Shown here: positions 1-64,000 of the stretch, piece by piece | Numbering within the stretch: the first letter of the stretch is position 1 | Layout of the letters: the number at the start of each line of letters is the position of its first letter | Source: Lepidodermella squamata | Taxonomy: Eukaryota; Animalia; Gastrotricha | Length of the DNA stretch: 64,000 bases | Assembly: GCA_047495785.1 (NCBI GenBank) | Contig: JBLDXI010000010.1 | Coordinates: forward strand, 1,736,001 to 1,800,000 | Direction: 5' to 3' | The notes under the pieces: generated by a model | The model's input: only the letters and a program-made list of their open reading frames with translations | Databases searched by the model: none | Told to the model about the DNA's origin: nothing | Made by a program: the position numbers and the translations under genes

Positions 1-21
1 CTCGCAACCACGACCACCCAA

Positions 22-410
22 AGGGTGTATTTTTATATTCCCCGCCTCGCCCGGGGCAGCCTGCCGGATTTCACGGGAAAACAATAAAAAAATCCGGGCT
101 GGGCGGGCAATGAGCACATTTTTCTTTCGCCCGTGTTTTTTTGCGGATGAGCTAGGATTTGCCGGGAATCGCGGGAAAAAAGCAATAAAATAATCCGGGA
201 AACGCGGGCGCTTGAATGCATTCAGCAATACAGCCCAACTCTCCCGCGGGAAAGCGGGGAAACGCGGAAAAAGACGATACGGGTGAGTCGGGCTGTGCGG
301 GCAGAATAAAAAATGTACATGGGCAGTGCCCGGCTTTTTTGCGTTCGGGCAAGCAGGGCTGAATATAAAAATACACCCTGGCAGGCCGGGCTGAATATAA
401 AAATACAACC
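22..410. mobile_element. MITE-like foldback element
   Basis: 19-bp inverted repeat agggtgtatttttatattc (22-40) / gaatataaaaatacaccct (361-379), a second partial copy at 391-410, and internal CCCG/CGGG-rich repeats. No TSD seen. Confidence 0.55.
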
Positions 411-920
411 AAACGCGCAATTCCCCAATCCCCAATCTTTAACACATTTGCAGCACAAAAATTACGCATTCAACATGTTTAAGTCTGATGGATTGATGGA
501 TTGGATGAATGATGGCGGAGGGTTACTATTAAATGGAGTGGTAATTTGTCATTAGATATTCGGGACAATTTAGACACAGTAGGTAAATGAGACTAAGCCT
601 GCTGCTTTGTTTGTTTCCAGCGTGCGCTTCAGTATTATTATTTATTTACTCAGTTGGGAGAATAGGCTGGGAGAGTGCGCGACCAATTGGGAGAAAAAGT
701 TGGGATATCGGGAACACCCCTAAAAACGCTTTCGCCTTGACCGCTGCTATCTAATCAAAGTGGTAACTTCCAAGTCAAGTTTTTAATTTGAGAAGATGAA
801 CTTTGCCTCTTATTAGTCTGACTTCAATTTTTCGTTTCCGAAGACCTCTTAGTGCGGCGTACTAACGATGTCCCATTCAGGAGCGAGTCAGGCGAGCGAG
901 TCTGCTGCTGCCTTTCACTC

Positions 921-1106
921 CATATCGTTAGCGGCGCGCCAAAACAACCACTTTACTATTTATAGATTTTATATGGATAGTACGATCGAGAGTAGAAACA
1001 ATCAGTGCTCAAATGGCCTATCGTACTTTATCATTACGTTCGGCGACTTCAAGTACGATCGAATGAATCATCTAAGTGGTTGTTTTGGCGCGCCGCTAAC
1101 GATATG
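921..1106. mobile_element. MITE, 186 bp, perfect 33-bp inverted repeats
   Basis: catatcgttagcggcgcgccaaaacaaccactt (921-953) is the exact reverse complement of 1074-1106. It lies in a stretch absent from the paralogous upstream region near 30690. Confidence 0.8.
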
Positions 1107-1546
1107 TTTCGCAAAGCGGTTTGCCTCTGGATTTTCAAAATTCATGACCTGACTGCCGATATGCATCCAAAACAGATGTAATCTGCATTGGTAATGCCTT
1201 TCTGGAATCTAATCTCTGGTAAATTCAGGCTATTGTTTCACCAAAACAATCAATTACGTGCATAACGACCGTTTGGGATCTTTCTCCAAGCTACATGGAT
1301 GGCTTGCGGCAGTGTAAGGTTCGGTTAGCCATAAAACCTTCATACCAGCAAATTTATATGCTCACGAAATTAAAATCAGCAAATGTAATGCATACGAAAA
1401 TGAAGCTCAGCAAGGTTTTGTATTGTCAAGCTTTAACACGAACCAATATTTTGTAATTAAAACTCTGCAATCGAGAAAGCTTGATGACAATATCCGGGAT
1501 CAATCTATATAATCCTATCGGCTGGGTTGAATTGTTGCATTTTGAT

Positions 1547-2830
1547 ATGTCGCGTTACTTCTCCACTATTCTACTCTTTGGAAGCGTGGCTTTTTCGCAG
1601 CAAGTCCCTCTCAAATTCAAGGCGAATGAATTACATCCAAGGGATGAATTCTGCAAAAACCTGCAAACTTTCTGTCCTTACCTTCGAAATACTGACGCTG
1701 AACCTAGGTTCAGCAATGATGAGAGAGTTGAGGTAATCATACGCCTTGTGCCAATTTCATTCATCGGTCTCAGCGATACCGATCAACTCTTTTCAATGCA
1801 AGCCGAAGTTACGCTCAAGTGGCAGCTTCCTGACTGTGCTAAATGGATGAAAACCGGGAAGAATGTAACAAATCCGGGATACTGCTCGTATCGAGTAAAA
1901 GATGAAATTTGGGTGCCTCAAATAGTGCACAGCAATAGGGTCGGAAACATCGATCCATTTATATGGTAATAATTCCAAAATAATTCCTGATTCTCATGTT
2001 TTTCGATTGTTACCAACAAGGCCGGATGAGAAGAAGGCATTCATTACCCGTGATGGAATTGCTCTGCTAAGTGTCATCTCGAAATTCGATTCGACCTGTT
2101 TCCTGAGATTCAGAAAGTGAGTTGCCATGACTGAATTGAATGTATTACATATTATAATATTTCTCAATTCGAAAGATTCCCTTTCGACACTCAAGTTTGC
2201 TCGATTGACGTTGCATTTGAAAAGTTCCAGAGATATGCGGCTTTTTTCCGCGGTCAGGATTTCGGAACCAAAGATCCGTTCACAGGGGAGACGGAACTTG
2301 GCATCCAGGAATTCTCTGATGTAGATGTTTGGCGCCTGATAGGGAAAAATGCCACACGTCAGGACTCGGAAACGTTGGTCAAATTCAGCTTTATCATGGC
2401 CCGTAAAGCCGAGGGCTACATCACGACTATCATTTTACCGATGATTCTTCTGAAAATTCTTCAACTGTCCGTATTCGCTCTACCGGCTGATATGTCTGAC
2501 CGATCTGGCCTTTCCCTTACTGTTTTTCTGTCATCATCTATGCTAATGACTGTGATCAGCGAGAATATTCCTGATACTGCAGAAATCATCTGGCTCGAGT
2601 TGAATTTTGCTGTTCAAATTTCTATCGGAGTGTTTGTCTCGATTTATTGCCTCGTCACTTGTCGACTGACTAATGGTGTCAAGTCTGAACAGTACCATGG
2701 TACCATTATCTTTGTTTCTTCCAGGTGGAATTTGCGAAAGATCGATCTGATGGATGGCATCGCGTTTGCCGCGACGTTACTAATATGTTTGCTGTGCGAC
2801 ACGGCGACTTGTTTTATGATTTACTTATGA
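1547..2830 (+). CDS. Divergent Cys-loop ligand-gated ion channel subunit, family A gene A1 (exons 1547-1965, 2021-2116, 2176-2830; 389 aa)
   Basis: Signal peptide, IWVP loop-A motif, spliced Cys-loop C-FLRFRKFPFDTQV-C (Cx13C), four TM helices with M2 DRSGLSLTVFL. GT-AG introns of 55 and 59 nt keep the frame. Confidence 0.9.
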
Positions 2831-3176
2831 CTATTTTCGATTTCTTCTTATATATTACAGCGATTGATCTTCTTCGAAATTTGTTGGAAACTACTCTTAT
2901 ACCTTCATGTAAAATTCTAACTGGTCTTACAGTGATCCAAAGCCATATTTATCAGAGTATAGAGAATCAGTGAATCAGCAAGAATAAAGTTCATAATATG
3001 AGTAAGCTATAACGCCACAGCGAATTCGAAGTATTATCGGCATTTTATCGGATTCTCTTGGCTTCACAACAGAGCCGTAATTTTTTAGCAAATACGCAGA
3101 TGAGAAAAGCCCGACGGTAATTTCCGGCATAAAACTTTATCATCTCTCTGCCTGAGTTCGCATGTTGTATTTTGAA

Positions 3177-4438
3177 ATGTCGCTTTCTTGTTTCGTTGTT
3201 CTGCTTTTTGTAGAGGCGACCTATTCCTTGGACTCCATGCATAAATTTGGAGCCAATGAATCGCACCCAGATGGAAAGTTTTGTAAAAAAGTGCAAACCT
3301 TCTGCCCATACCTTCAGAGTACGACTGCTGAACCGTTGCTTAATCAAGATAGAGTACCCGTGACTATGCAACTTGTGCCTTTATCATTCATCGGCCTCAG
3401 CGATACCGGCCAGCTTTTTTCAATGATAGCTGAAGTTAGTTTGCAATGGATTCTTCCTGATTGCGCTCGATGGAAGGCAACCGGGCCGGCTTACTGCCGC
3501 TATCGCGCAAAGGACGATATTTGGGTGCCACACATTGTGCACAGCAATAGAGTCGGCTACATCAATCCATTTGTACTGTAATTAGTTTCGCTAGAATCTA
3601 CACTGCTAAGGCACTAATAAGGTATTAAAAATTTCACATATAGGACCGATCAGAAGAAGGTTTTAGCTGCAAGTGATGGAGTGGCGTCTATTAGCTTTTT
3701 CTCAAAATTTGATTCGACCTGCCTCCTCAAGTTCAAAAAGTGAGCTTACTTTCCTGCATAGATTATTAGCCAACAAACTCTCTATTTCCAAGATTCCCGT
3801 TCGATACCCAAGTTTGCTCGATAGACATCCGCACCGAAAGGTTGGAAAGGATGGTGTTTTTCTTTGTTGACCTGGGTTTCGGTAATGAAGATCCGTTAAC
3901 TGGAAAGAAAGAATCTGGGATCCAGAATTTCTCGGACGCAGATGTTTGGCGCCTGGTGGGACAAAATGTCTCACGTCAGGACTCGGATACGATGGTCATA
4001 TTTAACTTTATCATGACCCGTAAAGCCGAATGCTACATAACCACGATCATTTTACCGATGATTCTTCTGAAAATTCTTCAACTGTCCGTATTTACTCTGC
4101 CCGCTGATATGTCAGATCGGACGGGTTTTTCTCTGACAGTTTTCCTTGCTTCAACCTTCTTAATGACAGTGATCAGCGACAATATTCCCGACACTGCTGA
4201 AATCATATGGCTGGAGCTCAATTTTGCGGTGCAGATTTCTATTGGAGTGTTTGTCTCGATTTATTGCCTCGTCACTTGCCGACTGACTAACGGCGTCAAT
4301 GCTGAACTATATCTCAAAGGTAAATATACAAGGTGGAAGTTACGAAATATCGATTTGATGGATGGCATCGCGTTTGCGGCGACGTTTATGCTGGGTTTGC
4401 TCTGTGATACAGCGACTTGTTGTATGCTTTTCCTGTGA
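3177..4438 (+). CDS. Cys-loop channel subunit A2 (exons 3177-3577, 3644-3739, 3793-4438; 380 aa; alternative ATG at 3162)
   Basis: Same exon structure as A1. Cys-loop CLLKFKKFPFDTQVC; M1-M4 conserved. Confidence 0.88.
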
Positions 4439-4579
4439 ACTTATGTGTGATATCAGTTTTAGTTTTAGTAAAAAATGTGTTAAGTTCTGTAGAACTAACT
4501 TCTGTCAAGTTCTGTAAATGTGAATGTCATCAATATATCAATGGATATTTCGATAAATTTTTCAATTAAAACTTTTGGT

Positions 4580-4900
4580 TCATTTGGATATACCTGCGGG
4601 TTCGAAAGGTTCGAAAGCGATGCTTGGAACTAGGTCATTCATATTCGCAGTTACTTTTTTATCGACGACGATCACCCTTGCGAGTCTTTCGAAAGTTCGA
4701 TATTCGTACGCTGTCACGGTTTCGAGCTTAGCAGAGAGCGACGGAGAACCCCCAAACTGGTAAGGGTAAGGAAAGGCATAGGGAAGGGAGCCCCTTTGGT
4801 CGCTGATTGAATTGACTGCGGGAGCCGATTGAACTGGATGATCCCTATCAGCCCAAGTGGTGCTTCGCTCTCTGGAGCTTAGTGTAGACTGCATCGCCAT
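4580..4900 (-). CDS. Possible small orphan ORF (106 aa) of unknown function
   Basis: ATG-initiated ORF in a more GC-rich patch between A2 and A3 with no recognisable motif. Confidence 0.2.
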   Translation of the reverse strand: MAMQSTLSSRERSTTWADRDHPVQSAPAVNSISDQRGSLPYAFPYPYQFGGSPSLSAKLETVTAYEYRTFERLARVIVVDKKVTANMNDLVPSIAFEPFEPAGISK

Positions 4901-5067
4901 GCTGATTTAGTGCTGATTTTGCTACCTGTTAAGATATCTGAACTTCTTTGGTTACTTTTGTAGCTCGACTTAGAATTTCTAATTAAAAAAGGTGGCAATA
5001 TCCGTCATAAAAACTATATAAACTCATTGTTGGCTTGCGTTCATTTTAGAAACGCTGTTGACATAAA

Positions 5068-6340
5068 ATGCTGAATTCTTTATTCGCCATTCTGCTCTTT
5101 GCAGGTGCGAATTCCGGCTTCGATTCGCCTCACGAATTCGAAGCGAATGAATTACATCCATATGATAAATTCTGTAATAATTTGCAAACTTACTGCCCCT
5201 ATCTTCGAAGTACGGACGCCGAACCTTCGCTCAACGCTGGGAGGAGAGTCTTCGTAGCCATAAGGCTTTTGCGGATTACATTCATCGGTCTCAGCGACAC
5301 TGAGCAACGCTTTTCTATTCAAGCAGAAGTTTTTCTCCAGTGGCAGCTTCCTGATTGCGCCAAATGGGAGAAAATCCAAATTAATTCAACAGCTCCGCGA
5401 TACTGCCACTATCGTGTGAAGGACCAAATTTGGGTGCCACGCATCGTGCACAGCAATAGGATAGGCAATACTAATCCATTTATTTGGTAAATGCCTTCTC
5501 AATACAGTACCTAATACTTTGTTAACGTTGTCTTTCCAAGGACGGATCAAAAAGAGGCATTTGTGCTCCCTAATGCTATCCCTATACTGACTTACAACTC
5601 AAAGTTCGATTCGGCTTGTTTCCTAACATTAAAAAGGTAGGTTCATGTGTTGAATGAATGCGCTGGATCGATCTAAAATATTTCCGTCTGAAAGATTCCC
5701 ATTCGACACCCAAATTTGCTCCATAGACATCGCAACTGAAAAAATTCAGAGATATGCAGTAGGGTTTGTCGACCTAGGGTTTCAGGGCATAAGCCCGATA
5801 ACGGGTGAGATAGAACCGGAGATTCAGGAATTCTCTGACGTGGATGTATGGCGCCTGGTGGGAAAGAATGCCACACGTCATAGCTCCGGATCATCAGTCA
5901 AATTCAGCTTTATCATGACCCGTAAAGCGGAATGCTACATTACAACCATCATTTTACCGATGATCTTGCTTAAAGTTCTTCAACTATCAGTATTCGCTCT
6001 ACCTGCTGATATGTCCGATAGATCTGTTTTCTCGTTAACCGTTTTCCTTTCTTCATCCTTTTTGATGACAGTGATTACAGAGAATATTCCTGATACTGCC
6101 GAAATCATATGGCTGGAGGTTAATTTCGCTGTTCAGATTTCTATCGGAGTGTTTGTCTCAATTTATTGCCTCGTCACGTGTCACCTTACCAACGGCGTCG
6201 AATCAGAAAAGTACCTAACGTGCAATTGCACTAGGTGGAATCTGCGGAAGATTGATTTGATTGATGGAATCGCGTTTTCTGCGACGCTGATGCTGTTTTT
6301 GCTGTGTGACGCAGCGACTTGCTTTATGATTTACTACTGA
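5068..6340 (+). CDS. Cys-loop channel subunit A3 (exons 5068-5486, 5541-5636, 5695-6340; 386 aa)
   Basis: Signal peptide, Cys-loop CFLTLKRFPFDTQIC, four TM, introns at conserved positions. Confidence 0.9.
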
Positions 6341-6642
6341 CTATATCGCGCTTTCTATTCAATTCTAACTTCTGGCTATAGCTTTCTTTAATCTCGTTGA
6401 AATTCACCCCAGAACCCAGAAATCTTCTGTTTCATTCTGTTCTATCTGCAGTAACAAAACTCATTAGGACTTTTGAGGTCCCCAAGAAATGAAGAAACCT
6501 TGAATGATTATTCTATCGGATTTTCGCGGCTCGAAAAGCGGTATTTTTAATAAAAACGCAAATGGGAAAACCCCTGAAAGTAATATCCGGAATCTAACTA
6601 TAAAATATCCTCGTCTGGAAAGCCATGTAGGACGATTCTGAC

Positions 6643-7907
6643 ATGTTGCTTTCTGTTTTCCTTATTTCGCTCTTTGCTGGTGCGACTTTGTGCTACGAAT
6701 CGTCATATAGATTCAATGCCAACGAATTGCTCCCGAACGAAGAATTATGCAAAAGAATTCAGGCCTACTGTCCCTACCTTCGCAGTACTACTGCTGAGCC
6801 TAAGTATAAGAGCGTAAGAGTCCCCTTAGTCGTGCGCCTGCTGCCGATATCTTTCATCGAACTTAGCGATACCGAGCAAGTATTTTCAATGCAAGCCGAA
6901 GTAACCCTCCAGTGGCTGGTTCCTGATTGCGCTCGATGGAACTCGACCGGTCCGCTATACTGCCGCTTTCGTGTGAAGGACCAAATTTGGGTGCCTCGTA
7001 TCGCGCACAGCAATAGGATCGGCAACATTGATCCATTTCAATGGTATTTAAATTGTTTGCTATATTTCTGTGCACTTCATTTCAATGTGTTCAATTTATC
7101 ATTCACAGGCCGGATCAGAAAAAGGTATTTGTAAACCGAAATGGAGTCGCTTCTTTGAGCGTAACCGCCAAGTTCGATTCAACTTGCTTCCTCAGATTCA
7201 AAAAGTGAGCTCTAATGTCATGAGAATGCGCCGAACCGGCAAAAAATTGTCCTTTCTAAAGATTCCCATTCGATACCCAAGTTTGCTCCATTGACATAGA
7301 CACTGAAAAAGTCCAGAAATATGTAATCAGATTCTCCAGGCCGGGCTTCGAATTCGAAAATCTGCTCACGAAAGAGACGGAATCAGGGATTCCGGATTTC
7401 TCAGACGTAGATGTTTGGCGGCTGGTGGGAACAAATGCAACAATACAGGACTATGATACGCTGATCAAATTTGCCTTCACAATTTCGCGTAAAGCTGAAG
7501 CCTACATCACCAATATATTTTTACCGATGATTTTACTGAAAATTCTTCAACTATCAGTATTCGCTCTACCTGCTGATATGTCCGATAGATCTGTTTTCTC
7601 GTTAACCGTTTTCCTTTCTTCATCCTTTTTGATGACAGTGATTACAGAGAACATTCCAGATACTGCCGAAATCATATGGCTGGAGCTCAATTTTGCGGTG
7701 CAGATCTCTATCGGAGTGTTTGTCTCGATTTATTGCCTCGTCACTTGTCGACTGACTAACGGCGTCAATGCTGATAAATACCAAGAGGCTAAATTCACCA
7801 GGTGGAATTTTCGAAAGATCGATTTGATGGATAGCATTGCGTTCGCTGCGACAACGATGCTGTGTTTGCTGTACGACGCCGCGACTTGTTTGATGATTTA
7901 CCTTTGA
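6643..7907 (+). CDS. Cys-loop channel subunit A4 (exons 6643-7043, 7109-7204, 7262-7907; 380 aa)
   Basis: Signal peptide, Cys-loop CFLRFKKFPFDTQVC, four TM, conserved introns. Confidence 0.9.
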
Positions 7908-8469
7908 CTTTATTGCCTATTCTACGTGTATTCGTAGTGTTTTGTTTGATTACGAATCTTATATCTCAACTAATCTAATTTCAAAAGACTTAAAGCCGAA
8001 CGATAACTGAACTCCGGCGTTATTAGAAGAACAATATCGTCACATTTCTCTAATTCCATATAGAAATCGGTTATCCGGCTTTGAAGCCATCTGCTCAGTA
8101 AGCGATCCCTTTGTGGTGGTTTTTAAAGTTTCCAGGGCGGCTTGGTGATCTCTCTGGAACTAAAACGTGACACCTGGAAGTTTCTAACATTGATGTTTCG
8201 TATTCTCCAGACTTGATTGAAAAGACCTGTTTGAGAGAACAAATTCATCCTGTTTGTCTTAAGACACCTTCATACGACTTCCTAAGACAGGGTGTCCTAG
8301 GTGATAATCCTAACTTGCCATGCAAGCTTGTCAAAATGACTTATCTCTCAAAAATGTTTTTCGATAAATCACGACAATCAATGTACCTAAGAAACTACCA
8401 GCTGTCACGGTAAGAGATCCAGTGAGATCACCGAGATTGCCACTAAGATCAACCCTTAGTGCAAACCAA

Positions 8470-9135
8470 GGTGCGAACAACAGCCAATAATTATGAATTA
8501 TTGTCATCGCTGCATATGTCTTTGGAAAGCGGTCGACCCGAGTTGGTGCTTGCCTCGCGGTAAACCGCCAACCAGCTGGACCGATAGCTTAAAAAAGAGT
8601 CTTCTTAAGATTTTGGTTTGTTCGAAATTCATGTGAAATATATTAAAAACCCAAATAAGCCAGTTAGACGCGGGAGACCTCGTAAGTCGACCCTGTTAAT
8701 GCGACGCACGGAAATTCACAAAATTGCGGATCTAGAATTACTTGGTGCGAACAACAGCTAATAATTATGAATAATCGCTGCATTTTTTGCATGGTGATGA
8801 TTCATAATTTGTGCAAAAAAAATCACACCAAGTAGCGGAAATAGCTGCCAGAGATCGGGATGAATGGCAATTAGTGTGTAATAGCATCGAAAATTATGCA
8901 TTTTTGGGCAAAAGCAGGTTGTTAGCGATCGATCTGTCGGCCCCTGAAGCCGATCGCCTGTTGTCAGCCGTCCCCTAAACGCTCACGGGTGAGGCCTTTT
9001 TTGTACTCTCTAATATTAACATCACATGCCTACGGAGGACGAAAAATATAACTGCTTAATTTGGTCATTTGGCCATTTGGCTGCATTTTTCGCATGCTGT
9101 AGATTCATAATTTGTGCAAAAAGATTACACCAAGC
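8470..9135. repeat. Degenerate short direct duplications, probably transposon remnants
   Basis: ggtgcgaacaacagc-aataattatgaat at about 8470 and 8743; gattcataatttgtgcaaaaa...cacaccaag-like at about 8798 and 9101. Confidence 0.45.
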
Positions 9136-9425
9136 CCTAAGATTACCCCTAAGGACCAAGGCGCCGGAATGGCAAAAGTCGATTTTTCTGAACTATCTGT
9201 TTTGACCGTTTCGAATACTCCGGGGCCAGACAATGCTATGCTTCTTTTAGCCAATTTTTAGCGGAAAATGTGTTCCTTTGATTTGGCTACATTTTGAGAT
9301 ATGGCAACGTTTATAGCTAAAAAGCAAATAGTTCTGGCTCTTTTAATTAAAAAAATATCAATATCCGACATATAAACTATATAAAATATATGATTCTCGA
9401 CAGGTTTGGATTGAGTTGATATAAA

Positions 9426-10693
9426 ATGCTGAGTTCTTTTATCGCTATTCTGCTCTTTGCAGGTGCGAATTCCGGCTTCGATTCGCCTCACGAATTCGAA
9501 GCGAATGAATTGCATCCATATGATAAATTCTGTAATAATTTGCAAACGTTCTGCCCCTATCTTCGAAGTACGGACGCTGAACCTTCGCTTAACGATAAGA
9601 GAGTTTACGTAACCATACGACTTTCGCGGATTACATTCATTGGTCTCAGCGACACTGAGCAACGCTTTTCTATTCAAGCAGAAGTTTACCTTCAGTGGCC
9701 GCTTCCTGATTGCGCCAAATGGGAGAAAATCAACAAGAATTCCACAGCTCCGCAATACTGCTACTTTAATGTAAAGGACCAAATATGGGTGCCTCGCATC
9801 GTTCACAGCAATAGGATAGGCAATACTAGTCCATTTCTATGGTAATTGCTTTCTCAAAGGTACTGGATCACTTCGCTAAAGCTTTCTCTTACCTAGGGCG
9901 GATCAAAAAGAGGCATTTTTGTTTTCCACTGGTGACTCTACGCTGACTTACAACTCTAAATTCGATTCGACTTGTATACTGAAATTGAAAAAGTGAGCTC
10001 ATTTGAACGAAGGCGCTGAATCGATCTAAAATATCTCCGTTTGAAAGATTCCCATTCGACACCCAAATTTGCTCCATAGACATCGCAACTGAAAAAATTC
10101 AGAGATATGCAGTAGGGTTTGTCGACCTAGGGTTTCAGGGCATAAGCCCGATAACGGGTGAGATAGAACCGGAGATTCAGGAATTCTCTGACGTGGATGT
10201 ATGGCGCCTGGTGGGAAAGAATGCCACACGTCATAGCTCCGGATCATCAGTCAAATTCAGCTTTATCATGACCCGTAAAGCGGAATGCTACATTACAACC
10301 ATCATTTTACCGATGATCTTGCTTAAAGTTCTTCAACTATCAGTATTCGCTCTACCTGCTGATATGTCCGATAGATCTGTTTTCTCGTTAACCGTTTTCC
10401 TTTCTTCATCCTTTTTGATGACAGTGATTACAGAGAATATTCCTGATACTGCCGAAATCATATGGCTGGAGGTTAATTTCGCTGTTCAGATTTCTATCGG
10501 AGTGTTTGTCTCAATTTATTGCCTCGTCACGTGTCACCTTACCAACGGCGTCGAATCAGAAAAGTACCTAACGTGCAATTGCACAAGGTGGAATCTGCGG
10601 AAGATTGATCTGTTTGATGGAATTGCGTTTGCTGCGACGTTGACGCTCTGTTTGCTTTGTGACGCCGCGACTTGTTTGATGATTTACTTTTGA
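9426..10693 (+). CDS. Cys-loop channel subunit A5 (exons 9426-9841, 9897-9992, 10048-10693; 385 aa)
   Basis: Paralog of A3. Cys-loop CILKLKKFPFDTQIC; most of exon 3 is identical to A3. Confidence 0.9.
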
Positions 10694-11325
10694 CTGTATT
10701 GGTAAATTTACTCATGTATGATCGTATTGCATTGGTTGAACGTCAATCGCATATCTCATCCATTTTCGTTTGAAAAGGTCTCGGAGGAAAAATCGTCAAT
10801 CTCAATCTCATGTTTCCCATGTTTTATTCCGAAATTGTTTAAAACATAATGATGTTTGACGTTAATATAAAATTGAGGAGGAAAAAACTGATACTGAGTT
10901 AAATTACGGGATTCAAGTTGACCACAGCTAGCAGCGATTTCGTATAGCTTTATCGTTTTCAAAATTTATGAAAAAGGTAATTTTATCACTAATTGTCATG
11001 CTGTTGAGCTGTGACATGAAATGCGTCATATTCAATATCATTATCGGAAATGAAAGGATTAAGCTACCACCAAATTTCCGAAGTTCGGCAAGTATTCCCG
11101 CGTTTTCAGCCGATTTGTTTGATCTGAAACACTCATTGGCTGTCCTCATCTAATTTGCTTGGAGAATTAAATGGATATTTTGTTAACATCGTTGCCTATA
11201 ACAACAGAGCCCTTCCAGCGAAAACAGTCAACTTATTAGGTGGTGGTTAACTTGGTTGATTTATCATCTTTATTCGCAACTATCCTTGTTCATAAGGCGA
11301 AGCAACATTATTATTGAATTCTGAG

Positions 11326-13894
11326 TTACTCATCGGCGCTATTTTCGTAAGTTTTAGCCACTTTCAGGGTAGCAACCTTTGCAGGGGCGTGAGTCACAGG
11401 CTCCAAGGCCCGACCTTTGATTTCTTCCCCATTATCCGAGACCCTCAGCTTTCGATCACGCAATGTCGTGGTGTGATGATGCTTGGTGTGCCCAGAAAAT
11501 TCGCCCCAATCTACATCCGGACTACCCCAGCCTCCTCCAACGTTTTGACATTGCTTCATGCAAGAGTCATAGGTCCCGAAAACGAGGTCTTTGTAGTGCG
11601 AAAATGCCCTCCTAAGTATCGGTACGACGGAGCATCGTTGACTCGCCATGTCGAAGACAGTTTGGAACGTGTAATGCGGATTGAAGTGGTAGAAAGGCGG
11701 ATCCCACGTCTGCGCATGATTGCACTTATCCGGAATATCGTGAATTTTGATGCTTCGGGAAGTTGTCCTGGGGATGCATTTCTTCTCACATTTCTTCATT
11801 GACCTGAAGACTAGTTTGGTTAATTGAAGCATTTTCGCTTCCCTCTCGCCGTTCGTAGCCAACCTGCGGCATTTCTGGTGAGTTTTGTCAAAAACGATCA
11901 GGCCATCAGTTTCTGAGAAGTTGCCGTACAACTGGAAGTCTTTATCGTCGAACAAACATCTCTTAGAAACTTTCTTCTTGTGGTTGTTAGGCTTGGTATG
12001 AACGCCGCAAGTCTTCTCACACTGAGCGTGCGATTCAAAAGAAACTCGATCTTCATCTCCGCAATTCGACTTGACAATCTTGCATTTGTTTGTTCGAACG
12101 TCGAAAACGTGGTAACGTTTCTTACCAATCTTGGTACAATTCAGCATTTCGGCGGTGTCAATGTTGCATTTCCAACCATTTCTTCGACTGTGATCAGGGC
12201 TAGGCGTGGTATGGCCTAGTGGACCCTCACATTTGTCGTAGCACTGCTCCCAGAGTTCGAACGAGTAGAGTTTCGTCAATGATTCGCTGACACCCTGAGA
12301 TCGCCAAATGCAACGGTGAGCTTTCCGATCGAAAATGATGTAGTGGTTTGAAAAGTCTGTCACATCTCCCTCTTTAGGCTCGTTGAAGTTACAGATATCG
12401 GCAGGCCAAGTATTGACTGTTGGGTTTATTGGTGGCACTGTAAGAAAAAGTATAGCCTGTTTTGTGATTTTACCAACAAATCTTACCTGGAATCGATTTC
12501 ATGTATCGTTGGCAGGTATTCTGGCAGGAAAGCTTGCTGTTATGTGAATATCGTATCAGATTTTGCTCATTGCACAACGCAATTCTAGTCTCGCATTTCC
12601 CGGTTTGAATATTGAAAACAAAATGGCCTTTAGCACGTGAATCCTTTGACTTCACCTGGGTACAGTTGTGCTCTCGTTCCATGAATGAGCAGATCTGTTT
12701 TGTGCTCAGAGGTTCGACACCAATTGTCGAGTTGTCCTTGCACAAGCGTCGACATTCCCAGACATCTTTGAACGAATTCGCTTTGATTTCCTTTTCACGA
12801 CACGCTCCGGGCTTCATAACACATTTACCGCGCTCACTGTCGAAAATATGGTAGGTTTCAGTCCCGCCAATACGACAGGTTCCTGCTTTTGGGACAAATG
12901 AGCAACGAGGGTCCTTCTCGGTCATCTCGGGCTCCTCATTCGCTGCCGTAATTGGATCTCCATCTTGAGCTTTTCGGGGACGAGTTGTCGCAGTTGTTTC
13001 TTCCACATCGTCGCCCGTAGTTACATCTTTTTTAGCTGTCTTTGAGGCCTTTTGGGTGGTTGCTTCTTCGATTATCGGCTTTGTTGTTGCTTCTTCATCA
13101 GTTGCCTCGGTGGTACTTCTAGCCAATGTTGTTTTCCTCAAGGCTGGTTTCTTCGAGCTCCGCCTCAAGCACTTTGACTCGCACTCAGCTTGTGATTTGA
13201 AAGCATCGCGCTCAGCATTTGGGCATGAACTCATTAGTGACAAGCACTTTTTGCTCTTCTGATCGAAAACTGTCACTGATTGACCAGAAGGATTATCGCA
13301 AGGAAGAAGCGAATGCTGGCATTTTCGATCTTTGCCAGGTTTATGCTTTCCAGGAACAATAGTGCCATGTCTCATTCTTTTGGTTGTCCGTCGCAATTTA
13401 GCCCTGCGATTCTCAGGGGTAGTTCGTCTGGCCGTGACAGCCCTACCCTTAGCAGTTACTGGAGTGGTTGGAGTTTCATCCATTGCATTTTCTTGCTCTT
13501 GCTGCTGAATTTCATCCTTTGAAACTGGCTTCGAGGTCGTTGATTCGGTTGCAGCTTTCAGAGTTGTTGCATCATCTGTCTTCTCACTGTCATCCGCGGT
13601 TGTAGTTGCTGGAGCTTCTCTAATCGCCGATGTGGTCGTCTCTTTAGCCTTCTTGTCTTTCGCCGTGGTCTTGCTTTCCATAGTCTTGGCTGCATCATCA
13701 TCGGCCGTTTCTGTTGTAGTAGTTTCTTCGGTCTTCGTTGGCTGGTCTTCTGGCTCCACCGTGGTTGTCGCTGTAGTGGGGTCTCCTTTCTTATCTACGA
13801 CTCTCAGCACACGATCATTGTCGCCTGAAGCGCCATCGAACAGAACAGTGACAAACAAGATCAAACAAGTCAGAGATCTCATAGTTAATCGCAT
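11326..13894 (-). CDS. Secreted multi-Kunitz/BPTI-like protein K1 with Thr-rich mucin-like spacers (exons 13894-12487, 12437-11326; 839 aa; about 7 Kunitz-like domains)
   Basis: Signal peptide and repeated C...F(D/N)xxxxxC...Fxxxxx CxxxC modules. A 49-nt GT-AG intron joins the two long ORFs in frame. Confidence 0.82.
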
Positions 13895-14394
13895 GCTTAA
13901 GCTAGCTAACGGCGAAGCTGTATCGCGCCGAAGAATTCCACCCGGCTCAGCGAGACGTGAGTTGGTTCGAAAGTGAGGAGTTTGATCTCACGATTCGTCT
14001 GCCTCCTAATCTCCATCATCATGTCTCCGTTGAATTTCTTATTTAGATCGTTTTAATCGAATGCAATGTTGTTCTATAGTTGTGTGTCTAATTACGAAAA
14101 AAAGAACTTCAAAGATACAATTCAGCAGCCATGTGACAGAGTTGGCTGTTCAAAATGCAGATAATCAAAGATCCAAGATCGAAATGCTTAGGAATAAAAA
14201 TAAACAGGACAATTTTCAGTGCATGGATTACTCAGACTCCGCGTGAAAAAATGCAATCTTGTGGTAATAGTCCATCTTTGGTCATTACTCATTTGCGAAT
14301 GGTTAAATTATCTTGATCACGAATCTTCAAAATTCGAATCTTTTATTTTTTCAAGATGGTGTTCATGTTTTATTCAACATTCATTTTTGTTTCT

Positions 14395-15622
14395 TCATGG
14401 TTCATTTGCCTGTGCAATTTTCTCGTTTCCTGTTGGCGGCAGTACCTCCTCATAAATTGGCTCAATGAACTCCCAATCTTTAGTTATTGTTTCTTTCCTT
14501 GGATTGCAGGCTCTCAGGCATTCAGAAATCGTCTGAAAGCTGTTCATTTTCGATATCCGCTCATCGATTCCTTCATCCGCCTCCCAGCATCGATCTTCCA
14601 GCCGATCGTAGACGATGTACGCCTTAGAGTATGCGTGAAAGGGTGGGGCTCGAAAGTAGTCCGCTCCTTTTCTAAACATTGTAAACTCGCAGCGTCGGTC
14701 TTTTATCTTCCACGAGGGGACTATGTATGAGAAACGTGTTAATTAGAAGCATTTTGAATGAATTTCTTCCTCCCTTACCTTTCTTCCTATAGATAGCGCA
14801 AGTGTCCATGCAGCTGTGCTCACTCTCATGCGAGTGCCGCTTCAAATCGATATCATTACATTGAGAAATCCTCGTCTCGCAACGTCCAGTTTCAATGTTG
14901 AAGATCAGCTCAATGTTATTCTCATTCCGCCTCGCAACTTTGAAAGAGTACGACACAGTGCAGTGATCCCGTCGCTCCATGAAGCTGCAAATTTCTCTTG
15001 TATCAATCGGCGAGACAGCAACAGTAGAGTTGTCTTTACAATTCCGCCTGCATTCCCAGTGGTGGGCGAAAGCTTGGGCTTTAATTACTTCACCTCTGCA
15101 TCCCCCTTCTCTCAGTTCACATTTACCGGTTATTGAGTTGAAAATGTGGAAGGTGTGCTTGGATTTGCTCTTGCAATTATCATTGCTGGTCTTCGGAGGT
15201 TCAAAAAGGCAACGCTCGTCGTTCTTCATTGGGGTTGGAGGAGCATTTGGGTCCTCGGTCGTAGTTGAATCCTTTGACACATTTCTTCTATTAGCTCCAC
15301 CAGAACCATTATCACCAAAATTCACAACAGGTGGGTTGGCTTTCGGGATTGCTGTTTGTTGGGTGCTAGTCTCGCCGACCTTCCAACTAGGATTATGTCT
15401 TGTTTTCTCAGGTTCAATGTAGCTGATCTCAGAAGTTCCAATTAAGCTTGCCGTTGAATGATGAGCTGATTCCGTTGCCGTTACTCTTGTACCAGTTTGA
15501 TTGAAGACGCCATTTGCTGGATTAGGATGGCTATTCGAATGCTGAAAGATATCTCCTATTTCGTTTGCAAACGCCACAAACCCAAGTTGTGACACTGCTG
15601 CAAGGAGATACATTGATTTCAT
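14395..15622 (-). CDS. Secreted Kunitz-like protein K2 with 3 domains (exons 15622-14779, 14720-14395; 389 aa)
   Basis: Signal peptide MKSMYLLAAV. Domains homologous to K1 (CKDNST...ICSFMER). A 58-nt phase-1 intron sits at the same relative position as in K1. Confidence 0.8.
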
Positions 15623-17128
15623 ACTTTGCCGGGGTTTCTGTTGGATTTCCCTCATTTTTTGATCATCTTCAGCGTTTTACGTGAGTTGAATTCTTTCAGA
15701 TTAATTAAAACATAACGTCTGAGCTTAAACCTTGCGCTGTGAATGGGCGTTACCGTAATTGTATCTAGCTCATCAATCACAGGTCGGACCTTTGATTTTT
15801 CGCGACATTATTTATTATATAGCACAGACTCTTAGAATTTCTGCATATTATAAACTGAGCATTATTGCGCAACCTGACATGTTCTTTTCACGCATTATGT
15901 AAAATTAGCTCCCGGCATGTGTGAGCGTTAGAAGCTGCAAGATCCGATGCCCGAAATGTTCGTTACATTTATGATGCGATATTTATCACGAGAATGGTTT
16001 TTGAGTTGAACAGTGAACATCAGATTAAGTCCAATTATTTTCGAATTTCGGGCTGATACACAAGTCCAGAATATCGGTGAACTCCAGGCAGCAGCGTTTA
16101 CAAAAGCTATGTTATTACGCTAGCTTTCAAACTACATATTACTAACGAAAAACAACGCCCGACGTCAGTTGTTATACCTTCTGTTATTTTTTAGAGTGAG
16201 ACGCAATGATGGCCAGCAATTGTTCAAGTACAGCAAAGCCGTCAACTAGCGTCAAAATCAACGGCGTTCCAGCGGCTACATAATCAAGTAATTCGATGTC
16301 AAGATCTGCGAGGCACATGGTTTTCTCTGAACTTACCAACAAAGTCAACAAACTCATAAACCTAATTTTCCACGTTTTCCGTCTACAAATTCTCAGCTTC
16401 CCGAGGGCTGGTCGCAAAATGTTGATATCTAACATTTGAAGGTTCGAACTGAACGAGGAATTCAAACTGGATCTGTCCCAACTTTCAACGTTGGAATTAG
16501 ATTCTATTTAATCGTAAATCCTAAAAATTTGAACTTCTCATTGCCAAATAGTAGTAAACCCATGAAGCAAACGCATGATACGTCAAGCTAACGTTGTATT
16601 TTCATTCGCTTAAGTAAGGGAGAGGGGATTTCTTCATTGGAAATTCGTCTTTGCGTAGTTGGTGGGTTTATCGTTAAGCTTAATTATCAACGAACGCAAG
16701 TTCGAAGGCTACCTACCTTCGAGGGATTACTATATCAACATGCTCATATCAATAGATGAATTCGGGCGTTAGTTTGTTACTGAGCTTTACTTGACTATTA
16801 GTGAAGTAAATTTCGATTTTTCAACTTCATCATAATGTATATATAGCTTTTTAGTTCGAATTCGTGATTCGTGAGCCATAAATAGTCAGATATCCGCATG
16901 CTTTCAGTCGTTATATGTCTACTGTCCTAAAAGATCGGGGAAACTCCTGGAACCTGGGGAGGCGAAGCCATTTACATTTCGCTCTATCATCAACTCGTAA
17001 CATGATCTTAGTCCCTTCTTGCTGCCTATTTTAAGCGCTAATATGCACTTACCAACCCATTTGCCTGATTACTTGTCCTTTATAAGCATGATCTAAAATT
17101 CAAAATCCCAATAGAACGTTTAGCGATA

Positions 17129-19549
17129 ATGAATCAATCTTTGCTGCTTTCGCTCATCTTTATGGCTGTTGAAATTGCTGGCCGGAAGACGAATCGTCTC
17201 AGCATGTTCATTTCTATGCCCTTTACCGGAAACGAACCAAGGGATGGCCTCGGCTGTCTATACGGTACTCAGGTTGTTCTCGATGCCGTAAATAACCGAT
17301 CGGATATCCTACCTGATTATCATCTGGAACCTGACTACAGAAATGAAGGTCTCGGACCGCTGGCTGCTTCAGCTCTTCTGAGCTATATCCGAAGCTTCGA
17401 AGAGGTTGGGAATCAACAAGATCCTTTGTATTTGTCTCCAATAGTAAGTGGGCTGTACTACACTCCGTCCTGCTTAACAGTTGGAGGACTTCTCGCGAAA
17501 ACGATGAATCTCGTTCCGATCTCAGGTGGCTGCACTTCACCTATTTTCACAGGGAATCGAGTGAAATACCCGAATTTGTACAGGACTCGTAACTCAGGCG
17601 AGTTGGTCAGTGTTCCGCGAATTATCTTCATCAAACAGGTCGGGAGGTGGTCTCAAGTTGGTATCCTAACATCAGCAGGGAATCCTAATAACTACCTACT
17701 CGCCATCGACTTCTGGCAACTTGCTCTAGCTAACTCAATCAGAGTCCCTTGGTTTGACATAATAATGCAGGTAGATGAAAGGATCGTCACTTCGATGAAG
17801 CAAAGCAAACTCCGAATTTTCGTTGTCGATATCAGCGAGCCGGTTGAATTCAACAAGTTACTGTGCTTCAGTTACAAACAGGGTCTATCAGGTGAAAGAT
17901 ATGTCTTCATTGCCCAGACCTGGGCTTTTATCGACCCGTCATTCCTATCGCCTCAGCAAATCCCTGGTTGCACTAAGGATAACATGGTTTTGATGCTGAG
18001 GCAGACCTTCTTCATTGGATCTCCAACAGTTGCGATTGAAAACTTTGGCGCTTCAACTCTCGGGCATGATTTGGTTGAATTCGAAAGGCTCTTCGATATC
18101 ACATCGAATGGTTACAGAAAAGCGGACTATTTATCCCGCCATTACTGCTATGACACAACTCTGCAAGTAGTCCTGAGTCTGAATGCAACTGAGTCAATGC
18201 TGAATAGCAAGTTCAACTCGACTTTGAAGGATTATAGTAAAAACCCCGAAGCTGTAGCTCAAATTGCCAATCTCACATCGGGAGAGGTCGATTACCTGGG
18301 TCTTAGGGTCGGAGGTCGGCAAAAGTACTCCTCCCGTCTCGAAATGGATGGTCAGATGCAGACGGTGTCAAGCTGGAACCCAGAAGCAGGAATCATGGAG
18401 CCGATCTCAAAAATCAGCTTTGATGTTAGTAAAGGTTCCTACAAGAACATTGAAGCCTACACTGTGCAGCATATCCGACGTGTTTCTTGGCTATCCATAT
18501 CGAAAATACCCCCTCAGGATTCTGCAACCTTAGTAACGCAAAAGGAAGACATTCCCAAGCAATTCTTCTATGCTTTACTGGCTTTTGGTGGTCTCAATGT
18601 TATGACTGTTGTGATAAATCGTGTGGCTCTATTTCGAAAGGAATACAATTACTACATGCTATCGAAATGGTTATTCTCAGCTGGTACTATCCTTGCATCG
18701 GCTGGGTCGGTTCTCTTCGCAGCTCCAACGGATTCAGGAAACTGGTTATGCTCGGCTCGACTGTTTTTCGTCGTAGTAGGTCTCACGTTGATGAATACGT
18801 ATCTCACGCTAACTATCCTCATAACACTGGGCAGGCCAAAGTACAAGCCAATCAACAGGCAGCGAATTACGTCAAGAAGTCTTGGCACCAGAACCAGCTT
18901 TTCAAGGCGAGACAGCCGAATGGTAGCTACGAATTATGCTCAAGCTCGTACTCGACCATCAATCCATCCAACTGTTGACGAGTCTCAAATTTCTCAAAGC
19001 ATCGCCGAACCCGTTATCAAATACGAAATGTTCGATCCTAAATCGAATGATCGAAAAATCGTTCTTTCCATGATTGTATACTCAGTAGTGGTTCTCATCT
19101 TGCTAGTTGCTATGGTTCCCAGCGACCCTTGGTCAATGAGACAAACTAGTTACGGAGTTCCATTCTACGACGATAAGTTGGACACGATCACAGAATCTTC
19201 GGTTTCTACTTGCTACTCGGAAACTGAGAACGCGTGGCTGAGTGTTTTCCTGATACTCAGTACTCTCCCGTTGTTGGTCGGAATTTATTTGAGCTACGAA
19301 TGGCAATGTTACGCAAAGCAGTGCTGCTATAACTCCTGCCCGGACTTCGCGAAACTCTTACCCTTGAGCTTTCGGCGATTGAATTCAACTATTGCGAATC
19401 AGTTAACCCTTATGCTATGCGGCACAGCTGCAATTTTCGCTTCTTCGCAATCGTCCCCGGTGTACCATTACATTGAGATGAGTGTTTTTGTAATCTTCTC
19501 AGCAAGCACTTCATTCCTGATTGTCGCTTGGAAAGTCGAATCGCTGTGA
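17129..19549 (+). CDS. Intronless class C GPCR, GABA-B-like (Venus flytrap domain + 7TM; 806 aa)
   Basis: Signal peptide, VNNRSDILPDYHL and KYPNLYRT motifs typical of ANF-receptor/GABA-B flytrap domains, seven hydrophobic segments, no cysteine-rich linker. Confidence 0.85.
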   Translation: MNQSLLLSLIFMAVEIAGRKTNRLSMFISMPFTGNEPRDGLGCLYGTQVVLDAVNNRSDILPDYHLEPDYRNEGLGPLAASALLSYIRSFEEVGNQQDPLYLSPIVSGLYYTPSCLTVGGLLAKTMNLVPISGGCTSPIFTGNRVKYPNLYRTRNSGELVSVPRIIFIKQVGRWSQVGILTSAGNPNNYLLAIDFWQLALANSIRVPWFDIIMQVDERIVTSMKQSKLRIFVVDISEPVEFNKLLCFSYKQGLSGERYVFIAQTWAFIDPSFLSPQQIPGCTKDNMVLMLRQTFFIGSPTVAIENFGASTLGHDLVEFERLFDITSNGYRKADYLSRHYCYDTTLQVVLSLNATESMLNSKFNSTLKDYSKNPEAVAQIANLTSGEVDYLGLRVGGRQKYSSRLEMDGQMQTVSSWNPEAGIMEPISKISFDVSKGSYKNIEAYTVQHIRRVSWLSISKIPPQDSATLVTQKEDIPKQFFYALLAFGGLNVMTVVINRVALFRKEYNYYMLSKWLFSAGTILASAGSVLFAAPTDSGNWLCSARLFFVVVGLTLMNTYLTLTILITLGRPKYKPINRQRITSRSLGTRTSFSRRDSRMVATNYAQARTRPSIHPTVDESQISQSIAEPVIKYEMFDPKSNDRKIVLSMIVYSVVVLILLVAMVPSDPWSMRQTSYGVPFYDDKLDTITESSVSTCYSETENAWLSVFLILSTLPLLVGIYLSYEWQCYAKQCCYNSCPDFAKLLPLSFRRLNSTIANQLTLMLCGTAAIFASSQSSPVYHYIEMSVFVIFSASTSFLIVAWKVESL

Positions 19550-20183
19550 TTTACGTTTCATTTGATGTTGTTTTTTTTGTCTCAGGGTAAAGCGAACGAA
19601 GAACGGACGGAAAAAAACCGGACGAGACAGATGTTTGAACGTGTGGTTAATCAAGGATTCGATCATTAGTATGGGCATCAGTTCTCTGAGTATATCTAAA
19701 CAAATGAAAAAATAAGGACTTCATTGAACGTAGACATCGTGCGAGCGTGCAAATGTGGATGTTAATTGCCACATCTTCTTAAATTAGCTGTTAGCTAATT
19801 AAAATAAATTGAAAACATTGAAATTGTGTTATGATTCATCCTCCATAGATACACATATAATATACCTGCACTCAGTTCACAATTCAGTTAAACATTCAAG
19901 GAGCACGTGAAATAATTCTATAAAGATCGCCACACGGCCAATGTGATGTATAACCCAAATTTTAATCCTGTATCTGAGATTAAATAAGAATCAATGATTA
20001 AATTGATCCTTTCCACAGCTTGTCGACTAATCCAAGATTACAAGAGAATCGTCATCGCTGTGCTCTACATAATTTGAATTATGATTCAGAATTTAAAAGT
20101 CGGAAACGCGTGAGGATCCGTTCTCACTGAAACAATGTCAGTCCTTGGTATATCATTGATTTTTCGCTAAATACCACGGTTAA

Positions 20184-20760
20184 TCAGGACTTTCTATATA
20201 GGAAATCCTTAGATGCAAATAGAGTTTTATTCCGGTTGGAGTGCGAATCAGTTCGACATCTCTGTAAGCATTCAGCCTCACTCTTGTGAAAGATCATTAC
20301 ATTACTAAATCGAGTTTTTGCGCTAGAACATAGAGGAGGTCAGGCGACGCGGCGACCGGACTTGACGAAAATTCAAAATTCCCCCCATAAATGCGTTGCC
20401 ATGGAAAATATTTAAAAAATTATTAAATTGTTTGACTTTTATTTATTTTAATTTTGAAATATTTATTTTATTTAACTTGAGTGAAGAAAATGGGGGAGAA
20501 GGCGAAATTTTTGAACTTTTACCCTGGACGTTTCTAGGTGCCGTTGTGCCGTTGCAAACAGCCCGCATGAGGAAACACTGTCTTTTTGAACTATCGAGAA
20601 TATGATCTCGTCGGCATCGCTATTTATACATCTCATCTTCTCGGGTTTCATGTAGGAGCATCTCGAGTCGGGTTTCTCAAGATCAGGCGGATCGGATGGA
20701 TCATAAGCAGTGGTCATCCCAACTGCTACAGTTTGGGAATATTATTTTCAGTAACATCAT
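20184..20760 (-). pseudogene. Kunitz-like pseudogene with frameshifts and an internal insertion
   Basis: Pieces in different frames: MMLLKIIF / QTVAVGMTTAYDP...RCSYMKPEKMRC / HILDSSKRQCFLMRAVC, then about 200 bp of unrelated DNA, then FHKSEAECLQRC. Confidence 0.65.
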
Positions 20761-21137
20761 AGCAGCCTTCGAATTCCATAATCTTATGTACTCGTCCCTT
20801 TCTCATCCCTTGCTTCGATCAAAATGCAAAAGCTAAATGAAACTAGGGACGTTAGAATTATCATTACTCCATCTTGTTTCATTGAGTTAGTCCTGTTAGT
20901 CTAGGGTTGCGATGAGGAATGAGGATTTTAATTCATATTCGGATCACCGATCGCGCGGATCACCGAATCAGCTCAATAACAAAGCAATTCAGTTTCAAAA
21001 GCCTTTATTTACAAAATGCTCAGTGTATAATAAATTTTATTCTGAGATGTTACAACCGGTTTAAATTCTACACGACCTCAGGATTTTCACGGCACCGGTC
21101 ATTACAATTATCGTACATAGTTAACAGTATTTTGCTC

Positions 21138-21674
21138 TTAGTTCATGTAGTCCCTGCAAGCGTATTCACAGCTGAATTTGTCCTTATGCGAATGACGTTT
21201 GACGACAGTCTCATCACAGCCGCCATGTTGATCCTCACACTTCTTGGTCTCAGCATTGAAAACAGTGTAGGGTCCATTCGGGAAGCGCATGTAGCAAGGA
21301 CCCGCAAGGGCTGGGTTATACGTGCACAGCTCCTCGGTGCTGACAGAGTCCGATTCCGGGTTTGACTCGGTCGTATCTCCGCAGATTTCACGGCACTCGG
21401 CCGCTGATTTGAAGGACACTTTCCGAACCTCAGCAACGCGACAGGCTCCGTTCTCCGTAACACATTTGCCGGTCCTTGAGTCAAAAACAATGAAGTTAGG
21501 GCTGCCGCCGATCAGACAGGCGAAATTAGCTGGATGGTAAAAGCAGCGTGTATCATTCGCCTTTACTAATTTCTCCAGCAATTCATCAGTGGATTTTTCG
21601 CTCGATGAGAGGCAGCATGATGCTCTGAGGACTGCAGTTGCACAGATCAAGGCTTGAAACAATGAAAAAGTCAT
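21138..21674 (-). CDS. Secreted two-domain Kunitz-like protein K3 (178 aa, intronless)
   Basis: Signal peptide and two 6-Cys Kunitz-like domains (FIVFDSRTGKC, YTVFNAETKKC). Confidence 0.85.
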   Translation of the reverse strand: MTFSLFQALICATAVLRASCCLSSSEKSTDELLEKLVKANDTRCFYHPANFACLIGGSPNFIVFDSRTGKCVTENGACRVAEVRKVSFKSAAECREICGDTTESNPESDSVSTEELCTYNPALAGPCYMRFPNGPYTVFNAETKKCEDQHGGCDETVVKRHSHKDKFSCEYACRDYMN

Positions 21675-21989
21675 TTTGTTGTGACAATAGGTATCTTTAA
21701 AAAAGTAGAGTTTTCAAATTGATTGAATTTACTGGCGTTGCTTCGCGTTTTTATACGCGTGAAATTTGCATATAAGCTTCATGTGATATGTGATACAATT
21801 GCGTTTTCTTGGATTTTGCAATGTCATTCAGCGAATTGTTATCAGCGTACATAGATGTTATCGGCATGGAGCCAAAACCCCCGGCCGAAAGCACACTCGC
21901 AGATGAAAATAATCATTATACTGTCAGAAATATTTTCTTTTCTCGGAAAAAAAATAATTTCTAATTCATTCTTTTCTGGAAAAAGAAAT

Positions 21990-22672
21990 ATATGTGTCGT
22001 GGGCGAAATTTGGGCGTATTACGTAATACGCCTAGGTGTGTATCGAATACAGTAACGCCTAGGCGCGATATGTAATATGAGTGATAACTAGGCGCCAGTC
22101 GAAATCACCAATGGCGCCAGGCGCTAGCGGTGATATTGAGGTTTATTCGCTTCACGCCTAGGCGCTATGCGAGTAGCATGAAAGGCGACCACTAATTAAT
22201 ATTTCGTACTAACTTTTAAGCGTGATTTTAATGGCACCTGGTATCAAGATTTTCTCAGAAGCAATTGAAATTCCCCAAAAAATGCCGAAAAACTGTAATT
22301 TGATGAGTTGAGCTCAAATGGTCCGCATTAGATCAGATTTTACACTAGATGAATGAACTCTTGCCGCCTTCTTGGTAGTAAATGAGTGTCCCGTGCCGGT
22401 TTGCGCAAGAATCATCTTCCAAGTTGTAGAGGCTATGGGTTTTATTAGGGTTTGATGTTGATTGCGCCTTTATTGCTTGCTCTCGAAATAAAAATTTTAG
22501 AGATTTTAACGTGTATTTCGATATTCGACTGGCGCCTAGGCGTATTAAGGTATATCATTAACGCCTAGGCGTATTCGGTGATATTGTCAAGGCTTAGTCG
22601 CGAGCGCGCATATTCGCTGGCGCCTAGGCGTATTCCGAATACGCCATTTTCGACTGGCGCATGCGACATATG
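21990..22672. mobile_element. Non-autonomous foldback DNA element with subterminal CGCCTAGGCG palindromes
   Basis: Degenerate terminal inverted repeats (atatgtgtcg...ggcgtatt...aatacgcctagg versus cctaggcgtattccgaatacgcc...cgacatatg) and multiple cgcctaggcg copies at both ends. Confidence 0.65.
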
Positions 22673-23979
22673 TTTTCCGGCGGAAAAATGCCTTTCTAAT
22701 AAAAATCATAATTTACGAAGAATATAAAACAAAAATTCTGAGAAAAACGGACGTCGCGATTTCAACGGTCCATTTCTTGGCGTAAAACACTAATTCCCCT
22801 TTGTATTCTAACCACGGATACAATCAAAGTGTGCCACTTGAGTGCCAAGTGTACCAAGGTGTGGCGCATCTAATGAGACCCAAAATTGTATTCTATCGTC
22901 ACAGGGGGCTGCTTTACTATAGAGTGGTTTGCTAAATCACGGTCCGCTGAGTTCCAAAAACCCGGGCTCTATTGAACTCGACGGACCCAATTTAGCGGAC
23001 CAAATCGAGTCGTAGTACTTAAATGTTTGAAACTGCCCGAATGAGGCTAGAAAGCCTAAATTTCGCGATTTGAACGCATGGAGCAGATGAAAAATTCGAA
23101 TAATTGCGAGATTTCAATTCGCTGTGGCATTGACATTTTGGCCAAAGGTTTTAATGTGAAACCATACCTTTCGCTTATTTTTTAAATTCGGGCGTAATAC
23201 AGTGAAAATCAAAAGTTACGCGCGGTCAGGAATTTGTTGAGTTGAAGCTAAAAATATCTCACACGCGCCCGAACTATTTTTAGCTTGGGTTGAACTCAGC
23301 TAAAAATGAAAAGTGTAACTCGGGCAGACTACGAAGTTTTAATAGTTTTAAAAATATGAATATTCATAAGGTGCTAATTAATATTCCGAAGCCCTCAAAG
23401 TCGATAATTATGTCGGAAAAATTATTTTTGATTTGTTAAAACCTTACTCTAATTGCTCAAATTTTTCTGCAATTTTTGGCACTTAACTGAGAATGTCCTA
23501 GTTTCATGACATCTCATGAATATATTCATATTATCGAAACTATCCCCATTTTCTTGAAGCTATTTTTGGAGATCGTGAAAAAGGCGTAATTTTGGTCCGT
23601 TTTGCTGAGGATAAACAGCCTCATTTCGCACGTGCGAAAAATTCCTACTAGCATTGCCTCTATTCCACCGTGCGGATCTTTTGATTGTCACTGTATAAAA
23701 TAATGTAAAATGGAATTATTTTGATGTTGAAAATAATTTACTCGTAACAACAAAAAAGTGCCCCCCCCCACGAAGTAACATGAAACCCGCGAACTTTTAT
23801 TTTCTTTTCTCGAACCATTTTAACTTAAAGCGTCGGAACCATCGGAATATTCAATTTTTATATATTGAATAATAAGCATCGGAAAAGTCGCCTTTATATT
23901 TATTCTTATTTTCCGATGTGTTAAGACATTATGTTCGATCAAATAAGTAACTTTCAAAGAGTCGCAAATTAAGACTTAA

Positions 23980-25203
23980 TTAAGAACGTCCCCGCCCCCG
24001 TCGGCGACCCGCGCCACGGCCGCGAGCAACCGCCGGAGCAACCAGCTCTTCTGGAAGCTCCACCCCGCGTCCACGACCGCGACCTCGGCTTCGTGTCATC
24101 GCTGCTGTAGCGGCAATCGGAGCATCTTCAACTGCCAGCAAATCAACTGATCCCTGTCCTCGTCCTGATCCACGGCCTCGGGGCCGCCCGCGACCTCTTC
24201 CTCGAACAACAGCGGGTAGTTGCTCCACTGTGGTGGCTTGTCCTCGACCACTTCCACGGCCGCGACCTCGTGCTCTAGAGCCTCGACCAATCGGTTCGGT
24301 TTCAGGAGGACCAGCAGGAAAAGTGTCTTCAATAGCTGTTTCAGGAGCCATGCCAACCTGCTTAGCGAATTCCAGCGCACGACCGTGGCGAGGCGGCCTA
24401 CCCCGAGGGTTACCGCGCAGCCCCCTCGAACCAGTTAGCAAGCACCAGTTAGCAACTGCCCAGAACGGTTTCCTATCCTTGTTAGCCAGCGATTCCTCGA
24501 CTTCGTAGTGGACGACATAAGGTTGTTTGTCATCGACAGGCTTCTGAGTTCGTGATTCGCACCAGGCACGAAGCTCGGCTGTTCCGAAAGAGCTTGAAAG
24601 CGCGTCAGGACCAACAGTTGCCATTCGATGTTTTCTCTTCAACTGTTGCTTCAAATTGGCGACTTGCCTCGTTGTCAGCTTTGGATTGTCTTTGATGAGC
24701 CGCTCCCTGATGTACTTGGGTGGATCATTGATATGATCCAGCACATATCGCCTCACCTCGGCTGTTAACACGCTTGTCGAATTGGTTGGATGCACATGAG
24801 CGCCGCCACACGAAAACACGGCTTGGTCAGGAGACCATTTGAGTACACCCCGATGGGGGCAATCCTTTGAGCCAGACTTCCGATGCTTACAGACGTAATA
24901 GCATGTTTGCTTGTTGAAACCGCTCTTCGTAGTGTCAATCCAGAGAATGCTGTAGTTCCGCTTGACGAAGTCCTTGGCTTCATGGAATGTAATGCCGAAT
25001 GGCAAAGTTTCGAACAAATCAAACTCAAATTCATCTGTCGGCTTCGGGTCGGCAATAAAGTCATTTTCATCGTCAACCAGAGCAGGGTCATCTTCATCCC
25101 AGTCCTGATCTTGATTCTCGACCGACTGCCCATCGATAACCTCGTCGGAGTCCTCAAATTCCTCTAATAAAGGTTCGATGACATTAGCTGAGTCCCCCCC
25201 CAC
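23980..25203 (-). mobile_element. MULE/Mutator-like transposase-derived ORF, internally deleted (407 codons)
   Basis: WRKY/FLYWCH-like zinc finger YYVCKHRKSGSKDCPHRG...AHVH, segment LRAWCESRTQKPVDDKQPYVV, AT-hook-like RGRPPR and an RG-rich tail. No DDE core or SWIM finger is visible and there is no ATG at the ORF start. Confidence 0.6.
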
Positions 25204-27323
25204 TAATTAGTGATGATGAATGTTTCAATTTCGTACACAGCTACAAGGCTGGGCTTTCAATTCGGATTTTTAAGCGACGGCAAGTTAGTTTTGAGGTATT
25301 ATGGTAAAGTTCAGGGTGCGAAGTACAGGGGTGCTGGGGTGTCACGACACTCCAGCTCGGTCTGGCGGGAGAAAATTTCAAAATTTAATTGGAGTTGTGA
25401 AATCCATTATAAAACCACAGTAATTAGAAAACACCCATTGTGAGGACGATGGATGCCCAGTTTTTAAGCATTTTCCGGCTATTCCTGACACTAAAATCGC
25501 CAAAAATATCGTCAGCTCAAGCTCGCTGCGCTCGCCTTCAGGTTTAAGGTTGTATATAGGAGATTATGCAAAGGTGGCTAATTCAAGGTTCGACTATCGA
25601 CCCTACAAGTAGTTGCGTAGAAACAATTTTTGGAACAATTGCCTTGCCATTTTGTGAGATTTCAGACCCTCCTTCGGGATGAAATAAAAAAAATTCCCCG
25701 CTTCAGATATGTAGCACTTTTTTCTCAATCCTGTCAGTTCCAGCATTGCTTATTAGCATCTTGAATTGATTGATACCAAAATGGAATTTGTCTTTCTCAA
25801 TTTTTGGATTTCGAGCTTGTAAGATAGAAGATAATTTTCAGGGCCGAAGGCCGATGAAAGGAAATAATACAATGGCGTGACCGGATAAAGGTCGGATTTT
25901 ATCTGCGGCCGGAGCAGTTGCTTGCCAGCCGGCAAGATGGCCGGCGGTAAAAACGTTTTTTTTTTAGAAATCCAGCGTTGCTAATGGATCTGGCGCAATC
26001 TATGATCAAGAACATTGCCGCGTCTAGCCAGGTTTTCAAATGTTTCCAAAACGGCAAATTTGACATTTTTCTTAGTTTCGAGAATTTGAGACGTGATGTA
26101 AGTAAAGAGCTCTTATTTGAGCCAAATAACAAAGTTGCCAGTGTTAGCAATAATGCGATAACGCGAGCGTTTCAAAACTAGCTCGAATTTCGCATTGCTA
26201 GGCGCAACGATTTCAGTAAATTGGCTTCCCTCTCAAAGGTGGTCATAATTTCTATGAGCTGGGCATGTTCGGCGAGGTACTAGTTGATGTTCACTTAAAG
26301 CAAAAATGTGAATAAAATGAGGTGAAAAAACTCGCGTAACTCAGTACCTGAAAATTAAAAGGCGTGCTCTAATAATGTCAGATCACTCGTTTTGATACTA
26401 AGCTCGTTTTTCACTCGTCTTCGTTTACTCGAGATTATAAAAAACGCGTTTTCTCGATTAGAATCAAAACTCGGTGTTCTAACATATATTAGAGCGCAAC
26501 AAATTCGCATGACCTGCGCCACCGCAAATAAATAAATGTTTGCCATTTGCAATAATTAACGTGTCGAAAAATAGATCGCAGGATCCATGATACTTTCATT
26601 GTCGTCGGCTACGTCTCCGCCTTCCACCATTTTTGCTTGCAGAGCTGGTTGAAGCGGGGTCGTTGGTCGCTTGACACTAGATTCAGGCGTCGAGTGTCTG
26701 GCCGCGTCCGACGTCTTACGAAGCCCGGCGAATGAAACACCTTTCGAGAAGTCGACGTCGATACGACCAGTCTCTCTTAAAAACTTTTGGATCATAGAAA
26801 CCACATTCATCAAGAGCTCCGTGCATATAGATCAGCCTGAGTCTGCTCATCACCATTAGGAGCGGGGGTACAGGTTTGCGAAGCTCCGTCACGAAGCTAA
26901 ACATCTGCTTATACATATAAAGCAGCAACATCCATTTCATGAAGCTCGGTCAGCGAAAATGTCAGATCTAAGAAAAAAAATCACTTTGCATGCCCTGATT
27001 CCAGTCCTGACGATTGTGTCCCCTACGCCAATTATAGAACAACCCAACACCATAAAGTTGGCATGCTGGCTGACCGGTTATCAGACCGGTGAATTATTGG
27101 TCGCGGTGAATTATCATCCGCGCGTTGTTGGGCCTCGCGTTTCCGACATTGAGCTTGAGATAAATAGTAGAATTTTATACCACTGTTGCTCATATCCTAA
27201 TGCTTTTCGTCCGATGTATCGGCAGTTTCTGACATATATGTGTGCTCGCTGTGGACCACCCGTATCTGATCCCAGCCATTTAGCTCGGATATGCCATATA
27301 CCCAGACCTTTTTTGTTTTTGTG

Positions 27324-28430
27324 ACGTGAGCGGGCGTTGAACCCGATGCTCGCTGTCTTTTAGCACAAGGCTAAACAACTAGACAACGACGACACGCACA
27401 AATGTTTATCTAAAAGTAGCTTATGAGCTTAAAACCATTTTCAAAGCGAAAAATAAAGAAGAGCTCGCACCAGGCATCGAACCAATGATTCCCTGTAACC
27501 TAAGCAGCATTCCAACCACTAGACAACAAGGGCTGGATAAATCAAGATGCTCAATTTTGGTATTTTAGTGGATTCAGAAAAGCTATTGATAATAGTTTTG
27601 CGGTCACCAGTGGCCCATGAAAGGTTGCTGATGCTTTTAACAGTAGCTTCACACGTTCGATTCCTGGTGGTGCACGGTTTTTTATTTATTAGTTTTTCTC
27701 AATTTTTTCATCATTGAAAGTTCGGTTGAATTCATTAGTGAACTGGACCAAAATTATAGGTAAAAAGACCAATTACCTACACGAAAACCATCAGGACATG
27801 AGCAACAACGTGGAATAAATACACAAACCGCCTGTCCACACGTGTCATGCGAGTTGACGAGCAAAAAACTCGGAAGCCAGCTGCCACATAAACTTGACTC
27901 TCTCGTCTTCGCCTCGCGAGTCTCGTCTCCATGTGGCAGCTGCGCTGCCTCGTATTTGCTCGTAAACTCGCATATCCATTATGACCACGCGGTTTGTCTA
28001 TCACTATACTCATACTCATACTCATATTTTTATGCAAGTTGCCTTTGGACATTTAGAATTTGATATCAGACATCATCACAAGGCTTATGAGTCAACTATT
28101 CCCATGATTGATGGTCGAACCATGGTCCCCAGGCTTTGCTTGCTGAGTAGCCATATCTTGATTGCCTGTGTGTGTGATTGCCTGGCGTCCCACACCGGTA
28201 GGGAGGAAATCGCGGTCTCGAGTGGATTTGCTTGGCGGTGTTACCAGCAGGTACGCACACGAGGATTGTGCCCTTGGCTCCGTAGTCGGCGATACGTCTT
28301 CCTGACAGCTTGATTTGCGGTCCCAGAAACGCCGCATTCAATGCGTAGAAGAATGATTGGTGTTGCGGTTCTGGGGATTGAACCCGTGCCTTTTCGCCGC
28401 CAGTGAGGTGCTTGGACCGCTCGACCACTT
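27324..28430. repeat. Cluster of degenerate tRNA-like (SINE-type, A/B-box) sequences at about 27324-27388(-), 27468-27527(-), 27600-27675(+) and 28360-28430(-)
   Basis: B-box-like GGTTCAACGCCC, GGTTCGATGCC, GTTCGATTCC and GGTTCAATCCC with A-box-like TGTCTAGT(T/G)G or TGGTCGAGCGG upstream. No convincing cloverleaf. Confidence 0.5.
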
Positions 28431-28984
28431 GCTCCCCTTGGCACACGCTGATTGGTCAGTCGATCGTTCCTATGACTCCCCGATGAAACTTCCATTGGTT
28501 TTTTTGCAAGTGTTTTTCGTCGCAACAGATTGCTACGATTAATACGGGGTTTACGCTCGTGGTCAATGGAAACAGAGAGTGTGCAGTTTGGCAAGGTCAT
28601 TTTTATATAAATATAAAATAATTTATTAGTGGATTGCATGACAGAAATGTTTCCCCGGTTCAAATTAAACTGACCAATCAGCACGCAGGTCAAAAGCTCA
28701 ACTTACTGCTTACTCAACTTCAACATACTAACCACAATGTATGTTGTTGTGATGTTCAAAAAAACCTCGATTTCTAACGCTCTCTTTTGGTCACAGATGG
28801 ACAGAAAATGTCTCCTTGAACCCAGGCTATAAAACCTGTTTAGCACATTCCGGAGCACAAGGATACGAAGTTACGCATTCCAAAGAGTTCTATGCGAAGA
28901 ATGGTAAAACAGCGTAGTAAAAAACGGAGAGCGTGCATTGATGAACTGTGAACTGAGCTTGAACTGTGGCTATCTGTCAAAGCA

Positions 28985-29400
28985 GTGGAAGATCGCCATC
29001 ATCACGCCCATCCTCGAAGAGGGAAAGACAGCTCGCTTTCCAGGGAAACGGTATTTTATCATTTGAAAGTATCATATTACACCTGTAACCTGCCCTACTG
29101 TTATAAGGTCGCAGTCAAAGTAGATTCAGAGGTCTCAGATTCTTTCTATGTAAATAGGGGTTAAGGCAAGGCTGCCCGCTGTCCCCCTTGCTCTTCATTG
29201 CCACCTTCAATAAAATCTGCCAAATATTGGCCGACGAAAAACTAGGATATCCTATTAAAAACACTGATTAAAAATAGTGGACTATATTCCAAACATTGTA
29301 TCAGACTTGCACTTTGCGGAGGCTTGATAGAAGTTTGCCGTATTATTGAAAAACTGCGCCTGAGGTATTTTAGGCAGCGCGCTAAACAGAAGAAGAAAAA
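28985..29400 (+). mobile_element. Degenerate non-LTR retrotransposon reverse transcriptase fragments
   Basis: WKIAIITPILEEGK and VKVDSEVSDSFYVNRG/LRQGCPLSPLLF motifs with a frameshift. Confidence 0.75.
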
Positions 29401-29493
29401 ACATGGTGAAAAACATGAATTCCAAATGAAAATTATTCCTGAAGTTTAATTGACTGAATTATTATCATTTGACCGAGACGAATGGCGCATGAT

Positions 29494-30389
29494 CAGGGTA
29501 TTATACCGACCGGTTTTTATTCTAAAAAAACCGCCTACCGGTTTAAACCGATTTATACCGGTAATAAACACCGGTTTTTAATGAATTTCAATAATTGAAG
29601 GATTTGACAAAAGGAGAGTCGAACAACTCAAATACCTTAGCTTCCATTGAATTTTCGAGTGCACCACGTTAATCTACGCAGAAAACTGCATAGTTAGATG
29701 TGTTACACGACTATTTTCATGAAAATTAGATTAAATGCAATAAAGCAATAAAAATTAAAAAAAGAGCTAATTATCTCCAGATCTGTGATAGCTATGAAAA
29801 TTCTGGAAACGGGAATGAGTTCCCCGTGCAAACTTTACCCCTCCGGGGTTTCTAAGGGGGATTTTGCCATCAAAAGACGCGGTTTTGCCGATTCCTTTGA
29901 AAAAATTTTTTTTTACAATATTCCTATCAACAATTAAAAAACCGGAACTGAATTTTGATTTTGCGATATTTTCGTTAGTTTTGCGAATTATGTAAAGAAA
30001 TTTGAGTTCTAGGGGTAATCCGAGGCGCTGAACACGCTGAGCGCATCTGTTTTTACACTGGAAGTATCGGTTATCGAATATCGATTATCGATTATACAGT
30101 GAGTGATTGATTTTTGTTCGAATTTTGCCGAATCTTACTTGGCAAATGAACCTTCACGCTAAGAATAAAAGCTGATTATCATTACTAATGCAACTCCTGA
30201 TCTTGTAGCTCAATTTTTGCCAACACTTCCAACTAGGAAGACATATTCCTGGTGATGTATTGCCATCTAACCGTCGGATTTGTCGGTTTACTTAAAACCG
30301 CGGTTTTTATTGAACTTGAAAAAAACCGGTTTATACCGGCACCGGTGTAAACTGGTAGGAACTGGTTTGAGTTTAAACCGAATACCCTG
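29494..30389. mobile_element. Non-autonomous hAT-like DNA transposon (896 bp)
   Basis: TIR cagggtatt / aataccctg, exact 8-bp TSD cgcatgat (29486-29493 and 30390-30397), subterminal ACCGGT repeats. Confidence 0.85.
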
Positions 30390-30920
30390 CGCATGATAAT
30401 TACGAATTCATGGGGAAAATATTCAACTGTGGGGGTGGGTGATTTCCATCTTTCGCCTGCCTCCGCGTTCTCCAAAACCGGAAACGGTATGGACTGTCGA
30501 GGAGAGGATAAATAAAGCAATTATTATATCTAATCAAAGTGTTCCAAGTTTTTTGCGCCAAGTTTTAAAATTTGAGAAGATGAACTTTGCCCCTTATTAG
30601 TCTGACTTCAATTTTTCCGTCCGAACAACTCTTAGTGCGGCGTACAATCTACGTCACATTCAGGAGCGATTCATGTGGGCGAGTCTGCTGCTTCCAGTCA
30701 TAGCCACCAAACTTTCATTCTAGAGAATTATATGCTCACGAAATGAAATCCAGCAATGCATTCTATTGACATTTCTGTCATTTCCCAAGCTTGAACACGA
30801 AGCCATATATTTAATAAAAACAGCAGAACACTGCAATCGAAAAAGCTTGATGTCAATATCCGCGATAAATCTACATGACCTCTACGTTTGAGATGGATTT
30901 ATTCCTTATTGTAATTTGAA

Positions 30921-32172
30921 ATGTCACTTTGTTTTTTCGCTTTTCTGCTCTTCGCGGATGTGACTCTTTCCAAGCAAGCCGTTCGCAAATTCAAGGCAAA
31001 TGAATTACTTCCAAGGGATGAAGTCTGCAAAAACCTGCAAACGTTCTGTCCTTATCTTCGAAATACCGACGCTGAACCTATGCTCAACAATTCGAGAGTT
31101 GCAGTAGTTGTTCAACTCATGCCAATTTCATTCATCGGTCTCAGCGATACCGAGCAATTCTTCTCACTGCAAGCCGAAGTTACCCTTACGTGGCAGCTTC
31201 CTGATTGTGCTAAATGGATTTCGTCTTCGGCGGGATACTGCTCCTATCGGGTGAAGGATGAAATTTGGGTGCCACAAATAGAGCACAGCAATCGGGTCGG
31301 CAACATCGATCCATTCTTATGGTAATCTAATACTGCTAAAAGTTCTCATTGTTTTGATTGTTTATTCCTTCTAGGCCGGATGAGAAAAAGGTAGTTATAA
31401 ACCGTAAAGGACACGCCGTGCTGAGAGTCATTTCAAATTTCGATTCGACCTGTTTCCTCCGATTCAAAAAGTGATTTGCAATGAATGACTGAAATGTATG
31501 AGGAACAATATTCCTCCATATTGCAGATTCCCATTCGATACCCAAGTTTGTTCGATAGACGTTGCACTTGAACATTTCCAGAGATATGCGGCTCTTTTCA
31601 GACGTACACATCTCGGAACCAGAGATCCGTTCACAGGGGAGACGGAATTTGGAATACAGGAATTCTCTGATGTAGATGTTTGGCGCCTGGTAGGGAAGAA
31701 TGCTACACGCCAGGACTCGGATGCGTTGGTTAAATTCAGCTTCATCATGACCCGCAAAGTTGAGAACTACATCACGACTATAATTTTACCAATGATCCTG
31801 CTGAAAATTCTTCAACTATCTGTATTCGCACTGCCCGCCGATATGTCAGACAGGTCGGGCCTTTCACTTACTGTGTTTCTGTCATCATCTATGCTGATGA
31901 CTGTGATTAGTGACAATATTCCAGACACTGCAGAAATCATCTGGCTGGAGCTGAATTTCGCTGTTCAGATTTCCATCGGAGTTCTCGTCTCGATTTATTG
32001 CCTTGTGACTTGTCGACTGACGAACGGCGACAAGTCGGAAAGTTACTCAAAGGTTGTTTCTACCAGATGGAACTTGCGAAAGATCGATCTAATAGATGGC
32101 ATCGCGTTTTCCACGACGCTAATTATCTGTTTGTTATTTGACACCGCGACTTGTTTTATGATTTATCCATGA
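30921..32172 (+). CDS. Cys-loop channel subunit A6, A1-type (exons 30921-31321, 31375-31470, 31527-32172; 380 aa)
   Basis: Signal peptide, Cys-loop CFLRFKKFPFDTQVC, four TM. Upstream region is homologous to that of A1. Confidence 0.9.
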
Positions 32173-32499
32173 CCTATGGCTATTGACATTGACTGTATTA
32201 TCGTTCTATTCCTATTTCCTGTTCATGGATTGCTTTGTGTGAACTTAACATTAAACATTAATAATGATTTACAATCGCAGAGTTTTTTGAGCGGATAAAC
32301 TATACCCCTTTCATCCCATCAGTGATCAATGTCGAGCTCTTCAAAATATTTTTCTATGACCTAGGAACGAAACGAAAACGAAAATTGTTTCTATTTGTAG
32401 ACATGCAAATTGAATTTGAACAATAAAAATACATGTCAGACAAGTCGCCGGCTAATAGAGGACACGCGATTGTCTAAGACAGATCGCGGATGATACTAT

Positions 32500-32830
32500 T
32501 GGGGAGGCAGAAAGGAAGGATTTAAGGTTTTAACGTTGAGCATCGCACGCATGCGATTGTTCTGGAGGACGTCAAGGCGGCGTAACTGTTGCTTTGCAGC
32601 GGACGAAAAGACGACGCAGCCGAAAGAGGCGTTCGAGCGTTCGAGCGGACGAGCGGACGATTTGACCGTCCTCGGTACCGGTATTACTTTTTCGGAGGCT
32701 GAGTCGCGGGTGCAGGCGGATATTGACCGTGTGTCTTCGTGGGCTCGTCTCTGGCGCCAGCAGTTCAACGCCTCCAAAAGTGACGCTCTCGCATTCAAGC
32801 GGCAACCACAAGCTACTTATTCGGCTGATA
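32500..32830. mobile_element. LINE ORF2 fragment with internal inversion
   Basis: The + strand gives ADDLTVLGTG...DIDRVSSWARLWRQQFNASKS (RT core end). The - strand gives FSSAAKQQLRRLDVLQNNRMRAML, the same family as 59000-59350. Confidence 0.75.
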
Positions 32831-33426
32831 TAATGACGAACCGATGACGGAACTATATCTCACATTTTCAGACCATTTTTCTCATACAGTAGGCTTGGAA
32901 GCGCAGTTGCCGAAACGACCCCAACATCCCAGTGGGCTGGAAACAAAACTTCCGATCATTCATTGTCTCAATAAAGCTCAAAGCTGAATGCAGACATTGG
33001 TTACATTTCGGATTATTTTCAACACTATGATCTAGGATGACATTTGACAAACGAAATTCACCGACTACAATTAGACCTCATCTGCATTTAGCCCTCAGTT
33101 TGTAGATGCTTTGATAAAATGAGCCCCGCGCTCTTTTTTCGGATTACTTTATAACCCTGAACCAAACACTGAACAAAGTCTCAGCAAGCTCGTGGCAACG
33201 TCTCAGGCGAAAATGCCTTGCTTTTCAATGCGAATTTTTGGTGCAAAACTTCTCTAATTCAGACTTTTCGGAAGAATTTTGCTACATTTAGAGATGAAAG
33301 AACTTCTTTGGGTATTTCAGTAGCCATGCACCGCGAGTTTGAATCTTTTAATTAAAAAACCTGACAATATCCGACATGCAAACTATATAAGCTCAACCGC
33401 CAGTTTGGCATGCGTTATAATAAAAA

Positions 33427-34695
33427 ATGTTGCGTTCTTTTTCCGCTTTTCTGCTCTTTGCAGGTGCGACTTCTAGCTTCGATTCGTCTCACGTATTTGA
33501 AGCGAATGAATTGCATCCATATGATAAATTCTGTAAAAATTTGCAAACTTTTTGTCCGTACCTTCGAAGTACTGACGCTGAACCTTCGCTGAACCGTTTG
33601 AGAGTCTACGCAATCATTCGACTCACGCGGATTACATTCATCGGTCTTAGCGATACCGAGCAACGCTTTTCGATTCAAGCAGAAGTTTACCTTCAGTGGC
33701 AGCTTCCTGATTGTGCCAAATGGGAGAAAATCAGAATGAATTCGACAGCTCCGCGGTACTGCTACTTTCGTGTGAAGGACGAAATTTGGGTGCCTCGCAT
33801 TGTACACGGCAATAGGGTTGGCAACAACAATCCATTTTTATGGTAATTGCTTTCTGAAAAAGTACTGTATCTCTTTGTTACAGCTTTGTCTTACCAAGGG
33901 CGGATCAAAAAGAGGCATTTTTGTTTTCCAACGGTGGCTCTGCGCTGACTTACAACGCTAAATTCGATTCGACTTGTTTATTGAAATTGAAAAAGTGAGC
34001 TCATTTAAATGAATGCGCTGAATCAATCTGAAATATCTCCATTTGGAAGATTCCCATTCGATACCCAAGTTTGCTCCATAGACATAACAATTGACAAATA
34101 TCAGAGATATTCAATTAAATTTGTCGACCTGGGCTTTCATGGAAATAGCCCGGTCACTGGCGAGAAAGAACCTGAGATTCAGGATTTCTCTGACGTGGAT
34201 GTTTGGCGCTTGGTAGGAAAAAATGCAACGTCTCACAACGCCGAATCTATGGTTAAATTCAGCTTCATCATAACCCGTAAAGCCGAATGCTACATTACCA
34301 CCATCCTGTTACCGATGATCTTGCTTAAAGCTCTTCAACTATCAGTATTCGCTCTACCTGCTAACATGTCTGATAGATCTGTGTTCTCGCTAACTGTTTT
34401 CCTTTCTTCATTCTTCATGATGACAGTGATTACAGAGAACATTCCTGATACTGCAGAAATCATATGGCTGGAGGTCAATTTCGCTGTTCAGATTTCTATC
34501 GGAGTGCTCGTTTCGATTTATTGCCTGGTCACTTGTCAACTTACCAACTGCGTTGAATCGGAAAAGTACCAAGAGGCTAAATACACCAGATGGAAATTGC
34601 GAAAGATCGATTTAATGGATGGAATGGCGTTTGCCACAACGCTGATGCTTTGCTTGCTGTGCGACACCGCGACCTTTTTCATGATTTACCTTTGA
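33427..34695 (+). CDS. Cys-loop channel subunit A7, A3/A5-type (exons 33427-33842, 33899-33994, 34050-34695; 385 aa)
   Basis: Cys-loop CLLKLKKFPFDTQVC, four TM, conserved introns. Confidence 0.9.
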
Positions 34696-35468
34696 ATATA
34701 GTTTGATTTCTATTAAATGATAACTTTTAGATGTAAAATTTAATGATCCCAGAAATTCTCTGCTGTTTACTTTTGTGTGTGTCGCGTGCAGCTAAAGATC
34801 ACAATATAAATTCAGATTATTTTGGTTTCGCTTGAGGGAGAGAACAATTAATTTTATGTGTCGAATAAATCGGATGTGTCGATGTGATTTATTTGGGCTG
34901 ATTTAGGCGTTCTGAACCCGGTTTCTGCTCAATTGATGCCGCCAACACCTGGATACATCGTGTTTCTCTCACCAGCTTCAAACAAACAGATTAACCTTAA
35001 CGGCTTGTTAACATAAAATAACATAAAAATAGCTTCCGAGAGTTATGATTGACCATAAATATTCTGTTTCGCAGAAGCGTACCCGCATAATATGTTAATA
35101 ATGATAGTTAGCTTTTGAGGCAGGGTTCTCTAACGTTTTTCCCGTATATGACACAGTCGTTCTATAATGACAAAATTACAACAAAATGAGAATTTCACCC
35201 ACCGAGTTGTTAAAAAAAATTAGTTAAAAGAAAAGCCTGAATCCGATGTATTAAAGGACGCTAACGATATGTCGAAGAAGCACATGAGTCATTGGGATTT
35301 TTGAGATGCCTGCTCAATAACCAATCCTTGAAAAAAAATTCTATCGGACTGATCTTGCTTGAAAAGCGGAATTTTTATTAAAATCGTAACTGCGGCAAAC
35401 CCCTGAAAGTAATTTCCGGAATCTAACTATATAATGCAGTCGTCTGGAAAGCCCTGTTGCATTTTAAA

Positions 35469-36711
35469 ATGTTGCTTTCTGTTTTCGTTATTTCGCTCAT
35501 TGCAAATGCGTGTTCTTCTCAAATATACAAGGCCAATGAATTGCTTCCGGATGGAGCATTATGCAACAACATTCAAACTTTCTGCCCCTACCTTCGCAGT
35601 ACTACTGCTGAGCCTAGGTTCAACAACTTAAGAGTTCCCTTAGTCGTGCGCCTGCTGCCGATGTCTTTCATCGAACTTAGCGAAACCGAGCAAGTATTTT
35701 CAATGCAAGCCGAAGTGTCCCTTCAGTGGCCGCTTCCTGATTGCGCTGGATGGAATACGACCGGTCCGCTTTACTGCCGCTTTCGTGTGAAGGACGAAAT
35801 TTGGGTGCCTCGCATTGTGCACGGCAATAGGGTTGGCAATAATAATCCATTTCAATGGTATTTTGATTCGTTGCCTTTTTCCTGAATACTTAGTTCAAAT
35901 TATCATTCATAGGCCGGATCAGAAGAAGGTATTAGTGAAACGTGATGGAGACGCTTATTTGAGCGTAACATCTAAATTCGACTCCACCTGCTTCCTCAGA
36001 TTTAAAAAGTGAGCTCGCATATTGAATGAATGCATTGAATCGGCATTTATTTTTCTTTCTCAAAGATTCCCGTTCGATACCCAAGTTTGCTCCATAGACA
36101 TAGATACTGAAAAAATCCAGAAATATGCAATTAAATTCGAAAGCCCTGGTTTTGAATTTGAGAATCTGTTCACGAAAGAGATAGAATCTGGGATCCGAGA
36201 TTTCTCAGACGTGGATGTTTGGCGCTTGGTAGAAACAAACGCAACACTTCAGGACTCGGCTACTATGGTCAAATTTGCCTTCATAATTGCGCGGAAAGCA
36301 GAAGCCTACATTACAACCATCATTTTACCAATGGTCTTGCTTAAAGCTCTTCAACTGTCTGTATTCGCTCTACCTGCTAACATGTCTGATAGATCTGTTT
36401 TCTCGTTAACAGTTTTCCTTTCTTCATCGTTTATGATGACTGTGATTACAGAGAACATTCCTGATACTGCAGAAATCATCTGGCTGGAGTTAAATTTCGC
36501 TGTTCAGATTACTATCGGTGTGTTTGTTTCGATTTATTGCCTCGTCTCTTGTCGGCTGTCTAACGGCGTCAACTCCGATCCATCCCAAGAGGCTAGATTC
36601 ACCAGATGGCATTCGCGAATGATCGATTTGATGGATTGCATAGCGTTTGTCGCGACGTTGACTCTATGTTTGCTGTGCGACATCGCGACTTGTTTGCTTA
36701 TTTACTTTTAA
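35469..36711 (+). CDS. Cys-loop channel subunit A8, A4-type (exons 35469-35857, 35913-36008, 36066-36711; 376 aa)
   Basis: Cys-loop CFLRFKKFPFDTQVC, four TM, conserved introns. Confidence 0.9.
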
Positions 36712-37529
36712 CTTTATTGAGAATCCTCTTCACGTGTAATCGTGTTGCTTTGGTTGAAAGCCTACTCACAGAACTTCGGCGATGTTCGGCAGAAGAAAAT
36801 GGAAAAATAATATTTTTCCAATTTTTCGTAGCACATTCTTAGCTAGCAAAAGATATGGCCTTCTGAGATCGCAAGTAAAGATGAAAACCATGCTTACAAA
36901 TTGCATTTCGACATTATTTGATAAAAGCCAGCAGCAATTTTTCACTTTCTCTTGAAAATTCATAAGAGCCGAGCTGTTTTTTAATACTACGATGACTCCA
37001 GCTAGGATATTTCATTCAATGAGCCGTGTTCAGCCGGTTTTTCCTACATCAAAATAATTATCGGAAAAATATAATAAGAGTATAAGCACGGTTTGGTCAT
37101 TTTGGGTCGTTGACATAGACAATGATGGTACATCATTGTCTATGGGTTCAGAAGAAGAAGACAGCGAAACATGTGAGCATCGTAACCGGCCTATATTGCG
37201 AGAGGTGCGCTAGGAGAAACTAAGCCTGACTTCTGCGCCTCAAGCATCAGTTTTTGAGATTCCATCAGATGTCGATAGCTAATAAAATTGGGTTTTTCTT
37301 TACATCGCTTTTTTCTGTCGTTTATACCCCATGCTCTCTTATAATATCGAATATTATTATATTATTATATCGATTGCCAGCTTATGCTAAACTCTTCTAT
37401 AGAATCTATAGATGTTGAATCTTCGGCTCCGAGCAGGCGGAAAATTATCTGAAGCAACAAGTGAAGAAAATCAGTAACACTAGAACTACAGAACTCTGAT
37501 TGGGATGGGTTTTTAACTCGTCAAATTTG

Positions 37530-38145
37530 ATAGCACTCGCACCGTTACAACCATTATCCGAAACTACGGCACTGCTACGGCTACCGCTACGGGGAGCCAT
37601 TTCGGCGCCGTAGCATTTTTAAAATTCGCCAAGACTTGAAATTTGCGCAATCTAACAAAACAGCATAGCCCAAATCGAGGACTGGCATTGGCCATTAACC
37701 TGCATATGAGCGGGACATGAAAGTTGAAGGTGTTGAAGGTTTCAAAACACGAAAAAATGTAGCGCTCCCATGGGTTCCCTGGGATCCCAGCTGATAGTTG
37801 AATACGCTGCACGCCTTTCACCACCTGGTCACCCTGGGTTCCAAAAGTTCCTCATACATAGCATTCTGGCTATTTTAGAGTTTAGTTTCCAGCCTGATTT
37901 CACGGGTTCTGGAGACTCAATTTCCCGAGTCACGTTGTCAATGATTTTCCATAAGACTTTTTCTTTTTTTAAATATCACTGCAACTGTATTTAGCGCACT
38001 TACTTGGGAAATATCCGATATATACATTCAGCCGATGATACTCAGCTGGATACATGCTGAATTTTAGAAATTTTTCTAGCCTCACTGTGTTTTACTTTTT
38101 TTGTCTTGTTCTCAGGTAGCCTACCTCTTAGGTAGCTGTAGGGAA
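37530..38145. mobile_element. Right-truncated copy of the TIR element at 62295-63331
   Basis: Same start atagcactcgcaccgt, CTACGG repeats, and shared internal blocks (ttccctgggatcccagct; caggtagcctacctctta). Confidence 0.75.
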
Positions 38146-38316
38146 GATCTGCAGATTCTGCACCAGTGATAGGTATTATTATTTTGTTGTTTTCATCCCA
38201 CGCTGGAATCTCATTTGCATTTCAAATGAATGGTTGATTCATGGTTTTACCTTGTTTTGAAATGCGTTGAATTTTAGCATACTACAGTGATAGTCGGTTC
38301 GCTGTAAAGACCTGTC

Positions 38317-41300
38317 ATGACTAAAATTAACTGGCTTTGGATTCCCATCTTGCAATCAGCGTTGTTGTTTTCTGCAGGTAGTAATGCACGAGTATCAGTA
38401 CGTGTTTTGAAATTTACTCCGACAGCCGCCGAGAATAGATGCTCCAATTACTCGTCTTCAAGTGATTCTATTCTGGAATTCGCTTCATCCAAGAATCCAG
38501 TTCCAAATTCCACAAAAGTTGACGTAACAATACCGAACTGCGTTGATGCAGTGGGAAAATCACGAATTCTGGGCTGCTATAATTCTTCAACATACACAGC
38601 GCAAGGGGAAGATCTTTCATTCAACGATTTCACCATATTCTTTTACCTCTACCCGAATAATGCCTCTGGCACGATACTGCAAGCTGATAACAAGATATCT
38701 ATATCATACTTTAAAGTTGAAGACGGAGATAGTATTGGTCTTTCGCTTCGCTTTGGGCCTGGGTATGCTTCTCCTCTAATTTATGAGGGTTTGGCTGTTT
38801 TTAAAACTTGGAACTTCATCGCCATAACAAAACAGGGCTTTGACGTTTTTCTTTACCACAAAATCGCCGGATATAATATGACAGCGATTGCAGACATAGC
38901 AATAACCTTCAACCAACCGACTTCACTAGTAATCGGCACTTCGGATGAATTAAGTCGAGATCGCATTTTCTGCTTCCACATGTTTGATAAATCTTTGTCT
39001 CCAATGGAAGTCCGAAACTTGGAAGCGATGTGCAAATATAATTTGGATGGCACATGTGACATTGCCGATAGTTTCGAGCTTAAATTTGCTGATATGAGGA
39101 CCAGGAATTCTCTGCTACCTAAATGGTACCTTACTGAGGCTTTCTTTCCGTTGGACAAGTTCAGCTTTAATCGGAACATAATTCTTCCAAACGCTTCTCA
39201 CAGCTTTGAGCCTAGCTGTGGTTACATGGCTAAACTTGAAGGTGATGAAGATATTTTTGGATGGAAGACTTTGTCAAATTGTCTTTACGAATCTCCGGCG
39301 GAAACAATACGTCCGAGACCTAGAAATATCGCCGATTTTATAGATAATTTATATTCCTTTTCGATAACCCTCAGCTTCTACCGCATCACCTCAGGCTTTC
39401 ACCTGTTTACGCTTCGGCCGATTTGGCTTGAAGTCAGGGTATACCCCGGAACTATCAGCATAACTAGTCCGCAGTTGAATGCTCGTATCAAAACTTTGTC
39501 ATTGCCGAGTTCTGGTGACGGCAAAGGATGGGAATTCATCGCTATTACTTATGATTGGATGACAGGGAATTTCAAGGTATTCTACCAAACTACTGCTGAA
39601 CCTATTTACAATACTGCGATCAATTTAACGAGCGGAATTAGCGAAGAAGCTTTCACTTTTCGATTGGGAGAACAGCCTTCTACGGTTGCTTTTCACTGCT
39701 TGACGATTCATTATACCGATTTAACGAAAAATGAGCTTGATCATGTCAGGCAAACTTGCTCGAACAGGCGATTGAAAACACACGGAGAAAACATCACCTC
39801 ATTTGCATTCACGGTTTTGAATGATACAGTTGAAGACATTAAATTCAAGCCTTTCAGTCCTTTCCCTGGGAATTCGATAGATGAAGTAAGTATCTTATTC
39901 ATAATTCTTTTCGTAATATTTAAGTGAATAATTAACAGAGTAGTACCGTTGATACTATTGTTGAGTACTTCCCTATCATCGGGAAATACCGCTGGCTGGA
40001 CGCAAACGTAGCTTGCATGAATAACAAAGCTCAGCTAGCTGTATTTTTCGACCAAAACGAACGGCAACTTGCCGTTAAAACCACTCAGAATTCTAATGAG
40101 AAGTTTTGGATCGGCCTGTATCGCAACTTCAAAGGAGTGCGGCAGTTTCGCTGGCTCGATGGATCAGAGTATGAAAATTCCTATCATCTGGAACCGTCTG
40201 ACCCTTCGAAGCCACAGGGCAGCTTTTATTGTGGGGCGATATCGAAGGGGTACTTATCTGCTTCGGAATGCGATGAAGAGCTCATCAGTGTACTCTGCGA
40301 AAAAAGGTCGGAAAAGCCGCGAAAATGGCCGAACGGGCCAGATATAGCTTCATTCGTGTTCGCTGGAATTCTCTTCGCAATCGGCTTATTTTTCATTGCC
40401 GTAACAGCTTTCGTGGTGTTTAGAATGAAAAGCAAGCCAAAGGTAACCAAAAATGCCTTTTCGACTACTCCGATTTTAAACATTTTCTTCGTAGGATCTA
40501 GACGAAGATGAACCTAAGGAAAAGTTCAACATTACACTGGACCACGTTAAAATATCAGACAATTTACTTGGCAAAGGAGCCTTTGGACGAGTTTTCTTAG
40601 GATCTATTCTGCTGAAGGATGGCAAAACTACAATGAACGATGTAGCGATCAAGATCTTGCCAGAAAATGCAACTGACACGCAGCGCGAGAGGTTTCAGAT
40701 GGAAATCGACGTAATGATAAAGATGAACTTGAAATGTCGAGAGAAGCATGAGCATGTGATATCAATGATCGCGTGTGTTCAACGTGGCGGCAAGAACAAT
40801 CCTAACAATGAGATGGCAATTGTTATGGAGCATTGCCAATATGGATCGCTAGACCGAGTTCTGACTTGGATGGAGAAGCTGCGTCGGACGAATTCCAATC
40901 AGTTGGCTAATATTTTGAAGGCTAATCAAACAGGCGATGCTAGCTATCCAATACAGCTACGGCAGCATGAATCAATTTCTGAGAAAACATCACTCATATC
41001 GATATCTACTAACAGTAGAAATTCTAATCTGTTGAGCCGGATCCCTGAGGAATCTTTGACAAGCACAGATTCTGATTCTGGTTACGTGGTTGCAATGAGA
41101 GGGCTAATGCATCTTGAACCTATTTCTGAACAAACTTCCCTTTTATCAACTTCAACAGAGACCAGTTTTCTGTCGAGGCAAAGTTCAGTTAAGATAATCG
41201 ACAGATTGGAGGCAACGCTTCTCCTATATGCCGAGCAAATCAGCCGGGGAATGGAACATCTTGCCAAGCATAGTTTCGTTCACCGTGATTTAGCAGCAAG

Positions 41301-41806
41301 AAATATTCTTGTTGCGAGGCTGGATTGCGTTAAAATTGCGGATTTCGGCCTAAGCAGAGATATATATTTGGACAAAATGTACTCTTCAACTCAAAAAGAT
41401 CGCATCCCCATCAAATGGCTTGCCCCAGAGTCTTTGGAAACCGGGAAATTCAGCATAGCCAGCGACGTGTGAGTTAATGAAACTTAAATCTTGCATCTTG
41501 TAAATCAATGCTATTTGATTCAGATGGTCATTCGGAGTATTACTATGGGAAATCGCGACGTTAGGCGAGAGGCCGTATGGTTACTATAATTGCGACATGC
41601 TGAAATTGTTACAGGAAGGGAATCGTCTCGAGAAGAAAAGCGGATGTTACTGCTCTGATGAACTGTATGCAATAATGACTCGGTGCTGGAGTTTCAACCC
41701 ACAAGATAGACCTTCCTTCCCTCGATTAGTTAGAGAGATAGCTGAATTAAGAGCTAAGAACAAAAATGAATCTGAGTCAGTGCGCGAAGTAGGATCCTCG
41801 AGCTAG
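38317..41806 (+). CDS. Receptor tyrosine kinase with two LamG/pentraxin-like domains, a C-type lectin domain, TM and a split kinase (exons 38317-39885, 39939-40442, 40495-41468, 41524-41806; 1109 aa)
   Basis: Signal peptide; WNFIAIT and WEFIAITYD (LamG-like); FWIGL...FRWLDGS...CEK (CTLD); TM; LGKGAFGRV, VAIK, HRDLAARN, DFG, IPIKWLAPES, SDVWSFG. Three in-frame GT-AG introns. Confidence 0.88.
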
Positions 41807-41933
41807 GAGGTATTTTCGGGCCCAAATTTTATGACCAAAAGGTCCCCCCTGTGGTTTTTTGGGGGATTTTCCACTTTGGCCTTGTGAACTGGGGGGTACG
41901 ATACCCCTCATTCCCCCCGTACTTCGCGCACTG
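41778..41933. mobile_element. MITE (156 bp) inserted in the RTK stop codon
   Basis: 14-bp TIR cagtgcgcgaagta / tacttcgcgcactg with agt on both flanks (possible 3-bp TSD). Confidence 0.75.
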
Positions 41934-42430
41934 AGTAGACATCAAGTTATATTGCTTGAATATTTAGAAATAAAGCTCGGCGTGCAATGATCAACTGCCC
42001 TCATCCGTCAAGCTGCCTGTCGAATCCAGGCACCTTATTGAGATTTTTTGTTCACATTGACAAGAGAGGGAAAAATTGTGCTTCAATTGTTGATAGAATA
42101 GAGAATTCGGTCACTTCAGGTTCATCGTAATTACAAATGTCTCCAAATGAGAGCAGGTGTTAAACAATAATGTATATTATTTATCATATGAATCACGAAT
42201 TGTTCGTTACCAGTGATGTTATTTTCCTCACTAAATTCCCTTATCATTGACCAGCGTTTGATGTTGAGCGCAAATTAATTATGGGTAAGTTACAGCGCTG
42301 TTTTGAATAAGTTTTAAAACCTCTGCGCTCTATGTGGTCCATTTTTTAGCACAAAAATAAATTACGTACCATCGCCGGATATATAACGTGAGTGCACTTA
42401 GTCAGTGCAAATCATTTTTTCGCTGCTGAT

Positions 42431-43975
42431 ATGAAACTTTCAACCAAACTGTTGTGTTGCATACGGAACGAGTCGCTCGTCGATTTTGAAGTAACTCGGA
42501 TTTCAAAGGAGCCACCACGCTACCGATATCAGTTTAAGGACTGCATAGATTTTGTGGCGACAGCGGCTCCCGATGATTATCTAATTCATACTGATATTGA
42601 GCAAGTATTTGTAGTGGACTTGGCTGGAATTCAAGTTTTTGACACCCTCTTTATGGACAAATTGAGAAATAGTGCATCTAACGAAGAAATCGCTACAACC
42701 AACTACTCTCGTCTAAACTTCAATGAGTTGAACAGAAAGCACTGCGAATTCAATGTAACTTACGGCCACCCTTTCCATCCGCTTAACAAGCTCCGGTGGC
42801 CACAACCGAATGGACTGGAGTTCAAGAAAGAAACACGACTAGCAATAGGTAAATTTGTTGCTAACGAGGTTTCAGTTGCTGGAGACTATGTGAAAACAAT
42901 CCAGGTCTTGCTGCCGAACGAATCGCCAGAATTTGTCTACATTCCTGTTTTGAAGGATCAATTAAAGCTCATTGAAGGCAAACTCGCACTGGAACTCACA
43001 GAGTCCGAACTGGATTGCTACGCCCATTGCAATGTTCGAACGGTCACATTGATTCCGGAAAGTCTCAGAATCGACCTCAAGTTAAGTCTGACTCTGCAAA
43101 TTACAAGCGCAATGAGAGATTTCTCGCTGGGAAATGCTGTTAACGGCACGCGCCTTCGGTCAAGTTTCATGAAAATCGAACCTGAGGTGAACGATTTCAT
43201 CCAAAAACAAATCGATCCGCGGCTGAAGTTTCGCTTCCTCTATGAAGTTGGTGCTGCGTTTTACAATCCTGATATTGTTTGTATCATTCGGCAAGTTCCT
43301 GAGCTAGAACCCGGCGAGGTTCTGGTACCGCTTGCATTTCTCTGCGATGTGGAGCCAAATTCTAGGCAATTCAACTACTGCCGCTATTTCACTCGAGAAA
43401 TGGCAAGTGATTTATTCGGCATGCTCGTTTCGTTCGGTCTTTACGTCTTGGTGAATCATAACTGCGCTCTTGAGATTCACGGCCAGAATACATTGGCTAT
43501 TTTGGATGTGCCAAATCGTAGAATCACCGGGCTGGCGTATCGAGATTTCGGTGGTTGCGCGTTTTTAGCCAAATCTTGGGCCGATGCGATGATTGCTGAC
43601 CATACAGTTATCGTCGAAACAATTGATGAAATGATCAACCTGTTCTGCCATGCCCTTAGCATGCAGTTGATCATTCTCGATAGGACTGCGCTTATTCCCG
43701 ACTTCAGACGCTTTGCAGCTGATACGGTGAATCGATGCTTGGATCAGCTGCCTGTAAATCAAGTCAACACGGCATTGCGGCTGAAACTGTCGCAACCTCG
43801 AATTCCGATGAAGGCCTTGGCTTCAATGGCAGCGAAAGCCGACGGGTCGAAAATGTATTGCCTGGTGCCCAATATCCTCTACCCTCTCAAAACTTTCAAT
43901 AGTGTAGTGAAGAGGATTCCAATCAAAATGATGCATCAAAAAGATGATCAAAATGTTCAAATTCGGAAAAGCTGA
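42431..43975 (+). CDS. IucA/IucC-family NRPS-independent siderophore (NIS) synthetase, intronless (514 aa)
   Basis: Family motifs in the correct order: GHPFHPLNKLR, NVRT, LKLSLTLQITSAMR, LEIHGQN, YRDFGG, PMKALASM...PNIL. TATA-like atatataa about 45 nt upstream. Confidence 0.85.
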   Translation: MKLSTKLLCCIRNESLVDFEVTRISKEPPRYRYQFKDCIDFVATAAPDDYLIHTDIEQVFVVDLAGIQVFDTLFMDKLRNSASNEEIATTNYSRLNFNELNRKHCEFNVTYGHPFHPLNKLRWPQPNGLEFKKETRLAIGKFVANEVSVAGDYVKTIQVLLPNESPEFVYIPVLKDQLKLIEGKLALELTESELDCYAHCNVRTVTLIPESLRIDLKLSLTLQITSAMRDFSLGNAVNGTRLRSSFMKIEPEVNDFIQKQIDPRLKFRFLYEVGAAFYNPDIVCIIRQVPELEPGEVLVPLAFLCDVEPNSRQFNYCRYFTREMASDLFGMLVSFGLYVLVNHNCALEIHGQNTLAILDVPNRRITGLAYRDFGGCAFLAKSWADAMIADHTVIVETIDEMINLFCHALSMQLIILDRTALIPDFRRFAADTVNRCLDQLPVNQVNTALRLKLSQPRIPMKALASMAAKADGSKMYCLVPNILYPLKTFNSVVKRIPIKMMHQKDDQNVQIRKS

Positions 43976-45034
43976 GGGAGTGCCTGGGATTGTTTCTGCT
44001 AGGCCGTGTCCCTTCCTTTCGTTTCCTGGAGTCTCCCGTGCAGAGACTGCGTTTTAAAATCCTAAAAGCTGTGACACTTATTCCGGTGAAACCAGAAAAT
44101 GATCTGAATTTCGCAATCTTAAGCATTGTCCAACTAATCGGGCGACCACGTACTATAACAGTGGAAGTTCCTAAAACCCCCAGTTGAGACGCTTAACTTA
44201 ATAGTACCTACATTTCGATGAAAAATTCCCTTCCTTCTGACAAGAAATTGTATTTATTATTAATTATTGCGCTTATTTTTTGTTGCATTTGATGAAATTT
44301 ATGTACTGAGCATCAATGAGTTTATTCCGTGCTGCGATTTCAATTATTATGCGAAAATAAAAAAGAGAAAACCATTCGTCGTAACAATTGCAGTGTGGTC
44401 TAAAACAAGTGAAGCTACGATTCAAGATTCTCGAATCGTATGTAGTTGCAAATTAAACTGATAATGGTACATGACCTTGCAGCTACGCAGTAGTTCGAGT
44501 ACATTTTATCATATTTTTTTCATTTTAGAATTTGTGTTTTAATGTAAATGGAATTCATTGAACAAACTTCAGAAACTATTTTATCGAGGTTCAAACTACA
44601 GCGGTTAAGAGTTACCTAAATAAATTACCGGTAATGAGACACACAGTAAGAGTACCAATGTAGTTTAAACATTTATAGCACACTGATTGTAGGAATTAAT
44701 TTTAAAAATTAGTCATCCTCTAATAAAAGTCGGATAAGATGAGATTTCGAATAGTTTTGAAAATATAAGGGTAAATACAACAATTTAGACACTACGGTAA
44801 TTGCCGCATTGTGGAACCCATTATCCGACGCAATTATTCGGGAAAACAACCGTTTTATTAATTCAACCACTTGCCAAGCTGAACAAGCAGCACGAAAGAT
44901 GAGACACAACACTTAATCGTTCAATTCTTAGGTTAAAGCTAGACGACATAAATTGGACAATAATAATATAAATTCTATATCCACAAATAAAGATGCAATT
45001 GAAATGTTCAATCATGGCTTAACGACAGATTGTT

Positions 45035-47308
45035 TTAAGAAGCGTTTCCGCGTGCCGAATAAGCGGCTTTAAACGATATTCCGGAGACAGTTATCGAGAG
45101 CATCAGGTCTATAATTGCCAGAGCAAGTCGCTGGTCGACGGAGCTGTCCAAAAGAATCACAATCAAGCAAGACGCGGGTAGAGTCGTTAACAGCTCGGCA
45201 AGAATGGCAGTCATTTGCTTGTAGTCTGTCATCGATAAATGACGGCCACTTTGCTTCAAACCGAACATTGCGAACGCTGCGAAGATCAAAATTATGAGAT
45301 TAACTGCCAGCATTGCGATTATCCAATAGGCCTGATTTGGCGAGGTACAATCCATGACGAAATACTCAACAAATTCATCGGCGGACCGAAATCCTGTTCC
45401 TGCAACCGCGTTGTAGCACGAGAGTGACTCTGTAACAAACATCCAGAGGCACAGAATGAGGCATATCAAAAGAGAAAACCCGGCCGAAACTTTAATGAAC
45501 TCTCCTGATTTGAGGTTAGGAGCCTCGGTTGCTACCGTCGATGCTGGTCTAACGGATGGGGCAGCCTTGCTGGTCCTATTGGTTGTATGATCCAGATGAG
45601 TCGCATTGCCAGATTTGGCCTGGTTCGGACGATGAGGTATCACTAGATTGCAGTGCAATATATGTGAGGAAACGGCAGAAATCAGAGTTGAAGCTGATAT
45701 CGCCTGTAAGAAGTATCTCGATGTCCAAAGAGCCTTGGGTGAAATGGAGGTCTTCAAACTGTGAACCACTGCAGCTGAATTTAGCAGGATACAACCGAAA
45801 AACACCGCACTTTCAAGGAACTTTCGCTTATGATTGAAGTAGATAAACGCAACAATCTGCAGGGAACCGAAAAGGGCTGCAATTGTTGATATGGTAATCA
45901 TCATTGCATCAGTGGAGTCAAGGATTTCAATCAGCCTGGTTAGCATATCCTTAGGAGGGTTGCCGTCCAATGTTGGCCACGGGAAACTTGGTACCAAAAG
46001 AGTCAATTCTGCGTTATCATATTCGTCGGTGGAATTTGGCTTATCAACGCTGACGGCTTTCATCAGTTTCTTTCCAGACATCAGGCCGATGAAATAGGGC
46101 ATTTCCAACAAGTTTCCATTACTATCATAACTGACCTTGACCGTTCGAAGTGGCTTGTAACTCAACGCGACAATACTGGTTTTCACTGCCTTGATTATAA
46201 CATCTGGGGATTGTTGGAAGTCCCGTAATGACATGTTTTTCGCCGCTAAATCTCGCTCAGCCCTATCCAGGGCAATGACAGATTGCATAACAGTGTCATG
46301 GCATACCCACAGGTAGTCATAGTCGGATGTTCTGATGCCGCGGGTTCTTTCTTGGAAAACAACATCGAATTCAGACTTTCGATATCCGAAATCAGTTGGT
46401 AGATTCTGCTGGTCATCTCCATCAATCGTTCCAAGAACTATTGTCTGCTCAAATTGCATGGCAATTTCGCTCCTCGTGCAAGAAACGTCTATTCCTGCGA
46501 AACTATCCTTTAGAGCTAGAATTCCGGTATCAAGAGCGAGTAGTAGGAACTTTTTCCCGGTTATCCCGGCCTGGTATAGGCGGCATAAGACTGGAAGGAC
46601 GAAAACTCGAGAAGATAGGTAAATCAGTATTATTCTCAAATCTTTCGCCTTCAGATTTCTCGCAGTTTCCAAATCGTAATTCGTAGCCGTATCAACGACA
46701 GGTATGCTTATTCCCTGAGACTGAGCGACGTTCAGAAAATGAAGTGCCCCATTGAAATCGTTCGTATTATCCGGGTTGGTGATCATAGCCAAATTCCGCC
46801 ATTTTCCGATAGTTTTGATAAATTTTACGTAGCCAAAGTTCTTATTCACCATGGTTGTCAGAGCGAGGTATAAATTAGGAAATCGCTTCCGGTCTGATAG
46901 AATCGGATGAGTACACGTCTGCGAGATGCTGACGAAGTTGAGGTGGTGTAAGAAACCTCCTAAACCTTTGCACCCATTCGAGTTCCATGGCCCGACCGTT
47001 ATTGGAGATGGGAAGATAGTCGGGTCGTCTCGGTTGTAATCGCGGTAGTAACCCATGAAAGCCGTCGGGGCGTTGTTCCCTCCAAGCTTCTCATCGCCTT
47101 CGAAAATTCTGATGTCATAGTCAGGCAAATATTTCGTTTGGTTATTCGCATATTCTGCGGCTAGAGAGGAGGCGATTCGACACTGCGTTGGGACGGCTGG
47201 CTCTGTGCCTGTTATGCGGCTTTGAACCAACAATGAAAGTTTGAACGGCTTGCTGTTCGCGAGGACGAACAGTTCAGCAGCAAATAGAATCCTTAAAACT
47301 AAAGTCAT
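45035..47308 (-). CDS. Intronless class C GPCR, GABA-B-like (757 aa)
   Basis: Signal peptide, YLPDYDI and SDRKRFPNLY flytrap motifs, WPTLDGNPPKD linker, seven hydrophobic segments. Distant paralog of 17129-19549. Confidence 0.85.
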   Translation of the reverse strand: MTLVLRILFAAELFVLANSKPFKLSLLVQSRITGTEPAVPTQCRIASSLAAEYANNQTKYLPDYDIRIFEGDEKLGGNNAPTAFMGYYRDYNRDDPTIFPSPITVGPWNSNGCKGLGGFLHHLNFVSISQTCTHPILSDRKRFPNLYLALTTMVNKNFGYVKFIKTIGKWRNLAMITNPDNTNDFNGALHFLNVAQSQGISIPVVDTATNYDLETARNLKAKDLRIILIYLSSRVFVLPVLCRLYQAGITGKKFLLLALDTGILALKDSFAGIDVSCTRSEIAMQFEQTIVLGTIDGDDQQNLPTDFGYRKSEFDVVFQERTRGIRTSDYDYLWVCHDTVMQSVIALDRAERDLAAKNMSLRDFQQSPDVIIKAVKTSIVALSYKPLRTVKVSYDSNGNLLEMPYFIGLMSGKKLMKAVSVDKPNSTDEYDNAELTLLVPSFPWPTLDGNPPKDMLTRLIEILDSTDAMMITISTIAALFGSLQIVAFIYFNHKRKFLESAVFFGCILLNSAAVVHSLKTSISPKALWTSRYFLQAISASTLISAVSSHILHCNLVIPHRPNQAKSGNATHLDHTTNRTSKAAPSVRPASTVATEAPNLKSGEFIKVSAGFSLLICLILCLWMFVTESLSCYNAVAGTGFRSADEFVEYFVMDCTSPNQAYWIIAMLAVNLIILIFAAFAMFGLKQSGRHLSMTDYKQMTAILAELLTTLPASCLIVILLDSSVDQRLALAIIDLMLSITVSGISFKAAYSARGNAS

Positions 47309-48897
47309 TTTTTCTTGTCTGTAAAACAGGGCGAAACTGTAAGATATTGTCCGCCGGTAAGATTTATGCTAAATATGTGTTAAAACGGCTCCGGAAAATA
47401 TTCTACAAGTATTGACTTTCTAAAATTAAAAGACACTATTAGCGAATGCTATAAGCGACTTTGTACCGGATAATTACGGCGCGAGGATTTTCCGCTGATT
47501 TTACCTAATTTTTGCACTTACGACATATTTAATTGCAATTTTTTCTGAGTCGCGGAGGTTGGCACAGCCTCTTGCCTTTCAGAAAACAAGAACTGCAAAA
47601 AACAATCTGAGTTGAGCGAAATTTACGTGGGAAATAAGTTTTCTGTGGAAGCTGCGGAGTTTTCCGCTATTTTGGGACAGCCTCAAAGCTGTTTGAAATT
47701 AGAAGAAAAATCAAATTAAAAGCCGGTTCCAAACAGTCTGCTCGTGCTTTGCAGAATTTCGCATGATTTTTCAGACATTTCAAGCAATTTGGCCTGCTGC
47801 ATTTAAAAGATTGAAGAATCGTGACAGCAGAAAGTGCAGCTGGCGCGGAAGTGAATATGTTGTTGACAGAAATTCGAGCTGTTACTCAATCGCCGCAATG
47901 CTAATTCTCCATTACGTTACGTCAACAAAGGGCGATGACTTCCGATGAAAGTGCGATGGTGCACGGGAAATGAATCGCCACAGCTTGTGTCTCATTTTTC
48001 AACAGTTGATGAATGAACTGCAAGATACAGTCAACTACGCGGGAATAAGCCTATTCAGCCTATTTCAGGCATATGGGAACTTTGGCAAGGGGTGTGTTCA
48101 AAAAGTCTCAGAGCTTCAGAACGCTGTTCTTTCAGAATTACTCGATAATTGCGTTTTTTAATGTTCAGAGCGATTATTCGCATTGTTTAGTTTCAGAGGA
48201 AAGGGACACAGATGCTATTGATTACGCTTTCAGGCGATTTTTTAATGCTCAGAACGTTCAGTGAGGGACAAGCATTGTTCGAAGTTTCAGGCTGCTCGAG
48301 CAGTCTGAAACTTTCCCTGATTACTCACGTGCGTCGTGATTAGTCACAATGGTTCGATATGAATTTTATTTTTATCCATTTTTTGACGGCAAAGCGTTTA
48401 TACGTCTGCAAAGTGGGAAAATTATTCGGAAACCTTGCGGAACACCTTGGAAGCACATTTCTACTTCACAGCTATTAAAAATTGATCAATTTTCAAGTTT
48501 GAATAAATGAATTTCTTTAATTAATCAATGCAAAAAAATAGCACATGAAACGCCGAATGGTACCACTTCTTCCTTTCCCCTTTCTCAGGAAAACACATAA
48601 GGCTCAGGTCAATTTTTTTTTCCAAAAATTGAAAATTAAATTAAAAAATTAAATTAAAAATTGTGGGCGGCATCACACATTTTCAATTTTACAACTGCTA
48701 ATTTTCGAAGCCTTCCCAAAAAAATTTCAAAAATACCTTTACTTTTATCGGGAGGGTGATAGCTGCAGCTTTCAATTTAAAATCAAGAGTCGTTTGATGA
48801 ACAATTCCCAAAAATTCATTCAGATCGAGACCGATTCCAAACTTTCTCGCAGCATGTATAATTTATGCCGATCAAATCGCGCCGAGACTGTGGAGGT

Positions 48898-49404
48898 CTA
48901 GATTCTAGATTGTTCTCTGTCGTCGTAAACCGAAAAAATTCTCACATAGTCGCCAGCAACTGAAACATCCTTTGCTTCCAGTCGACATATCGCTAGCCGC
49001 GTGTCTTTCTTGAATTTCAGTCCGATAGGCTGCGGCCATCGGAGTTTGTTAAATGGGTGGAAAGGATGGCCGTGAATTACGTGGAATTCGCAGTTCTTTC
49101 TGTTTAGGTCATTGAAATCTAGCCGGGAGTATCTTGTCTTTGCAATGTCTTCATTAGCCGCGCTGTTTCTCAATTTCGCCATGAAGAGTTCGTCAAACAA
49201 CGAAATTCCAGCCAAGTCCATTGCAGATACATGCTCAATATCGGTATGAACGAGATAATCACCTGGAGCAGCGGACGCTACAAAGTCTATGTAGTCCTTA
49301 AACTGATATCGGTATTGTGGTGGTTCCTTTGAAATCTGAGTTACTTCGAATTCGACGATGGACTCGTTTCGGATGCAACACAGTAGTCTTGTTGAAAACT
49401 TCAT
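48898..49404 (-). pseudogene. 3'-truncated paralog of the IucA/IucC synthetase (about 155 homologous codons)
   Basis: Collinear with the first about 155 aa of 42431-43975 up to VAGDYV, including GHPFHP, then unrelated sequence. The 5' leader is also homologous. Confidence 0.8.
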
Positions 49405-49988
49405 AGTTGTAGCTAAAAAAACGATGCGCTCTCACTAAGTGCAACTCTGGTATTTCCAACTAGCTAGCCGTTCATAATGTCTCGGGATTTAAAAAAAAAA
49501 CTAAGCGTAGTTTGGTTTTCATGGCTGAATAGTATCATGAAAAAACTTCACTGCTGCGTTATACTAGTAAACAAGTCAGCAAAATGTCCTGAATATTTCC
49601 ACCACTGATGAATGATAACAGAATTCTGCAAGCCAACTAATCTGAACTGACATTGGACAATTGCGGCATCAATATCCTGATGAATTGAAATAAATTTGAT
49701 TCATGAAAGCATAAAGAGCAGAATCTTCCGTGGCTGTAAGCAATGGTGGCCTATCGTAACCTAGTGAATCTTCAGGACTGGAATGAAATTTCCAAATCAC
49801 TAAAATCACTAAAATCGATCATTCTGTGACCACTTAACCTGCTTTTATGTGGTATAACAATAATACATTTTATTCTTTCCACTTGTGCAACGAGTTTTAA
49901 GATACTTTGAGATTAGAGTCTGGTTATCGTAGCATCCTTATATGTTTGAGACCATGGATCCTAGAACCACGCCCAGAAAGAGCTGTTC

Positions 49989-51218
49989 TCAAGGTATAGC
50001 ATTGATCATCTTATGAATGTAAATCACGCTAGTGAAAAGGAGAACGAGCAATGTTAGCGACAAAACGCCGATGTCCAGGAATCTTACAGCCGATATGCCG
50101 AACCTTGTACGTTCCTTCGATCCCCACTTTGTCTCCGCAATCGTGCAAACAAAAAGCATATATATGGTCACAAATACACATGCAGCCATCTGAATTTCAA
50201 TCAACGTAATGATATGTACTGGCTCTGAAGTCTGCGGAATCTGCTCGAAAACAATCGAGAGAAGTACGAAAAAAGCCAATACAACTGTTATGCAGAACAT
50301 GGGCCGGTCAGGGAACTCAGGGTTCATGATGAAAGCTGAAAGCTGGAGGACCACCATAGCAGCCAGCGGTAAAAATATAATGCCGACGTAGTATTCGTGC
50401 TTTCGTTGAAAAACCAATCTGAACTTGATTTGTTGAAAAAACCCGATGGTTCTCACAGCGATTTCAGTCGAGGTGTTGAATTCCGCCGCTATTTCTGACC
50501 AAATGCTGCTTTCGTCGAGAATAATTTGGCTTGTATCGATTAGTGGCAGCTTGACATTTAAATAATTTGATGGAGTTGTGAACTCCAATACGATAGAGCA
50601 AAACATTTTATCGAACGGGAAATAAGTTAGAGCGAAGCCTTCGCATGATGTTTCGATGAGGACATCCCCGGAATATAGCCCATTAATGAATTGGAGCGTG
50701 CCGTGGAATGAGACGTCTTCGTCAAGTTTGTTGAACCATGTGGCGTCATTTAAAGCGTTCAAATGTATGGCTGTTGGAGACCACGTTTCAGCTTTGGCAC
50801 GCTTGAAATCAATTGCATATTGATGATCACCAAAATCCAAGCCTTTGCAGCCTATTTCAGGCATTTGCCAAGATATCGAAACTTTCGCAAGTGCCGAAAG
50901 GCTGGTCAGGGAAAATTGCAAGACTTACTTCTTCGTCTAGCAGAAGGTATCTTACCTTTGCTGCAAATCATCGATGTTTTTGATGTAGTAGATGTAAAAA
51001 CTCATCGAAGCTTCGACCGGCAGTAAATCTGACTGGTTACGTAGTAACAGCTCTGCGATCAGGTTTATCGAGGTCGCCAACTTACAGGTCCCATTGAAAA
51101 ATGCATCTTGAGCTAAGTCAAAACGCAGCTGGTCTTTCTCCACATTTGAAACGAGAGCGGAGCTGGCTGTAACTTTCAAAAGTACTAGAAACAGCAGCAT
51201 GGTGAAGCGAAATATCAT
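49989..51218 (-). CDS. Divergent Cys-loop channel subunit, family B gene B1 (exons 51218-50956, 50901-49989; 391 aa)
   Basis: Signal peptide, Cys-loop CEGFALTYFPFDKMFC, four TM with M2 PDRPMFCITVVLAFF, 54-nt intron. Confidence 0.88.
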
Positions 51219-51635
51219 CAAAAATTCATCGTGGGTTAGGAATTGTGATTACAGACTGTTTACATTTCATTATTTAGCTTCCTCTATACCTTCAACGGCA
51301 ATATTCAATATGTTCAAGCTCATCGATTTTATTCTCCGGCGACCTCCGATTTTTTATATTGAGTTTTTTAGCTTTTTGTTATATGGAGTGGGGGCGGGAA
51401 CTCTCCAGTCTATGACGTCGTCCAGCATTTTCTGATTAATCGAAACTTAACCCCGGTATTCCTACACATTTCAGAATCATGATGATATTCCACAGAATTT
51501 TTCACGCATCGAACAACACTGCTATAAAAAAAGGGGGAGTAACGAGCTATTCAAGTCAGGGAGGGAGAAGCGGCAAATTCAAGGTCGTCGTTTCTCTGAT
51601 GGTTATTTCAGTTTGATAATGAATCCGAAGTGGTT

Positions 51636-52883
51636 TCATGGTATGGCATGCGTCATTTTCGCAATTAAGAATACGTCAGCTATCGACGCAGCCCAACAAT
51701 CGAAACCATAATAACAGCCAGGTCCAATAGGCGAACTTTAGACAAATGCAGAATTCCACTTTTCGCTGAACCCCACTTCGTTGATGCGATCGAGCATGCA
51801 ACTAACATATAGGCTGTCACTAAGACGCAAGCAGCCATTTGGATTTCGATCAGCAAAATCAGGTAAACCTGTTCTGAAGTCTGCGGTATCTCATCAAATA
51901 CGATCGACAGCAGCACGAAAAATGCTAACACCACCGTCATGCAAAAATTAGGTCGGTCGGGAAATTCGGGGCTCATGATGAAAGAAGAAAGCTGAAGGAA
52001 GACCATGCCGCCAAGGGGTAGAAAGATCATTCCGACATAATATTCGTGCTTTCGTTGAAAAGCCAGCGTGAATTTAACTTGTTCGAATTCACCCATAATT
52101 CGATTGATCATACCACGAGATGAGTTGAACTCAGACGGCAGAGCTTGCCAGATGCTACCCTCATCCAATATTTTTTCTGGGTATTCCAGATACATGCTTT
52201 GGGCTCGAACGTGATCAGCAAGGTTATCGAGTTCCAGCAAAATCGAGCAAGTCATTTTATCGAATGGAAAATAGGTCAGCTGGAAGCCTTCGCAGGAAGT
52301 TTCGATAAGAACTTCGTTTGTGAACATGGCCTGCACAAACGTTTTAGTAGCGTTGAATTCTACCTCATCAGACAGTCTGGTCGGCCAATTCGCGTCTCTT
52401 AACGCATTGAGATGAAGCGTCTTGGGATACCAAGATTGATTACTTGGCTTTCTGAAACGTGTAGAAATAGCGTTGCCTTTGCTGTTATTTGCCTGTAAGC
52501 TTTTACAGTGGCGAACTTCCGGCAAGCGCCAACTAATAGTAAATGTTGTTAGCACCGATAAACTGAAAAGGAAAGAAAAGGAAGGAATAAAACACAGGTG
52601 AGTTCTTTCTATTGGCCTACCTTTGCTGCAAATCGCTGATTTCTTTGATACCGTACATGTAAATAGAAAAGTTGACATATATTGGTAACAAAGTGTCGTA
52701 GTCTTCAAAGAGGTTGAGCTCCTGAATTATGTCGGTAGACTTTGCCAACGGACATTCCGAATTAAAAAACTTGTTCTCCAAAGTAGCGCTTCCTAGTTCT
52801 ACTGTGGCCCCGGCATTTATCGTTGTTGCTCGTATCAGCGTAAACGAAAGAAAAAGGCTTGAAAGCCATATATTTACTGACAT
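51636..52883 (-). pseudogene. Cys-loop subunit B2 with a 2-bp frameshift in M4 (exons 52883-52621 and 52562-51680 as read; ancestral stop at 51636)
   Basis: Extra CG at 51687-51688 relative to B4. The paralogous tail SIADVFLIAKMTHAIP* continues in another frame. Could be an allele or a sequencing error. Confidence 0.7.
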
Positions 52884-53295
52884 GCTGCTTTTGAAACCAA
52901 ATTTGTCGAATGAAGCACTTCAAAAAATGTCTGAGTTTACTGTTATAATCGTTCATTTTTATTTTAGTGAGACACTATGCAATCAGGAAAACGCAGTTGC
53001 CTAATCATTTGAGTAACGAGAAGCAAATAACAATTCACTCAAAGAAAATTGCCTAATTTCTCCCGAAATACTGTTCATCCTTAGGCCTAGGGTATTTCAC
53101 CAATCACGCGATTTCAGAGCTACTCTTAGCAGATTGTTTACTTTCTAAATGCTGAATCGGCATCTCAAAGCTGCTGTTAGACCTAGACATAGACAAAACT
53201 AACTGTGAACACATCATTATTAATCCTCAACGCTTTCGCATTTGTGGCAATAACATGCACGATGGTGATTGGTATTATAACATATCTAGCTGCTA

Positions 53296-54515
53296 TTACA
53301 AACACTGCGTCATTTTCGCAATAAAAACTACATCCGAAACGGAGAGACCGAGAACTAAAACCAGAATAAAAGCCAAATCAAGCAGTCGGACATTTGACAA
53401 ATGCAGAATCACACTCTCTGTCGCTCCCCATTTCGTCACGGCAATGGCACATGCGAACAACATGTAGACAGTTACAGCGACACACGCTGCCATTTGTATT
53501 TCGATCAGCGTGATAAGATGAATCTGCTCTGATGTTTCCGGTATCTGGTCGAAGACAATTGAAAGCAGAACGAAAAACGCCAGCACAACTGTGATGCAGA
53601 AGGTTGGCCGGTCGGGGAACTCAGGGCTCATGATGAAAGCTGAAAGCTGAAGTAAAACCATAGATGCAAGGGGTAGAAATATGTTGCCGACGTAGTACTG
53701 GTATTTCCGTTGAAAAACTAACTTGAACCTGTTTTGCTCGAATTTACCAATACTTCGGTTAACAATAACAGTCGTAGTCGAGAATTCAGAAGGCAGAGCC
53801 TGCCAAATGCTGCCTTCGTCCAGTATCTCGTCTGGGTGGTCTAAAAAAAGATCAACAATCTTGATGTAGCTGGTAGTGCTCAGCATTTCAAGCGCAATCG
53901 TGCAAGTCATTTTATCGAAGGGAAAGTATGCCAGTTCGAAGCCTTCGCAAGACGTTTCGATTAGAACTTCATAGCTCACAGACGCTTCGACTTCCACTTT
54001 CGAAGCGTCGAATTTAACCACCTCCGCCATTTTACCCGGCCAATTTGCGTCTTTCAACGCATTGATTTGGAATGCGTTCGGGAACCAAGTTTGCGATTTC
54101 GGCCTGGTGAAAGCCGTGTATAACGATCCGCCGTTATCGGCCTTAGCTTGAACGCCAACGCATCCGAACTTGGGCATATCCCATGTTACAAAGAAGGTCG
54201 CCAGGGCAGATAAGCTTAATATTATGAATTCAAAGAGGATCAATTATTATTCACGAAGGTCTACCTTTGTTTCAAATCGTCTATGTCTTTGATGTCGTAA
54301 ACATAGATTGAAAGTGACACATATATTGGTAAAGCCTCGTATTGCCATTGTAAGCTTGTTTCCTGAAGCAAATTTCGGGCCTTCGCCAGCACGCATTTCG
54401 AATTGAAAAACTCGTCCTCCATTGCGGTGTCTTTAAGCACCAATGCAGCTCGGGCTTGCAGGGCCAGGATATTCATTGAAAGTAATACGAGAAAATGATG
54501 AAATGCATGAGCCAT
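53296..54515 (-). CDS. Cys-loop subunit B3 (exons 54515-54265, 54214-53296; 389 aa)
   Basis: Signal peptide, CEGFELAYFPFDKMTC, four TM, 50-nt intron at the family-B position. Confidence 0.88.
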
Positions 54516-54794
54516 GTCGAATTTCGAGGTGAAAATCAGGCAAAGCCTTTATAAAGCCCCTAGTTTGAAGTTACTGTTTATTTTAAATTTTAAACGAAAA
54601 GCTATCCAATCAGGAATCAGGTAAATAGATGTAAAGTGGCCAAGTAACGAGATACAAACAGAAAATAGGCCATAAACATTGACCTGAAATGACAATTAAT
54701 GATTATGAAAATGCATATAATGTTTGTTTCGAAATGAGGTGTATCGATTATTAAATTAGTTTCTAGTTTTAATTGCCGATTATTTCCAGCCGTT

Positions 54795-55331
54795 CTACTT
54801 CTCCTTCGTTGGAACCTGGCCAGGCTCTTCAATTCCCAATCGTAGAGTTATATCCTCGGGGATGTCCATCTTCCCCTCGACGTGGATGTGCCCAGTTTTC
54901 TTCGCCATCATCTCCTCCGCACTTAGAGGTCGCTGATTAGATCCATCCGTTCCAAGGAAAGGATTCGGGACCAACAGCTGGCTAGGCCTGTGTTGCCCTG
55001 CTGCCATTCCAGCAGCCGCTAATCGCTGCTTCTCAATCATCTCGTCAATCTTCTTCAAGTACTCCTTGCGAGCAACTTCGTGCCTCAGACGATGCCGGAT
55101 TCCCCGAAGCGTCTTAGCCCTGCCTTGGTCTCGAATTCGCTTGACCAAAGCACTTCGATTGTGCCTGAGACGTCGGATATCTCTAGACAGTGTCGTATAG
55201 TCCAAGCAAACGATTAATCCGATGAAGAAGCCAAGAATGCCAAGAATAATAGATCCAGCTGCAGCAGCATAGTCTGCCTCGACAATGTCCTGCTTCCTCG
55301 ATTTCGTGTCATCTAACTTCAATAGACCACT
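54795..55331 (-). CDS. Orphan terminal exon of a single-pass membrane protein
   Basis: ttccag acceptor, 178-codon open frame with TM (AAGSIILGILGFFIGLIVCLD) and a basic cytoplasmic tail. Upstream exons were not identified. Confidence 0.55.
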   Translation of the reverse strand, partial: SGLLKLDDTKSRKQDIVEADYAAAAGSIILGILGFFIGLIVCLDYTTLSRDIRRLRHNRSALVKRIRDQGRAKTLRGIRHRLRHEVARKEYLKKIDEMIEKQRLAAAGMAAGQHRPSQLLVPNPFLGTDGSNQRPLSAEEMMAKKTGHIHVEGKMDIPEDITLRLGIEEPGQVPTKEK

Positions 55332-55373
55332 CTGGAAGCATTTCAAATTTCAAGCGAACGAGTGCCAGGGTGT

Positions 55374-55621
55374 AAAAATGGTTTAAAAGGAGGACTCGAA
55401 CTCCGGACCGTTGGATATCGGCCTATGACGCGAGAACACTGAGCAACAGTGCTAGGTCATGGTAGTCATCCTCTTCCGCCAATTTATATATAACAAACGA
55501 ACGCTAAACATATGCGTTTTCCGCCAGTCTCAGATATGAAGGCTCCTATTGTATAGTTGATCCAACCCATTGTTCAAATCCTAAAGGTCCCGAGTTCGAA
55601 TCCTCCTTTTACACCATTTTT
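55374..55621. repeat. Back-to-back pair of tRNA-like elements
   Basis: 36-bp inverted repeat with 3 mismatches (55374-55409 / 55586-55621). Each arm has a GTTCGA B-box followed by an oligo-T run. Confidence 0.6.
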
Positions 55622-56122
55622 TTTTCTTTCGTCAGTTTTTTCTATGGGATGACTAAGTGACGAATAACGACGAAACGACGAAACGACGAAAAAACAACGC
55701 CTCAGAACTAGCTATTCATACCACGTGATCACGTGGACTTTGATCCTGCAATACGGAAGCACAATGCCCCCTCCCCCTCGCAGGGCCAAAATCTCAATAA
55801 CCGAAAATTAATAGATATACAGTATTTAGTTTCCTATACCTTCAACGTCAATATGTTTCAGCTAATCGATAATTCACTGGCGACCTCCAATTTTCACAAT
55901 AAGGTTTTTTGCCCCTGTTATAATGGAGTGGAGGTGGGAACTCCAGTAATCGATTAAATGAAACTTAACCCTAATATCATCACAGCACAGTATTCACGCA
56001 TCGAACAACATTGTTATCAAGAAAATGGGAAGTAACGATAAATTTCAGTTAGAGAAAAGCGAAAATTTCAAGGTCCTTGTTTCTCTTAGGATTTTTAGTT
56101 AGTTGATGAATCTGAAGTGGTT

Positions 56123-57361
56123 TCATGGTATTGCCTGCGTCATTTTCGCAATTAAGAATACGTCAGCTATCGACAGCATAAAAATCGAAACCACAACAAC
56201 GGCCAAGTCCAAAAGGCGAACTTTAGACAAATGCAGAATTCCACTTTTTGCTGAACCCCACTCCGTTGCTGCGATCGAGCATGCAACCAACATATAGGCT
56301 GTCACTAAGACGCAAGCAGCCATTTGGATTTCTATCAGCAAAATGAGGTAAACCTGTTCTGAAGTCTGCGGTATCGCGTCAAATACGATCGACAGCAGCA
56401 CGAAAAATGCTAGCACTACCGTCATGCAGAAATTCGACCGGTCGGGAACATCGGGACTGATGATGAAAGCTGAAAGCTGTAGGAAGACCATGCTGCCAAG
56501 GGGTAGAAAGATCATGCCGACGTAGTATTCTTGTTTTCGTTGAAAAGCCAACATGAATGCAACTTGTTCGTAGTCACCCATAATTCGACTGACCATACCA
56601 CGAGATGAGTTGAACTCCAACGTCAGAGCCTGCCAGATGCTACTATCCTCCAATATTTTGTTTGAGTGGTAAAGAGTCAGTCTATCGACTTTAACGTCAT
56701 CGGCAATGTTATTGAGTTCCAGCGTAATCGCGCAAATCATTTTATCGAACGGAAAATAGGCCAGTTGGAAGCCTTCACAGGAAGTTTCGATAAGCACCAA
56801 GTTTGAGTACACCGCTCTCACAGCCTCCCTAGTAGCGTTGAATTCTACCTCATCAGACAGCCTGGTCGGCCAATTCGCGTCTCTTAACGCATTGAGATGA
56901 AGTGTCTTGGGGTACCAAGTTTGATTACTTGGCTTTCTGAAACGTGTAGAAATTGTATTGCCTTTACTGTCATTCGCCAGTAAACCGTGACAGTGGGCAA
57001 AGTCTGACAAGCTCCATCTTAGTTCAAATGTTACAAGCACAGACAAACTGAAATAACAAAAAGGAGATAGAACATAGCTTATGTTCTTTCCAAAGTTATA
57101 CCTTTGCTGCAAGTCGCTGATTTCCTTGATGTCGTACATGTACATAGAAAAGTTTACTCGTACGGGTAAAGCGTCGTATTCCTCATGGAGCCGGATCTCT
57201 TGAATAATGTCAGTGGACCTGGCCAACGGACATTTGTAATTAAAAAACTCATTTTCCAAAGCAGTGCTTTTTAATTCTACTCTGGGTTCGGAATATATCG
57301 CTGTTGCTTGTATCAGCGTAAACGAAAGAAAAAGGTTAGAAAGCCGAAAATTTACTGACAT
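56123..57361 (-). CDS. Cys-loop subunit B4 (exons 57361-57102, 57047-56123; 394 aa)
   Basis: CEGFQLAYFPFDKMIC and four TM. The 54-nt intron is in frame and stop-free, so the ORF track reads through it. Confidence 0.88.
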   Translation of the reverse strand: MSVNFRLSNLFLSFTLIQATAIYSEPRVELKSTALENEFFNYKCPLARSTDIIQEIRLHEEYDALPVRVNFSMYMYDIKEISDLQQRYNFGKNISYVLSPFCYFSLSVLVTFELRWSLSDFAHCHGLLANDSKGNTISTRFRKPSNQTWYPKTLHLNALRDANWPTRLSDEVEFNATREAVRAVYSNLVLIETSCEGFQLAYFPFDKMICAITLELNNIADDVKVDRLTLYHSNKILEDSSIWQALTLEFNSSRGMVSRIMGDYEQVAFMLAFQRKQEYYVGMIFLPLGSMVFLQLSAFIISPDVPDRSNFCMTVVLAFFVLLSIVFDAIPQTSEQVYLILLIEIQMAACVLVTAYMLVACSIAATEWGSAKSGILHLSKVRLLDLAVVVVSIFMLSIADVFLIAKMTQAIP

Positions 57362-57754
57362 GCTGCTTTTAAAACCGAATGTTTAGAATGAAGGGCTTTT
57401 AAAAATGTCTGGTTTGCTGTTATAATTGCTTGCTTAATTTCAGTGAGAAGCTATACGTAATGCAATAAGCAAATCGGAGTTGTCTAATCATTTGAGTAAC
57501 GAAAAGTAAATAAAAATTCGCCTAAAGAAAATTGCCTACTCATTGTACATCCTTAGAGTAATCGCATGATTTAAGCTGTTAAAACTATTCTTAGCACGTT
57601 GTTTATTTTCTAAATGCCGAATCAACATCTCAAAGCTGATTTTAGACCTATACCTGGACAAGCTAAACTAACTGCGAACGCCTCCTTGCCTTATATTTTT
57701 TGGCAACTATACGTATGATGGTGATTGGTATGCTTATAAAATTTCTTGCTGCTG

Positions 57755-58805
57755 TTATATACAGTGTGTCATTTCGAAATATAAACTACATCCGGAATAG
57801 AGAGCATATTAAAGCTGTGAGGCGCTTTGTGTCAGAACCCTTCAGGCGACCTCAGCGACGCGGGGCGTATTGTTCGCGAACTTAGAGTTCGACAAAATCC
57901 CTGGCTGTGACTTTGATTTGATTTGATTTGATTTCTGTAGTAAATCGCAGTTCGGTGTAAATCAATCATTTAAAATGAAATCGCCCAAAAATCCATGGTA
58001 AATCCATCAAATCAAATCATCGGACCAATTAATATCAAATCAAATCAAATCTTTCGCATAGAAAAACATGAGTATTAAAGACCATTTCTAAGGATTCTTT
58101 CATATTTTAAGGTTGGTTTTGGGAGAATGAGTCTAAAAGGGGTTAAATTGCTCCAAAATTTGAAAAATGTTGTTTTCGAGGCAAATGGTGGTTCTCATGG
58201 TTAGTAACAGGAGGAATTCCTAGAGTTTTGAGTATTCTAAATCAGCAGTAAATCAAGGGGGCTAAATCAAATACAATCAAATCATCGTGAAAATGGCCTA
58301 AATCAAATCAAATCAAATCAAAGCCTCTGATCCCTGGGACAAAGGGCCCAGTACCCCGATGGTAGAAGAGGGTGATGACACCAAAGTTGTCTTCGCACTA
58401 ATTCGGCCGAATCTTATATACAATTGATAAGTTGAGTTTTCGTGTTAGCTTCTTGCTAGCTGAACCAATTGACTTCAATCATTTCGGGTTCGCAATATAT
58501 ATGAAAAACTAACATGGGTGATTAATTGGTGTAAATTGTGTTATTCGTCTAATGAATTATCGTTCCAATATTTCGGGAAAGAGTGGATTTCTTCGGCGAA
58601 GAAAGAGGAGTTATTATAATCTGTTACACCTGCAGTGAATCGGACTGGTTACGTAAAAGCAGCTCTGCGATCAAGTTTTTCGAGGTCGCCAACCTAGAGG
58701 TCTCATTGGAAAATGCGTTTTGCGTCTTGAATCGAGAGCTGAGCTGGCTGCAACTTTCACTAGAAGGACTAGAAACAGCAGCACGGTGAAGCATAAAAAA
58801 ACCAT
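57755..58805 (-). pseudogene. Family B remnants: B3-like 3' tip (about 57755-57805) and B1-like exon 1 (about 58620-58805) around a repeat element
   Basis: 57755-57805 encodes PDVVYISKMTHCI* and follows a spacer homologous to 52960-53295. 58620-58805 aligns by eye with 51010-51245, with a deletion. Confidence 0.7.
57905..58336. mobile_element. MITE-like element with (ATTTG)n / (CAAAT)n subterminal repeats
   Basis: ctttgatttgatttgatttg on the left and aaatcaaatcaaatcaaag...atccctg on the right, in inverted orientation. Confidence 0.6.
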
Positions 58806-58999
58806 CTTTGGTTAGGAATTATCATTAGCTGGTATGCCCGGGCGCCGGGCCAGCCTTTCGTTTTGTTTCACTCTGCTGAAATTACTCAAAACGCGGCAAC
58901 CACGTAACTTGACAGAATCATTCAATAAGTACAAAGTAAATGCTAGGCACCTCTAAGTGATATAATGCATCTTCGTCTCGATACGCAGTGTCAAAGTCC

Positions 59000-59350
59000 A
59001 ACGCCGCCGTTCCACAGGTGACAGCGTTGCGCATACTCGGCTCACATGCTCATTTTCGATGAAAAACTCACTTGGAAGCCTCACATAGACCACGTCCTCC
59101 AACGGTGCGAGCGTAATTTGTCCTGGTTTCACACGGTCGTGCATAGTCCGGGCCTGTCTCTGAGATGGCGCCGCGCTACTTACCTTTCACTCGTCCGCTC
59201 CATTGCAACCTTCCGGGCTGTTGCCTTCTCCTCCGCCGCCAAGTCGCAGCTTCGCCGTCTGGAGGTACTTCTAAACAATTGCCTTCGGGCTATTCTCCGC
59301 GTTCGACTGAACAATCGCGTCCGCATCTCTGCAAAAAAATCATCGTGAAC
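59000..59350 (+). mobile_element. LINE ORF2 fragment (post-RT region)
   Basis: LIFDEKLTWKPHIDHV...YLSLVRS...LRRLEVLLNNCLRAIL, typical of non-LTR retrotransposons. Confidence 0.8.
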
Positions 59351-59804
59351 CGCAGATTATTGAACATCTCTAGACATCTTTCGTTTTTAAATACTTGCGT
59401 GAAGGTGAAGGGCACACGTTTCGCACGAGCTGCAGTAGCCTAGGCTACTATTCGAGATAGGACTATACATGGACGCATTTAAATTTACCTAGGCTTCTAA
59501 ACAATGCTTCAAAAGCTTCTAAATGAGAGGGGAGCTTGGAGCTTACATTTCGGTAACTACGGTAGGTTTTTGGCTTGGCTTTTTGTTATAATGGAGCGGT
59601 TTGTAACTCTCCAGCCTCTAGTAATTGATTAATCGAAACGTAACCCAGATTATCTACACATTTGCATCCGCAGATTGTTTCACACATCGAACAACATTGT
59701 TATCAATAAAATTAAAAGTATTCCAGTTTTAGGAATGCTAAAATGACAAAGTCCATGTTTCTCTGAAGTTTTGAGTTTGATAATGAATCTTAGGTGAATG
59801 TTCA

Positions 59805-61034
59805 TTATATTGCCTGCGTCATTTTCGCAATAAAGAATACGTCAGCTACCGACAGACCAACAATTAGAACCACAGCAACAGCAAAGTCTAATAGGCGAAC
59901 TTTAGACAAATGCATAATTCCACTTTTCGCCGATCCCCATTTTGTCGTTGCGATAGTGCATGCAAACAGCATATAGGCTGTGACTGCGACACATGCTGCC
60001 ATTTGAATTTCAATCAGCGTGATTAAATAAACTTGTTCTGAGGTTTGTGGTATCTCGCTAAAAACGATCGACAGCAGCACGAAAAAGGCCAGCACTACTG
60101 TCATGCAGAAATTTGGCCTGTCGGGATACTCGGGGTTCATGGCGAAAGATGAAAGCTGAAGAAAGACCATGCCACCAAGGGGTAAAAAGATAATACCGAT
60201 GTAATATTCGTGTTTTCGTTGAAAAGCCAGCGTGAATTTAACCTGTTCGTATTCACCAATACTTCGATTGACAACAAGATTAGATGTGTCGAACTCGGAC
60301 GGCAGAGCTCGCCAGATGCTGCTCTCATCCAATATTTGTTCCGGGTGGTCCAGATCGAGACTATCGACTTGAACTTGACCTGCACTGTTATAGAGTTCCA
60401 GCCAAATCGAGCAAGTCATTTTATCGAAAGGAAAATATGCCAGTTCAAAGCCTTCGCAGGAAGTTTCGATAAGCACTTCATTTGTGTACACCGCTTCCAC
60501 AACGTCCTTAGTAGCGTCGAATTTTACCATTTCTGACAGCCTACTCGGCCAATTACCGTCTCTCAAAGCATTGAGATGTAGTGTCTTTGGGTACCAAGAC
60601 TGATCTCTAGGCTTTCGAAAACTCGTATCAATCGCGTCGCCATCACTGTCAATTGCATGTACGCCTTTGCAGTAGCTAACTTCCGGGAAGCCCCAACTTA
60701 TAGTAAATGTTGTAAGCACAGATAAACTGAAATAAAAGGAAAACAAAACATTGATGACGATCTTCCCATAGGCCTACCTTTGCTGCAAATCGCTGATTTC
60801 TTTGATGCCGTACATGTACATAGAAAAGTTGACGTAGATAGGTAAAGCGTCGTAGTCTTCGTGCAGGCGGATCTCTTGAATAATGTCAGCGGCCTTGGCC
60901 AATGGACATTTCGAATCGAAAAACTCGTTCTCCAAGGCAGTGCTTTTAGGTTCTGCGAGCTTGCCTAGCGGCGTTGTTGCTTGTATCACCGTACACGAAA
61001 GAAACAGGCTGTAAAGCAGAAAATTTACTGACAT
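59805..61034 (-). CDS. Cys-loop subunit B5 (exons 61034-60778, 60726-59805; 392 aa)
   Basis: Signal peptide, CEGFELAYFPFDKMTC, four TM, 51-nt intron. Confidence 0.88.
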
Positions 61035-62294
61035 GCTGCTTTTAACACAGAAAATTTCAAATGAAGGGTAGCAAAAATTGTCTGTGTTCTCAGTTATAAT
61101 CATTTGTTTAATTTCAGGGTAGGTGAATGCGGCGCTTTGCAATCATGAAAACCCAGTTCAGTAATCATTTCGGTAACGAAAAACAAATACAAATTCACCC
61201 AAATAAAACTCCCCAATTTCTCGCGACATTTTCAGCCGTAGGCAATTAAAGATCATGTGATTGAAGTTTTACTCTCAGAGTAGACCGTTTATTTTCCCAT
61301 ATGCTGAATCGACTTTAATCATTGGATTACATATTAGACGTAAACCTATGAAGCGTTTGGTAGAAAAAGTGTTGGTACCCAGTCGTAAAAAAATAGATCC
61401 TAGCTAGACCCTAACCGCTATTATTGGGTCTATCTGAATAGATCGTGTGGGATGCGAAAAATGACACTGGGGTAGATCTAGCTAGCGACTACCTAGACGG
61501 CGGATAGATCCTGATGGATAGACCGGCGGTGGGTCTAAATTTTCGCGATTAGATCGTGCGTAGATCTAGTTCATAATACCGGCTTGAACAGCCCGCATGA
61601 ATCACGGCTTGCCCCAGCTGTTCCTCCACTTGGTTCAGTTACCCTCATAGGAAGCAATTATTCCAATAATTTCATTTATTTATTTAAAAACATTAAGCAA
61701 TAATCAATTCTTATTATCACGATGAAGCTATTGATCACAAATCACATGAATATTAAAAATAATGTCTCTCTGCTTGAAATTTCGAGCCGGCTACGACTTG
61801 GTTCCTGGAATTGTTGAAATTGAATCGAGTTATTTCGCCTTGTCGTCGTCACTCGTCATTCGCGGCTTCAGTCAAGCGAAAATCTTCCATCTCTGAAAAT
61901 AAATTGAAGATGAGAATCGGTTTTTTCGCTATAATCAGGGGTCTTACCTGAAATGGGAGCTCAAATTAAATCGGCGATAAGGCAATTTAGCACGTTATCT
62001 TGGCACGGTGAATCTTGGCACCTAAACATTTTTCCTAAAAATAAATAAAAAAATAGCTGCAAAATTGTCTTACCATTTTCACGTCGATCGAGATTCGGGT
62101 TGAAATTCGCCAAAAATTGTGAACCAATTTAGAAAAAAATCTAATAACTTGAATTTTTTATTATTGCTATTGCTGATACCATAAAACAAAATATTGTTAA
62201 AAATTCATTTTTCTTACCCTCACGATTTCACGGTGGTTGAATTCGACAAACGATTAGTATTCGGCGAAAATTGCCGAAGCTTCAGGCGAAAATA

Positions 62295-63331
62295 ATAGCA
62301 CTCGCACCGTACTGCCGGCACGGTCAACTACGGCGCAACTACGGTGCCGGTACGGCCGGTCATCTACGGCGCCGTAGCGATTCCGTAACTTTTAGAAAAT
62401 TCCCCCTGACTTCAAATTTATGAAATCTAACAAAATATCATATCACCAATTAGGGATACGGATTGGCCAATAAGCTTAATATGAACCGGTGATAAAAGGT
62501 CACGTAAACATTAATGAAAAATCAGGTAAAGGCTTCAGATTACAGTCCCGCTCTTGAAAACGTTTGAAAGCATGTATAACCGTGAAACGACATATTCAAT
62601 CACTACCTGGAGGTCGACAGTAACAAGGCGGAAACGAGAATGACGATTTCGCTACGGTTCGAACTGACCAATGTGCCCATGAAGTAGTTACACCTGTGAT
62701 GACGAGCGCCAATAGGCTGATTTCAGACTAGAAATTTTAGCCCCGTTTAACGGGCTTCTGAAACTAAATGGCCCATCCTGGGTAGCCAACGGCTTCCCTG
62801 GGATCCCAGCTATCAGTTGGATATGCTGGAACCCGCCCGCCTTCAAACACCAGGTCCACCTGGGTTCCCAAAGTTCGCCATAACATAGCATTTTGGCTGA
62901 TTTTAGAGTTTGGGTTCCAGCCCGGTTTAACGGGTTTCGAAGACTCCCAAACGCATCGCGGATTGTCCACGTCTTCATATAAGACACGCCTTTGTAAGCA
63001 GATCGCTGCAATTAGTATTGAGTGCACCTATCCCTTGTGATTCAACGGATATACATTCAGCTCAAGCCATTCAGCTGGCTACATGCTGACTTTTCGAAAA
63101 TTTGTATCCTAACTTTGTTGTTCAGTTTTCGACTTGTTTTCAGGTAGCCTACCTCTTATCGACGGTGTATGCGAAAATTCGTGAAAATCCCATTACGGTT
63201 ATCATGTTTTTAAAAATGTTTTGAGTTGGCCGTAGCACGCGAAAATGCTACGTAGCACTGTGGTAGCGCTGAAATAGCAGTCGCCGTAGCGCTACCGTAG
63301 CGGCCCCGTAGTTGTGCTATTTGAGTGCTAT
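62295..63331. mobile_element. Non-autonomous TIR DNA element (about 1.04 kb)
   Basis: Inverted termini atagcactc / gagtgctat (17 bp with flanks), CTACG/CGTAG subterminal repeats, and a second copy at 37530. Confidence 0.75.
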
Positions 63332-64000
63332 TATTTTCGTATACTGGGGAAAAAATAAAATGAAATAATTACATGAGAATTTCAGAAAATATTTTTTGCT
63401 AACCAGCCGATAGCCGCAGTTTTTAGCCACAATCGCTCGATAATTGTTTCGAATTCCAAATTTTCTTCCTTCTCTGAAAATTGAAAATCAGGAAATTAAA
63501 AAAAATTGTTGATTAAAATTGAAAATTTTGATTTTTGCTTCATAAATGCGTAATTCATCTAAATTGGATAGCGGAAACTTTCGTATCATTGGTAAACAAT
63601 CTTGGCCTCAAAAAATTCTACGAGAGCATTAAAGGTTGACTTTAAAAATTATTTCAGGATCCTAATAATGTTGTTGAAATTTCACCAATTTTTTTTGTTT
63701 TTCAACTACATTTTACAGGCAGGTAATTTTCTTACCGCGCAGTTGGTTTTCATACAATCTTGTAACTGAGACTCGGCATTAAATGATGGATGACATACCG
63801 AAATTGACGATGTCTTCGGCCGTTTACCAGTCAGCCTTGTGAGGCAGGTTCGACAGGATACTAGCAATCCTATATGAGGTAGCTTCAACAATTAAGGTGG
63901 AATTTTCGGAACAAATAACAAACCAAGTAGATCACGACTGCCTTGTTGACGTGTTGCAGTGTTGAACCTGAAGCGATTTCACAAAAAAATTGAGGTGACG

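Follow-up and report, generated by a model that had tools for sequence, protein, structure and literature searches.

NIS (NRPS-independent siderophore) synthetases are microbial enzymes that normally build iron-binding compounds from citrate. With ATP and Mg they adenylate a carboxylate, in most cases citrate or a citryl-amide, before coupling it to an amine, and the amide bonds so formed are those found in polycarboxylate or hydroxamate chelators. One of the solved enzymes is AsbB of Bacillus anthracis (PDB 3TO3), a type C synthetase of the petrobactin pathway that acts on citrate or citryl-spermidine and on spermidine, and that is encoded in the six-gene asb operon. To our knowledge, animals make no classical microbial siderophores; they handle iron through transferrin, ferritin and lipocalins, or by uptake of microbial chelators. 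In Rhizopus delemar and in Ralstonia pickettii, rhizoferrin production requires no more than one NIS synthetase (PMC7857480).

Here we describe an NIS synthetase gene from a 64-kb window – the whole stretch of DNA that was analysed – that otherwise resembles an animal chromosome in its receptor genes. Judged by its sequence and modelled fold, the segment 42431–43975 is confirmed as an intact gene of the NIS-synthetase family. On balance, we think it rather probable that this is a functional, chromosomally resident synthetase gene, with its own promoter and polyadenylation signal and a history of duplication, that directs synthesis of a rhizoferrin-like product and derives from an old horizontal transfer. 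A more ambitious reading is offered only tentatively, namely that the animal makes its own rhizoferrin-like metal chelator from citrate and a polyamine by means of one domesticated NIS synthetase, a member of an undescribed, eukaryote-only, short-form clade that has been spread among eukaryotes by gene transfer.

The synthetase gene and its setting

The gene is a plus-strand ORF of 514 codons running from the ATG at 42431 to a stop codon ending at 43975, with no introns, just as the earlier note had reported. The reading frame itself extends upstream to a GTG (42392–43975, plus strand), and the 514-aa protein is counted from ATG 42431, the ATG at which a truncated paralogue, described below, also begins. 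Pfam places an IucA_IucC domain (PF04183) at residues 180–305, scoring 43.8 bits against a gathering cutoff of 25 over profile positions 113–238 of 239 only, and an FhuF-like C-terminal domain (PF06276) at residues 327–404, where a marginal score of 28.6 bits (cutoff 25.2) is backed by a profile alignment with AsbB over the full length (positions 11–541). Both domains thus exceed their gathering thresholds in the HMM search that the earlier note had proposed as a check on its family assignment. The AF2 model of the protein is confident over its full length (pLDDT 90.5, pTM 0.89), and when it was compared with the PDB by Foldseek, all 50 of the best matches listed were NIS synthetases (E 3e-22 to 2e-17, TM 0.66–0.77), AsbB, IucA, IucC, DesD, AlcC, AcsD and SbnC among them. 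Searching with a family profile recovers all the solved NIS synthetases (AsbB, 1.5e-64; AcsD, 5e-44; also IucC, DfoC, DesD, IucA and AlcC), and 59 of 60 language-model neighbours of the protein are IucA_IucC/FhuF clusters. A search of NCBIfam gave no match and no equivalog, and a single-sequence search of the PDB gave nothing at E≤0.01, so that the case for family membership is made by Pfam, profiles and the predicted fold; a word-indexed homologue search recovered two distant matches only, and an exact look-up of the 514-aa protein found no record. The ORF, Pfam, AF2, Foldseek and family-profile results together describe a full-length, intronless synthetase gene (IucA/IucC plus FhuF-like) of short form, its product having 514 aa as against 575–620 in solved NIS enzymes.

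All five NIS motifs that had been read from the ORF are present in the order claimed, and all lie on the plus strand. GHPFHPLNKLR (residues 112–122; 42764–42796) includes H113, which aligns with H170 of AcsD, an ATP-site histidine; CNVRT (200–204) and KLSLTLQITSAMR (217–229) fall within 43028–43117; and EIHGQN (348–353) and RDFGG (371–375), within 43472–43555, would by alignment to AcsD contribute to a Mg/ATP/citrate site. In the same alignment R203 and T204 correspond to AcsD R281 and T282, K217 to K293, R229 to R305, R287 to R369, E348, H350, Q352 and N353 to E442, H444, Q446 and N447, and D372 to D464. Eleven of the 12 AcsD ATP/Mg/carboxylate residues are kept, the exception being the ATP-site serine S279, which is replaced by N201 at a position occupied by N or S throughout the clade to which the query belongs.

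The neighbourhood is that of animal-type receptor genes, as Pfam analysis of the window ORFs bears out. Upstream, a receptor tyrosine kinase gene that includes a C-type lectin exon is represented by its 3' exons (40017–41806, plus strand; identified by Pfam, reading frame and a spliced joint), and its stop at about 41806 is 625 bp from the NIS ATG. This gene had been described as spliced, and a 55-nt GT..AG intron (41469–41523) is indeed removed in run X2, a second data set that bears another organism label and in which the copy is about 4–9% off the window in the contigs listed. Downstream and tail to tail, a single-exon class C GPCR-like ORF with an ANF_receptor domain (45035–47308, minus strand; ORF and Pfam) has its stop ending 1,060 bp from the NIS gene, and the spacings of about 600 bp and 1 kb given in the earlier note are therefore accurate. 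Both neighbours are context and not part of the enzyme; a search with the GPCR gave no homologue at E≤1e-5, and a similar ORF with 7tm_3 and ANF_receptor features is located at 17129–19549. A TATATAA box 45 nt 5' of the ATG (42380–42386, plus strand) is a candidate core promoter, and a 3'UTR recognised by X2 depth and sequence (43976–44361, plus strand) ends at an AATAAA (44356–44361). A high-copy MITE occupies 41777–41934 at the upstream junction of the NIS gene, and an Rfam scan of the window gave no matches. The absence of transporter, monooxygenase and acetyltransferase genes also holds for the window: a scan of every other distinct ORF of 150 aa or more, 29 in number, gave pieces of pLGIC, class C GPCR, kinase and lectin genes or no Pfam match, with no exporter, importer/receptor, reductase or tailoring gene among ORFs of this size in the 64 kb.

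Beyond the GPCR gene, which is thereby flanked by two NIS copies, lies a truncated and inverted NIS paralogue that is missing from the earlier note (a 168-aa ORF at 48898–49443, minus strand, recognised by tblastn, blastn and sequence). It consists of a leader of about 38 nt 5' of the ATG, conserved between the two copies, and codons 1–159, followed by divergence and a stop; neither tblastn nor blastn found a credible trace of residues 160–514 in 47000–50000. Over the shared stretch, the paralogue has 73.6% amino acid and 78.8% nucleotide identity to the full copy (dS 0.87, dN/dS 0.17). The NIS gene has been duplicated at least once in the host lineage.

Relatives and origin

A homologue search among 1.84 billion representatives yielded 48 matches, the best with no more than 34% identity, using a query that is too divergent to detect other NIS subfamilies. 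Labels accompany 29 of the 48, of which 18 have names (fungi, Lithocolla and bacteria) and 11 are without an organism name; none of the 29 carries an animal name. A scan of JGI metagenomes returned distant NIS genes only (≤32% identity on partial matches, best E 2e-15), and literature searches directed at rotifers, Metazoa, bdelloids and HGT turned up no animal NIS synthetase.

Phylogenetic reconstruction, from which the solved, type-assigned NIS enzymes and the characterised Rfs, FslA and LbtA were left out, places the query in a clade of six members with 100% SH-aLRT support, outside the fungal and bacterial groups and on a stem branch of 1.28. The clade comprises the query and four metagenomic lineages that are intron-bearing or eukaryote-linked, and it has its own motifs, RFLCxLxNE at the N-terminus, C-[NS]-x-R-T, and ALECHCQN. 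One member, L006, comes from a brackish sea-surface slick metagenome. An M17 peptidase adjoining the L002/L006 gene groups with unnamed sequences, apart from those of animals, fungi and bacteria, and Pfam searches on the neighbours of members L003, L004 and L005 gave a weak F-box/LRR signal only. As far as sampled, the sequences suggest a deeply divergent clade restricted to eukaryotes.

The earlier note considered the gene to be microbial-type and horizontally acquired. Both descriptions go further than the data do: the phylogeny that the note had proposed gives a separate, fully supported clade and no nesting in a donor clade, and the nearest relatives, at ≤34% identity, are on eukaryotic contigs. 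Horizontal acquisition is likely on the sequence evidence, and the patchiness with which the gene occurs suggests that the event was old. The strongest alternative is ancient vertical inheritance, in which an early opisthokont or older eukaryote had an NIS synthetase of the same enzymatic function that was lost in most animals. Such descent with loss may have occurred, since AU tests reject neither a grouping of the query clade with fungi and Lithocolla nor one with short bacterial forms. The former (p 0.85) is the best tree found, with a log-likelihood 12.6 above that of the free quick tree, although the latter also goes unrejected (p 0.26) and the length of the stem branch makes long-branch effects possible. 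The occurrence of the family in chytrid, blastocladian, zoopagomycete, dikaryan and rotosphaerid lineages, the spliceosomal introns of the closest relatives or their location among eukaryotic genes, and the fully ameliorated composition of the gene all favour vertical descent, but many independent losses would be required and none of the 29 labelled matches has an animal name. We therefore regard vertical inheritance as unlikely, if deserving of serious consideration, and prefer an old horizontal acquisition.

Proposed chemistry and product

The substrate type of an NIS enzyme (A, B or C) is not readable from its sequence. With no partner genes nearby, and with citrate and putrescine or spermidine being primary metabolites, the most likely chemistry is one in which a single enzyme condenses citrate and a di- or polyamine. 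The enzyme would adenylate a carboxylate, that of citrate, using ATP and Mg, and would then by itself condense it with a di- or polyamine in the cytosol to form a rhizoferrin-like citryl-polyamine. The substrates, a product that is probably of this kind, and a role in iron handling are all inferred. The proposal of the earlier note that a stand-alone enzyme could constitute a pathway is a viable one, given the precedent of single-enzyme rhizoferrin synthesis in Rhizopus delemar and Ralstonia pickettii (PMC7857480). The operons of two short bacterial relatives, P0022 and P0025, also contain genes for an MFS exporter and an ATP-grasp protein as well as two that are spermidine-synthase-like, and a TonB-dependent receptor was seen beside P0022 only (L087).

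It is rather improbable that the enzyme has been repurposed for carboxylate–amine ligation unrelated to iron, whether for another metal, polyamine conjugation, signalling or defence. The operons of the short bacterial forms, with their exporter and polyamine-synthase-like genes and in one case a TonB-dependent receptor, argue against it, as does the retention of nearly all adenylation and citrate-site residues (N201 for AcsD S279 excepted), and every characterised member named by the PDB searches is a siderophore maker. Weighing in its favour are the extreme divergence of the protein (≤34% identity and no NCBIfam equivalog), the lack of uptake and export genes nearby, and the location inside a receptor gene array. 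Synthesis of a rhizoferrin-like compound is the reading that we prefer.

Maintenance, residency and known systems

Coverage by X2 extends from 42472 to 44311, with a depth of 36 until 44311 that drops to 5 and 1 after 44312, and is about zero in the intergenic segment 41920–42471. The GT..AG splice in the kinase gene, together with coverage of the ORF and 3'UTR without intergenic DNA, indicates transcription, the treatment of X2 as RNA being a tool's guess supported by one splice joint in two contigs and by the coverage pattern. The NIS gene appears to be transcribed, as its own unit. Among 30 listed differences, 23 are synonymous and seven non-synonymous, a ratio of about 0.09 that, like the value relative to the paralogue, is far from the dN/dS near 1 that the earlier note would have counted against its claim; by these comparisons the gene is under purifying selection. 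The portrayal of a stand-alone, domesticated gene stands in that the gene is intronless, alone, apparently transcribed and constrained, and falls short in that its horizontal origin comes without nesting among donors. One NIS copy in the window is already truncated, but the excess of synonymous differences, the near-complete set of catalytic residues (S279 again excepted, with N201 in its place), the confident full-length fold and the transcript-like coverage make it very improbable that the intact ORF is a decaying relic whose function has been lost.

The NIS gene is resident in the genome and is not a contaminant, as indicated by codon usage and depth like those of its neighbours, by the TATA box and AATAAA, and by the paralogue beyond the GPCR gene. 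Its GC3 is 0.48 and its RSCU correlation with neighbouring ORFs is 0.67, equal to that of the highest native ORF tested, and X1 word depth is 100–180 over the NIS gene against 83–177 over the flanking kinase and GPCR genes; physical linkage to host genes is thus accompanied by host-like composition and depth. A separate study's independent data set of 2015 also has the gene and both neighbours, with similar divergence. That contamination or a chimeric join set a microbial-eukaryote gene beside animal genes is hardly credible in the face of these observations and of NIS-derived sequence on both flanks of the GPCR gene, even though none of the short-read contigs among those shown spans kinase, NIS and GPCR genes, the MITE breaks contigs just upstream, and named animal proteomes lack the gene.

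An expressed and maintained NIS synthetase in an animal chromosome would make endogenous synthesis of a polycarboxylate chelator directly testable, and the animal may make an iron chelator itself. A further outcome is a eukaryotic NIS clade, hitherto unannotated, that has a characteristic set of motifs, escapes NCBIfam and single-sequence PDB searches, and has members in metagenome assemblies. NIS synthetases would also be a new enzyme class among the foreign-looking genes for biosynthesis that small invertebrates retain. The GC content of the window is 42%, and that of bdelloid rotifers, whose telomere repeat is not TTAGGG, is lower. Bdelloids present an example in their horizontally acquired NRPS/PKS, secondary-metabolite-type enzymes that are expressed in an animal whose genome has many genes of candidate foreign origin (PMC11258130); these are of another enzyme class than NIS, and IucA is unmentioned in that paper.

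Among solved enzymes the best match to the query is AsbB (profile 1.5e-64, TM 0.75–0.77), which shares the GHPxHP, SxRT, K...TSxxR, ExHxQN and (R/K)DF motifs at 16% identity in structural alignment; the query is about 80–100 residues shorter and, unlike AsbB with its asb operon, its gene stands alone. AcsD, IucA, IucC, DesD and AlcC (types A and C) have the same three-domain fold and ATP/Mg/carboxylate residues at 13–17% identity, but are operon-encoded together with tailoring and transport genes, and the query departs from AcsD in having N for S279 and its clade-specific motifs. The closest named relatives are fungal IucC-family proteins, including those of the early-diverging fungi Entomophthora, Dimargaris, Geranomyces and Blastocladiella, which are about 540–660 aa in length as against 514, show about 26–36% identity over partial alignments, and fall in a separate clade. 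In organisation the query is most readily compared with Rfs of Rhizopus delemar and the NIS synthetase of Ralstonia pickettii, stand-alone enzymes that use only citrate and a diamine (PMC7857480), for the query gene, too, stands alone.

The synthetase gene and its place in the genome

The ORF at 42392-43975 on the plus strand, referred to here as the NIS gene, encodes 514 residues counted from the ATG at 42431. The five motifs that an earlier, sequence-only note had described in an intact frame of this length are all found, and in the same order: GHPFHPLNKLR (residues 112-122), CNVRT (200-204), KLSLTLQITSAMR (217-229), EIHGQN (348-353) and RDFGG (371-375). Two Pfam domains score above their cutoffs: IucA_IucC reaches 43.8 bits against a cutoff of 25, and FhuF 28.6 bits against 25.2.

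Upstream lie exons of a receptor tyrosine kinase gene that includes a C-type lectin exon and has its stop near 41806; downstream, and tail to tail with the NIS gene, is a single-exon class C GPCR-like ORF with an ANF_receptor match (45035-47308, minus strand). The distances, 625 bp from the kinase stop to the NIS ATG and 1,060 bp from the NIS gene to the GPCR ORF, agree with the 600 bp and 1 kb estimated previously. The 757-aa GPCR-like protein has no homologue at E≤1e-5 in a word-indexed search of 5.8 billion proteins and appears to represent a lineage-specific receptor family. The remainder of the window forms an array of receptor genes, with about 15 ORFs matching pLGIC domains and a second single-exon class C GPCR-like gene (17129-19549, plus strand). 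The divergent pLGIC (Cys-loop receptor) genes are densely arrayed on both strands at 1-40000 and 49900-61000; their matches to Neur_chan_LBD or Neur_chan_memb are weak, many being near or below the gathering score. Two long ORFs have no Pfam match: 23980-25203 (minus, 407 aa), a composition outlier (GC 0.546; 2-kb window GC 0.493 versus about 0.42), and 12470-13894 (minus, 474 aa), which sits in a stretch with an AT skew of -0.22. All 29 further distinct ORFs in the window that reach 150 aa were scanned and, as the earlier note had held, none codes for a transporter, monooxygenase or acetyltransferase. The NIS gene has no gene for export or uptake linked to it there, and the locus does not qualify as a siderophore gene cluster.

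Several lines of evidence show that the NIS gene belongs to this genome. Its GC3 is 0.48, and its RSCU values correlate with those of the window's other ORFs at 0.67, a figure that no native ORF tested exceeded. In X1, a DNA-like sequencing run, word depth is 100-180 over the NIS gene versus 83-177 over the kinase and GPCR genes, with 30 of 30 bins covered, and X2, a 2015 run from a separate study of a differently labelled organism, contains the NIS gene and both of its neighbours at similar divergence. Beyond the GPCR gene is a truncated, inverted NIS paralogue (48898-49443, minus strand; 168-aa ORF), and NIS-derived sequence is therefore present on both sides of an animal-type gene. The paralogue retains about 38 nt of leader and codons 1-159 at 78.8% nucleotide and 73.6% amino acid identity, followed by divergence and a stop. 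Its dS of 0.87 shows a long residence, and it may either have diverged mostly under selection or still code for a selected N-terminal fragment.

None of the short-read contigs displayed spans the kinase-NIS-GPCR junctions. A 158-bp MITE (41777-41934), whose 15-nt terminal inverted repeats are perfect and whose copy number is very high (X1 word depth 13,429), breaks contigs just upstream of the NIS gene and leaves many loose ends at both borders in X1. It is inserted in the last kinase codons, such that the final ~9 codons and the stop codon are element-derived, and some X1 contigs skip stretches in or around it. Among the X1 contigs listed for 41000-46500 there are two coexisting sequence types, one identical to the window and the other ~6-9% diverged and having variants in common with X2; these could reflect a highly heterozygous genome, homeologous copies or a mixture of strains.

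Transcription and selection

The classification of X2 as RNA was only a guess of the tool, and we read the run as RNA because its contigs skip 41469-41523 with GT..AG ends, a spliced kinase intron. X2 depth is approximately zero over the intergenic segment 41920-42471, 9-70 over 42472-44311, and 5 and then 1 past 44312. This fits a separate, unspliced NIS transcript that starts downstream of a TATATAA (42380-42386) preceding the NIS ATG and ends near an AATAAA (44356-44361). The 30 differences listed in the NIS ORF, taken from a larger reported set as those with the best support, comprise 23 synonymous and seven non-synonymous changes (approximate pN/pS 0.09), and comparison of the gene with its truncated paralogue gives a dN/dS of 0.17; neither ratio approaches 1, the value that the earlier note had named as counting against its reading.

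Relatives and origin

When the NIS protein was compared exhaustively, by phmmer, with 1.84 billion representatives, only 48 matches reached E≤1e-3. The four best are ENA or Logan proteins with 29-34% identity, and their contigs look eukaryotic: the genes on L005 and L003 are split by short GT..AG introns, and that on L002 is syntenic with the 18-kb contig L006, where the NIS gene adjoins genes for an M17 peptidase, HSF, SMUBP-2, a UFM1-specific peptidase (UfSP), a DHHC enzyme and a USP5-like protein. The M17 peptidase of the L002 and L006 relatives falls in none of the animal, fungal or bacterial groups. L006 (1-18358; Logan SRR20314591), from a brackish sea-surface slick metagenome, is very compact and nearly intron-free. 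The next matches are fungal (Aspergillus, Entomophthora, Geranomyces, Blastocladiella, Dimargaris, Orbilia, Ilyonectria and Mucidula), together with the rotosphaerid Lithocolla and a few bacteria; no animal is named among the 29 labelled matches of the 48 (18 named, 11 without an organism name), and a scan of JGI metagenomes gave distant NIS genes only.

In a maximum-likelihood tree the NIS protein and the four lineages form a clade (100% SH-aLRT) on a long stem (1.28), apart from a clade of fungi and Lithocolla (98%) and from the bacterial groups. The patchy distribution and the absence from named animal proteomes favour an old horizontal acquisition of the kind proposed earlier; AU tests do not discriminate between the possible origins. 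Ancient opisthokont inheritance followed by many losses is a live rival, as holding the clade with fungi and Lithocolla has the better likelihood (+12.6 lnL over the free quick tree, AU p 0.85); holding it with short bacterial forms is not rejected either (AU p 0.26).

Predicted fold, chemistry and family comparison

The single sequence is too divergent to match NCBIfam models, or PDB entries by phmmer, whereas a 47-sequence family profile has full-length matches to all the solved NIS synthetases (AsbB 1.5e-64, AcsD 5e-44, IucC 5e-41, then DfoC, DesD, IucA, AlcC, NcdF and SbnC). An AlphaFold2 model with the family alignment as input has a pLDDT of 90.5 and a pTM of 0.89, with disorder limited to the last 22 residues; all 50 Foldseek matches listed against the PDB are NIS synthetases (TM 0.66-0.77), AsbB being the best solved match by both profile and fold, and 59 of 60 protein-language-model neighbours agree with the family. 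Mapping by a printed alignment of AcsD, a solved bacterial NIS synthetase, and two further alignments (A1 and A2) shows that all 11 mapped ATP/Mg/citrate residues are kept: H113, R203, T204, K217, R229, R287, E348, H350, Q352, N353 and D372 correspond to AcsD H170, R281, T282, K293, R305, R369, E442, H444, Q446, N447 and D464. AcsD S279 is replaced by N201, a position that is N or S throughout the clade. The N-terminus is built into the predicted fold (helix 4-13) and thus provides no signal peptide, which suggests a cytosolic enzyme.

NIS synthetases adenylate a carboxylate with ATP/Mg and pass it to an amine, and AsbB acts on citrate/citryl-spermidine and spermidine. Animal primary metabolism supplies citrate and putrescine or spermidine, so that a stand-alone gene could in principle constitute a complete pathway. 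In Rhizopus delemar and Ralstonia pickettii a single NIS synthetase is enough to make rhizoferrin (PMC7857480). Two bacterial contigs (L087:3436-11950 and L088:6001-11813) carry short-form relatives of the NIS enzyme, 484-486 aa long (P0022 and P0025 respectively). Each belongs to a conserved operon that also encodes an MFS exporter, an ATP-grasp protein and a pair of AdoMet_dc/spermidine-synthase-like proteins; upstream in the operon of P0022 there are, in addition, genes for a TonB-dependent receptor and a PepSY (PepSY_TM) protein. These operons look like an uncharacterised polyamine-citrate siderophore pathway. Because of the AsbB match, these operons and single-enzyme rhizoferrin synthesis, the NIS enzyme would be expected to use citrate and a di- or polyamine; we infer its substrates, its product and any iron-related role from such comparisons.

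A search of openly accessible literature, directed at animals, turned up no NIS synthetase described from an animal. The enzyme is solid and surprising for an animal genome, although this genome is rich in candidate foreign genes. By sequence, fold and active-site residues it is a member of the NIS synthetase family, and what sets it apart from the known members is the host, the short length, a divergence that leaves at most 34% identity, and the clade-specific motifs RFLCxLxNE, C-[NS]-x-R-T and ALECHCQN.
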